A DNA stretch of 63,975 nt, counting the filler, from Chiloscyllium plagiosum (lineage: Eukaryota): the NCBI RefSeq assembly GCF_004010195.1. It is 6 parts of 6 records of this genome, joined end to end, with 100 filler letters (N's around TTAATTAATTAA, not from the genome) between each part and the next. Parts side by side here need not be neighbours in the genome. Positions count along the whole stretch, not along the records: positions 27,489 to 52,895 come from NC_057718.1; 5 more parts are not named here. One strand, given 5' to 3'. This document shows, in pieces, positions 1-63,975 of the stretch. Within the stretch, counting starts at the first letter, position 1. Each line of letters opens with the position of its first letter. The translations under genes were made by a program, and so were the position numbers. The notes under the pieces were generated by a model that saw nothing but the letters and a program-made list of their open reading frames with translations, did not search any database and was not told where the DNA came from.

Positions 1-77
1 TTCACACTTTAGTGTTAAAGAAGTGGAGGAATTCCCTTCGGATAGCCTGGAGCCAGTGATCGTGGGTGTTGGGGCTG
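1..77 (-). CDS. 5' part of an Ig constant (probably C1-set) exon of a V-C1 IgSF receptor gene, truncated by the window edge
   Basis: Minus strand: acceptor ttttttattctgtgatttgcag, then phase-1 open frame (x)APTPTITGSRLSEGNSSTSLTLKCE ending just after the B-strand Cys (LTLxC). Only 25 codons are visible. Confidence 0.6.
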
Positions 78-2084
78 CTGCAAATCACAGAATAAAAAAG
101 TCATTACGGCACAATATTGAGAAACAAAAGCATTTAACTTCTCATTTTAGTTCGCTTTATTCTTTCACAATAGGTCCTATTAATTCTAAACTCATCTTTT
201 TAATTGTCACACCTCATCTATAGCGCACGTTAGAAATAAATAGCATATTGTCAATTTTATTAGGTTGTAAAGTTTAAGGCTTAAAATTACTCACTGCATG
301 AGAGGCAACAATTTGCTACCACCGTTTAGGTTTACAAAGGTGTAAGCCTCGGTGAGCAAGTTGTTGAGCCAAGCCTTTGTGCATTAAATGATCAGTGATT
401 TACACGTTCTTGGTGAAATGGTTTAACTGTGTCGGCATAGTTCTCTATCAGACCATCACAATTTATGCAATATACTTTGTTCATTTGAATAGCAGGAGAT
501 TTCAGCAATAAGTCTGTCTATGTTATATTAATTGCATGTCAACATTTCCATTATTGAGTGAATCAGTCAAAAGTCAGCTGCCACACTTGCATCCAAATCC
601 TCACACTATCATCGCCTTAGATATTCGTTGGACTGAAGGGTCTGTCTCCATGCTGAACATCTCTATGACTCTATGACTTTATGACTCTAAAGACAGAACT
701 TTTTATTGTTATGATCAAGGATTCGACTGACAATCTCAGTGCGATTGCCACTCTTCAGTTAATCTGCATCACTGAGACTTAAAATAAATTGCGAACACTT
801 CAGATGGAAGAAATGAAAATATGTACTATGGATTGATGTTATGATTGGACCAGTGAAATAGCAATGCCACTATGCCAACATCTGCAAGAGGACTGAATTG
901 TTCGCAGGGACATGTGATCAGATATAAGAGTAAACCTATGCTTATGAGTGAGGCCATGTGTTCGTGGACTTTGTTCATCTGGAGACTGCCATCCACAATT
1001 TTCCACACTGTGGGAAGAGGCGAGGAATCCATTATGATCGTTGTTTTTTAATTCTACCTGCCTCGGAATTGCCAGTTTGTGCAGAGTGCAACGTGCCAAT
1101 ATCATACATGAGGCACTTAGCAAGGTACTTTGCACTGCTACCCAGAATCTGTAAATATTGCTCAATATTGCCATTGTAATCAGATTGCAACTATTGCACA
1201 TGATATCTGTAAATATTGCCTTTGTTTAAGGTCGAAAATCTAATCTTACAATTCAAGGAAAAATGAAGAGATAAAGCACTGAAGTGTAAGTCGGGAAGCC
1301 TGACATCACCTATGCTATGATAGAAGAATGTTCACAGGTTTTAAAATAAAGCTTAGCATTTTAAGGCAGAATTAACACAGATTTATAAAGTGGAGTCGAG
1401 TTTGAAAATACATAGGCTCATTGTTTTAGGTTCTAACAAATGGGGTGATGTAGATAAAACCTTTCCAAAACGACCATTTGGGTTTGTAAAAACAAACAAC
1501 CAAAATGCTGTCATGTGAGAAGGTTTTGCTTAATTGCATAAACAGAGGGTGTGGAAATGGAGTATTGTATTTGAGGGTATTAAGAGATAGGGGTTAAATG
1601 GGCCGTAAAGATTGGCACGTTGTACTTACTGTGGATTCATAGGGATTAAAACTTGGCCCTAGCAATTTACAATGCACATCAGCAACACACACAAAGAGTC
1701 TTATTGTAGTATGCCTATGTTCACTGCTGATACAACGCTCGATGGCAAACCTTTCAGGAGGAAATGAGGTAAATGATGAAACAACTGAAGACGACTCGAT
1801 TTAGAATGATGTAATGTCGAACAGTTACACTGATCCTTGCCACAGTGAGTCAAATGCTGCGTTGATGGAAAAGGCAGCCATTCTTAGCTATCATCAGGTA
1901 TTCAGAATGTTTTCTCCGTAAAGGCTGAAAATTTTAATGAGGTCAGGAGCTGGAGGTTCTGTGCTGGAACAAAATTGGACATCAGTGAGCAGATTGTTGC
2001 TGAAGACCTACTATTTACCTAAATTACGTTAGATTGCTCATGATTATGTGATGAATAATAGAGAATCAATTAGCCTATTTTATA

Positions 2085-2370
2085 ATCTGGGGTTTACTAT
2101 TGACCAGAACCTGAACAGGACCAGCTATGTAAGTACCGTAGCTGGAAGGGCAGGTCAGATGCTAGGAATCCCAGAACAAATAATTGATCTTCTCACTCCC
2201 CAAACCCGGAGCATTATCTACAAGGTACAAGACAGGAGGGTGATGACTCCCTATTTACCTGGATGAATGCAGCTCCAATAATACTGAAGAAACTCGACCG
2301 CATCTAGCACAAAGCAGCCTGATTTACTGGTACCACATTCAAAAGCATTCAATTGCTAAACAGTGCAACC
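2085..2370 (+). mobile_element. Old non-LTR retrotransposon (L2/CR1-clade) ORF2 3' fragment
   Basis: Translates to LGFTIDQNLNRTSYVSTVAGRAGQMLGI...LLTPQTRSIIYKVQDRRVM, a typical post-RT segment; decayed. Confidence 0.7.
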
Positions 2371-4400
2371 GTTAGTTCACAGTCCAACACCCAAAAAATT
2401 ATCTTTTTGAGTTTTTGATCAATATTTCAGGAGACATAATGGGATGGTCACTCAGGAAACATTTCATAACTTATAATGAAATATTTTGCCTTAACTGGCA
2501 ATGACTTGTGGGCCTGTAGTGGTTTTACCATCGAGTTTGGCTTAGGATCCGCTCTGCCACTCAGCCAGCTGGTGTCCAACATTTCTGGATTTTTTTTGTA
2601 TAGCAGGCTCTACTCAATTCAAACTTAGTGCATACATTATTGTCACTGAAAGCCTACACTTATTCAATCTTTCCAAATCACAGCCCACTACTTGATCAAT
2701 GACAATTATACATCCTGATTGGCCTCAACAATGCATCTTTATATTAGTTTAAGAGGTTCCTGCTTGGTCTGGTTGTTTCTTAAGAGTAATGGACATTCAG
2801 GGATGGCATGCCCCACTATTTCGGATTGGTTCGTTAAAGTGTTCCTTGATATTTTGTTAAGATGTGTCTTTGAATGCTGCATATCACTGTTATTGATAAT
2901 TTTAATGAAGGCCTACTTTTCACAGGGTTTGCTGACTTCTTATGAGTCTCATACTAAACCAAACACCTCATCAGTGACTGCTTATTTTTAGAGATCATTC
3001 CTCAGGTGATGGTTTAAGTTGAAAATGAACATGCAATCGTATGGAACTAAAATAAAAGATCATAGACCATGAGTTTATGCAATTGCAAAGTGATTAATAT
3101 TTTAGATATATGGTGCTTAAGGCTTCTAATGTTAGTAATAAACACTGTCTAAGTTGTAAGTTAATGAAATGCTCTCACACATACAATCAATCTTAGTGTG
3201 GTGAAAACGTCTACAGGACTATGCAGCTGCACTCTCAAAGCTAACTGTGGTATAAATGATGCATTTTCAGCCAAATACAATTATTTCTCTTGAAAATGTT
3301 ACAAATCAAAACAGAGTTAATGGAGAACTAAATTGTTTATTGTTATTCTCGTCCCTTCCCACAATAACACAACCCATGAACTTCTTTACTGATGTTTCTT
3401 GCCAAGGATTAACAAGCTGAGAAGATGTGAGCTTGTTTAACGTTGAACATAAGATTCCCGTAATGTGGCCACTTGAAATTATATGGTGCATTTAGTTTTC
3501 AAGTAAGGATAAGCAGAGCCACGTGATATTGAAGTACTAAAATCTACATGGGCTGAACAAAATATTGTGTGACTATATCTAGATTAAAGTGATCACGAAA
3601 CATCAACATCTCTTACCTCTAAATGGACGACCATGACCATCGAGAATGACAAGAGCAGCAGATGCATTGAAAAAAAAATTATCTCTAATTTCCCCTCTTG
3701 ACATAGGAATATATCACGTTTCCTTTACTGTCACTAGGTTATAATGCACGCTAACAGCATTATGGGTATGCCTGTACTAAAATGATTGCAGCAGTTCAAG
3801 ATGGCGGCTCACTGCATTCTCACGCACAATCACAGATTATGAATAAATTTTTGTTCTATGATGCCCGCATGTGCTTAATGGAAAAAAGAGGCCATTATAG
3901 GAAAAAAGATAGTGGGAAAGTTTGTTGTAAATGTTAAGGCATTCTAAATTCAAATTTATGCAAAATAATTTCAAAGACATGGTGCAAGGTTCAGTCAACA
4001 GGTGGGTCCATAGTTTTGCTCCTTAAATGCACATTTGAAATGTGGTTCACATTGGTCAAATATTTATCTCCTTCCCATATTTAAACAGTTAATCAAATCC
4101 GCTCAATATAAAAGCAAGATACAAAATTCAAGTAACGTTCAATTTATTCTTACGGTGTAACCTTCCAGTTCGACAGATCACAATTATGAATGGGGCTGAT
4201 TTAAAATCTTGGCTATATCATAGTAATGAAATAAGCTGGAGGATTTGTGATGCCGTGTGAATGGTTCCATAGTTTGTGTTTTGAGACCAAGCCCAAGACT
4301 TGATGTCCTCAGAAGGCATCCTATCTGCTCAGTGCAGGGTATAAGAGCAGCTAAGTCATGCTTAATGTGGAGATGCACTCCTCAAATTATACCGACGATT

Positions 4401-4442
4401 ATGTTCAATATTCTTTGTTTGCTTCATACACCATTCAGCATG
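4401..4442 (+). pseudogene. Possible decayed leader exon of the NCR3-like gene
   Basis: ATG...MFNILCLLHTPFSM followed by GTATGA donor, with a TATA-like GTATAAG about 60 nt upstream. It is phase 0 while the V exon needs phase 1, so a 1-nt loss must be assumed. Confidence 0.3.
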
Positions 4443-5642
4443 GTATGAATAGAGAATGACGAAATTGACATAAAACTGAGATATATGATAAGTCCTCCAT
4501 TATCAAACACATTTAGAAATGTAAATTAACTCAATCTCACTGTTGAGTTTGCGATATTGTCAGAACATTGACCTGCCATTTACTGCACATACTCGGTGTC
4601 TTTGAGTAACATCAGCCACTGGATGCAGTGGAAATCTTCAAATCGCAACCTGAGATCTTAAAATCGTCCAAAAACATAAAAAGACATGAAGCACAAAGCG
4701 TGATTTGCTAAAACTGATAACTGATTTCGTGAAAAAAGCAAGATGTGAAAATACGTGCTCACTTTTAACCTAACACTGCAACTGTTGAAAAGCTATGAAA
4801 AAACACACACTATTAAAATCGCCGAAGCTACACACAAGTAACGATAAACTAATGGTTACCCTACCCTCCGGACTATATGTGACCCTAGTATTGACCTAAT
4901 ATTGTTGATTGTTAGCATAATGTCTATTGTATTTAATTGTGTGGATAAACGAGCACGATTCGGAATACAATTGCTATCCTGTAATTTCTGAAATAAGTTG
5001 TGCATGAAAATTGGTCAATATTAGGATCACATAGACCACTGATTACCCAGGGCCAAATATCCCTTTGATAGCTGCCCAAAACATTCATGATACTTTCACC
5101 ATTAAGGAAATGTTTAATGTTCTGTGTCAATAGAGAAGATTATGAGACTATTTCGGGCAAAATTCTTCTTAGAGACCAGCAGAGGAAACCGCCTACTTTT
5201 GCAATGCTCAGGATAGCCGGATAGAATATGTTATGCTCATACTGTGACATCTCATATCCCGACCACACATTTCATATACTTATCTACGAAATTCATTTCT
5301 TAAACCAACCATTCAGGGAACAATACTCGATTTAAGCAAGTTGCTAATTATCTTTGGTTATTATTACAACGTGCTGGTGAGAATTGCAGTTCAGCACAAG
5401 TTTCTTCTGATTATAATCCCATCAGGTAACACTACCTCTTACTTGAATCTCATCAAAATAGCTTCAGTCCAATATTTGTTCCATACAAAATTCATTTGTA
5501 ATGCATTTCAGTATTGTATATGCTCCAAGTCGATGTGTGTGCTTCTGCATTGCCTTTTTTGTGTTTTATTATCCTTTGATATGCATTGCTTTCTCTGATT
5601 GAAGCAACTTTCATCATAATCCTACTTTGTTTTTAATGATAG

Positions 5643-5948
5643 CCACCGAAATAACTTCGAGTCAAGTAGATCAGTTCCCCAAACTCATGAAGGCCATCAA
5701 AGGTGACAATATTTCCATGTTCTGCACATTCTCCATATTTGAAGATGCTCCTGAAGCATTTTGGTGGAGACTCAATGTGGATTCATTTCTGGAACTTGAC
5801 AGCAAAAAGCAATTTCATGCACAGAAAGGAAGGAGTTAACCTCATTTACTCAATGTCACTGTTGCAGATTCCGAAATGCATTATTGTAAAATAAAGCATC
5901 AGCAAACCACCTTCGGAGCTAGAAGTGGCTCGTTGTTGGCTGTGTGTG
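5643..5948 (+). pseudogene. Germline-joined VJ Ig exon of an NKp30/NCR3-like receptor, one in-frame stop
   Basis: Acceptor ctttgtttttaatgatag, donor G|GTCAGT, 306 nt, phase 1-1. Reads TEITSSQVDQFPKLMKAIKGDNISMFCTF...AFWWR...KGRS*PHLLNVTVADSEMHYCKIKHQQTTFGARSGSLLAVC: B-strand Cys, C-strand Trp, DxxxxYC and a J-like G strand in one exon. TAA at 5837-5839; no RSS. Confidence 0.82.
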
Positions 5949-6049
5949 GTCAGTCGCATTGTACCGGGGATAGGCGCATTTCAATTCTGTGTGGTAAATA
6001 AAACTTGAGCATTATTACCACTCGAAAACCTGATGGTAGGGAATCCTGT

Positions 6050-6285
6050 ACATATGAAAGAACTGAAACCAACATGGCCATTCTAAAAGATGAGACTTAA
6101 CAAACAATCCAAGTTTTTTCAATTTTTAATTTCAGTTACATCACACTGTAAACGTTTGCTATAAACTCTGTGTCTTACAACCTTATACTCCACAACCACC
6201 TGGTGAAGGGGCAGTGCTTCGAAAGCTAGTGCTTACACATTAACCTGTTGGACTATAACCTGGCGTTGTGTGATCTTTAACTACA
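6050..6285 (+). mobile_element. Penelope-like element terminal (pLTR) fragment with degenerate hammerhead core
   Basis: Same sequence as 14390-14560 and 26960-27190; core reads CTGGTGA...GAAAGCTAGTG at 6197-6231. Confidence 0.75.
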
Positions 6286-7530
6286 AAATACTGATTTAAT
6301 TCAATTCATCACAAATAATTGACTTAATACAAACTCAGAATAGAAATCTCCTGCTACAGCCGTGAATATTTTATAAAGCAGCTGGCATTTCAATCCACTG
6401 TTTTAACTTTACAAACCATCATGTTTTACTGTACATCAAATTGACCGAAACTTGAGTCGGATAACTTTTTTTAACTATTAACGTTAAGGGAGTAGAATTA
6501 TGTCAGGCAAGAAGAATTGGGGTGTAATCAAGCTTGATCTAAATGAAGGTCAAGATATGTTCGAGGGATAGAATGGATATACTGCTTCCCGTGTTTGAGC
6601 ATTACGCTCTGTAGGTGCATCCATTGATTAAATTTTTGAGACAGCGAACCAAAGCAATCCTGCAAACCCAACGTAATCCTACAAACCATTGTTGCCAATG
6701 CTGGTTTGCAGCCCACGTCCTAGATTTTGAATCTTTCTGTGAATTTCTGCCATTGGTCACTTGAGTTGTTTTTCATACATTCTTGAATGGTTTACCGTTT
6801 GCGAATAAGTTGTCCTCCAACATTTCTGTAAATGCATCGATTTTGTAATTTTAATTTGCGATATTAATTTATCACACAATGGATACAAGTGAGTTCAGAA
6901 TATTGTGGTCATTCTTGGACAATCTATTGCATTACATGAGAAAGCTAAAACAAATCCATTGTTAAGGAATAGAAAATTTAACTGACGAATCAATGCAACC
7001 CAATAATTTTACAGCAGATTGAACAGGCATGGTATGTGCATGAAAATTCAAATGTTCATGAATTGGTGAGTAACACAGCAGGCAGGTCAAATGTATTAAA
7101 TGGTCTCGGGAAATGGTAAGATCCCTGAAAATATGCAAAACAGGCTATGTAAGCTTGAATTTATACTTCAATATTGCTTCAATTATGCATGCATTGAATT
7201 AAACAATAAGAGAAAACATACCTTATTCGGCTAAGTGCAAGAAGTTTCAAGTTTTCTGGAGTGATTGTCGCTGATAGGCGGACTGCTATTTCTTCGACAC
7301 ATCTTTTCAAACTTGTTGCATTAATTGTTGACTGAGCCCTCACAGCCAGAATCAGCCTTATTTCCTTCTCACCTTAGCAGAAGCCACTCCCAGAGCAATT
7401 GGCCACTCACCTGGATCCCGAAATTCATCAATACGTCATGCATTATATTTGAATTGTTGTTCTGCTCCCGGACAAGTACTGTCAGTGCAGAGCTGCTCTG
7501 TGCATGTCCTTACGTTTGTCACGGACATAG

Positions 7531-7746
7531 CAGAAAGTGAGGACTGCAGATGCTGGAGAGTCAGAGTCGAAAAGCGTGGCACTGAAAAACCGCAGCCGGT
7601 CAGGCAGCATCCGAGGAGCAGAAGACGTTTCACGCATAAGCTCTGCATCATTGATGAAAGGCTAAAGCCCAAAATATCGACTCACCTGCTCCTCGGATGC
7701 TGCCGGACCTGCTATGCTTTTCTGGCGCCACACCTTTCGACTTTGT
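7531..7746. repeat. Fold-back inverted repeat of a Penelope-like terminal sequence
   Basis: The arm agtcgaaaagcgtggcac...ggtcaggcagcatccgaggagcag...catca is mirrored by tgatga...ctgctcctcggatgctgccggacc...gcgccacacctttcgact, with a centre near 7650. Confidence 0.8.
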
Positions 7747-8399
7747 CATAACATGGCAGACAGGGGTAAATCTGACAGCTTTTTTTGTGTGTATGGTCCT
7801 GCTACTCTTGCTGGAAGGGCTACTGCACGAGTAGGATTTTCTCCATTCCACGAAAAGCAGTGGAGGCCATGACAGCAGACCATGCGAGTCTGATCTTATG
7901 TTGTCAATGGTTCTGAAGCAATAAGCGTCTCTTTCGGAGAACAAAATGCCTTTGAAATATCAATTAACTCTTATTCCCAGGTGCAGCCTTAGGTGTAGCA
8001 CTGAAAACCTTGATCAGTTTGACCAGTGGGCTGAGCAGTGGCAGACGGAGTTTAATTAAGATAAATGCGAGGTTCTACATTTTGGAAAGGCCAACCAAGG
8101 CAAGACTTATACATTTAATGTCAGGTAAGGTCCTGGAGAATTTTGCTAAACAAACAGACCTTCGAATGCAAGTGTATAGTTCCTTGAAAGTGGATAGGAT
8201 AATCAATAAGGCCTATGCTTGCCTTTATTGTTTAATGTATTGAGTCCTGTACGTGGGTCGGAGATGTGCAACTGAGGATTCATAGATGCTGGCACATGTC
8301 GGAGTACCACTGTCTGCAGATGAGTGGTATTTGAGCTAGTGTCCGTGGTGCATGCCAAAGACGTCCATTTTCAGTGACCAACTTGGAGTTTATTGAGAT

Positions 8400-8443
8400 C
8401 AAGCAACTAGTTATCCTCAGCCAAGCAACTAGTTATCCTCAGC
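8400..8443 (+). repeat. Perfect 22-bp tandem duplication
   Basis: caagcaactagttatcctcagc x2. Confidence 0.9.
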
Positions 8444-8456
8444 AAGAAGTCGCTGT

Positions 8457-8746
8457 GATTAGATTACTTACAGTGTGAAAACAGGCCCTTCGACCCAACA
8501 AGTCCACACCGACCCGCCGAAGCGCAACCCAGCCATTCCCCCATATTTACCTCTTTACGTAACACTGCGGGCAATTTAGCATGGCCAATTCACCTGGCCT
8601 GCGCATCTTTGGACTGTGCGAGGAAACCCATGCAGACATGGGGAGAATGTGCAAACTCCACACAGTCAGTCGCCTGAGTCGGGAATTGAACCCGGGTCTC
8701 TGGCGGTGTGAGGCAGCAGTGCTAACCACTGTGCCACTGTGCCGCA
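8457..8746 (-). mobile_element. tRNA-derived SINE (shark HE1/V-SINE type)
   Basis: Minus strand: A box TGGCACAGTGG, B box GGGTTCAATTCCC, core tgtgtggagtttgcacattctcccc, LINE-like 3' tail (gggtcgaagggcctgtt...) and a short terminal repeat. Confidence 0.88.
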
Positions 8747-9228
8747 CATAAATTCAACCCGTTAATTCAATGTTGAGATTTCCAGGCTAGTAGTTTACAA
8801 ATGCAACTTAGAAATGTCACAACGTATGGGAGCTGAGTTCTTAACAAGCTGTTTAACGATTTTGGAACTCGCCACTGTCAGGCGAGTATTTCACTTTGGT
8901 GCTTCAGCAAAGGGGAAAAATGCAGCAAGATGTTTTCTCCCTGAGTTGAAAATCCCACCTGATTCTGCCACTCATCTCGCCATAACGTATGCTGCTCAAA
9001 GTTTGGTAAGATTCTATACAATGCCACACAAATGACAGTAATAGCTCTTCATGAAGTGACAAATGTTCCAACTCTTAATCAGTACCCCACTCCACCCCAA
9101 CCCGTGGGAATATTTCTCAGGTAAAAATCCCATAAACTAAAAGCTTCATCACAGACATAGAAATGTTTGTGCTCAATTGAATTGGACAAGTTTTAATCAG
9201 TGTATAAGCAATTCTGAAATCTTCACAG

Positions 9229-9291
9229 GAGCTGAAGATATCTCTGTCAATTCAACATTCATGTAAATCAACATAAGTTCTGTACTGCATG
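9229..9291 (+). pseudogene. Stalk exon of the NCR3-like gene
   Basis: tcttcacag| ... G|GTATGT, 63 nt, phase 1-1. Reads (G)AEDISVNSTFM*INISSVLH with two N-glycan sequons; TAA at 9264-9266. Confidence 0.55.
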
Positions 9292-9587
9292 GTATGTTTG
9301 AAAATGACTTTTCTTTTTTAGAAAATGAATAAATTCTTTAATAAAGTGCTGGCCATTAAGGGAAAAACAAGATATGGTTCCAATCCATATGCATTATGAT
9401 TCGGTCTGTCTGATATATTTGGAGACAACATTAAATGGAACCATCATTACTGAGGTTAGCTAGTGTCAGAATCTGCTGCATATCTTGGAATAATTATAAA
9501 ATGTGAAAAAAGGAGAGTAAAGATAAGCAATATAACAGATTACCTGGTCACATTCATGATATAAGGTCACTACTTGGGATTACAAAG

Positions 9588-12500
9588 TTACAATGTGTGT
9601 GCGTATCTGTCTTTCTGTCTGGGCTGGGGGTTTGTGAATGTGAGAGAGAATGTGTATGTGTGTTTATGTGATGGAGAGTGTCTTAAGTCTGTGAGGGGGT
9701 GCATGTAAGAGTGTGGGTGTGTGCGTGTGTGTCTGGGATGGGGGGTTATGAATGACTGTGAGAATGAGTGTATAAATGTGTGCGTGAGTGTAGAGTGATC
9801 TAAGTCTGTGAGAGGATGCATGTGTGAGTGTGGGAGTGTGTGTATCTGTAAGGGTGTGTGTGAGTGTCTGTGTGCATGTTTGTGTATACGTGTGTCCGTG
9901 TGTAAGTATGTGTTTAGGAATGCCTGTGCGTGTGTGTGTGCACGCGTAGGAGTGTCTGTATGTGTGTATTGTGCAATGGTGGTCACCTGTAATGTGACAT
10001 GACCCAAGATCCCGGTTGAGGCCCTCCTTATGGGTACAGAGCTTAGCTATCAGCCTCTGCTCAGCCACTTTTCGCGGCTGCCTGTCCCGAAGTCTTCCTT
10101 GGAGGATGGTCACCCGAAGGTCCGAGGACGAATGTCTCGGACTACTGAAGTGTTCCCCAACTGGGAGGGGAAACTCCTGTCTGTTGATTGTTGTGCAGTG
10201 TCCATTCATCCGTTTCCATAGCCTTTGCTCAGTTTCCCCAATGCACCATGCCTCAGGGCATCCTTGCCTGCAACGTAAAAGATAGACAACATTGGCTGAG
10301 TCACATAAATACATGCCACGTACATGGTTTGAGGTGTCCCCATATGTAATGGTGGTATCCATGTCCACACTCTGACACATCTTGCAGCGCCTACCATGAC
10401 AGGGTTGTATGGATTTTACCTGAAGGCCAGGCAGCTTTCTACGAACAATGATCTGTTTGAGGTTTGGCAGTTGTTTAAAGACGAAAAGTGAAGACGTGGG
10501 GAAGGTCTTGGCGAGGTACTCGTCGTCATTGATAATGTGTTGCAGGTCACGAAGAACATGGTGTAGTTTTTCAGTTCCTGGAAATTACTGGACAACGAAG
10601 GGTACCCTGTTGTTTGCAGCACATGTCTGTCTCCTGAGGAGATCATAACGGTTCCTTGCTGTGGCACGTGAGAACTGGCAGTCGATGAATTGAGCATTGT
10701 ATCCCGTTCATATGAGGGCATCCCTGAGTACTTCCAGGTGACCGTCACGTTCCTCCTCATCTGAACAGATCCGGTCTACTCATAGGGCTTGTCCCTAGGG
10801 GATGGCTGTTTTAATATGTTTTGAGTGGAAGTTGAAGAAGTAAAGCATTGTGAGGTTTTCTGTGGATTTGAGGTAGGGTGTGGTGCTGAGGTGTCCATCC
10901 TTGCATGTGTTCAAGAATGAGACAGATAGTAGAGAGTAGTCCACGGTGAGTTTGATGGTGGAATGAAACTTGTTGATATCACTGTATAGTTTTACCAGTG
11001 ACTCCTCGCCATGGGTCCAGAGGAAGAAAATGTCGTCAATGCACCTGGTGTAAATGTTGCTGGATGTCCTGCATAGAGAAAAAGTCTTGTTTGAAACTGT
11101 GCATGAAGATGTTGGCATTCTGGGGTGCAAATGTGGTCCACATAGCTGTTCCATGTGTCTTGATTAAGAACTGGTTTTCAAAAGTGAAGACATTGTGATC
11201 GAGGATAAAGCAGATGATATGTTGGACGGTGTTTGGAGATAGGCAGTTGTTGCTGTTGAGTACTGAGGCTGTTGCCACGATGCCGTCATTGTGGGGGAAG
11301 CTGGAGTAGAGTGCTGAAGCGTCCATTGTGGCGACTGGTCCGTATATGCTGAGTTTTGGATAAGAAACCCGTAGTGTCACGACAGAAGCTGGGGATCCCC
11401 TCTAAAATAGGTTTCAAGATGCCTTCACCATAGCTAGAGAGATTTGCACACAGGATCCCATGTGTGATGGGATGTCCTGGTGTGTTAGTTTTGTGTGCCG
11501 TGGAAGGCAGTAGATGTCGCCTACACGAGAAGTATGTTGGATGAAGGTGCGTAGGGAACTCTGAAGGACTGGATCCAAAGTCCTGATCAATGTGTTTAAT
11601 TCACTATTGTGTTCTTTGGTCAGATCAGCTGGTAGTTGCCTGTAGTATTCCTTGTTGTTCAGTTGTCGATGCACTTCCTTGCCTTAATCTGTTCTATTCT
11701 GAATGACAATGACTCCTCCTTTATCTGCTGGTTTGATGAAAATATTGTGATTGGTTTTGAGAGCCTCGATGGTGTTGCGTTGTGAACGGGTGATATTTTG
11801 CTCTACCTTGTGGGTACGGCTGATGAATCTGGCATTTATATATTTCCTGACGGTTTGAGCATTCACGTCAAGCCAAGGGCAGCGGCCCTCCATTGGAGTC
11901 CAAGTTGACACCTTCTTTGATCGCTCCTCTACAGATCCCAGTGATGACTGTTCCAGTTCATCAATGGATCACTGCTGACACCTTGAAAGAATTCCCAGAG
12001 TCTCATTCGTCTGATGAACTCCTCCATGTCTGCTACAAGAAAAAACAGTTCCATTTTGGTAGTGGGACAGAAGTTGAGACCCCTGCTCAGGACTTCAAAT
12101 TCTTCCTGTCGAAGGGTATGGTCTGATAAGTTGATAGTAGAGATAATGTTATCTACAGTGGTGCCATGGTGGGCTTTGCTAGTACTGGTGAGAATGCCAA
12201 GTTTCTCCAGTTTTTCTTTGTTCTTGGTGTGCATATAAGTGGTGTAGTTTTGTCGCCTTGTCTGTTTGGCAATGTTGCATAATTGTACTGCTGTATCCTG
12301 AGCGCAGGATGAGACAGTGGACTCCATCTGAATTTCAAGGTTGTGGCGCCTGCTGTAGAGTTGGTGCACGAGATAATTGAGGAGTTTGCGAGAGGTGCAG
12401 TGGCAAGTTCTCCCTGTGTAGTCTGTGTTGTAGGTTGATTTGATTGGGTTCATGATCTGTAATCCTTTTGGGATCTTTCCCGCTTGCCTGTATTTCTGTA

Positions 12501-13070
12501 GAAACTTGATGCCTGTATTGATATGTGCAATCTTCTTGAAGATCCTCTCCACATTAAGCTGGCAGTTAGTGGTGTCGATAGTAGTCATGATTTGAAGATG
12601 CCGTATTGGACTAGGGTGTACAAAGTTAAAAGTTACACGACACAAGGTTATACTCCAACAGGTTTAATTGGAAGCACACCAGCTTTCGGAGTGCTGCTCC
12701 TCCATCAGGTGGTTGTGGAGGACACAATTGTAAGACAGAATTTATAGCAAAGGTTTACACTATGATGTAATTAAAATTAAGCATTGAAAAATACTTTGAT
12801 TGTTTGTTGAGTCTTTCATCTGTTCGAATACCATGATAGTTTCACTTCTTTCATGTGTAAATCACAAAACTTTTTTTTAAAGTTGCACTCTTAGGTTATC
12901 TGTAACAATTGGTGTTAGCTAGGCAATATGTCGAAGGTGTTAGCCCCCTGTGTTCTTCGTCTGTGCCATGATGTTAAGACTGATTCTGATCTAAAAAGTG
13001 AGATAACAGAGTCTTACATGAATTCATGCAGTTTTTGAGCAAAGTACAATGTAACTCTACAAGAAAAAAT
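9588..13070 (-). mobile_element. Near full-length Penelope-like element (RT + GIY-YIG endonuclease), frameshifted
   Basis: Fragments LSRGLNFCP, IKPADKGGVIV, TMDASALYSSFP, HGTAM, CIDDIFFLW (RT) and NVVYLLRC...WCIGET...GEHF...GLN (GIY-YIG). CA-rich tail 9590-9970; pLTR about 12590-13070. Confidence 0.92.
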
Positions 13071-13074
13071 CATC

Positions 13075-14051
13075 CAGGCATCTCCAAATCATGAATATCT
13101 GTCTCATTCTTAGACCCATGCATCTCCATCAAGGATGCACACCCCAGCACCACACTCTACCGCAAACCCACAGATAACCTCGTAAAGATTTTCTTCTTCA
13201 GCTTCCACCCAAAACATATTAAAACAGCCATCCCCTAGGGACAAGCCCTATGAGTACACCGGATCTGTGCAGATGAGGAGGACCATGTCGGTCACCTGGA
13301 AGTACTCAGGGATGCCCTCAAAAGAACGGGATACAATGCTCAATTCATCGACTGCCAGTTCTCACGTGCCACAGCAACGAACCGTTATGATCTCCTCAGG
13401 AAACAGACATGTGCTGCAACCGACAGGGTACCCTTCGTTGTCCAGTACTTCCCAGGAACTGAAAAACTACACCATGTTCTTCGTGACCTGCAACACAGTA
13501 CCTCGCCAAGACCTTCCCCACGTCTCCACTGCTTGCCTTTAAGCAACTGTCAAACTTCAAACAGATCATTGTTCGTAGAAAGCTGCCCGCTTTCAGGACA
13601 ACTTCATACAACCCTGTCGTGGTAGGCGCTGCAAGATGTGTCAGAATGTGGACATGGATACCACCATTACACATGGGGACACCTCCCAACATGTACCTGG
13701 CAGGTACTCATGTGACTCAGCCAACGTTGTCTATCTTTTACGTTGCAGGCAAGGATGCCCTGAGGCATGGTGCATTGGGGAAACCGAGCAAAGGCTATGG
13801 AAACGGATGAATGGGCACCGCACAAACAATCAATGGACAGGAGTGTCCCCTCCCATTTGGGGAACACTTCAGCGGTCCAGGACATTCAACCTTGTACCTT
13901 CAGGTGACCATCCTCCAAGGCGGACTTCGGGACAGGCAGCAGCGAAACGTGGTCGAGCAGAGGCTGACAGCTAAGTTCTGTACCTATAGGGAGGGCCTCA
14001 ACCGGGACCTTGCGTTCATGTCACACTGCAGGTGACCACACACAGACACTC

Positions 14052-14088
<37 letters not shown>

Positions 14089-14592
14089 TATGCGCTTGTG
14101 GGGTGAATTTGTATTTGCAGAGTTACATTGTACTTTGCTCAAAAACTGCATAAATTCACGTCAAACTGCTATTTCACTTTTTAGTTAAGAATCAGTCTAA
14201 ACATCATGGCACAGACAGAGAACACAGGGGGCTAACACCTTCAACATATTGCCTAGCTAACACCAATTGTTACAGTTAACCTGAGAATGCAACTTTTTAA
14301 AAAATGTTTTGTGATTTACATATGAAAGAAGTGAAACTATCATGGTATTCGAACAGATGAAAGACTCAACAAACAATCAAGGTATTTTTCAACGTATAAT
14401 TTTAGTTGCATCACACTGTAAACTTTTGCTATAAATTCTGTGTCTTACAATTGTGTCCTCCACAACCACCTGATGAAGGAGCGACACTCCGAAAGCTAGT
14501 GTGCTTCCAATTAAACCTGCTGGACTATAATCTGGTGTTGTGTGATTTTTAACTTTGTACATCCCAATCCAATACCAGTATCTCCAAATCAC
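13075..14592 (+). mobile_element. Inverted 5'-truncated copy of the same Penelope element with (CA)n and pLTR
   Basis: 13120-14035 is the reverse complement of about 9985-10930; 14110-14590 is the reverse complement of about 12590-13060. Confidence 0.9.
14467..14501 (+). ncRNA. Minimal hammerhead ribozyme motif in Penelope pLTR
   Basis: CAC-CTGATGA-A-GGAG(cgaca)CTCC-GAAA-GCTA-GTG: stem I CAC/GTG, intact core, stem II, palindromic AGCT stem III, CUA cleavage triplet. Confidence 0.7.
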
Positions 14593-15351
14593 TGCTCAGA
14601 TATGAAGACTTCATCCTAACCCGCTTCCAGTAGCAATTAAGGTTATAAGTCCTTTACTCCAATTGATTGCACCAACTGTTTAGCACTGCTGTGGTAAACT
14701 GACAGAATGATCGAAATTACATGTCAAACATAGATAAGTTGATTTGGGAAGATCAATTAAGCCTTGGGGGACATCTACCAGATTGAAAATCTGGAAATGC
14801 CATCCTGACAATATTTAGAGACCAGACCACAGGATTATGTATGGAAAGCTAGATTATCAGTTCTTTTGATTGTAAAGCAGCAGGTATGGAAAGCAGAATT
14901 GTCGAGCCCCATTTTATTTTTACGGGTCTAGACGAATTCTTGTGCTTTTCTTACTCTGCAAAGAAATGTCGGATGTTACCCGCACACGGCTCAATCATCT
15001 CTATTGCAAACGATACTAGCTAGAGATTGTACCGTGTACTTGTTCGTGGTCGTGGTTCATCAGAGAATCACGATTAGAACGTGACGAGAAGCCACCAGCG
15101 TCATGAAATCATGCTAGCACCAATCAATTACGATATTGGAAAGTGGATTGCATCATCGCAGATGTTGACATGGTGCTTCTTTTGCAGAGTATATTATTCG
15201 GCTTTTGATTTATGTAAATACAGAATCGGGATTGTAAAATCGACCTTCTTGAAATCAGCCCATGAATTAATCTATTTCACTTCTATGAATTACCAATGGA
15301 TAATCCTTGCATACATCTATTTTATATGTTTGTTTTAATTCTGTACTGTAG

Positions 15352-15459
15352 AGAACAGTTTCCATCATATTGCAATTGCACGACTTATTTTGCAGTTCTT
15401 CATAATTCTTGGATTGACGGACATTATTGTGGATCATGCATAAGCAGTTTCAATTGAAG
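15352..15459 (+). pseudogene. Transmembrane exon of the NCR3-like gene with a membrane Arg
   Basis: ttttaattctgtactgtag| ... GAAG|GTAAGT, 108 nt, phase 1-1. Reads (E)NSFHHIAIARLILQFFIILGLTDIIVDHA*AVSIE; Arg at 15381-15383, TAA at 15441-15443. Confidence 0.7.
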
Positions 15460-15756
15460 GTAAGTGAACACTTTTCTAACTTCTTAAAAATTTAATCTGT
15501 TTTTCTAATCAACCTGGTCAGCAATGTTATTTCACATATCTGGGGTACACGGCCCAGGGGTAGGGATACCACCACTTTTTATTCTATAGGTCACATTCAA
15601 AGCAGATGCACAGGCAGCATAAATAGGATGCAATTAAGTACACAATTAATCGTCTGCGACTAAACGAAAATATAGAAGGTTTAGAATGTAAATCTTTATA
15701 TTTAGCTTGGATAAAAAAAAATCACAGGATGAAATGTTACCTGTTTCCCTTTGCAG

Positions 15757-15781
15757 ATGTGGTACTGATTTGCTGAATAAA
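15757..15781 (+). pseudogene. Probable terminal exon (short tail + polyA signal) of the NCR3-like gene
   Basis: Acceptor cctgtttccctttgcag, then (D)VVLIC*, with AATAAA at 15776-15781. Confidence 0.45.
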
Positions 15782-18529
15782 TGCATAGAGCTTTTTTCCA
15801 CCTCATATTTTATTAATGTCAATACCAAATAAATTTTATCACGTTAAGTAATAAAAACTGGAGGTGTCTTGGCTTAGACGGGCTTCTTTCAATAGAAACG
15901 ACTCATTTCAACTTCTTATTTGTTCAAATAGACTTGATCACAAAATTTACACTATGTCAGCATTGTAGTGCCAACGTACTACTGCTCAATTGAGTATCTG
16001 AAATATTCTATACAGACTTCTCTGCTTGTAGAGTGACTAGAAATTTTCACACGAGAGTTCTGTTAATACTTACCATTTATATATCGGCAATGTACTTCAA
16101 TCAAACTGCTTTATTTATTTCACCACTGTTTGCCATGGTCAATCATCCATGTCATCTGATAAGTACTACTTGCACTTCCATGACCAGGAACTCATTACAT
16201 CAATGAAAGCTCTTTCTTCTTTTTTTAAGTGTTTATTTAAGGTTGAATAATCCATCGATATGCGTTATTTTCCGTGTGCTCTTTTACTTTGTTCCATAAA
16301 TTTCTGTGAAAATTACAAAGGTAGACAACAGGAAGAGGCATTTAATCGTGTACCCTTCTTTCTAATTTGTTTTCAAGAGGTACATATTGCTAGCTAGGCC
16401 GGAATTTATCGTCCATCATTAAATAACCTGGAGAAAGAGGTGGAGAACTGATTTTCAGAAAAGTTGCAGTGCTTGCGATATGAGGATACAAAATGTACTA
16501 TTATGAATGGAGTTCTAGGATTCTGAACTGTTTCCATGATGCTAGCTTCAGACGGCTTTCCTTACATGCCTTTCGTGGTACAGATTCTAGGTGCAGTATT
16601 GTCATATTTGTTCTTTCTTTTGAGTTGCTCAGGTTTGACGGAAGACTAAAATTGACATATATAAAATTGTTGACCTCCAATACAACTTAAGTAGAGGTCT
16701 CTAGATATTGGAGAGCAGAACAAAATCCTTATTGCCTCTGCCTGACTGCTTTGCATAATGCTGCTCTGCACTCTCGGACAACTCAGGTCAGTTTTAACTT
16801 TATACATACCACTGAATTGGTGGTATCTAAGAAAGATCAGCATAATGTAGCACCCTGCTTTGGAAATTTATAAGGCTCTTCCTTCAATATCGAATTGTCA
16901 AAATCCTGGAGCGCCTTTCCTACCAGAAGTATGGGGGTGCAGTGGTTCAAGTAGGTGTCCTGGATTTGGGTAGTAAATGCCATGGAAGCTCAGGTCCCTT
17001 GAAAGCTTTTTTTAAAGTAGAAAATGTCATGTGGCATTTTCTTATGTGTCTGGTCCACTGCCAACCCATCGATTCCTGAAAATATGGCTGTGTGAAAAGT
17101 GAAAATGTGATTTTATTTCAGCGCAACACTCAGTTGAATACAAAGTGAAAATATCGACATTGATATTTCAATTTACATTTTTTATCCACCTACAATAGCA
17201 GGAAAGTATGTTTTATCTTGTGAAGAGGTCAAATGTCAGGTGGCTGAGATCTAAGGCAATTGATACATGTGTTAGAAGGGACATGAGGAAAAGCCTTATT
17301 TCCCCTCAGAGGACGGTGTTGGTTTAGAACTCGCATTCACAATTTACTGCTAAAAGCGGGAAACCTTGATTCATTTGAAAGGAACCCGTGCCTGCACCTG
17401 AAGCACTATAATGTTCAAACTTGTTGTTAGGCGTTGGGAAATTGGATTAAAATGAGTGCATATTATATTCATTTGCTGCAAACACGATGGGCTGACTGGC
17501 TATTTCTGAAGAAAAATCATGTGGAACTGGAAAGGTAAACTCTATATATCTCCATAGATGCTATCAGACTCACTGAGTTTCTTCATCATGTTTTATGTTT
17601 GTTGCACAGTCACAATAATCTTGACTCTAAGAATATTCTAAAAATAACTGTTGAAATAAATATAAATTTATTAAGTAAACTTTTTGTGGCATTGGAAATT
17701 ATAGCACATTAATTTAAGATCAAGTCTTCAGTTCTTTTGCGTTAATTTTAATGAGAAGTTAATAATTTTGCTGTATCCATTAAAATTGTGGGCATTCGTC
17801 TAAATTAGTGTTCGCTTGGTATTGAGCAAATTGAGGGTCTATCTGTGAGCTTGAAACTATAGCTGAAGTACCTGCTATACTAATTCTTTTACGAATATTC
17901 GAGATGACCAATCAATGTGAAATATGTGTGGGTGCAAGATAAAATGTAATTCGTTGATGCAACGGGGAAATTTTAAATTTAAATTGAAGACAGCATGTTC
18001 ACATCCGGTACAGATGGAAAAACAAAGAATAGACATGTAAATGAGACGAACGTTCTCTGTCTTCAGATGAAGACTTTATGGAAAATTCACTTACAATCAG
18101 TTTGCATTGCACCTTGCAGCATTATCTTGCCAAATTTACTCTGCACAAAGATGGATGTTAGTTTGTCATCGTCTGTAAAATGTACTCAAAGTATTCTAAG
18201 TGTAAACGGTAATTAGAAGTTCAAGATTACTGTGGCTGAGTCCCTTTCGCTTATGACTAAAAGTCCTCATAAACTATGATGTAAGAGTGCTTTGAATTGA
18301 TGATACGCTTGAACTAATTTAATGGCTGAAACTCTTACATGCAGGTTACTTCTCACATTTACACATTTCTTATGTCCGTGCACTAATCCGAATGAAAGCG
18401 ACTGACAATGAAATTCCTGTTCATAGAATTTAAGTCTATGGCGCATTTCACAACCAATTTACGATAGTTGAATACATATCTTTATCCACAATCACTATGT
18501 AAGAATTAAAGGCGGGCTAGATTATCTAT

Positions 18530-19050
18530 TTTCTAATTCTGGTCTCCTTCCTGTCGGAAAGATATTGTGGAACTTGAAAGGATTCAGAAAAGATTTACAA
18601 GGATGTTGCCAGGGTTGGAGGGATTGAGCCATAGGGAGAGGTTGAATAGGCTAGGGCTGTCTTCCGGAGAGCTTTGGAGGCTAAGGGGTGATCTTAGAGA
18701 GTTTTATAAAATCATAAGGAGCATGTATAGGATAAATAGACAAAGTGTTTTCCCTGAGATAGGCGAGTCCAGAACTAGACGGCATAGGTTTAGGGTGAGG
18801 GGGGAAGATATAAAAGAGACCTAGGGGCATCTTTTTCACAGAGAGGGTGTGTGTGTATGGAATGAATTGCCAGAGGAAGTGATGGAGGCGAGTACAATTG
18901 CAACATTTAAAAGGCATCTGGATGGATATATGAATAGGAAGGATTTGGAGGGATATGGGCCACATTATGGCAGGTGGGACTAGATTGGGTTGGGATATCT
19001 GATTGGCATGGACCGAAGGGTCTGTTTCCGTGCTGGACATCACCATGACT
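18530..19050 (+). mobile_element. CR1/HER1-type LINE 3' fragment
   Basis: LERIQKRFTRMLPGL...RLRGDL...TRRHRFRVRG followed by the shared 3' tail. Confidence 0.9.
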
Positions 19051-20149
19051 CTTCTTCTTCAGGTAGCCTCACAATTACATCCTGACTCTCTCTTCGGAGA
19101 TTCAGATGGCTGCAAAGTGTTTCTTTACGTTATTGCAAATTAAGAATAAGACGCTTGGCCAATGAGTTCATCTCCATTCTCTCACATCTTAAAATTGTGT
19201 TAATCATCAAGATTTGTATTCATTCAGGTTTTTTTTTGCGTTTGGCTGTCTCTTTTAATTAACTGTCTATTGGACAACTTATGAACAGCAAATTCAAATA
19301 AAAGTTTATTGCATTTTTTGTGAACTGCTTACGAATGATCCTCTCTGATGCTTCAGGCGCACATCAATGCATGCTAGTTAATATCCTTGACAATTGCCAG
19401 CAGATAGTCTGGGACATCTTAAAATATAAAAGTCTAGCAGATCTTAAAATATTTTCATTTGTCTGCATTTGTGCAACAGTTAATTTCAAATCTGGAAGTT
19501 TAGAATGTTGAATAAAACTACAGAAATAATGTCTTAATTAATGCCCCTTGTGTTTTTGCTGAAACATCATGTATAATTTTAGAATTGTTCAAGTTCTATG
19601 GTTTATATCTTTGTCTACTTGTTGTGGTTAAATCAAGTCCCATGATAAAAAATTCTAAAATCTACATCGAATAAAGTTACATATAACATATATTATTATA
19701 TTAATCAATGAAAATTCTTTCATTGTGTGATTATCACTAAACAAAATCCATCATGAAATGTTAATTTCCCTGCTGATCTTCCATGACAGAACCAACTGCA
19801 AGGAACTCCTGTCATGACCTAATCCTCACTGATGTAAGTGTCACAGATTTTTCTTCTCATGGAAGTGTTGGGTGGAATAACTGTCGTGCAGCTCTTGTGA
19901 ATAGACAGAACCAATCAGACTATCTTCTATTAGGTTGTATGGCATTTGCTAAATGGTTTATATTTTGAACAGAGCGAGCAGCGATTGGGTCAATCGACGC
20001 ATTAGATTTACACTTAACGACAATCTGTTGCACTATGACCCAACATATCACTGACTACTACTATAACTATCAATTCAGTTGAACAAATCTGTTGTTATGT
20101 ACAACATATGACTGTAAACCAGGTGCAGAACAAACATAAATAACAGAGT

Positions 20150-20450
20150 ATCCACTGTTGTGGTTCTGTTCGCCAAGCTGGGAATTTGTGTTGCAGACGT
20201 TTCGTCCCCTGTCTAGGTGACATCCTCAGTGCTTGGGAGCCTCCTGTAAAGTGCTTCTGTGATCTTTCCTCAGGCATTTGTAGTGGTTTGAATCGGCGGC
20301 TTCCGGTTGTCAGCTCCAGCTGTCCGTTGCAGTGGTCGGTATATTGGGTCCAGGACGATGTGCTTATTGATTGAATCTGTCGATGAGTGCCATGCCTCTA
20401 GGAATTCCCTGCCTGTTCTCTGTTTGGCTTGTCCTGTAATAATAGTGTCC
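20150..20450 (-). mobile_element. 3' end of a second Penelope family
   Basis: GIY-YIG C-terminus REFLEAWHS...INKHIVLDPIYRPL followed by a hammerhead motif. Confidence 0.8.
20193..20232 (-). ncRNA. Minimal hammerhead ribozyme with canonical GUC site
   Basis: Minus strand GCA-CTGAGGA-T-GTCACC(tagaca)GGGGAC-GAAA-CGTC-TGC: stem I GCA/TGC, intact core, stem II, palindromic ACGT stem III, GUC cleavage after 20196. Confidence 0.75.
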
Positions 20451-21249
20451 ACTTGGCAAAACGGCAATGCAGGATTGTGTGCACATTACACAGTGGACAC
20501 AGCATTAACAGAAAGAGTTAACAGTCCCACAATGAATGAATCAGATCATACTTCTCTCTTCTTTCCAAAACAATGAAACATCCAAAGAAAACAGAAGGCT
20601 GCATAAACATTGCAGTCAGTGATACAGGAATCAACATTCTACACCAAGGCTCATCGGTACTCGAAGCCTGAAGCACCTGCAGACGAGTCAAACCAGCCTA
20701 TTCCAAAATTACAGCACAAAAGCATGTAGTCTTCTACTAATTTACTAACTCCACACGATGTGAAGACATGACTGAAAAAGTTGGTAGTTTAAAATACCTT
20801 GACAACTTCTTAACTTTGGTATTTAAACTTCCTACTTCTCGATCAGCTAACCACATGCCAAGTTGTTCTTCTACAGTGACATAACTGACGTCTCCATGAT
20901 AATGTGCAAAATCACCTGTGTATGCCCTGATAAAAAAAAAAGAGACCATGGGAGCAGAAGGTGCCCATTGGGCCATCCAAGCCATTCAACACGATCATGG
21001 CTGCTCATCCTATTCAGGGTCCCTTTTTACTTTCTTGCTCAAACTCCCTCACCTTTCATCATTTTATCCTGAAAAACTTTATCAAACTCATTCTTGAAAG
21101 CATTCACTATTTGCCTAACTTACTTTTTGTAGCAGAGAATTCCACAGGCTCACCACTATCTAGATGATTACATTTCTCCTCATCTGAGTCCTAAATGACT
21201 TTTCCAATATCCTTAAACTGTGACCCCAAGATCGGGCCTCACTGATATA

Positions 21250-22765
21250 GTCATAGAGATGTACAGCATGGAGACAGACCTTTCAGTCCAACCTGTCCAT
21301 GCCGACCAGATATTCCAACCCAAACTAGTTCCACCTTCCAGCACCCGGCCCATATCCCTCCAAACCCTGCCTATTCATATACACATCCAAATGCCTCTTA
21401 AATGTTGCAATTGTACCAGCCTCCACCACATCCTCTGGCAGCTCATTCCATACACGTACCACCCTCTGTGTGAAAAGGTTGCCCCTTTGGTCTCTTTTAT
21501 ATCTTTCCCCTCTCATCCTAAACCTATGCCCATGGACTCCCCGATACCAGGGGAAAGATTTTGTCTATTTATCCTAAACACGCCTCTCATGATTTTGTAA
21601 AACTCTGCAAGGTCATCCCTCAGCCTTCGACGTTCCAGGGAAAACAGCTCCAGCCTGTTGAACCTCTCCCTCTAGCTCAAATCCTCCAACACTGGCAACA
21701 TCCTGGCAAACCTTTTCTGAACCCATTCAAGTTTCATAGCGTCTTTCTGATAGGAAGGAGACCAGAATTGCACGTAATATTCCAACAGTGGCCTAACCAA
21801 TGTCCTGCAACATGACCTCCCAACTCCTGTACTCAATACTCTGACCAATAAAGGGAAGCATACCAAAAGCCTACTTCACTATCGTATCTACCTGCACATC
21901 CACTTTGAAGAAGCTATGAACCTGCACTCCAAGGTCTCTTTGTTCACCAACACTCCTTAGGACCTTACCATTAAGTGCATAAGTCCTGCTAAGATTTTCT
22001 TTCCCAAAATGCAGCACCACGCATTTATCTGAATCAAGCTCCATCTGCCACTTCTCAGCCCATTGGCCCATCTGGTCCAGATCCTGTTGTAATCTGAGGT
22101 AACCGTCTTCACAGTCCACTGCACCTCCAATTTTGGTGTCATCTGCAAACTTACTAACTGTACCTCTTACGCTCGAATCCAAATCATTTATGTAAATGAC
22201 AAAATGTAGAGGACCCAGCACCGATCCTTGTGGCACTCCACTGGTCACAGGCCTCCAGTCTGAAAAACAACACTCCATACCCTCTGTCTTCTACCTTTTA
22301 GCCAGTTTTGTTTCCAAATGTCTAGTTCTCCCTGTGTCCCATGAGATCTAACCTTGCTAATCAGTCTCCCATGGGGAATCTTGTCGAATGCCTTACTGAA
22401 GTCCATATAGATCACATCTACTGCTCTGCCCTCATCAATCTTCTTTGTTACTCCTTCAAAAAACTCAATCAAGTCAGTGAGACATGACTTACCACGCACA
22501 AAGCCATGTAGACTATCCCTAATCAGTCCTTGCCTTTCCAAATACATGAACATCCTGTCCCTTAGGATTCCCTCCAACAACTTGCCCAACACTGAGGTCA
22601 GGCTCACCGGTCTATAGTTCTGGCTTGTCTTTACCGCCCTTCTTAAACAGTAGCACCACGTTTGCCAACCTCCAGTCTTCCGACATCTCACCTGTGACTA
22701 TCGATGATACAAATATCTCAGTAAGAGGCCCAGGAATCACTTCTCTAGCTTCCCACAAAGATCAT
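21250..22765 (-). mobile_element. CR1/HER1-type LINE, RT and 3' end
   Basis: [44 protein letters not shown] motifs; frameshifted. Confidence 0.93.
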
Positions 22766-24514
22766 CGGGAACATCCTGCTGGCACTTACCCTGTCTTTTT
22801 CTGTTAGAATTTCATAGAGGTCTATAAAATTTCCACTTCGCTTTTCTAAAGTTCAGTGAGTATTTTGTCCTCCCAACAAGTCTCACCCACCATTCATTAA
22901 AATCATGTCTATTCTTCCTCTGGATTCAAGCCCTCTTTCATGTCCGCTCCTCATAGTCTGCAGCTCGCCAATATTTTACCGCTCCAACTATAATGTCTCC
23001 AAATACTTTAAGGGATCCGCCCATCAGAACTCTCTGGGGCAGATAATACCACGTATTCTCTCGCCTCCAGTTGAAAGGATTCCTTTGCATTCCCATTCTA
23101 CACGAGTGTCTCCTTTTTGTGTAACTACATCACCAAGTGTGAGTTCCTGCAAGTGGAAGTATATTCTCAACACTGACCCGATTAAGCCTCATCAAAATAC
23201 AGAGGAACCTCGATTATCCAAACGACACGGGTGGAGAGTATTTTGTTCAGATAATTGAATGTTTGGATAATTAAATGTCAGATAACACAGTTTAGCCAAA
23301 CATTAGGATCTTGCAATCTTGTCCAGACAATCTGAAATACGGATAATTGAATGCCAGCTAATCGAGGTGGCCTTGTATTTAAGAAGATCAGCCCCGGTCT
23401 TCTAAAACCTAATGGACAAAATGGACCTGTTTTTGATCTCTTGAAATGTCAAAACTTTTTCTCCTAAGAATTATCTCGTGAATGTCTTTTAAACTACCTC
23501 TGATGCCAATCCACCCTTTGTTAAATATTAGAATGAAAATAGAACATAATACTTACGGTGGACACACCCCAGCATCCTAGATAGTTATGTTAAGACTTTA
23601 CCATGTTTGAACTCCAATGCCTCGCAATAAAGAACAAAATTATTTAGTGCAACTGCATGCTAAGCTTTTTTGCTGGTGTTTATGCTTCAGGCACAGGAAC
23701 ACCCCGATCCCTTGGCGTGCGTATTTTAGTCCTTCTTCGTTTGATTAATAGACTAACTTTTGATAGTTCCCACTAACATACATGACCTCACAATTCCTTC
23801 CATTAAATTTGAGTGGCCAAGTATCAATCTATCTAGACCCCATTTAAGATTCCTTATGTCTTCCATGCTCTCCCATTTTGCGACATTAGCATCTGCTCCT
23901 CCTGCAAGTCATTTATATAGATATAATATTTAACATTATTTTGAACATCGGGTGGGCCATCATTCATTGTCGAACCCTTGTTGCTTTTGAAAAGGTATTA
24001 GGGAACTGCCTTCTTGAACTGTTGTGGCCCATTTTCACTTTGAAGACTGGGGTTTTTGTGCTTTTTAAACCTGCAGAATACACTGAGAAGAAAATGGTTT
24101 TGAAACCCAGGGACTAACGAAGATGATTGCATCTTTAGACAGTAAGGAATGGAAACCTTTTTGAACCATGTTTGTGTATGTTCCAGAGTATGCAGAGGAA
24201 TTGGAACCAAGTTTACAAGTGAAACTGTTTGGTTTTGGAGTAAGGGTCATTATCAATGGCAAATGTCCTCTCCCTGTCAACCACAACATAATTGATTCTC
24301 CACAACGGTTTGGGTACTGATCAAAGCAACGAGAAACCTTTCAGACCAAAAGAAAAAAATCTCAGTTCTTTCCAGTAAGCCACTTTATCCCAAAGGAAAA
24401 CCAGATTTTCTTTCATTGAACTGATGTTGCAATTTGTGACTCTGACTGTGGGAGTTGAGCGAATGACCACTGCACATTGGTACAGGCAACCATTCAAGAG
24501 AGACAAGGCAGTAA

Positions 24515-24790
24515 GACTGCAGTAGTAGGGGACAATATAATGAGGAGAATAGATGTTGTGCTCTGTACCAAGCGTAAGAGTCCCCTCAACTGTGTTGCCT
24601 ACCACTGCCATGGTTAAGGATAATTTCTCCAGGCTAGAAGAGAACTCAAGTAGGGACGAGAGGGATCCAGTTGCTTTCATCCACGTTGATACCAGTGTAA
24701 ACGATGAGAACAGAAAGAATGTTTTTCTGAAAGATTTTGACCGGATAGGACCGAAATCAGAAAGCAAAACGTCCATATCATATTAATGAA
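24515..24790 (+). mobile_element. CR1 ORF1 (SGNH esterase-like) remnant
   Basis: VVGDNIMRRIDVVLC...CCL...VKD...FIHVDT pattern, with a frameshift. Confidence 0.65.
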
Positions 24791-25309
24791 ACCAAACAAC
24801 TGTGAAAGTTGGAATTTAGAAACTCCATGTGATAACAAGATCTGCTGTGTATTGTTTGGTGTAAGGACACAGGGGAAGGTGCCTAGGCCCTTAAACGATT
24901 GAACTCTATACTGAGTCCTGAAATCTGCACGGTCCCCAAGCAGGAAATGAAATGTTATTCTTCCAGCTTGCACTGAACTACACTGGAACACCTGAAGCCC
25001 GATTGAAAGATGTTGGTCGGGGAAGGCAGTGGTGTGTTGAAATGACAGGTGACAAGAAGCTCAGGATGACATCTGTGAACAGTATGTAAGTGTTCCGCAA
25101 AGCAGTGGCCAAGTCAGCTTTGCCTCTCAAATGTGCACATTGACAGGTGCACATTGTGAACGCCAGAATTCACATCCAAAGGATTGTAAGCCGCTATTTC
25201 CAAAACCTCGAGAAGAATGCCACCACCAGACTCAGTATCTTGTCCCTTGATATATGAACCTTCTGCAGGAACACCTCGCTGCTGGAAACATTGGCCCACT
25301 CTGCTCCAT

Positions 25310-27210
25310 TGATGTGTGTGAGTATGAGAAGGAGTGTGTATGGGAGAGGGTATGTATGAGTTTGTGAGTGTATAAGAATGTGTGCATATGTGTGTTTGTG
25401 TGTGTGTGAGAGAGAGAGTGTATAGTGCAGTGGGGTCACCTGTAGTGTGACATGAACCCAGGGTCCTGGTTGAGGCCATCCCCATGGGTACTGAACTTGG
25501 CAATCAGTTTCTGCTCGGCCACTGTGTTGTTGCCTATCCCAAGGTCTGCCTTGGAGGATAGTCACCCGAAGATCCAAAGCCAAATGTCCCTGAGTACTGA
25601 AGTGATCCCCTGCCTGGTGAGTGTTGTGTTGGTGTCCATTCATCCATTATCATAGTGTCTCCTTGCTCTCACCAACGTATCATGCCTTGGGACATTCTTG
25701 CCTGCAGTGTATGAGATAGACCACATTGGCCGAGTCACAAGAGTACCTGTCGCGTACATGGCGGATGGTGTCCCCACGTGTAATGGTGGTATCTGTGCCG
25801 ACATTTTGACATGTTTGGCAATGGCTGCCATGACAGATTTGTACGGTGTTGTAGTCGAAGTGGTTCGGAAAGCTAGGCTGTTTGCTACGAACAATGGTCT
25901 GCTTAAGGTTTGGGGGTGCTTTAAATGTGTGATGTGGAGGCAAAAGGGAAGGTTTTGGCGAGTTCTCATCCTAATCGATAATGTGTTGCAGGCTGTGAAG
26001 AACATGGCGTAGTTTTTCCACTCCTGGGAAGAACTGGATAATGAAGGGTACCCTGTCAGTTGCATCCCATCTCTGTCTCTTGAGGACGTCATTACAGTTT
26101 CTCACTGTGGCACGTCAGAATTAGCGATCAATGAGTTGATCATCTTAGCCTGTTCTTATGAGGGCACCCTTGAGCACCTTCAGGTATCTGCCATGATCCT
26201 CCTCATCTGAGCAAATCCTGTGTATGCGTAAGTCTTGTCCATAGCAAATGGCTTTTTAATATGTTTAGGGTGGAAGCTAGAGAGGTGTAGCATCGTGAAG
26301 TCATCCATGAGTTTGCGGTAGAGTGAGGTGCTGAGGTGCCCATCCTTGATGGAGATGCATGTGTCCAAGAATGAAAGAGATACTAAAGAGTAGTTTATGG
26401 TAACTCTAATGGTGGGATAAAACTCGTTGATATCACTGTGTAGTTCCTTCAGTGATTCCTTGCCATGGTCCAGAGGAAGAAAAAGTCATCATCTTATCAT
26501 GCACTGGGACCCTGTCTAGCTATGTCGAAGGCAACTTGAAACCCATTGTACAGGGGACTCCAGCTCCTGTTGCAACACTACAGATTTAGTACACAAACAG
26601 CACCCACAGACTAGTCGAACTGGGAGCTTTGTGCAAGTGTGTAACATGCACACAGTCACTTCACTCTCTCTCTCATGCACGTGCACGCACATATAATTCT
26701 ATGGGGTGAAGCTGTATTTGCAGAATTATACTTTCTATTTTGCTCAAAGAATGCACAATTTGCATGCAGTCAATGGAGACAGTCAATCGATGCAATACTT
26801 TGTAAATTCCACTTTGGAAATGGAACGACACTGACTCAAGATTGGGACACAGCCAGATCTTTATATGAATTGTCTCAGTTGAGATATCGCCTTCCTTTAA
26901 TTAAAAAAAAAACGTAAAATATATCGAGAATATAACTTAAAAGAAGTTCTGAGCTTTACATATATATGAACTGAAACCTGAAACCATTCTAAAAGACGAA
27001 AAACTTAACTGCAGTCTGGGTTTGTTCAAGATATCATTTTAGTTGCATGACAATTCTGAGTCTTACGGTTTTGCTCCACAACTACCTGATGAAGGAGCAG
27101 TGCTCTAGAAGCTAGTGCTTCCAAATACTGGTAAATCTGTTGGATATAACCTGGTGTTGTGTGATTTTTAACTTTGTATAACCCAGTCCAATACATGCTC
27201 CGCCACATCA
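25310..27210 (-). mobile_element. Truncated Penelope element with inverted pLTR
   Basis: DGHLSTSLYRK, NVVYLIHCRQEC motifs on minus; pLTR on plus at about 26640-27210 with a degenerate hammerhead at 27083-27117. Confidence 0.85.
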
Positions 27211-27388
27211 TAGCCTTGAATTTGGATTTGTCAAACTTGCACACTCTGCAAGCAAGTCCCTGTCATGGCTATCAGCTCATTTTATGCTTTCAACTTCTTT
27301 CTCTTGTTAGGTTAGTTTTATGTTAACCTGCCTGCCAGATTCATCAGCTATGGATGGTAAGGTCCTAGCCAGAACTAAGTTACTCATG

Positions 27389-27488
27389 NNNNNNNNNNNN
27401 NNNNNNNNNNNNNNNNNNNNNNNNNNNNNNNNTTAATTAATTAANNNNNNNNNNNNNNNNNNNNNNNNNNNNNNNNNNNNNNNNNNNN
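27389..27488. other. Artificial contig-joining linker
   Basis: 44N + TTAATTAATTAA (stops in all six frames) + 44N. Confidence 0.97.
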
Positions 27489-27574
27489 GCTAATTGGATA
27501 TCTCAATCAATGAACTAGCATCATCACAATGGGCTAAATGGCGTCCTTCTGCTGCTGTATTATTTGATGATTAA

Positions 27575-28242
27575 ACTTAGAACATAGAACTTAGAACATA
27601 GAAGAATACAGCGCAGTACAGGCCCTTTGGCCCTCGATGTTGCGCCGATCCAAGCCCACCTAACCTATACTAACCCACTATCCTCCATATACCTATCCAA
27701 TGCCCGCTTAAATGCCCATAAAGAGGGAGAGTCCACCACTGCTACTGGCAGGGCATTCCATGAACTTACGACTCGCTGAGTGAAGAACCTACCCCTAACT
27801 TCAGTCCTATATCTACCCCCCCTTAATTTAAAGCTATGCCCCCTTGTAATACCCGACTCCATACGCGGAAAAAGGTTCACATTGTCAACCCTATCTAACC
27901 CCCTAATCATCTTGTACACCTCAATCAAGTCACCCCTAAACCTTCTTTTCTCTAATGAAAACTGAACCAAGTGTCTCAGTCTTTCCTCATACGATCTTCC
28001 TTCCATACCAGGCAACATCCTGGTAAACCTCCTCTGCACCCGTTCCAGTGCCTCCACATCCTTCCTATAGTATGGCGACCAAAACTGCACACAATATTCC
28101 AGATGCGGCCGCACCAGAGTCTTATACAACTGCATCATGACCTCAGGACTCCGGAACTCAATTCCTCTACCAATAAAAGCCAGTACGCCATATGCCTTCC
28201 TCACCGCACTATTTACCTGGGTGGCAACTTTCAGAGATCTGT
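27575..28242 (-). mobile_element. Young CR1/HER1-type LINE 3' fragment
   Basis: Open frame to the natural stop (…VRPHLEYCVQFWSP…RYMEDSGLV*) with a TTCTATG/AG-type repeat tail; nearly identical to 44915-45460. Confidence 0.93.
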
Positions 28243-28665
28243 GTACCTATTCCTACCCTTGTTGTTTATTTCTGTCTAAGACAAGTTCCTGCCTCATTCT
28301 CACTTCTCTTAATTTAATCATTTGACTTCTCAGTCCCAGGGAGGGAGACAACAGGTCACGGCTTGACTCTGAACCCGAGCATTTTAGACAAACAAGGATT
28401 GGAGCCCCAGCTGGCCTGAGGTGGGGCATGTGGTGGGGGCAGGGAGATCCTGGAGGAGGAGGGACAAGAGGGAAAGGTCAATGGGCACAGAGTCTCCAAA
28501 AACAAATACTCGACAACTCATCCTCCATTCCAGTCTAGGAGAGAGGGCAATGGACAGAGCATCCAATGTAGATACTGAGACCCACCCAACTTTAAATACA
28601 ACAGAATGGCAGTGTGTTGTCCAACCCACTCCTCAGAAAAGAGGCACATTTGAAATAATTAGATG

Positions 28666-29330
28666 TGTTACGACATGTGGTAAACCCCTCTGTTGATTTA
28701 AACCAGCAAAGATTCACCCCATGTTGCAATCTGCTAAAACTCAAAAGTCACTAATTAAAGTTAAAAGTTAACAACTTTATTCTTTAAGACCAACAGAGAA
28801 TATTAAAACCAACATCTATTGACAACTCCTGTCTCTTAAACCTATCTTTTACATTCCACTCTCCAATACGAGTTCGATAAAAAATCCCAATTACGATTTA
28901 CAAAAAAGTAATCACATTTCAAAGCCAGTCAGCTTTGCTGAATCTCCTTTGTAGATTCTCTCCAGGTCAGTTGTGATGTTCTGCTGTGCAGACTTCTGCC
29001 ACAGACAGATGTCTCTCAGAGAGCTCTTAAACTAGCAGCCTACATCTGTTGGTCTTTTGGCAGTTCTCTCTCAGCTGTTCAAAAATGTCGGGTTTTATAC
29101 CCCAAAACATCAGACCATTTCATTGATTGAATGTTGGTATCTTGACACATGATTTAAACTGAGTGGCCGAATTTGAATTTGCTTTTGTCTCATGGCAACC
29201 CATCTGCTGCTATTTGTGTCGAACAAATCTTACATTGCCACATATTTCAGAACATTTTGTGATGTGTCAGTCAGGTCTTGCTAGCTTTTCAACTCTCTTA
29301 AAGGTACAGTACCTCTACACCCTCATAACA
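28666..29330 (-). mobile_element. Solo LTR (Gypsy-like)
   Basis: TGTTA...TAACA inverted termini; flanks gatg/aatg (4-bp TSD, 1 mismatch); minus-strand TATAAAA at 29093-29099 and AATAAA at 28776-28781. Confidence 0.8.
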
Positions 29331-30159
29331 AATGGTTTAAAGGGATAACATAAGCACAGAAAGTTCCAGATGCACTCAGATAACAAGTGGTGAAGATGCT
29401 AATTTGAGGGGTTACTAACATTGTTCCCCCAAAGCTTGACAAGAACTCCTCTAGCTCTGTGTTCAGGCAGAGGAGGGACTGGTTCAGGGTCATTGAATGA
29501 CCATTCCTTTGACCTGGGTTTTTCAATCTGTCCTTGACAGTATTGATGTTGGTCTGATCATACCTGCCTTATTGCAGTTAAAGAAATTGCTTACAGCATT
29601 TGGAGACAGTTCAAAATAAAATTAATCCAAAATATTTGATATGTGGAAAAGAGAGAGATTCATATCCTATCTGAACATTGATAATTAAGAAAAAAACACA
29701 ATTCAATGAAAAATATAACAAGGGGCTCAGTGTTATATAGTTACAGACACAGAACAATGCACAGAGACAATAACACTGTCTATTTGCAGAGATTGTGAGG
29801 AACTGTCACCCATTGCAGTGTGGACCATGTGATCTACAACACAACAGTTCTTTAAACAAAAGAATTGACCATGTCCATCATTGAGAACATTTCAACTTGA
29901 AATGGACAGACCCCTGGTCTCTCCGAGAATTTCTGGGATATGATGAACTGCTGGGAAAGTGGAATTGGGACAGGTTATCCATCAGGATTGTAGCAAATGG
30001 TGAAGTAGCTTGAAGAAACTGTTAGCTTTCCACATGCTTCTATTTCTTATGTTCCTATATTCGAAAGCAGCATTGTTCTCCCAGTGACCTTGTTGTGTTT
30101 AAATCAGTTCCTGTCTTTCTGATGAGAGTGGCCACACTTCAAAAGCAATTCACTCATTA

Positions 30160-32090
30160 GAACATAGAATACAAAACATTACAGCACTGTACAGGCCCTT
30201 CAGCCCACGATGTTGCATCAACCTGTGAAATCAACCCAAAGCCCAACTAACCCACACTATTCCATTTTCATCTGTATGTTTATCCAGCGACCATTTAAAT
30301 GCCCTTAAAGTTGGCAAGTCTACTATTGTGTCAGGCAGGGCATTCCATGCCCATATTAGTCTCTGAGTAAAGAAACTACCTCTAACATCCGTACGATATC
30401 TATCACCTGTAAATTTAAAGCTATGTGCCCATATGCTAGGCATCACCATCTGATGAAAAAGGCTCTTACCTTATTCAACCCTCTGATTATCTTACATGTC
30501 TCCATTAAGTCAACTCTCAACCTTCTTCTCTCTAACGAATACAACCTCAAGTCCCTCAGTCTTTCCTTGTAAACAATAACAGGCAACATCCTAGTAAATC
30601 TCCTCTGAACCCTTCCACATCATGCAGTGACCAGAACTGTACTCAATACTCCAAGTGCAACCGCACCAGAGTTTTGTACAGCTACAGCATGACCTCATGG
30701 CTCCGAAACTCAATTCCTCTATGAATAAAAACTAACACACCATATGCATTCTTAACAACTGTATCAACCTGGGCGGCAACTTTCAGGGATCTATGGACAT
30801 GGACATTGCGATCTCTCATCTACATGACCAGGAATCTTACCATTAGCCCATTACTCTTTATTCCTGTTGCTCCTTCCAAAGTAAATTACCTAACCCTTTT
30901 TGACATTAAACTCCATTTGCCACCTCTAAGCCCAGCTCCGCAGCTCATCTATGTCCTTCTGCAACCTATAACATCCTTCAGCACTATGCACCAACCTTGG
31001 TGTCATCTGCAAATTTACTAACCCATCCTTCTGCATCCTCTTCCAGGTCATTTATAAAAATGACAAACAACAGTGACATCAAAACAGACCCTTGCAATAC
31101 ACCACTCGTAACTGAACTCCAGGATGAACATTTCCCATCAACCACCAAACTGATCCAAACTACTAAATCACCCTCAATCCCATGCCTCCGTATTTTGTGC
31201 AATAGACTATCGAGGGGATCCTTATCAAAGGCTTTACTGAAATCCATATACACCACATCTACCGCTTTACCCTCACCCATCTGTTTGGTCACCATCTCAA
31301 AGGACTTAGTAAGGTTTGTGAGGCATGACCTAACCTTCACAAAACCATGTTGACTATCCCTGTTCAATTTATTCCTCTCCAGATGATGATACATAATATC
31401 TCTTATAATCTTTTCCAAAACTTTACCCACAACCGTGGGTAATATAGACAAACCCTGTTGTTCTTTCAGGGGTCCTATTCTCTTTTCGTTGTCCTTTTGC
31501 TCTGAATGCACTTGTGGAGTCTCTTTGGATTATTCTGACACACATTAGCTAAAGCTGTCTCATATCCCCTTGTTGCATTCCTGATTTCCCTCTTAAGAAT
31601 CCCCCTATTCCCTTTGTACTCTTCAAGAGACTCACATGGTCCCAGTTATCTATACCTGACATATGCTTCCTTCATATATGCTTCCTTCATTTTCTTGACC
31701 AGAGCCTCAACATTTCAAGTCATCCAGTGTTCCCTACACTTCCCAGCCTTACCTTTCACTCTAACAGGAATATATTGTCTCTGAACTCTCATTATCACAT
31801 TTTTGACAGTTTCCCACTTGTCAGTGATCCCTTTGCCTGTTGCCAATCTACCCCAATAACTTTTCTCAGACTGTCACCATTGATCTTTTAGAAAAGGCCT
31901 ATCCTCTTTCTTAACTATTCTTGAATTAATAGAGTTATGATCACTGGTCCAAAATGGTCCCCCACCAGCACTTCAGATACTTGTCCTGTCATATTTCCCA
32001 AGATAAAGTCATGTTTTGAGTATTTTCCAGTGGGTTCATCTACATATTGATAAAGAAACTTTTCTTGAATACATTAAACAAATTCCTAAC
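30160..32090 (-). mobile_element. CR1/HER1-type LINE ORF2 fragments
   Basis: QHGFVK, YMDFSKAFDK, SGVLQGSVL, KFADDTKV motifs and 3' tail; older upstream fragments. Confidence 0.85.
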
Positions 32091-33549
32091 AAAAATAGGA
32101 ATTGTTGGAAAAGCTCAGTAGATCTGGCAGCGTATGTGGAGAGAAATCAAAGTTAACGTTTCAGGTCGGCTGACCCTTTTTCAGAACTAATAGTAGCTGG
32201 AAAAGTGCCCATTTTTGTGCAGATGATAGGATGGGGAAAAGAGGTAAGGAGAAAGTGATAGTTGGAGATGGAGCCCTAAGAGAGAGAAGAATGTTTGGAT
32301 AGACAAAATGTTGACTTAGATAAAGACAAGTTCCTCCACATCTCAGTTCTGAAGGGCTGCCTGTCCATTCTGAGGCTGTGCCCTCAGGTCCAAGTCTCTC
32401 CTACCAGGGTATTCATCTTCTCCGTGTCCATTTTATCCAGGCTACTAAGCATCCTGTAAATTTCAATCAGATTCTGCGTACCCTTCCACATCCTTCCACA
32501 TTCTTCCAAAGTCGATAGAATACAGACCGGGGGTCCTCAACCATTCCTCATATGACAAGCCCTTCATCCTTGGGATTATTCTTGTAAACCTCTGGATCCA
32601 CCTCCAAGGCCAGCACATCTTTCCTTAGAGTCACCTCACAGAAATAAAGAACCCCAAAGATAATTGGAAAATACATTGTCCATATTTGGAACACTTGAGG
32701 TTCTGAGAATTTAATCTCAAAAGAGAAGGCTTTTCTTTGAACTTCAAATCAAGAAGCCAAGATGTCAAATTTTAACCAGACAGGCTGATAGTTCAAGAAG
32801 ATATCCAGGAATAGAAACCAATGGGTCACTGCAGTGGTTCAAAAGGCAGCTCAGCCCCACCTTCTCAAGGCAATTAAGGATGGGCAATAAATGCTGGCCC
32901 AGCCAGTGAAACCCACATCTCACAAAACACTTGGAAAAAATTGCAAAAACTGAGTGGAACTTCTTCCCACAGTGAATCCATCCCCAAGATCACTCTCCAT
33001 CTTCTCCCCAATCTTCTTGATCTCATTACACAGAGTTGGGTTAAACAGTGACTTGGTCAATTGAGAGGTTGCAGTGGGAGGAGTGTAAAAAATTTCAATG
33101 GAAGGAATTGAAGAATATTTTGAGGAATGACAAGGCAGGTTCAAGAATATTAGCTTCACTGAGGATAAGGTACCACACATTAATAGAATAGAATAGATTA
33201 GCTTTTATTGTCACATACACTCAAATGAGTGCAGCGAAAAGTTTGTAATATCACTTCTTAGCGCCATCTTAGGTACTCAGTACCCAGGTACGGATTCTTT
33301 AAGTGCCATCACAGGATAACATCAATGTAGGTTAGCATGGAAAGAGAGTTTAAAAAGTACAAAATGATCAGAAAATGTGACTATGAATTACTTAAGTTCT
33401 GCTCCTTTTCCAACACGAGTCCATGCCCACCAGCTTCAGAACACAAGGCCATGCTGGCTCCACACGCTGGCCTCCATCCAGGACTCACTCTGCTGCTAGT
33501 CCAGCAGCGGCCCCTGTCTTACACTGCTGCCATCTTGGACAAATGGCTA

Positions 33550-34610
33550 TTACGCTATTTAATAAAATGAGAGTCCTTGGCATGGGAAGTAGTATAGATT
33601 GAGGATTGGCAAACTAAACAATGACAGAGAGTTGGGATAAAGGGGGCATTTTCAAGGTAACAACATGTGATTTGTGAAGTGCCCCGGGCTCAGTGCTGGG
33701 CCACAATTATTGACAATCGGTAATAATGATGAGGTGAGGAAAGTGAATCGACTGCAGCAAAGTTTGTGGATGGCACAAAAATAAATGGGAAGGCAAGTGG
33801 TGAGAATCACGCAAAGAGTCTGCACAGGGCCAGGACAGTGGATGTTCTTGAGGGTAGGATGGTGTCGACATAGACATAACTAAATCATTTGACAAGGCCC
33901 CTTATGGTAAGCTGGTCCAGATGATAAAGTCACATTGGATCCATGGTCAGTTGGGCAGTTGAATACAAATTGGCTTGGTCATAGAAGATACAGGGGAGCT
34001 ATGGAGGGGTGTTTTCCGGACTGAAGGTCTGTGATCAGTAGCATACTGCAAGGGTCAGGGCTGGGACTTCCTTCATTTTAATATATATATATATATATAG
34101 ATATGAAAATATAAGTGGACTTAAATTTGCAGATGACACGACAATGGGTGTAGTTATAGATAGTGAGGAAGATTGTCAAAGCATGCAGCAGAATATGGAT
34201 CAGTTGGAAATTTCAGCAGAGAAATGGCAGATAGAGTTTAATCTGGAAAGTGTGAGGTGATGCATTTTGTGAGGTCAAATACAATTGGAAAGGATAAAGT
34301 AAATTGTTGGAGCATTGTTATACAGAGCAATTTTGTGGTACAAGTCCATAGCTTGCTGAAAGTGGCAACATCAGTGGATCAGGGAGTAAAGAAGTTGTAT
34401 GGCATGTTTGTTTCATTGATTGGGGAATTGAGAAGAAATGTTCACAAGTCATGTTGCTGCTGTAAAAAAATTTAGTTTCACCACATTTGGAATATTGGAT
34501 GCAGTTCTGGTTTTCACACCGTAGGAAGGATTGGAGGCTTTGGAGAGACGTTTACCAGGGTGTTGCCTGGATTGAAGTGTATCAGCTACAAGGAGAGGTT
34601 GGAAAATGTC
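33550..34610 (+). mobile_element. Decayed CR1 LINE fragments
   Basis: FADDT, WQIEFN, EYWMQFW motifs; heavily mutated. Confidence 0.75.
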
Positions 34611-35890
34611 AGAAACAAAATCAGAAGTTGCTGGGAAAGCTCAGTTGGTCCGGCAGCATCTGTGAAGAAAAACATTTTGGGTCTGGTCACCCTTCCTCAG
34701 ACCTGATAGTAGCTCAGAAAATGTGGGTTTTATGCACTAAATAGGGTGGGGGGATGAGGTAAGGAGTAAATGATAGTTGGGGATAGAGCCCAAACAGGGA
34801 GAAAAACAGTTCAACAGACAATGAGTGGGTAATGATCTGGGTGGGAGGATGAATAGCTGTTAATGGAGACTTTTAGTGACTAACAATAGGTAGTGTGTAA
34901 TGGCAGACTATCTGATAACAAGGCCTGGTGTGTGTGGTAGAAGAATAGGACCTGGGGGTGTTCAGGCCAGAAAATTATTGTACTCAATATAAAGTCCAGA
35001 GGGCTGCAGGGTCCCCAAGTGGAAAATGAGATGTTGTTCTTCCAGCTTGTGTTAAGCTTCATAGGAGCACTGCAACAAGGCCTGAGACAGATGTTGGCCA
35101 GGGAACACGGTGGGGTATTAACGTGGCGGGCAACTGGAAGCTCAGGGACTTTTTTATGGGCAAAATGTAGATGTTCTGCGAAGGGGTCACACAGTCCACA
35201 CTTTATTTCCCCAATATAGAAGAGACCACATTGTAAGCAGCGAATTAGATTGTGGGACACGCCGACAAAGTGCTGCTTCATCTGGAAGGTATGTTGGGCC
35301 CTTGGATACTGAGGAGGGAGGAGGTAAAATAGCAGGTGTTACACCTTTGGTAGTTGCAGGGGAAGATACCTGAGGATGTGGGGGTGTTGGGAGTGAAAGA
35401 AGAATGGGCCTGTGTGTCCTTAGGAAACAGTCCCTGTGGAAGGTGGACAAGGGAGGGGAGGGGAATGTGTGTCTGGTGGTGGCATCTCACTGGAAGTTGT
35501 GGAAATGGTAACTGATGACCTTCTGGATGTGGATGTTGATGTGATGGCAGGCAAGAACACAGGGAACCATATCTCTGTTATATGAGGGAAGAGAGGAAGT
35601 AAGGGCGTAAGTGTAGGAGATTGGCCAGACGTAGTTGAGGGCCCTGTCAACAATGGTGCTGGGGCATCCTTGGACGAGGAAGAAGGTGTACATTTCAATG
35701 GCTTCCTTGTCAAAGTTAGCCTCATTGGAACATATGTAAAAGAGAGGGAGAAACTGGGAGAGTGGAATGGAATCTTTACACGAAACTGGGTGAGAGGATG
35801 TATAGTCCAGGTAGCTGGGGGAGTCGGTGGGTTTATCGTGGAGATTTGTGGCCAGACTGTCCCCAAAAATGGAAACAGATGTTGAGAATG
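34610..35890 (-). mobile_element. Decayed Penelope-like element (third family)
   Basis: IRCLQCGLFYIGE...FAEHL...PVARH (GIY-YIG) on minus, with a pLTR-like end at about 34610-34710. Confidence 0.8.
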
Positions 35891-35975
35891 GAAAGGCGAA
35901 GTCAGAGATAGACCTGTGCTGTACTGTTCTATGTTTTGTGTACTGGCCTGTGTTCTATGCCTCCACTGTTGTGTT

Positions 35976-36190
35976 TGGAATGACGTCAGCCAGGTGGATC
36001 TCAGAGAATACGAATTCCCTGATTGGGGCTGTTTTTCTGGTTCAATCAGCGAGCACTGGCTGACAGATAGAAATAGAAATATCACTGTAAGAGATGGTTC
36101 TGAGGGAGCTCAATCAGTGTCAAGGACTTCCCACGTGTAAATAAAGGATGACTTGGTGATGGTATTCCGGCATCAGTGGAGTTGTCGCCC
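35976..36190 (+). mobile_element. Short solo LTR, same family as the LTR ending at 49501
   Basis: gtcagccaggtgga...ccctgattggggctg...ctggctgacagata shared with the minus strand of 49400-49501; contains AATAAA. Confidence 0.65.
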
Positions 36191-37099
36191 CCCACCCCCC
36201 ACTGTAATCAGACTGAAACACTGTGCACTCTGCTTGCCCTCTGGTCCCAGTGAACCACCTACCCTCACCCCTCTAACCCACCCCCCTCCCATCCACCCAC
36301 AGCCCCCACCTCCTACCGCCATTGTCACAGATGGAAACTTACATTATCAAATTTGCTAATCAATTGTATCAAAGGAGCTGCTCCTTAACAAATTCAAAGA
36401 ACTATCTGAAAATCGATCCAAATAGCAAACTGCCTGTATGAGGGAAATGTGAGCACAGAGCCCCTCACATCAACAATGCTCCTTCACAGACCAATCAGCA
36501 GCACTACACAGAGTCCCTCTGTCCCCACAATCCAGACCAACCATCCGACTGCCTCTTGCCTCTTGCAATGGGGAGCCAGCTCCTGCCCACTCCCTGCTCT
36601 AGATCCTGGAATCCAGATTCACTCTCATTCCCAACACTGAGCCACCACTGATCAGGATCACAACTGATCTCGGTGTGACTGTGGTCTCACTGTCTCTCCA
36701 TCCACGTACTCTCTCCACTCTTCACTGCTTTGAGAAACTTTGGGTCCACTTTCTGTTGGAAAGTCTCAGACACACATTGCAGCTCCTGGCACTATCTCTC
36801 AGGGTCATCTTCTAATTGTTGCTTTCATCAGCTTCCTCCCAGCACCAGTGGTTTCTCCTCCAGACTCTGATCATCTCTGTGCTGTCCCCAGGGCACCATT
36901 GCTGAACACCCCACCATCATCATTTCACCCTCAGAAACCTGCTCAACATTTCCATCTCCCCCATCACTGCACTATCCATCCACCTCCTCCAATCATCCCA
37001 AGGCTGTGTCCACTCTCTCCAAATGCCCGTCCAACATGAGGACACAGCAAAGATGAAACATCCTCTTCAGCTCAGCCACACAGCCTCTCCCAATGATCC

Positions 37100-37395
37100 A
37101 ACCTCACACTTTAGTAATAGACCCCAGCGTCACTGGGCTGCACGTTTGTGATGGTCAGAATGAACCTGTTACTGGACAGGTCTCTGGAAGGCTGGAATTG
37201 CTCAAAGAATCCTGGGCTCCATTGTGTGATGTTCTTCACGTTATACATGAAAATCCACACAGTGTTATTCCCTGGTCTGCCCCAATGCCAGTGAATATCA
37301 GTGTGTGTCACTGTGGCATTCCTCATGGTGCACTGTAACCAGGCAGTCTGACCCTCGGTGATATGTTCCAGGATCAGAGGCTGGAGAATTTACAC
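37100..37395 (-). pseudogene. Germline-joined VJ-family exon, copy C (V1-type, broken)
   Basis: LQPLILEHITEGQTAWLQCTMRNATVTHTDIHWHWGRPG...FQPSRDLSSNRFILTITNVQPSDAGVYY*. Acceptor mutated (ctcaag to ctcaat), Cys codon deleted, J part lost; upstream intron matches that of 47384. Confidence 0.85.
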
Positions 37396-37829
37396 ATTGA
37401 GGGGATAAATATCAAGAATTTCAGAATCAATTCTCCAAGTTGTTACAGATCAACAAAATTTGTTTGAATAATTAATTAATTGACACATTTTCATATTAGT
37501 AACTTTTTGTTCTCATTACTATGAGTATTAAAACTATAATATAACTTGAAGAGGAACAACAGGGTCAGAGTGTAGAGTGACGTTTCCTGAATAATGACAG
37601 TTCCTGATTACAGTTCCTAGCCTCAGGCTCTCCCCATTCCCTGTCTCCACCAGGCATTCCATGATCCTCATGTGTACCATTCCCTTCTCCTTGATCCCAG
37701 CCCATTTGGTGAGATATTGAGGCAATATGGTTTGACCGCAAAAGTAAGATGGATGCAATTACTCTGATAAGATTATACTATAGCTACCACCCCCACCTCC
37801 CCACCCCCCTCCCTACTGTCACAGAGATA

Positions 37830-38745
37830 TTAAGGAGTAAATATGCAGGCCAATTTTGGAAAGATGCATAAAAAACAGAATTGTCATGGTGGGTGACTTT
37901 AATTTCACAAGATTGACTGGAACCCCCTCAGAGCAAGAGACATAGATAGGGCAAAGTGTGCTAAGTGCATCCAAGATGGTTTCTTGAAACAGTAAGTGGA
38001 TAGTCTAACTAGAGGAGTGGCCATACTGGACATTGTACTAGCGAATGAGCCTGGCCAGGTGGCTGACCCTTCAGTGTGACAGCATTTTGGAAACAGTGAT
38101 CACAACACTTTAAATGTTAAAATAGCTATGTAGAAGGTTGTCAAAGGATAGAGTGGGATAGAGATCATTTGCAGAAATGGATGGAGAAATGGCAGATGGA
38201 GTTTAATCTGGCTAAGTGTGACGTGCTGCACTTTGGGAGATCAAACATTAAGGAAAAGAACACAATAAATGGGAGGACAGAACGGGATTAATGTACAGAT
38301 GGATCTTGGGGTTCAAATCCAAAGCTCCCTGAAAATGGCCACATAAGTAAATAGGATGGCAAAGAAGGCATATGGCATTGCTTCCTTTATTGGTCAGGGA
38401 TGTGAGTACAAGAGTCAGGATGTCGGACAGAATACTTTTCCCAGAGTTGAAATGTGTAATACGAGGGGGCATGCAGATAAAGTGAGAGGGAGAAAGTTCA
38501 ATGGAGATGTGAGAGTAAAGTTTTTTTTTGCACAGATGGTTGTAGGAATCTGGAACCCACTGCCAGAGATGGTGGTTGAAGCAGACGCAATCAGGGCACT
38601 TAGGGAACTTAGATAAGCAAGGTATGGATGGATGTGAACCCAGGGCAGGCGGAAGGGAGTAGTTTCATTTGGCGTTACATTCAGCACAACATCGTGAGCT
38701 GAAGAGTCCGTTCCTGTGCTGTATTCTTCAATTTTCTATGTTCGA
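37830..38745 (+). mobile_element. Decayed CR1 LINE (endonuclease and 3' fragments)
   Basis: GDFNF...DW, PTRG.AILD.VL and TRGH...VRG motifs; TTCTATG tail. Confidence 0.8.
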
Positions 38746-41700
38746 TGATCTCTGATGACCCATTTATTTTTCAAATATGGTAGCATCTTCTGGGAAGGTC
38801 TCTCATTCTCTGCCTCACTGCTTTCCTCAGAATGATCGCCTTTCCCTGTGCCTGATTCCTCACAATCCTCCCACTGCCATGTACACATTGCCCCTGCGTA
38901 TTCACTGGGACTGGGGATCTCCTAATTACTCACTGACTCTGTGTCACCCTGTGCCCAGGTGCTGCTCAGAGAACTAGAACTCAGCTTCTTACACCCACAT
39001 GTCTTGTACCAGCTCCCAAAGCTCCTGTCTCACCCAATCCTACCATCCCCACTCACCCAGGATATATTGGCTTTCATCTCAGAATGATGGACAGAACAGA
39101 GGATCTCCCAGTTCACCTGCTCTTGGGCCTGGATAAGGTGCAGGAAGTGGCCAGTAGAGGTTATCCAAGCTGTGCCTACTGTGTGGTTGTGGCCATCCCT
39201 TGTTGTTCCAAGGGATGGCCCGAGAGGGACCGTATTGTAGAAGAGGAGAGTGTGAAATGGACTGGTAAGCTAGAAGAGATACCGACATGTAGAATGCATG
39301 TCCATTGCTCTGCTTGTGAGTTGCTATATCCGGAGAGTACTATAGAGGTTGGACAATGTCATCAGCTCCAGCAATGAGATCTGACTGTCACTCCAAGAAG
39401 TATCATTATGTTCTCAGTTGATGTTGGTATTGGACAAGTCCAATCCCAGACTGAAACCTGCTTTGGGTTTTATTTTGCATAAAATGTGCTGGTCTATCAC
39501 TGAGAAACAAACACTCAATGCTGCACATCTGGTTTCAACAATCAAATGGACATTCTCAGTTTCAAATAAACCATCTAAGAGTTGAAAGAATCAGTTCGGG
39601 TTTGGAATTATTAAAATTAAACTGCTTATACTGAGATCCCCTATACATTAATCGTCTGAAATGATCACCTTTCACAGGGGAAACTGGTTTATACATCTAT
39701 CTCCCACCAGGACCTTGTGTATTGAAACAATAAGGCTTTTCAACCAATATATCTTTCTTCCAAACAAGAAAAACAATCTAATTCCATTGACTGGAATGAT
39801 TTCAACATTTACGTTGTCAGCTCATAAAATCTCTTTGAATGGAAATACATTCACATTCGCACTCCAAGAACGGTTAAATTAAGATATCTAGTCTGGATGG
39901 ACCAAAGGGTCTGTTTCCACGGTGAATGACTCAATGACTCTAGGACTCTCGAATTCCAGAAGTATTCCCATTTTAAACTTTAAATCCCCTCACACACACA
40001 CAGACCAAAACTGACATACCACTCATTCAAAATCTAAATTCCAAAATAAATCATATTAAAATCATACAGAAACCATAGACTCAGACCACCGTGTTTAGAC
40101 TCTAATGGGGGAAGTGCTATAGTAATCAAGCCCCAATTAATGACAAGTCATACAAAATGCGTTACTGAATCAACAATACAGCCAACTTGTCGCTGTTCTG
40201 TTGTTTGATTTAAAGTTTTAAAAAAACTACAGCTTCATTAAAGACCTGACAAATAACTTATTTATTATCAGCAAGACTGATTCTTTAAAAAGGTAGAAAT
40301 TGTGGTTAGCAACTACATTTCTACTTGAGATTAAGCCTTTAATCTCAACCATACATTCATTCACAGACAAGGCAACACAGTCAGCAGAAATGGTTGAGGA
40401 TGTTGTTAAAAAAATGCCTGAAAGAAAGACCATCCCAGTGGGGCAAGGAAATCCCATCAGAAGGTGGAATGTGTTAAATTCTCAGAGTTCTTGCAATTTC
40501 TTGTCAATGAGGCTGATTCCAGAAAGTGAAATATTGATGGGAGATCTTCTGACCATAATTCAGATTCCAATGGGTAATTGTTACGAAACCTGACATTGGA
40601 AACATTATCTTTGCAAATAAGAGATTTTATCAGCTTGTTCCTTGTCTTTTACTGATTGAGAGGGAGAAATTGTGCAGCTGTTCCTGCTGGAAGAATTCTC
40701 TTTTTATCAAAAGAGAGGGATCTTTTCTCGCTGCTTTTCATCACCTTGACAATTTTGCTTTTCCTTCAATATCCAAACAGCTCCATATTCCAGCTTCTCA
40801 TAGCTCAAGAACTTAACTGTCATCTTAATATGGGTTTCTGTGCAGTGTTTTCTTTTTGCAACAGAACTTGAAAGAGTGGTTCTGATGTTAACTTTCATAT
40901 TTCATGACTTTTTTTTCAAAAAAAAAGACCTCCTGCACACCCGTTAGAATTGCACTTTTAAATAAAAATGTCTCCACTGCTCTTATTTTTCCATCCAATC
41001 TGAGTATCCTCACATCTCTCTGCATTACATCTGATCTGCTATTGGCTGCTCACTCCCCCACAATGGGACAAGTGGAAGACAAAGCCCCAGGACCTACCTG
41101 AGCCAGGATGGGGTCTGAAGCCAGGCTCTCAGCATCATCAGCATCATTCAACACAAAGCTACAGCTAATTGTGTTGGGAACGCCCAGAATATTTTGATTA
41201 CACTTCCCTAGTCAGGTGCCATGGATCAATGGAGTGTGATGTAGAATAATAACAACATCTCAGCTGCAATCCCAGTCTCAGCTGTGGGAGCTCATGAAGA
41301 GCAAACCCCACCCCTTGCCCCATCCTCAATGTGGAGTGGTTCCCTTTAATCTGGACCAAGCCAATTGTTTCTGGAATGGAGAGAGATGTGTGTGCCCCTT
41401 TGTGATCCATGGTTCATTCCCAATCCCTGGGAGATTCCCCTGCAGATGTGACACCTCACAGAGCAATCACCCTGACTCTGCACATCCAGCCCAATGGCAC
41501 TGACACTCTTGTGATTTGAATGAAATTAATATCACTCAATCTCCAGGATAAAGCTCAATTTTTCCCGCAAAATCCTTCTCCTACTGTCGTAAAAGTAAAT
41601 CCCTTTCGCCCTACTGCCCACCAAAATTGAACCTGAGCACAACTTCCTCCCCACAGTGAATCCATCCCCAAGATCACTCTCCATCACCATCTCAATCTTC

Positions 41701-41780
41701 TTGAACACAAACTGATCTCCAGGTCATTCACTGGGCATGAGGTTATTACTGGAGATCACTGTCGTGTAAACTCCACTTAC

Positions 41781-42125
41781 TGTTTACAGTGAGCAGGCTT
41801 CCTTCACCAAGGACACTTCCCCAGACTGAGCAGTAATACACCCCAGTGTCACTGGGCTGTACGATTGTGATGGTCTGAATGAAGCTGTTACTGAAGGGGT
41901 CCCTGGAAGGGTGGAATCACTGAGTGAATCCTTGGCCCCATTATGTTTGATTAAAAACAAAATGCTCCAAAATCCATTCCCTCTGACACCCTCGTTGCTT
42001 GCGGTATCAGTAAATATCGGTGTGTGTCACAGTGGCATTCATCACAGTGCACTGTAACTGGGCAGTGTGACCCTCAGTGACACATTGCAGGATAGGAGAC
42101 TGGAAAAAGATTGGGGCAGATGTAC
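41781..42125 (-). pseudogene. Germline-joined VJ exon, copy B (V2-type), three stops
   Basis: tttttaattttgaag| ... A|GTAAGT, 345 nt, phase 1-1. TSAPIFFQSPILQCVTEGHTAQLQCTV...DIY*YRKQRG...DTGVYYCSVWGSVLGEGSLLTVN; stops at 42007-42009, 41941-41943 and 41917-41919. Confidence 0.9.
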
Positions 42126-44289
42126 CTTCAAAATTAAAAATACCAATAAACAAACAGCAGTCTGATTGTTCTCAACTCCCAACAGGATTTCAAGTAACTG
42201 TACCAGCAGTCTGAGTCCTATATTAAAGAGAGGGAACAGGTTGTCAGACTGAACCAGTTGTGATGGTTTGTTCCTGATTGATATCCTGACTATCAGTCAC
42301 TGGGTGCTGAGAACAGCAATACAGATGTTGCCATACAGTGGCATGTTGAGCTCACACTGTCAAACTGCTGTCTGACATAAACTAACTTGCCACACACTGC
42401 AATCCTCTTCCTTGGACTATTCCTGACAATTCATAGCAGATGTGAGGAATGGAACTGGGAAGGGTCTGCTGCTTTAGAAAAAGCAGCCAGGTAGCATTTA
42501 AAGGGGCAGGATTTCCCCAAAGACCAACAGAGATACAGCCTCTCCAGCCTCAGCAAACCAAGGCCTCTCCACAGGTAATGGTCCCGTGGGTCAGACTGGG
42601 GGGAAATGGTGAGTCTCTCCCTCCATTCCCTGGAGACAGTATCTTTAACATGTAGGATTGAGCAAAAGATCCCGTCATCTAAAAGACTGGACAAAACTCT
42701 GGACTTTTCAAAACTTTTAATAAGTAATTGGAAGGTGGAATGAGCCCTGTGACGAATACACAAACCCAACCCACAGATCTGAGATGGCTGTCTGGAACCT
42801 TTTTTCAGCCTGGATTTCCAATTTTGCACATCATCTCTGAGAGAGCAATCAACTGAAACAGACTCTGGTCTGGGGCTGTTTTTAGACTTGGGCTGCCCAG
42901 AACAGACAGCATGGAGTCTGCAGAGATACGAGATATTCAACTCCAGTCAGAATCCATTCACACACACTCTGAACAATTGGGAAAACAACTGGCTTGAAAA
43001 GGAACACCAGAAAACACAGATTTGGCGTGAAGATAAGAGACTCACAATTAGTATAATTGCAAGTCTGGACCTCACCTAATACAGCCATCCCTGAGAGTGA
43101 TCCCCAGGACAGATCACAGGAGATATCCCTGGAAATGTTCCAAAGAGCTATCTCTAGAAGAAGAATTCCAACAGCTCATTCCAAGAGCCACTGACACAGG
43201 CCTATTCCAAACCAGGGGAACCAACAGTGACCAATCACAAACAGCAAACGCAAAAACTGACAAACCCAAAAAACCAGTGACCTGACTGACACCACAAGGC
43301 CTCAGATACATCCTGAGGTAAAACCCAGGCCTGGAAAACCAGCAGAAAGGAAAGAAATCCAAACCCCAATAGATCCATTACCCACTGTACCGCATCAGCA
43401 GATTCAACTCAAACTGAGAGGCCTTTGCAGTCTACAGTCTTCACCCAGGCTCCGGGCACGGCAAGCAGGAACAGCCAGCTGTACATCAAACAGTATTTTC
43501 CTCAGCGGTGAGCTGAAACTCCCGAGACCCTCATCAAATAAAAATAATGATAGCTGGATCCATCAAGTCTGATCTAACAATTGAAAATTGGTACTACAAG
43601 AAAGAAACTGACCTGGGTATTGGTGTAGGAGAAAGAAAGGTAGTAGGGTCAGGGATTCAGATCATGCTGCGACAGTGAGATTAATGAGAATGGAACCATG
43701 GGAGAATTCAGTGAACGTGAAAGGCTTGTTTTGAAGATGATGAAGCATTTAGGATGAGCAAGGCAGATCCCTAACATATCTCACAAAGACAGTTAAGGTG
43801 GAGAAATAGTCCTTTAGAAATCTTCAGAGAAACTGGAGGAATAAAACGTCTGTGGCTGAAAGAGCAGCAAGTTCTAGAGAACAGCCAGAAAGATATTATC
43901 ACCATAACGGAACAAGGCTGCAACCACAGAAAGGAGCATGTTTCCACTGTAATGACAAGAGACATACCAAAGAACAGAGAACAACACAGCACAGGAACAG
44001 GCCCTTTGACCCTCCAACCTGCACCAACACATTTAGTATAATTGTACATTCAATAGTACATTCAACCTTCCATACTAAAACTGTCTTCATTTTCAGGATC
44101 TGTATCCCTCTATTCCCTTCCTATTCATGTATTCACCCGGGTGCTTCTTGAATGCTGCTATTGTGTCAATTGCTAGAAGGTAAACCGGATGCTGATTGCA
44201 GTCGTAGCAATATCAAAGGAATCTTCAGAGAAGGGAGCATTGCAAAATTAATCACTGTTAATGATAGGGCAGTAAGAGAGAGCATGATC

Positions 44290-45900
44290 GTTTGACAATA
44301 CAATTGAGGGAGAGGGATCTCAGGACATTCGTAAGAATTTGTCTTTGGATATTATCAAGGAGATTGAGAACAATGGAGGGTCTGAGTGTTGTATCTCAAA
44401 GGGGTTTTTTTCTGTTTCAAAGCAAGGAGATAAACAAACAATATCTTGAGAGGCTGTTGGGTATGTCAGTCACTGATGCTACCTAATGGTCCTGTTTGAC
44501 TTCCAGAGGAGTTAATGAAGGAGAAAGTTGTAAATGGAGGCATTCATAGAGATTACAACCCAGTATAATCACACAGAAATGGATTCTCAAGTGACTTGGT
44601 CAATGGAGATGTTGTCGTAAGAGGGATGTAATACATTCCTATTGGGAGAATTGATAATACTTTGGGGAATAATTAGACAGGTTATAGAATATTAACCTCA
44701 CAAAGGATACTGGAAAAAAACAGTAAAAATGAAAAACGCTGAAATGCTACAAGTCACAACACATACTGTGTTTTTGAAAACTGCAACTGAAAGTAGGAAG
44801 TTAAAGAGAATTCAGCTGATAGTTTTTAGAAAATATTCTTTTGCACAAATACAACAGAAAGGTGGCAAATGGAGTTCAATGTAGCTAAGTGTGATGTGAT
44901 TCACTTTGGTAAGAGTAAATAAGACTTTGGTGCGGCCACATCTGTAGTATTGTGTGCAGTTTTGGTCGCCATACTATAGGAAGGATGTGGAGGCACTGGA
45001 ATGGGTGCAGAGGAGGTTTACCAGGATGTTGCCTGGTATGGTAGAAAGATCGTATGAGGAAAGGCTGAGGCACTTGGTGTTGTTTTCATTGGAGAAAAGA
45101 AGGTTTAGGGGTGACTTGGTAGAGGTGTATAAGATGATAAGGGGTTTAGATAGGGTCGACAGTGAGAATCTTTTTCCACGTATGGAGTCAGCTATTACAA
45201 GGGGGCATAGCTTTAAATTAAGGGGGGGTAGGTATAGGACAGATGTTAGGGGTAGGCTCTTTACTCAGCGAGTCGTGAGTTCATGGAATGCCCTGCCAGT
45301 AGCAGTGGTGGACTCTCCCTCATTATGGGCATTTAAGTGGGCATTGGATAGGCACATGGAGGATAGTGGGCTAGTGTAGGTTAGGTGGGCTTGGATCGGT
45401 GCAACATCGTGGGCCGAAGGGCCTGTACTGCGCTGTATTCTTCTATGTTCTATGTTCTAATTGGATCTGAACTGAGAGAGCTTTATCCAACAGCCTCAGC
45501 AGAAAGGGAATCAGAAACAATCCTTGAATGTTCTTACCTGAAAGACAAAGTATTAATGAGGAATTAGATTCTGTCCCAAATACCAGGTGCTGAGGAATGG
45601 ACCATGGTGCATCAGGTAGTCACTCCATCTGAGAACCTGAATGAGATCTCACACATTAGCTTATGAAATTCCAATGGCAGAGCATTAATGGATGAGGAAC
45701 ACACAGTCCATTATTTCAAGCATTTATATTGGTCAGGATTATATAAAGATGTTAACTTTTACCAGACAAGCTGGTCCATGCCAGGACTTGGGAAATCCCC
45801 AACCCTCAATTAAAGCTTCACCTATAATCCTGATTGCAGCTTTTGAAGAACCGTTTAGCAGAGTCTTGATAGATTGTGCAGGAGCCCGACTACAACCCAG
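44290..45900 (+). mobile_element. Gypsy (Gmr1-like) retrotransposon remnant: protease followed by integrase, interrupted by a LINE
   Basis: Protease-like remnants at about 44400-44700, then ELRELY...LMR...HQVV...HLYWSGLYKDV...CQDLG...AFEEPFSRVLIDCAG (integrase zinc finger and core start) at 45465-45900. Confidence 0.7.
44855..45460 (+). mobile_element. Young CR1/HER1-type LINE 3' fragment inserted in the Gypsy remnant
   Basis: QFWSPYYRKDVEALEWVQRRFTRM...EDSGLV* and TTCTATG tail. Confidence 0.92.
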
Positions 45901-45970
45901 GAATGTCAACCAGTGGGTCACTGCAACGGTTCAAGAAGGCAGCTCAGCACCAGCTTCTCAAGGGCAATTA

Positions 45971-46816
45971 ATAGGCAATAGACAATAGGTGCAGGAGTAG
46001 GCCATTCTGCCCTTCGAGCCTGCACCACCATTCAATATGATCATGGCTGATCATCCTTAATCAGTATCCTGTTCCTGCCTTATCTCCATAACCCTTGATT
46101 CCACAATCCTTGAGAGCTCTATCCAACTCTTTCTTAAATGAATCCAGAGACTGGGCCTCCACTGCCCTCTGGGGAAGAGCATTCCACACAACCACCACTC
46201 TCTGGGTGAAGAAGTTTCTCCTCATCTCTGTCCTAAATGATCTACCCCATATTTTTAAGCTGTGTCCTCTTGTTTGGCACTCACCCATCAGCGGAAACAT
46301 GTTCATTGCCTCCAGAGTGTCCAATCCTTTAATAATCTTATATATCTCAATCAGATCCCCTCTCAGTCTTCTACATTCAAGGGTATACAAGCCCAGTCGC
46401 TCCAGTCTTTCAGTGTAAGGTAATCCCGCCATTCCAAGAATTGACCTTGTGAACCAAGCTGCACTCCCTCAATAGCCAGAATGTCTTTCCTCAAATTTAG
46501 AGACCAGAACTGCACACAGTACTCCAGGTGTGGTCTCACCAGGGCTCTGTACAGCTGCAGAAGAACCTCTTTGCTTCTATACTCAATCCCTTTTGTTATG
46601 AAGGCCAGCATGCTATTAGCCTTCATCACTACCTGCTGTACCTGCATGCTTACCTTCATTGACTGGTGTATGAGAACACCCAGATCTCTCTGTACTTCCC
46701 CTTTACCTAAATTGATTCCATTTAGGTAGTAATCTGCCTTCCTGTTCTTGCCACCAAAGTGGATAACCATACATTTATCCACATTCAAAGTGGATAACCA
46801 TACATTTATCCACATC
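45971..46816 (-). mobile_element. CR1-type LINE 3' fragment (second subfamily)
   Basis: LVRPHLEYCVQFWS, RRLRGDLIE, QTRGHSLK; CTATTGT repeat tail; 31-bp duplication at the 5' truncation (46755-46815). Confidence 0.9.
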
Positions 46817-47039
46817 CAAAGGATGGGCAATAAATGCTGGCCCAGCCAGTGACACCCACATCTCACAAAACAATTAAATAAATTACTGCATCTGAGCTCA
46901 GCTTCCTCCTCACAGTGAATCCATCCCCAAGATCACTCTCCAACACCTCCTCAATCTTCTTGATCACAAACTGATCTCCAATTCATTCATTGGGCAGGAG
47001 GTTATTGCAGGAAGATATTGCCATGTAAATGCTACTCAC

Positions 47040-47384
47040 TGTTTACAATGCACTGGTTTCCTATCCCTGAGATGTTACCCCGCTCTGTGGAGTAATAGAC
47101 CGCAGTGTCACTGGGCTGAACGTTTGTGACGGTTAGAATGAAGTTGATACTGGAGGAATCTCTGGAATGCTGGAATCGTTCAGTGAATCCTGCATTCCAT
47201 TGTGTAGAGCTGTTTTTACCAAGTGTTAAAATTCGCACAGTGTGACACCCTGGCTTTTGTCGGTGCCATTTAACGGTGGTGTGTGTCACTGCGACGTTCC
47301 TCATGGTGCATTGTAAACGAGCAGTGTGACCCTCGGTGACATGTTTGAGGCTTGGAGACTGGAGAAGGACGACTGAATTGGCAC
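47040..47384 (-). CDS. Germline-joined VJ exon, copy A (V1-type), open frame but YYC changed to YYS
   Basis: tttttgatcttttcccctcaag| ... A|GTGAGT, 345 nt, phase 1-1. (G)ANSVVLLQSPSLKHVTEGHTARLQCTMRN...VKWHRQKPGC...RFQHSRDSSSINFILTVTNVQPSDTAVYYSTERGNISGIGNQCIVN; no RSS. Confidence 0.85.
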
Positions 47385-48789
47385 CTTGAGGGGAAAAGAT
47401 CAAAAATTTTAGACTCAATTCTCTGGGTTACAGAGATTGAATCATTAGAATTGTAGCAGATAAAACAAAAGATATTTAATTGATGAAATAAATTTAACAA
47501 CTATTTGTGTAAATAATTAAAGATCCTGAGACAGTAGGAAATAGGAACAGGAGGAGGCTGCTCGGCCCCACAAGCCTGCTATGCCATCCAATAGGATCCT
47601 GATAGATCGACATTCCTCACGACCACTTCCCTGTGATTTCCCTGTAATGCTTGATTTCCCAACTAACCAAGAATCTCTCTGTCTCAGACTTCAATCTTCA
47701 CAAGGATACAGCCCATCCACAGCTCTCCGTAAGTTCCAAATATTCACAAGGCACTGACAGAAGAAATTCCTCAACACCTCAGTTTTAAATTGGTGCTTTG
47801 TAATTCTGAGACTGTGTCCTTTGGACTTAGACTGTCCCATGAGGGAAATCATCCTGTCAAGCCCCTTAAGAATCTTATATCTTTCAATGAGATCACCTCT
47901 CATTCTTCTAAACCCCAGTGAGGAGCGACCCAACTTATATTTTTATTCACTTGTGGAATGTGGGTGTCACTGGAAGGACATTTATTGCCGATCATGTGTT
48001 GCCCTTTAGAAGGTGGTGGTGATGTGCCGCCTTGAACCGCTGCAGTCCATGTGCTGTAGGGAGACCCATAATTCCCTTAGGAAGGGAATTCCAGGATTGT
48101 GTACCCATCTGGGCAAGTGGGGAGCATTCCACCACACACCTGGCCCACCATTTGGTGGGGCAAGCCTGTTGGGGTGGGGTCCCCAAGGCAAGTCCCAGGC
48201 AGCCCCAAAATTTAGTCCCAGGCATTAACGGTGGAGGTGGGCCTCAGGTTGCAGCAGTGGTGGAGATTGTGGGGAGGGGCCCAAGGTGAGTCCCAGGTAG
48301 CGGTGGTGGCGGCAGGCAGGCCTCAGGCAAGTCCTAGGCAGGCCCTTGGTTGCAGCGGTGGGGGCAGACCTGATTGTGTACCCATCTGGGCAGCCCCAAA
48401 ATTTAATCCCAGGCAGCAGCAGTGGAGGTGGACCTCTAACAGCAGCGGCAGTGGTGGAGGTCCCGGGAAGGGCCCAAGGCGAGTCCCAGGCAGCAGCAGT
48501 GAGGCAGGCCCCAAGCAGTAACATTTTTTCCTCTTTAACCCCCACACTACCATTTTTTTCTTTCTTCTCTTATTTTATCCCCAGCACCCATGGGTGTTTT
48601 GTTTTTTAGGCAAGTCCGGGCGGGGTCCCAGAGACCAGCAGTGGGAATGGGCCCCAGGTCAGCAGCAACCTGGGTGAGGCCCAGGCTGCAGCTCCAAAAG
48701 TAGGCCCCAGATTCAAAAGCTCTCACCTCCTTCTGCTTCTGCCTCCTCTTCTCTTCTCTCTTCGGGGCAGCTGGTTCAGGGATGATCCC

Positions 48790-49501
48790 CTTCAAGGAGG
48801 AGAGTCGTTGCACGTGCGTGCACACTCATACTGATCCAACTCTCAAAAGGGAAAACACCCAAGTCGCCAAATCTCCTGTTTCTTTTTTTTTTCTTTATCC
48901 CCATATCTTTGTTAACCCCCACACTACCACCTAAGTGCGGTAGTGCTTATTTTATCCCCAGCACCCATGGTGTGTGTGTGCAGGTGTGAGACACAGTGAG
49001 AGACACAAGGTGTACAAATCTTTATTCAATTTCCACCACCAGGAAGATAGGAAAACTCCCGGGTGGCCAGTGACCAGCAGTGCCCTTCACATCAAAGGAC
49101 AATGCTAATCTCCTGTTTATTTTAATTTTATTGAACAAATTACAAAACAAACAGTTTACAAAAAACTGTTAACATTTACAGCTGTATACAACAGCAATTT
49201 TACAAGGGAGAGGAGCAGCAAAGCTCGGCCCCAAACCCTACTGTTCAACCAGTTTACAGGGAGATGAGGACAAACCTCAAATCCCAGTTTCAAATCTCCT
49301 GTTTATTTTTTTTCCCCCAACACCCATGGTGTGTGTGTGTGCAGGTGTGAGACACAGTGAAAGACACAAAGTGCACTAATCTTTATTCAATTGAAATCTC
49401 CTGTTTATATCTGTCAGCCAGGGTTTCCTGGTTGGACCAGATTAGCAGCCCCAATCAGAGAACTCATATTTCATGAGGTCTACCTGGCTGACCTCGTTAC
49501 A
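48790..49501 (-). mobile_element. LTR fragment carrying three nested polyA-tailed insertions at its TATA box
   Basis: Minus strand starts TGTAACGAGG at 49501, with CCAAT-like boxes and GATATAAACAGGAGATT; the target aatctcctgttt occurs four times. The left boundary is approximate. Confidence 0.7.
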
Positions 49502-49596
49502 ATCCCCACACACAGCCCCACCATTAAGTGTATAGGTCCTGCCCTGATTTGCCTGACCAATATACAACACCTTGTGTTTGTCTAAATTGAACTCCA

Positions 49597-49815
49597 CTGG
49601 CCACCCGGGTGTTTTCCTATCTTCCTGGTGGTGGAAATTGAATAAAGATTCGTGCACTTTGTGTCTTTCACTGTGTCTCACCCCTGCACACACACACCAT
49701 GGGTGCTGGGGGAAAAAATAAGCACTACCGCACTTAGGTGGTAGTGTGGGGGTTTAAAAAAGGGGAAAAAAAGAAAAAAGAAAAAAAGAAAAAAAAGAGG
49801 AATGTTTGAAAAAAA
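49597..49815 (+). mobile_element. 5'-truncated polyA retroposon inserted in a CR1 fragment
   Basis: Same family as 48882-49106 in opposite orientation; A-rich tail; TSD aaattgaactcca on both sides. Confidence 0.75.
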
Positions 49816-51339
49816 AATTGAACTCCATCTGCAAATCCTTGGCCCATTGGCCCATCCAATCAAGGTCCCATTGGACTCAAAGATAACCATCTTCACTGTC
49901 CAATGTAACATCTATTTTGGTGTTATCTGCAAACTTACTAACCATACCTCCAACACTCACATCCGAATCATTTATATAAATGATGAAAAGCAGTGGATCC
50001 AGCATCAATCCTTGTGGTACATTGCTGGTTACAGGCCTCCAGTCTGTAAAGCACCCCTCCACCACCTCCCTCTGTCCCCTCCCTTCCAACCAAGTTTGTA
50101 TCCAATTTTCAAGCTCCACCAGATCCCATGTGATCTAACTTTACTAACCAATCTACCAAGTGGATTCTTCCTTCAGTATGAGCTGGCTGTGAATTTATTC
50201 CATTCAAGGTCTGCTTTCTGATCCTTAATGAGGGACATCATCACTAATCCTCCCTCTGAATTATCTTCACCTTCCAGGAGAGTCCCAGCTACCCTTTCAT
50301 TTGCTTGTACTATCACATTGGCCCTTCCTGACAGATTTTATCTACTCATTGTTCTGGTTCCCATACATGATGGATACTCCCAGAAACCTGTTCCTGGAAG
50401 TGTTCTGTTTCTTGAACATAAGAACCAGGAGCAGGAGTAGGCCATCTGGCCCTGAGAGCCTGCTGCGCCATTCAATAAGATCATGGCTGTCTTTTCATTT
50501 CCTCAGCTCCACTTACCCGTCCTCTCACCATAACCCATATTTCCTTTACTGACCAAAACGTTATCCATCTTAGCTTTAAAAACATTCAATGAGGAAGTCT
50601 CAACTCCTACACTGGGCAGGGAATTCCATAGATTGCCAACCCTCTGAGTGAAGAAGTCCCTTGTCAATTCAGTCCAAACTCTGCTCCCCCTTATGTTGAG
50701 GCTATGCCCCCTTGTCCTAGTTTCAACCACTGATGGAAACATCCTCTCTACTTCTATTCCATTTTCTTCATAATTTTATGTTTCTGTAAGATTCCCCCCT
50801 CATTCTTCTAAATTGCAATGAATATAATCTCAGTCTACTCAGTCTCTCCTCATACTCTAATCCCCTCAATTTCAGAATCAATCTAGTGACCCTCCTCTTG
50901 TCCCAGTACATCCTTTAACCCTCCTTTGGACATTTTACATTTGTGGATGAAGCTGCGAGCTTTCGTCTAGCCAAGCCATTTCTGTGTGTGCGTGCGTGCG
51001 CGCGCAGGAGTTGGGAAGGGGTGGGTGAAAGGGGTGATGGGAAATTGTTTGTGGGAATTGTTAGACGATATTGAAGGGAAATGTGGGATTGATCCAGGGG
51101 ATTTACAGAGACATAAATAACATCATGGAGAGTTGGGCAGTGAGGGGGAGAATGGAGCGTGAGGTGACACCAATGAAAAGGACCATGTTCCAGGGATAAA
51201 TGTTAGGAACAGAAATGTTGAGGGACAGGCTAATGAAGATGATTATTTATGATAAATATTCTGCCAACCCTTTCCAGATTTGGTGAAAAGGAATATGCTA
51301 ATATTCCAGGGTATAAGATGGGTGGCAGGATTGGGTCCC

Positions 51340-52310
51340 AGGCTGATGTATTTGCATCATTGCTCACCACGGGTGAGGTTCTGGAAGACTAGACGGTAGC
51401 AAATATTGTGCTCTTATTCAAGAAGGGCTTCAAAGAGCAACCTGGGAACTGTACACCATTTAAGCCTAACATCTGTGTTAGGCCAGTTACCTAGGAAGAT
51501 ATAAGACAGGGTTTGATTAGGAATGATCAGCATAAGTTTGTGCATGGGAGATCATGCCTTACAAATTTATTAGAATTCTTTAACAAAGTGATCAGAAAGG
51601 TTGGTGAGGGCAGGGTGGTCGACGTAGTCTATATGATTTCAGTCAGGCCTTCAATAAGGTTCCTCATGATAGGCTTGTCAGGAAGGTTAAATGGCATGGA
51701 ATCCAAGGAGAAAGGGCAAACTGGATCCACAGTTGGCTTAATGTTAGGAAACAGAGCGTAATAAAGAACAGATGTTTGTCAGCCTGGAGGCCTGTGACTA
51801 GTGGTGTGCCTCAGGGGTCCGTGTTAGGCCCATTGCTGTTTGTAATCTATATCAATGATTTAGATGAGAATGTACAAGGCGTGTTTAGTAAGTTTGCAGA
51901 TGACAATTCAGGTGTACGGTTCTCCGAAAAGAGAGTCACAATTGACAGGGCAGTGAAGAAGACTTTTGGCACACAGGCCTTCATCAGTCAGAGCATTGAG
52001 TACAGATGGTGGGAAGATCCGTTGCAGTTGTACAGGATGTTGGTGAGGCCGCAGTTGGAGTATTATGTTCAGTTTTGGTCACCTTGCTATAGGAATGATA
52101 TTATTAAATTGGAAAGAGTGTAGAACAATTTTACAGGAATGTTGCCATGAATCAAGGGACTGAGTTATAGGGTGAGGTTGGACAAGCTCGGAGATTTTTC
52201 TTTAGAGTGTAGGAGACTGAGGAGGGATTTATGGATATTTTGTTGGCATGGACCAGTTTGGTCTGAAGGAATTGTCTCCCTGCTATGGGACTTTATGACT
52301 CAATGACTCG
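51340..52310 (+). mobile_element. CR1/HER1 LINE RT fragments
   Basis: [42 protein letters not shown]. Confidence 0.9.
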
Positions 52311-52895
52311 AGAATTGGTTTGGGCAAAGTGGTTGGGAGCTGGTGTATGTAGTGTGTGTGTGAGAAGCTGGATCGAGGTCTCTGAGCAGGACTCGGGTCA
52401 GTTAGTAATCAGGCAATAAGCAGTGCTAGTGAATGCTGTGTACATGGCAGTGAAACAATTATGATGATTCAGGGTCAAGATCTGAGGAGAACAGTGTCTG
52501 TTTGATCATGAGAATGGATAATATCATGAGAATGCATAAGACAGTAAAATACAAGTATAGATGTAGGCCATTTGGCCCATCTAGCCTGTTCCACATTCAA
52601 TAGGATCATGGCTGATATGGTAACCCTCAAGCCCATTTTCCTGCCTTTCCCCATGACCTTTGACTCCCTCATTAATTAAACATTTGCCTCTCTTGGCCTT
52701 GAATATCCTGAATGACCCAGCCATGACAGCCCTCTGTAGTAAAGAATTCCACAGATTGACAAGCTTCTGATAGAAAGAAATTCCTCCTTGTCTCTGTTTG
52801 AAGTGTGTGACTCAGTATTCTGAGATTACATCCTCGAGTCTGAGTCTCTTCCATAAGTGGAAACTACCTCTCTGACAATAGACAATAGACAATAG

Positions 52896-52995
52896 NNNNN
52901 NNNNNNNNNNNNNNNNNNNNNNNNNNNNNNNNNNNNNNNTTAATTAATTAANNNNNNNNNNNNNNNNNNNNNNNNNNNNNNNNNNNNNNNNNNNN
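52896..52995. other. Artificial contig-joining linker
   Basis: 44N-TTAATTAATTAA-44N. Confidence 0.97.
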
Positions 52996-53166
52996 TGTTC
53001 TTGTAGTTACTGGGATTAACTGGCTTGTTATTGTTTGTCCACTTGACGAAGATCTCTCAGGAAGAGAAGCCTCTCACTAAACAGGTGAGGGAGAGAAACC
53101 TCTTAGCGGAAACGTCTTCAGTTGATGGCAGGAGGATCGACACTGATGGCTCCAGTAGCTTTTCTC
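52996..53166 (-). pseudogene. IgW: IgW heavy chain constant exon (CH4-like), 5' part, nonsense codon
   Basis: Acceptor tattctgcag; (G)[55 protein letters not shown]; TGA at 53057-53059. Matches recalled shark IgW C-domain sequence. Confidence 0.85.
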
Positions 53167-53608
53167 CTGCAGAATATTTGAAACAAATATAAATCCACTA
53201 TAAAAATCCAAAATCAATATTGCAATTTCAGACATATTAAAATGTGTCAGTTTTGTTTTTAAATTTAGAATTTATACACTCTCATTTTCTGAACGAGCAG
53301 AATGATATCCATCATCATCATTAAGACTAAAGAGTTTAATTCGAAAGCCGCCTCCATGTTTCCAACCCAAAACAAAGACCTCCTGTACATTTGTCATTGC
53401 TGATGTTAAAAACACAGACTAGGCTTCTTCCCACTTTATTTGACTTATAATGAAAAAAGAACAAGCTTTGGTCCATCTTGTTCTCAATCAGATATTTAGC
53501 TAACCTGACATCAGACATATGTTTAATGCTCCCAATGTTATTTGGAGCCAATCCAAGCATGTCATTTACGTTACTGGAATGCTTTGTTTTTTTCATCTCA
53601 CCGCTCAC

Positions 53609-53916
53609 CATTTTCTTTCTGGATGGAGTCTCTCAGTGGAGTCGGTAGATACAGATGGTTCACCAAACCTTCAAAACTAACGTGACTCATCCAGGCTTCA
53701 GTAGAAGTGCTTAATTTGCTGATCACGATGTCTGGATTTTCTCCAGGCTGGTTAGAGATCTCTGATTTCAGAGTCTTCTTTTCCTGTACCAGGTGACATT
53801 GGCACCAGAAGAAAGATTGGACACAACACAGGTTAATGACACCGTCGCCTCCCGTAAGATGTGTTCTAATGGCGGTGGTAGGATTTTAACTGTGTAATCG
53901 TGGCAATCAGTAACTT
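53609..53916 (-). pseudogene. IgW: IgW heavy chain constant exon (CH3-like), frameshifted
   Basis: tttctgtttcatag| ... G|GTGAG, 308 nt. VKILPPPLEHILREATVSLTCVVSN...VTW/QEKKTLKSEI...AWMS..FEGLVNH.YLPTPLRDSIQKE; 1-nt deletion near 53788; second Cys changed to Gly (53667-53669). Confidence 0.87.
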
Positions 53917-55638
53917 CTATGAAACAGAAATCAAATCAATGAAAAATGCCTCTTTAGGATCAAATCACCGAGTCTTCAGGCTATTTACTCATGAAGTGAA
54001 GAAACCACCTTTGACATGGCAGCTTCCAAATGTTGCTGAAATGATGGTTCCTCTTGCTGACATATTTTGATTTGTGAAAACATTGGTTATTATCTATAAC
54101 ATGACGCATGTAATCATTCATAAAGAACACTGGCTTTGCAACTCGTGAAACCTGTGAAAAAGTAAAATCAAAGATACCATGACGTAACACATGGAATTAC
54201 CTTCCTTTCAGAGCTCTTCTCTCACTTCGGACCATCCTTTTATACTTTTGACAAGCTTAATCTGAATATAACGATTTCATTTCTATGTTAATGAAACTTA
54301 CTTGCAAATGCTGCTGGACATTCTGAATGTCAAATTACATCCCCAATTTTTAACAAACTGTAATCAATCATAATTATTTTCTTTGTTCTCATGCGTTTGC
54401 AGGCGTTTAAAAGTGTTAGGGGGCAGTTATCAGTCACAGAAATTCCGTTCAATGTGTTTAACGTTATTGTAAATTATTTGTATTATTGGTGTGAGATCAT
54501 TTTCAAAAACATACCATGAGATATTATTCCTCCTGTCAAATTTGTAGTAGGTGTACAAACAAAACAGTGAATTTCTTAGTAGAATAGAAACAAAACAAAT
54601 ACGAGTGTCTAACATTATTCTACAAATTGTTGGAAATTTGCGTGAGCATTATTCAGACTTCCACTGATCACAGTGGGAANNNNNNNNNNNNNNNNNNNNN
54701 NNNNNNNNNNNNNNNNNNNNNNNNNNNNNNNNNNNNNNNNNNNNNNNNNNNNNNNNNNNNNNNNNNNNNNNNNNNNNNNNNNNNNNNNNNNNNNNNNNNN
54801 NNNNNNNNNNNNNNNNNNNNNNNNNNNNNNNNNNNNNNNNNNNNNNNNNNNNNNNNNNNNNNNNNNNNNNNNNNNNNNNNNNNNNNNNNNNNNNNNNNNN
54901 NNNNNNNNNNNNNNNNNNNNNNNNNNNNNNNNNNNNNNNNNNNNNNNNNNNNNNNNNNNNNNNNNNNNNNNNNNNNNNNNNNNNNNNNNNNNNNNNNNNN
55001 NNNNNNNNNNNNNNNNNNNNNNNNNNNNNNNNNNNNNNNNNNNNNNNNNNNNNNNNNNNNNNNNNNNNNNNNNNNNNNNNNNNNNNNNNNNNNNNNNNNN
55101 NNNNNNNNNNNNNNNNCCCCACCTCAGTTACAAATGGTGCACTCTTTGTCTCCGAGGCTATGCCCTCATGTCCTACTCTCGCCGACTTGTCAAAACATTT
55201 ACTCCACGTTCACCCAAACCCGGCCTCCCTGTATGTTTTAAGTTTCAAAAAAATACTTCTGCGACCCTAATCCCCCGGCCCACACAAGACACGCACCCCT
55301 CCCCCACCCGCTAAACCCTTTAGCCTTAATGAAGTCACCAGGCGTGGATTCGGCACTCTAACTGCCTCTCCAAGTGTGGTCAGCCAACAAACTACTTTCA
55401 AAAAAAGACTGTTAAGCCAGCTCACATGTCTTCAATATAGAGGAAAACATGCTCTTCTGATTAGACATAATGTTGAATTATGAGCAATGCTAATGTCACA
55501 CTCAAACTGAAATGCATGACACGTTTTTGAATGGGATGCTGCACACTTTAGTGCTGTTGACTAAGTTTGATAAATGTGTGTATCTGATTCACATCGGAGT
55601 TCAGAATGATTTCTAGTGCTCTCGTATGTATGTCTTAC

Positions 55639-55849
55639 CCTGGGGTGTGGTGATGTTTTGACTTTGAGTGTTCTCTCCATGAGTGACCTGGCAGTTGAAC
55701 ACTGCGCTGTTGAACCATTCACCATAACAGCCGGTCAGCCGATTTATTGCCGAGAAATTTCCATTCACCTCACACACGGGAGATGTGAAGACACCAGAAT
55801 CCACGGATTGGCCATTTTTCAACCAACTCATGGAGATTTGCTTCAGATG
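55639..55849 (-). pseudogene. IgW: IgW CH2-like exon, 3' two-thirds only (5' part replaced by a LINE)
   Basis: HLKQISMSWLKNGQSVDSGVFTSPVCEVNGNFSAINRL...EWFNSAVFNCQVTHGENTQSQNITTPQ G|GTAAG; LINE sequence begins at about 55850. Confidence 0.85.
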
Positions 55850-56477
55850 GATACCTGCTACTTGTTAGCACTCTTCGGGGGCGGGGGTTTAAACTAATTA
55901 AGCAGGCGGATGGGATCCAGACTTGTAGTCTGGATGTCCAAGAATGTTGGGATGCTGTGGAGAAAGTAGCACTGAGAGGGAATACTTGCAGAAACAGAGA
56001 TGAGTTCAAGTGTGTATACTTCAACGCAAGTAGTATCAGAAATAAGGTGGGTGAACTTCAGGCGTGATCGGTACTTGGGACTACGATGTTGTGGCCATCA
56101 CGGATACGTATAAAGAAGAGGGACAGAAATGATTACAGATGTTTCAGTAAGATTAGGGAGGGTGGTAAAAAAGAACGGGTGTGTGGCGTTGCTAATTAGA
56201 AATGCAGAAATAAGACAGGCTGTAGAAAGGCAGTTCGAGAAGGATCTGCCTTTGGAGGTAGTATGGGCTGAAGTCAGAAATAGAAAAGGAACAGTCACCT
56301 TGTTGGGTGTTTTATATAGGCCCCCCAATAGCAGCAGAGATGTGGAGAAACAGATTGGGAAACAGATTTTAGAAAAGTGCAGAAGTCACAGGGTAGCCGT
56401 CATGGACGATTTCAACTTCCCAAATATTGATTGGAAACTCTTTAAATCAAGTAGATTGGACGGGGCGGTGTTTGTGC
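55850..56477 (+). mobile_element. CR1 LINE ORF1 end / ORF2 endonuclease fragment
   Basis: CVYFNASSIRNK, VLYRPPNS, DFNFPNIDW. Confidence 0.88.
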
Positions 56478-56577
56478 NNNNNNNNNNNNNNNNNNNNNNN
56501 NNNNNNNNNNNNNNNNNNNNNTTAATTAATTAANNNNNNNNNNNNNNNNNNNNNNNNNNNNNNNNNNNNNNNNNNNN
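56478..56577. other. Artificial contig-joining linker
   Basis: 44N-TTAATTAATTAA-44N. Confidence 0.97.
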
Positions 56578-57227
56578 ATTATTTGAAACTGATTGCTGAT
56601 TGGCTGTCAGGATCATCTACCACGGATTGACAGGCCACGTAGCCAATTGTGACAATGTCATGCTGACATGCAGCCAATCAGCTGAATGGAGTGGTCCATT
56701 TCTAAAGCACACAGAGATAGAGACTGAATCTTTATCATCTTTATTCTCTTTTCCAGACTGACATTGACAGAAAACAGACTGCAATTAACAGCCCAGACAG
56801 AGGAAGCTGCACAAAATAACAGCTACAATGGGTTTTGAGGAAAACACTTGTGGAGATTTTCTCAATAACATGAGAATCCTGTCCTTCAAATAGTGACAAA
56901 AAACCTTAAATTGGAACTGGCTGCTGAGCAGGAAGGAGATCTGATTTATTGAAACAGAAATTTCGACGGTTCACATTGTTTTGTACAGCTGACAGCCTGT
57001 CCCAATCAAACAGTCCCAGAACAGGGAGAGCATGAGGTTTGACACAGCGTAAAGCTCTATCTACACTGTCCCAATGAACTACCTTTACTCCTGAACCTCA
57101 GAAGTGTCTCTGAGCCAGTCCTGATAAGGAAGAGAGTTGAAATTCAGTGCTGACCATGACCTTTGTCCTGCCAGCTCAGCCCTGTTCTATTAAAGTTGTG
57201 TCTCCTCTGTGGACTGTCTCAAACACT

Positions 57228-57555
57228 CTACACACATTCTGATCTCCTGATGCTCTTGCTGAGGGAGAGGGGAGGGTCACGTGGGTGAGGGCACAGGAGA
57301 AGCGAGCGTTGGACTCCCAGTCAGACCCAGAGAGGGTCAGCAGGCTGCTGACACTGTAGGTGCTGTCCGAAGCTCGCAGGTAGTTGCTGGTCTGAACCCC
57401 GTCCGAAATGACTGCACCGTCCTTCTTCCACTGCACCTCCAGCTCATCGGGATAGAAGTGATTGGCAAGGCACACCAGGGTGGCAGTGCCCTTGGCATTG
57501 ACCTGCTCCGGGGAGGGGGGCAGCGGGGTTAGCTTGGGCTGAGAGTTTTCACGGC
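57228..57555 (-). CDS. IGKC: Ig light chain constant exon, kappa (shark NS4/type III) class; 1-nt deletion near the 3' end
   Basis: Acceptor tctcttgtctttcag; RENSQPKLTPLPPSPEQVNAKGTATLVCLANHFYPDELEVQWKKDG...YSVSSLLTLSGSDWESNARFSCALTHVTLPSP/SKSIRRSECV*. Minus-strand AATAAA at 56945-56950. Confidence 0.9.
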
Positions 57556-58408
57556 CTGAAAGACAAGAGAAACAATTTTAATCCCTGCCATTCAAAGGGA
57601 TTTCAATTCCCAGAATATTCACTGGTAAAATGTTTGAATATTTGTCTCCAATACCTAATAAACCAGACAAAAGAATTTACATTTTTTAAATTGATTCTTG
57701 GGATATGAGTGTCACTAGCAGTAGCAGAATTTATTGCTCATCCCTAATTGCCCCTGAGAAGGTGATAGTGAAAGAGAAGGGACAGTTTTGGACCGTCGTT
57801 TGGGGAATGAATGTGGGCAGATGGAAGAGCTAAAAGATGGCGAGCATTTTAGTGAGAGCGATCAGAACTCAGTGAGATTGAAATTAAGAATGGAAATGGA
57901 GAACCATGGAGTAAGTGTAAATGTTTTCATTTTACTAAATGTTTCGGTAATTTAGTAAAAGTCGACTGGAACCAGTAACATGATGGGAAATCAGTGTCAG
58001 GGCAGTGGGAGCCCTCAAGTGACAAGACAGAGATCGTTCAGAATCTGTTCCCACAAAGAGTAAGGGTCGGACTCCCAAATCTAGACTCTCAGCCTGGGAT
58101 ATCAAAAGGCAGCTAGAGTAGGGCAGACCAAACAGGGAAGGTGATGTTGGTTATCTGGAGATCAAACCTGCAGAAAGCTGAGAGGAGGATAGAAAATGCA
58201 GGATTAAAATTGAACAGAACCTGAGGAAGGCAAAGAGCTGACAGGATGAAATATGTCCAAATGAATCAGGGAAATCCTACTGAACAAGAGGATTGGGGTC
58301 ATGTACTGACATGGATTGGGAACTGGTTGGCAGACAGGGCAGGAAGAACAAGTCTTTTTCTGAATGGCAGGTAGCTACCAGTTGGGGTACCACAGGGGCT
58401 AGTCCTTG

Positions 58409-58508
58409 NNNNNNNNNNNNNNNNNNNNNNNNNNNNNNNNNNNNNNNNNNNNTTAATTAATTAANNNNNNNNNNNNNNNNNNNNNNNNNNNNNNNNNNNN
58501 NNNNNNNN
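58409..58508. other. Artificial contig-joining linker
   Basis: 44N-TTAATTAATTAA-44N. Confidence 0.97.
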
Positions 58509-58973
58509 CCACACAAGGACTGTAACAAACACTACATTGGATAAACAGGCCGAAAACTAGTCACCAGGATACATGATCACCAATTAGCCATAAAAAGACA
58601 TGACCTTCTCTCACTAGTGTCCTCACATATGACTGATGAAACTCTGGAAATGAACCATCCAGCTCAGCGAGCAAACCTACATTCAAAACCTCAACTCTCA
58701 AAACACGCTAATCTCTCTCATTCAATCGATATTCAGTCAGTGAGGATGTGAGTGTGTGCGATGGGTTTACTGATCGATATTAGACCTGGCCTGGGTCAAT
58801 CAATCAATCAGAGGAAGATCAGACAGGGAACAAGATGTGTCTTTAAGTGTGTATGTGTGTGTGGGGATTCAATCAGTTCCATTCCCCACAGTGCCCTGTA
58901 CTCCCAGTACTGGAGACTTCCCCACACTCACTCTGTCCCCTCAGTTCTACGTTCCCCTCCCTCTGATTCTTAC

Positions 58974-59081
58974 CTCTCCACGGCCTTTTCCAGACGATTA
59001 TTCCAAATATTGCAGCCATTGCAGAGACCAATCCAATCAAAAGTACATGATGGATACGTTCCACACTGTTTTGTCGGATTT
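58974..59081 (-). CDS. MHC class I connecting peptide/TM exon
   Basis: ctgtgtttcag| ... G|GTAAG, 108 nt, phase 1-1. (E)IRQNSVERIHHVLLIGLVSAMAAIFGIIVWKRPWR; in frame with alpha3. Confidence 0.8.
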
Positions 59082-59289
59082 CTGAAACACAGTGTAATAA
59101 ATCACCATTGCCTCTGTTCCTATGTCCAGTCCCAGTTCTGTATTGATTGGGACAATTGGGACAATTGTAACAGGTCCCATCCATTGGGAACTGATGGGAT
59201 TAGTTGACACATTGTATTGACCTCACCCAAATTCACTCTCCAAATGCCTGTTCCTTCATCAATTACACACACACACTCCAATCCCTTAC

Positions 59290-59531
59290 CCCACTGATAG
59301 AGCTGGGCCTCTGCCAGACTGCTGTGTTCAATGTGACAGGAATATTGATCCTCATCCCCAGCATTGATCTCAATCTCTTTCTGGATCTGATGGGTCCCAT
59401 CGTGGTTCGGTCGTATCCCCGAGGAATGTGTCTCAGACATGACCTCTCCATTCCTTAGCCAGGTCACCTCGATGTCTACAGGATAAAACCCAGTGACCAG
59501 GCAGGAGAGAGTGAGCGGCTTGTCCTGACGA
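59290..59531 (-). CDS. MHC class I alpha3 exon (5' end in gap)
   Basis: PLTLSCLVTGFYPVDIEVTWLRNG...RPNHDGTHQI...YSCHIEHSSL...QW G|GTAAG. Confidence 0.93.
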
Positions 59532-59642
59532 NNNNNNNNNNNNNNNNNNNNNNNNNNNNNNNNNNNNNNNNNNNNNNNNNNNNNNNNNNNNNNNNNNNNN
59601 NNNNNNNNNNNNNNNNNNNNNNNNNNNNNNNNNNNNNNNNNN

Positions 59643-59789
59643 CTGCAATGGGATTGGATGCGATCCATCTCATTCTGTCTGGGTCTAAACTGATAAAGTC
59701 CTTTCCATCAAATCCAAATCTCATCGATCTCTGAATGCTGCCGTCATCACTGACCTCAACAGTAGTTATCCGTTGAAAAATGTGAATTC
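59643..59789 (-). CDS. MHC class I alpha2 exon (3' end in gap), non-classical type
   Basis: Acceptor caccaacag; (G)IHIFQRITTVEVSDDGSIQRSMRFGFDGKDFISLDPDRMRWIASNPIA. Confidence 0.92.
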
Positions 59790-60259
59790 CTGTTGGTGAT
59801 CAAACAGTTATAGATAATTAATAATAAATTTTACCAGAGGAACAATCTGATCAAAGGTGAATGGGAATCCTGTATCAGGCCCAGGGGGAGGGGGGTTACA
59901 CACGGTGCTAATCCCCAGGGCCTGTTCTGTCAGAGGGGCCCAGACTCAGGCAGTACTGCCCCTTTCTCCAGCGGCTGCCTCGCACCTCAACCTGGAGCAG
60001 GTAAGGACGGGTTCTCCGATCCGCGTCAGAATTCTGGCGCTCACATTCCCACGGTCTGGGAATGACAGGCCCATTCCATGTGGTTATGTGTTTCGTTCAC
60101 AGGCTGCATTCTGGGGGATATAGTCTGTGACTGTCCGTGACCACTCTGTCAGCCTCCCACAGGCACTGGCCCACGATCGGACTCAGTATATTATTTATAA
60201 GGACACTTTCCCTGCATGGGACTGTGAAATCTGAGCATGGTGGAACTGAGATGAAGGTA

Positions 60260-62845
60260 GAATATAGAATATAAATATTACCGCGCAGTACAGGCCCTTC
60301 GGCCCTCGATGTCGTGCCAATCTGTGAAACCAATCTGAAGCCCATCTAACCAACACAATTCCATTCTCGTGCATATGTCTCTCCCTTGACCATTTAAATG
60401 CGCTTAAAGTTGGCAATTCTACTGCTATTGTAGGCAGTGTGTTCCACGCCCCTACTACTCTCTGAGTAAAGAAACTACCTATGATATCCATCCTATATTT
60501 GTCACCCCTTCTGCTAGCCATTACCATCTGAGGAAAAAGGCTCTCATTGTCCACTCTATTTCACTCTCTGATTACTTGTATGTCTCAATTAAGTCACCTG
60601 TCAACCCTCTTCTCTCCAATGAAAACAGCCTCAGTTCCCTCAGCCTTTCCTTGTAAGACCTTCCCTCCATAACAAGCAACATCCTCGCAAATTTCCTCTG
60701 AAACCTTTCCAAAGTTTCCACATCCTTCCGAGAGTGCGGTGACCAGAACTGTACACAATCCTCCAACTGCAGCCACACCAGAGTTTTGTACAGCTGCAGC
60801 ATGACTTCATGGTTGCAAAACTCAATCCCACTACTAATAAAAGCTAGCACACTATATGCCTTCTTAACAACCTTATCCAACCTGGGTGGCAACTTTCAGG
60901 GGTCTATGCACATGGATACCGAGATCTGGCTGCTCGTCTATATTACCAAGAATCCTTCCATTTGCCCAGTACTCTACATTCCTGCTGCTCCTTCCAAAGT
61001 GAATCACCTCACACATTTCCGCATTAAACTCCATTTGCCACCTCTCAGCCCAGCCCTGCATCTTATCTATGTCCCTCTGTAACCTGCAACATCCTTCTGC
61101 ACTATCCACAACTCTACCGATGAGCATAATCCACATATTTACTAATCCATCCTTCTGCGCCCTCATCCAGGTCATTTATTAAAATGACAAACAGTAGTGG
61201 ACCCAAAACAGATCCTTGCTGTTTGCCATTAGTAACTGAACTCTAGGATGAACGTTTCCCATCAACCACCACCCTCTGTCTTCTTTAGCTGGCCAATTTC
61301 TGTTCCAAATTGCTAAATCACCCTCAATTCTATGCCACCAGATTTGTGCAATAACATACTGTGGGGAACCGTATCAAACACCTTACTGAAATCCATATAC
61401 ACCACATCAACCACTTTATCTTCATCCACCTGTTTGGTCACTTTCTCATAGAACTCAATAAGGTTTGTGAGACACGAACTACCCTTCACAAAACCGTGTT
61501 GAATATCCCACTCAACTGATTCCTTTCTAGATAATTATCTCTTATAACACTTTCCAACACTTTACCCACAACCGAAGTAAGGCTCACTGGTCTATAATTA
61601 CNNNNNNNNNNNNNNNNNNNNNNNNNNNNNNNNNNNNNNNNNNNNNNNNNNNNNNNNNNNNNNNNNNNNNNNNNNNNNNNNNNNNNNNNNNNNNNNNNNN
61701 NNNNNNNNNNNNNNNNNNNNNNNNNNNNNNNNNNNNNNNNNNNNNNNNNNNNNNNNNNNNNNNNNNNNNNNNNNNNNNNNNNNNNNNNNNNNNNNNNNNN
61801 NNNNNNNNNNNNNNNNNNNNNNNNNNNNNNNNNNNNNTCTCATCCTAACATAAGCCTTCTTCTTCTTCTTGCCAAGAGATTCAACTTCCTCTGAAAACCA
61901 CGGCTCCTGCGTTCAACAAGTTCCTCCCTGCCTGGCAGGTACATACTTACCAAGGACCCGCAGTAGCTGTTCCTTGAATATTTCAATTGTGCCAAACTCC
62001 TGCAGTTTCCTTCCCTATCTTTTGCATCCAACATCTTGCCTAATTGCATTGTAATTGCCCTTCCCCCAGCTATAACTCTTGCCCTTCGGTGTGTACCTAT
62101 CCCTTTCCATCACTAAAGTAAACATAACTGAATTGTTGTCACTATCATCTGGCTGGGTTCATTACCCAGTACCAAATCTAATGTGGCCACGCCCCTTGTT
62201 GCCCTGTCAACATAATGTGTCAGAAAGCCCTCTTGCACACATTGGACACAAAATGACCCATTTAAAGTGCTTGAACTGTCGTATTCCAAGCCAATATTTG
62301 TAAAGTTAAACGTCTCCATAACAACTACCCTGTCACACTCGCTCCTATTGAGAAACATCATCCTTTCCTCTGCATCTCTGGAACTATTCAGAGGCCTATA
62401 GAAAACTTCCAACAGTGTAACCACTCCTCAGTACTCCCTCAGTAGACGGGTCTTCAAATGTCCTTTCTGCTCCCGCAATACTGTCCTGGACTAACAATGC
62501 CACACTTGCCCCTCTTTGCCATCTTCACTGTTCTTACTGAAACATCAAAATCCCGGAACCTGCAACAACCATTCCTGTCCCTGCTCGAGCCATGTCTCTG
62601 AAATGGCCACAACGTCGAAATCCCAGGTACCAACCCATGCTGCAAGGTCACCCACCTTATTCCGCATGATCCTGGGATTGAAGTAGTCACACTTCAAACC
62701 AACTTCTTGCTTGCTGATGCCCTCTTCAAACCTTAGTTCAGATCTCACTACTCAAACTCCTGTATCTCGAACTACAATTTGAGTTCACATCCCCCTCCTG
62801 AATTAGTTTAATCCCTCCCAAAGAGCATTAGCAAATTCCCCCCAC
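60260..62845 (-). mobile_element. Long CR1/HER1 LINE (endonuclease, RT, 3' tail), decayed, with a gap
   Basis: VVAISETWL, FYRPLNS, WQMEFN, CVQFWSP, RGLTGDLIETYK motifs. Confidence 0.92.
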
Positions 62846-62945
62846 NNNNNNNNNNNNNNNNNNNNNNNNNNNNNNNNNNNNNNNNNNNNTTAATTAATTA
62901 ANNNNNNNNNNNNNNNNNNNNNNNNNNNNNNNNNNNNNNNNNNNN
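62846..62945. other. Artificial contig-joining linker
   Basis: 44N-TTAATTAATTAA-44N. Confidence 0.97.
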
Positions 62946-63156
62946 CCCCCCATTTTCTGTCGACATGTCCGTTCGTCTATCACCGGCTGGCTATTGACAG
63001 TACAATTCCAGCATAGTGATTGCACAGTGAGTTTTGTCCACATGGCCGTTCGTTATGGTTTTCGCGAATTTGAGCTGTGGCCCCTCCACAATATTATCCC
63101 TCCGCCAATCCCCAAGGTGTGTTGAGTAGTTCGTACTGCTGGCAGCTCCCTATCAT

Positions 63157-63203
63157 CCAATCAGGATGGGAGGGGCTGGGCGGAAACTGCCATGGGGCGG
63201 GGC
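63157..63203 (+). promoter_or_regulatory. Candidate TRBV proximal promoter (CCAAT, ETS, GC box)
   Basis: CCAATCAG at 63157, GGCGGAAA at about 63179, GGGGCGGGGC at 63194-63203, 125-170 nt upstream of the ATG. Confidence 0.4.
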
Positions 63204-63326
63204 TATCATTGTGCGTAAGAGAGAAGGGCTCGGCACTCAATCAGAGGGAGAGGGAGGTGCACTGTATTTCTAATGTTGTCTCACGAACGATAAATATTGC
63301 TAAAAAAAGGTTAATTGAAGTGGAAG

Positions 63327-63363
63327 ATGTATCTGTTGTTGACTCTGCTCGTCGCGTTTCACC
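63327..63363 (+). CDS. TRBV: TCR beta V leader exon
   Basis: MYLLLTLLVAFH + C|GTAAAG phase-1 donor; 187-nt intron ending ttttcctcag. Confidence 0.85.
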
Positions 63364-63550
63364 GTAAAGGACTGTCTAATTTACAATCATATTTCAACCT
63401 GTACATTTCTTTCAACCGGCTATCCTGCACTCCTGCTCTCACTCTATTTCTCTGTACACCACCTTTTCTACATTCGTTACGTTTCTTTTTTCTTTCTCCA
63501 CGACTCTATCCCCAATTACTGACCTCTTCCTCTCCCCGTCTTTTCCTCAG

Positions 63551-63852
63551 ATGTGAAATCACAGACTATCCACCAGAACCCCGCCGCCGTCTCCAAATTT
63601 CCCGGAGAGGGAGTGAAACTGGAGTGCAATGTGGAGGGCAGCAGCAGTAGCAATCCCTACTTGTACTGGTACAGCCAGGCCCCGAGAAAAGAGCTACAGC
63701 TAATGTTTTACTCCAATACAGCACAGTACGTGAATCCACAGGAGCCGGTGGACGGTTTCACCGCTGACAGACCGGATAACACCAAGTTCAGCCTGATGTC
63801 CTTCAACCTCCAGGCAAATCACTCAGCCGTGTATTACTGCGCCTGGAGTCTT
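63551..63852 (+). CDS. TRBV: TCR beta V exon, TRBV30-like, intact and unrearranged
   Basis: VKSQTIHQNP...VKLECNVEGSSSSNPYLYWYSQ...LQLMFYS...ADRP...HSAVYYCAWSL, followed directly by an RSS. Confidence 0.92.
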
Positions 63853-63891
63853 CACAGTGACTCAGCGAGAGGGAGCAGCTCAACAAAAACC
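63853..63891 (+). other. Recombination signal sequence, 23-bp spacer
   Basis: CACAGTG (63853-63859) + 23 nt + ACAAAAACC (63883-63891), both consensus. Confidence 0.97.
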
Positions 63892-63975
63892 CCAAACGGT
63901 GACAGGAAGCAAATGTCAACGTCAAAACCTAACGATATTTTCCTGGTTTTGTAAAATCATGGACAACAACGGCGG

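What the first reader, a model, noticed from the sequence alone, without database searches (positions are those of the whole stretch)
37100..47384. Tandem RSS-less, germline-joined VJ exons: candidate non-rearranging double-V receptor family
Seen: three related V exons on the minus strand about 5 kb apart. A (47040-47384) and B (41781-42125) are both exactly 345 nt, phase 1-1, and carry a J-like G strand (ISGIGNQCIV; VLGEGSLLTV) and a strong donor inside the same exon, a very short fixed CDR3 (C-SVWGSV-LG) and no RSS. A begins with a signal-peptide-end-like GANS. B begins with a linker-like (S)TSAP, has a different upstream intron and splices in frame to A. C shares A's upstream intron. Inference: the unit is V1-V2(-C?), duplicated and decaying here. 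Frameworks look antigen-receptor-like (RF.SRD.S.N.F.LTITNV...DT.VYYC). Known context: pre-joined VJ genes (NCR3, CD8, PRARP/VJC1, UrIg) are discussed as antigen-receptor precursors, and double-V receptors (NAR-TCR, TCR mu) rearrange at least one V. A fully non-rearranging V-V form would be notable. No leader or C exon was found in this fragment, and novelty cannot be established without a search.
Basis: partly seen in the sequence, partly recalled or inferred. Interest (0 to 1): 0.78.

Follow-up and report, generated by a model that had tools for sequence, protein, structure and literature searches.

The report
Shark receptors built from antibody exons
These three damaged exons belong to a shark-and-ray family of predicted cell-surface 'brake' and 'accelerator' immune receptors, whose repeated non-rearranging domains were likely borrowed from an antibody light-chain gene.

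Summary
The exons are real. A and B are 345-nt phase 1-1 VJ exons with no RSS after the V. All three are damaged: B has three stops, C has lost its acceptor and frame, and A lacks Cys104. They are not a V-V-C antigen receptor. A matches 75 automatically named gene models from 19 shark, ray and skate species. These carry 1-9 tandem VJ domains, a fixed 6-residue CDR3 (213 of 215) and no C1 domain. 60 of 75 have an uncharged transmembrane helix, 30 have paired ITIM/ITSM-like tails and 11 have ITAM tails: a predicted paired-receptor family. The nearest outside V is Ig light chain sigma-2 (44% identity, against 36% or less for other groups, and the same CDR1/CDR2 lengths). Trees place the family with sigma-2 at moderate support only, and AU tests do not exclude other sisters. 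Best reading: a germline-joined sigma-2-type VJ exon was recruited into an innate receptor and multiplied exon by exon; this locus is a decayed copy. Non-rearranging V-J ITIM receptors are known (NITR). Ten paper searches found no description of this family, but key journals were not held. No expression data were obtained.

The parts
47040..47384 (-). Exon A: VJ domain exon, 345 nt, phase 1-1, open frame but Cys104 codon replaced (TCC at 47091) and CDR3/G strand degenerate
   Evidence: (Pfam V-set 6.7e-13); 79% identical over FR1-FR3 to domain 2 of P0006, 100/98 support; 0 of 121 family motifs lack this Cys
41781..42125 (-). Exon B: VJ domain exon, 345 nt, phase 1-1, three in-frame stops (42009, 41943, 41919); junction SVWGSV-LGEG
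   Evidence: groups with domain 1 of P0010, whose junction is SVWGSV-LGGG, at 97/94 when CDR3/J are included
37075..37395 (-). Exon C: VJ domain relic; acceptor AG lost (CAAT at 37399-37396), 11-nt deletion, stop at Cys104 position, shifted CDR3/GxG remnant, no donor; lower end approximate
   Evidence: family HMM 120.8 bits; nearest P0006 domain 4, 70%
47385..47430 (-). Intron end upstream of A, homologous to the intron end upstream of C (37396-37435)
   Evidence: 87% over 39 nt
46892..47039 (-). Intron start downstream of A, homologous to that downstream of B (41633-41780)
   Evidence: 82% over 160 nt; blastn block 46892-47369 vs 41633-42110
32805..33025 (-). Orphan copy of the post-donor intron of A, collinear with 46819-46968 and 45897-45980; likely the displaced downstream intron of C or of a deleted fourth exon
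   Evidence: 86% and 84% blocks; part of the match is a common repeat
27389..27488 (.). Assembly join (N44-TTAATTAATTAA-N44), lower limit of the piece that holds the exons
52896..52995 (.). Assembly join, upper limit of the piece; only 5.5 kb lie upstream of A, so a leader exon may be off the piece

Best explanation
Exons A, B and C are damaged tandem VJ-domain exons of a cartilaginous-fish family of predicted paired immune receptors, whose domain likely came from a germline-joined sigma-2 antibody light-chain exon. Shown here: intact relatives are gene models reading leader, 1-9 VJ domains, short stalk, uncharged TM helix, then a tail with either an ITIM/ITSM-like pair or an ITAM; they have no C1 domain and a fixed 6-residue CDR3. 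Inferred history: a sigma-2-type V-J exon was fused in the germline before chimaeras and elasmobranchs split. It lost its C exon and came to lie upstream of TM and signalling exons. Because the exon is phase 1-1, it could then be duplicated one exon at a time, the old split-leader residues serving as inter-domain linker. Inferred working: a leukocyte surface receptor whose unpaired, heavily N-glycosylated V domains form a string that binds fixed ligands, most likely self surface proteins or pathogen mimics of them. ITIM/ITSM forms would recruit SHP-1/2 and inhibit; ITAM forms would recruit Syk-family kinases and activate without an adaptor. The copy in this window is most likely a pseudogene fragment from birth-and-death turnover.
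For: 75 of 142 candidates pass E<=0.001, all from 19 elasmobranch species, at 45-74% identity. V count per protein is 1:2, 2:26, 3:23, 4:17, 5:4, 6:2, 9:1, and 60 of 75 have a TM. Tails: 30 ITIM-like pair, 11 ITAM, 10 other ITIM-like, 5 other, 4 short; shuffles give 0.21 ITAM and 0.01 pair among the 60 tails; no charged TM residue in 60 of 60; no C1 hit outside V domains. CDR3 is 6 aa in 213 of 215 domains. The family, with window exons and Callorhinchus domains, is one clade at 95/96 and 98/96. The top single-V non-family hits to A among 1.84 billion representatives are sigma-2 light chains. Mean identity to 40 sampled family domains: sigma-2 44%, turtle/caecilian/bamboo-shark VJ-C1 36%, lambda 34%, NITR 28%, TCR 26-30%. 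The family HMM scores all 72 sigma-2 V at 88 bits or more and all 315 other V at 70 or less. CDR1 = 8 with the sigma-2 W41-C104 spacing occurs in 190 of 273 family, 65 of 72 sigma-2 and 16 of 315 other domains; 8/7 are the stated constant sigma-2 CDR lengths (PMC5985310). Sigma-2 is germline-joined in skates, gar, coelacanth and turtle. Three carpet-shark sigma-2 genes have the same type of 6-aa junction, EVWGYI, and nest inside shark sigma-2, so joining sigma-2 V and J can give this junction. The conserved sigma-2 FR2 proline (65 of 69) is not among the six commonest residues at that position in the family, and there are 3.4 sequons per domain, 197 of 232 with one at the G strand.
Against: Tree support for the sigma-2 link is only moderate: family plus shark sigma-2 81/73, plus VJ-C1 88/67. 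In another sample the sister is turtle/caecilian sigma-2 at 85/72. AU tests do not reject family+NITR (p=0.23), family+TCR (p=0.27) or sigma-2 as a clade without the family (p=0.40). So nesting inside sigma-2, and hence the direction of borrowing, is not shown. Outgroups lack shark kappa, lambda, sigma, IgH, most shark TCR, NCR3, CD8, PRARP and UrIg, and slow shark rates could inflate the likeness. Most outgroup labels are mine, from recalled motifs. The motifs and the 'ITIM pair' pattern were written after seeing the sequences. Relatives are predicted gene models: long multi-V ones may fuse neighbouring genes (P0016 has a tail-like stretch in mid-protein), 15 of 75 lack a TM, and one search excluded proteins under 199 aa. 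Callorhinchus members are single-domain fragments; a search for longer forms returned 61 hits, all elasmobranch. No leader, TM or tail exon was found in this piece, and no RNA was seen. Ligand, cell type and signalling are untested.
Confidence: 0.62

Rival explanations
1. Same receptor family, opposite history: the fixed xVWG(Y/D)I-xGxG exon is a never-split relic of the VJ exon from which rearranging sigma-2 light chains arose, and shark sigma-2 is the member that acquired RSS.
For: The family is not shown to nest inside sigma-2 (AU p=0.40). It is as old as the chimaera split. Bony-vertebrate sigma-2 genes are joined (PMC5985310). With CDR3/J included, the 6-aa-junction sigma-2 genes branch first in sigma-2 at 85/80. 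'GY' appears both at the end of split V models and before FGxG in joined ones, which could be a duplicated target site.
Against: The family is closer to one IgL isotype than to other Ig or TCR V, which would need a separate RAG invasion for sigma-2. Germline joining is documented in shark NS4 light chains (PMC2193156). On frameworks alone the 6-aa genes nest inside shark sigma-2 at 98/96. No member was found outside cartilaginous fish.
Confidence: 0.2
2. The family is the chondrichthyan counterpart (orthologue) of NITR or of another non-rearranging VJ receptor (NCR3, CD8, XMIV, PRARP), and the sigma-2 likeness reflects slow evolution in sharks.
For: Same design as NITR: single-exon V-J, type I TM, ITIMs, multigene cluster. 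AU test does not reject family+NITR. NCR3, CD8, XMIV and PRARP were not available to test.
Against: 28% identity to NITR against 44% to sigma-2. No six-cysteine I domain: 244 of 273 domains have 2 Cys in FR1-FR3 and none more than 4. Activating forms use their own ITAM, not a charged TM. None of the 22 name-checked non-family hits was labelled NCR3, CD8 or PRARP, though most hits stayed unnamed.
Confidence: 0.1
3. One reading: a V1-V2-C non-rearranging double-V antigen receptor, like NAR-TCR or TCR mu, duplicated as a unit.
For: A splices in frame to B; A and C share the upstream intron and B does not. 26 of 75 relatives have exactly two V domains.
Against: No C1 in 75 of 75 relatives and none in this piece. 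V number runs from 1 to 9. A and B share the downstream intron. A's nearest relative is an internal domain. TM helices are uncharged and tails carry their own signalling motifs.
Confidence: 0.03
4. Three decayed germline-joined Ig light chain clusters (VJ-C), each a separate gene.
For: Sigma-2-like frameworks and CDR lengths; an IgL C exon lies in the window at 57266-57555.
Against: That C exon is on another assembly piece and upstream. No C1 exon lies between or after A, B and C. A, B, C grouped with sigma-2 alone is rejected (AU p=0.002). They are 63-79% identical to family domains.
Confidence: 0.02

Closest known systems
Ig light chain sigma-2 (sigma-cart, type I, NS5), including its germline-joined genes
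   Same: Nearest V sequence (44%), same CDR1/CDR2 lengths, shared FR3 motifs, V and J in one exon; three carpet-shark genes have the same type of 6-aa junction (PMC5985310, PMC5192425 passages).
   Different: No CL exon; 1-9 tandem V domains; TM helix and ITIM or ITAM tail; FR2 proline lost; heavy glycosylation. Family and sigma-2 models lie on different scaffolds in the same species (longest contig 92.6 vs 10.8 Mb Rhincodon, 120.9 vs 22.1 Mb Heterodontus, 99.3 vs 9.7 Mb Stegostoma).
NITR (novel immune-type receptors) of ray-finned fish
   Same: Works alike: non-rearranging single-exon V-J domains, type I TM, multigene family, inhibitory ITIM and activating forms (PMC2442602, bioRxiv 10.1101/2021.06.11.448072 passages).
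   Different: NITRs have one V plus a six-cysteine I domain and activate through a charged TM residue and DAP12. This family has V only, up to nine, uncharged TM, an intrinsic ITAM, and 28% identity to NITR domains. The papers report no NITR in cartilaginous fish.
UrIg / UrIg2, PRARP and other VJ-C1 genes
   Same: Non-rearranging single-exon VJ in elasmobranchs, discussed as relatives of the RAG target (PMC12227049, PMC10751288 passages).
   Different: UrIg is VJ plus C1 domains and secreted; this family has no C1 and is membrane-bound with signalling tails. Their V sequences could not be placed in my tree.
NAR-TCR and TCR mu
   Same: More than one V domain in a chain.
   Different: Those rearrange at least one V and have a C domain (NARTCR 'doubly rearranging' in PMC12227049; TCR mu and the charged TM recalled). 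Here there is no RSS, no C1 and no charged TM.
RefSeq/GenBank automatic models (e.g. P0006, P0014, P0045, P0048, P0054)
   Same: These are the family itself, 45-74% identical to exon A.
   Different: Source names are generic and inconsistent (IGSF2/3-like, SIRPA-like, pIgR-like, perlecan-like, uncharacterized); none names a family.
CD300 / TREM / pIgR-like families and skate MDIR (recalled, not read)
   Same: Paired V-domain receptors with ITIM and activating forms; some have several V domains.
   Different: Their V domains are not antibody-like; not compared directly here.

Membership tests
Ig light chain sigma-2 gene | V domain closest to sigma-2 V | tested here: met
   identity 44% vs 36% or less; family HMM: sigma-2 minimum 88 bits vs others maximum 70; tree support moderate
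Ig light chain sigma-2 gene | CDR1 of 8 and CDR2 of 7 residues | tested here: met
   CDR1 = 8 with sigma-2 W41-C104 spacing in 190 of 273 family domains; A, B, C by direct reading; lengths from PMC5985310
Ig light chain sigma-2 gene | One VJ followed by one CL (C1) exon, no TM | tested here: not met
   no C1 outside V in 75 of 75; TM in 60 of 75; no C1 in piece 27489-52895
Ig light chain sigma-2 gene | Window exons group with sigma-2 apart from the receptor family | tested here: not met
   AU p=0.002
NITR | J or J-like G strand in the same exon, no rearrangement | tested here: met
NITR | Membrane-proximal I domain with six conserved cysteines | tested here: not met
   244 of 273 domains have 2 Cys in FR1-FR3, maximum 4; all domains score as V-set (5 proteins)
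NITR | ITIM-bearing inhibitory forms | tested here: met
   30 of 75 with ITIM/ITSM-like pair
NITR | Activating forms with charged TM residue | tested here: not met
   0 of 60 TM cores charged; 11 carry an ITAM instead
NITR | Common ancestry of V domains | tested here: inconclusive
   not joined in best trees but AU p=0.23
NAR-TCR / TCR mu | At least one RSS-flanked rearranging V | tested here: not met
   no RSS at V ends of A, B, C; fixed 6-aa CDR3 in 213 of 215 domains
NAR-TCR / TCR mu | TCR C1 domain and charged TM | tested here: not met
UrIg / PRARP / VJ-C1 genes | VJ followed by C1 domain(s) | tested here: not met
UrIg / PRARP / VJ-C1 genes | Linkage to MHC or antigen-receptor complex | not testable with these tools
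   no genome held; MHC-I, IgL, IgH and TCR-like exons in the window lie on other assembly pieces
NCR3 (NKp30) | Single VJ domain with a charged TM residue (recalled) | tested here: not met
   73 of 75 relatives have two or more V, in a search limited to 199 aa and longer; 0 of 60 charged TM; NCR3 sequence itself not compared
CD300/TREM/pIgR-like, MDIR | CD300-type V domain | not tested
   no such sequence in hand; recalled only
Paired ITIM/ITAM receptor (functional class) | Surface expression and phosphatase or kinase recruitment | not testable with these tools
   motifs only; no RNA or protein data

The most novel reading that the evidence does not exclude
Cartilaginous fish have an undescribed family of paired inhibitory and activating receptors, over 400 million years old, built by domesticating a RAG-joined antibody light-chain (sigma-2) VJ exon: an adaptive-immunity gene turned into an innate receptor, as Lee et al. 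2000 proposed could happen. It would be a candidate for the NK-type receptors so far not identified in sharks, with activating forms that carry their own ITAM.
Probability: 0.5. Interest if true: 0.78.

Novelty: new variant of a known kind. Interest (0 to 1): 0.62.

Why it matters
Single-exon VJ genes are usually read as relics of the exon that RAG invaded (PMC12227049, PMC10751288). This family suggests traffic in the other direction: a joined antibody exon becoming a new germline receptor, which PMC2193156 predicted in its abstract. Either direction bears on how antigen receptors and innate V receptors are related, and the junction DNA makes the question testable. It also offers a concrete candidate for paired leukocyte receptors in sharks, where NITR and LRC-type receptors were reported missing. 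The locus in this window is only a damaged fragment; the interest lies in the family.

Tried and rejected
Own-genome search: no genome held, so synteny, intact paralogues and MHC linkage are untested. No sequencing-run data were obtained, so expression and the reality of the stops are unchecked. Linkage to the MHC-I, IgL-C, IgH-C and TCR-like exons at 53000-63900 was rejected because they lie on separate pieces joined by N-linkers. Leader, TM and tail exons were sought with 53 leaders and 70 tails by tblastn and by pattern scan; only repeat-derived or chance hits came up. Multi-V hits outside sharks (10 name-checked) were set aside as gene models that string together Ig or TCR V segments, judged from their sequences, plus one synthetic scFv. 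Pfam C1-set hits in three relatives are partial cross-hits inside V domains. PDB sequence searches and Foldseek on two models gave only generic antibody V domains. The ESM Atlas gave one uncharacterized V-set cluster of 100 members, possibly the family's own, then TIGIT/MPZL1/pIgR/BTLA-like clusters; a lead only. The idea that the EVWGYI sigma-2 genes are the direct source of the family was weakened: they nest in shark sigma-2 on frameworks and their C domains are 90-99% identical to other carpet-shark sigma-2. The 85-row careful tree did not finish; one search is the quick tree, and one search uses 41 of those 85 rows. No complex prediction was run.
Full report
OBSERVATION. Exons A (47384-47040) and B (42125-41781) are 345 nt each, AG/GT bounded, phase 1-1, and carry a G strand and donor in the same exon. 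A scores as Pfam V-set. tblastn and a family HMM find three such exons in the window, A, B and C. An RSS scan finds none at their V ends but finds a perfect 23-RSS behind an unrelated V at 63853. All three are damaged. B has three stops. C has lost its acceptor, 11 nt, its frame at Cys104 and its donor. A has TCC at the Cys104 codon, a loss seen in 0 of 121 matching family motifs. The window is a chain of pieces joined by N44-TTAATTAATTAA-N44, and the exons lie in piece 27489-52895. The other immune exons in the window therefore give no linkage evidence. No leader, TM, tail or C1 exon was found in the piece.

DUPLICATION UNIT. A and C share the upstream intron end, and B does not. A and B share the first 160 nt of downstream intron at 82%, and an orphan copy of that intron lies at 32805-33025, beyond C. 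This fits duplication of single exon-plus-flank units with later shuffling better than duplication of a V1-V2 pair (inference).

THE FAMILY. Searching A among proteins of 199-2000 aa gave 75 hits of 142 candidates, all from 19 shark, ray and skate species, with generic automatic names. They hold 1-9 V domains (26 with two, 23 with three, 17 with four), and 60 of 75 have a TM helix shortly after the last V. No C1 domain lies outside the V domains, and no TM core is charged. Tails: 30 have a conserved ITIM/ITSM-like pair, 11 an ITAM, 10 other ITIM-like motifs, 5 other and 4 short; 15 proteins lack a TM. Shuffled tails give 0.21 ITAMs and 0.01 pairs; the pair pattern was defined after inspection. 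CDR3 is 6 residues in 213 of 215 domains, with Trp third in 201. Internal domains begin with the same xANAP/xANPP/xANVP motif as many first domains, so A's start does not mark it as N-terminal; its nearest relative is domain 2 of P0006. An AlphaFold model of P0045 shows three well-predicted V domains, a TM helix and a disordered tail (mean pLDDT 77.5, pTM 0.36, so domain packing is not defined). Three single-domain Callorhinchus entries fall in the family clade (two of them). A search for longer forms gave 61 hits, all elasmobranch. No bony-vertebrate member was seen; part of the printout hits was cut, but HMM scoring of all of them ranked none with the family. Within a species most NCBI models share one longest-contig length, which suggests one cluster (inference).

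ORIGIN OF THE DOMAIN. In an unindexed search of 1.84 billion representatives, the best single-V non-family hits are shark light chains whose cluster includes a record named Igsigma-2. Mean identity to 40 sampled family domains is 44% for sigma-2 (10 rows), 36% for turtle, caecilian and bamboo-shark VJ-C1 genes (5), 34% lambda (7), 31% kappa (4) and sigma (2), 29% IgH (5), 26-30% TCR (12) and 28% NITR (6). PMC5985310 (passages) classes Pelodiscus genes of this kind as joined sigma-2 and gives CDR1/CDR2 lengths of 8/7 as constant for sigma-2; that P0181 is one of those genes is my inference. The matching spacing occurs in 190 of 273 family, 65 of 72 shark/ray sigma-2, 8 of 13 VJ-C1 and 16 of 315 other domains. 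The family HMM separates all 72 sigma-2 (88 bits or more) from all 315 others (70 or less); four motifs picked by eye are common to both and absent from 315 of 315 others. Trees: family one clade 95/96, sigma-2 99/98, the two together 81/73, with VJ-C1 88/67 (41 rows). Against over-reading: AU tests do not reject family+NITR (p=0.23), family+TCR (p=0.27) or sigma-2 without the family (p=0.40). They do reject A, B, C as plain sigma-2 genes (p=0.002). Outgroups lack most shark Ig/TCR types, NCR3, CD8, PRARP and UrIg, and most outgroup labels are mine from recalled motifs. Of 72 sigma-2 V domains, 49 had a recognisable J, and 3 of these (zebra, whale and bamboo shark models) read EVWGYI-xGGG, the family's junction type. 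On frameworks alone they nest in shark sigma-2 (98/96); with CDR3/J they branch first (85/80). I read them as a separate, later join that shows the junction is a natural sigma-2 product, but shared ancestry is not excluded.

MECHANISM. Shown: architecture and motifs of gene models, the sequence likeness, and the damage at this locus. Inferred: a sigma-2-type VJ exon, joined in the germline (documented for shark NS4 light chains in PMC2193156, abstract and passages), was captured upstream of TM and tail exons and multiplied because it is phase-symmetric. The FR2 proline kept in 65 of 69 sigma-2 domains is replaced in the family, and domains average 3.4 N-glycan sequons, 197 of 232 with one at the G strand. 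This suggests unpaired domains rather than an Fv-like site (role of the proline recalled). With a fixed CDR3, diversity lies in germline CDR1/CDR2/FR2 and in domain number. ITIM forms would inhibit through SHP-1/2 and ITAM forms would activate through Syk-type kinases (established motif biology, untested here). Ligand and cell type are unknown; self surface proteins and their pathogen mimics are the usual drivers of paired families (general knowledge).

COMPARISON AND NOVELTY. It works like NITR but fails the I-domain and charged-TM features. It has a sigma-2-like V but fails the VJ-C layout. It is not NAR-TCR/TCR mu or UrIg (see membership rows). Ten searches of the held library listed no paper describing this family. 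I read passages only of PMC12227049, PMC10751288, PMC5192425, PMC4279169, PMC2193156 (plus abstract), PMC2435157, PMC2442602, PMC4016189, PMC5985310, PMC7916673 and bioRxiv 10.1101/2021.06.11.448072, and no supplements; tables there could list these genes. PMC6761025 and PMC10530332 were not held, and the skate MDIR work is recalled only, so prior description cannot be excluded. An earlier AI note from this scan (e1-9309505) reached the same reading on another piece. I saw it after my own tests and do not count it as evidence.

VERDICT. Observation confirmed; interpretation partly supported. The locus is a decayed fragment of a real and apparently unnamed chondrichthyan paired-receptor family with sigma-2-like VJ domains. 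New variant of a known kind; interest 0.62.

Noticed in passing
window 27389-27488, 52896-52995, 56478-56577, 58409-58508, 62846-62945: Five identical joins (N44-TTAATTAATTAA-N44): the window is a chain of separate assembly pieces. Each of the four small pieces after 52995 holds an immune-gene fragment, which could mislead as a natural cluster.
   Followed up: partly
window 63559-63840 (+), RSS at 63853: Intact V segment with a perfect heptamer-23-nonamer RSS; TCR beta-like by recalled motifs, not firmly placed in the tree.
   Followed up: partly
window about 58970-59800 (-): MHC class I-like alpha2, alpha3 (Pfam C1-set) and TM exons, interrupted by an N gap; class by recalled motifs.
   Followed up: partly
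window 57266-57555 (-): Ig light chain C exon (Pfam C1-set), 36-44% identical to sigma-2 C, so not sigma-2; sigma isotype by recall; 3' end looks frameshifted.
   Followed up: partly
window 53015-53152, 53732-53893, 55664-55840 (-): Three damaged Ig heavy-chain-like C1 exons (IgW/IgNAR-like by recall), with a stop and frameshifts.
   Followed up: no
window 9931-10928 vs 13096-14082; 25418-26491; 27585-28246; 44919-46800: Penelope-like (GIY-YIG, by recalled motifs) relics including an inverted pair 87% alike, and many CR1-like LINE relics, one inserted in the intron after exon A.
   Followed up: no
proteins P0268, P0282, P0287: Carpet-shark sigma-2 light chain models with a conserved 6-residue junction EVWGYI across three genera; possibly the joined neonatal partner of IgM1gj (link not confirmed in any paper read).
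   Followed up: partly
protein P0193: Chiloscyllium punctatum VJ-C1 model, only about 40% identical to shark sigma-2 and on an 80.7-Mb contig; a divergent joined light-chain-like gene that branches near sigma-2 and this family.
   Followed up: partly
proteins P0071, P0084: Family members with very long or Asn-rich stalks (1,666 residues between V and TM in the P0071 skate model); real mucin-like forms or annotation artefacts.
   Followed up: no
proteins P0222, P0223, P0120: Divergent family branches (about 33-42% to exon A) on the same longest contigs as the main cluster; P0222 keeps the ITIM-like pair.
   Followed up: partly
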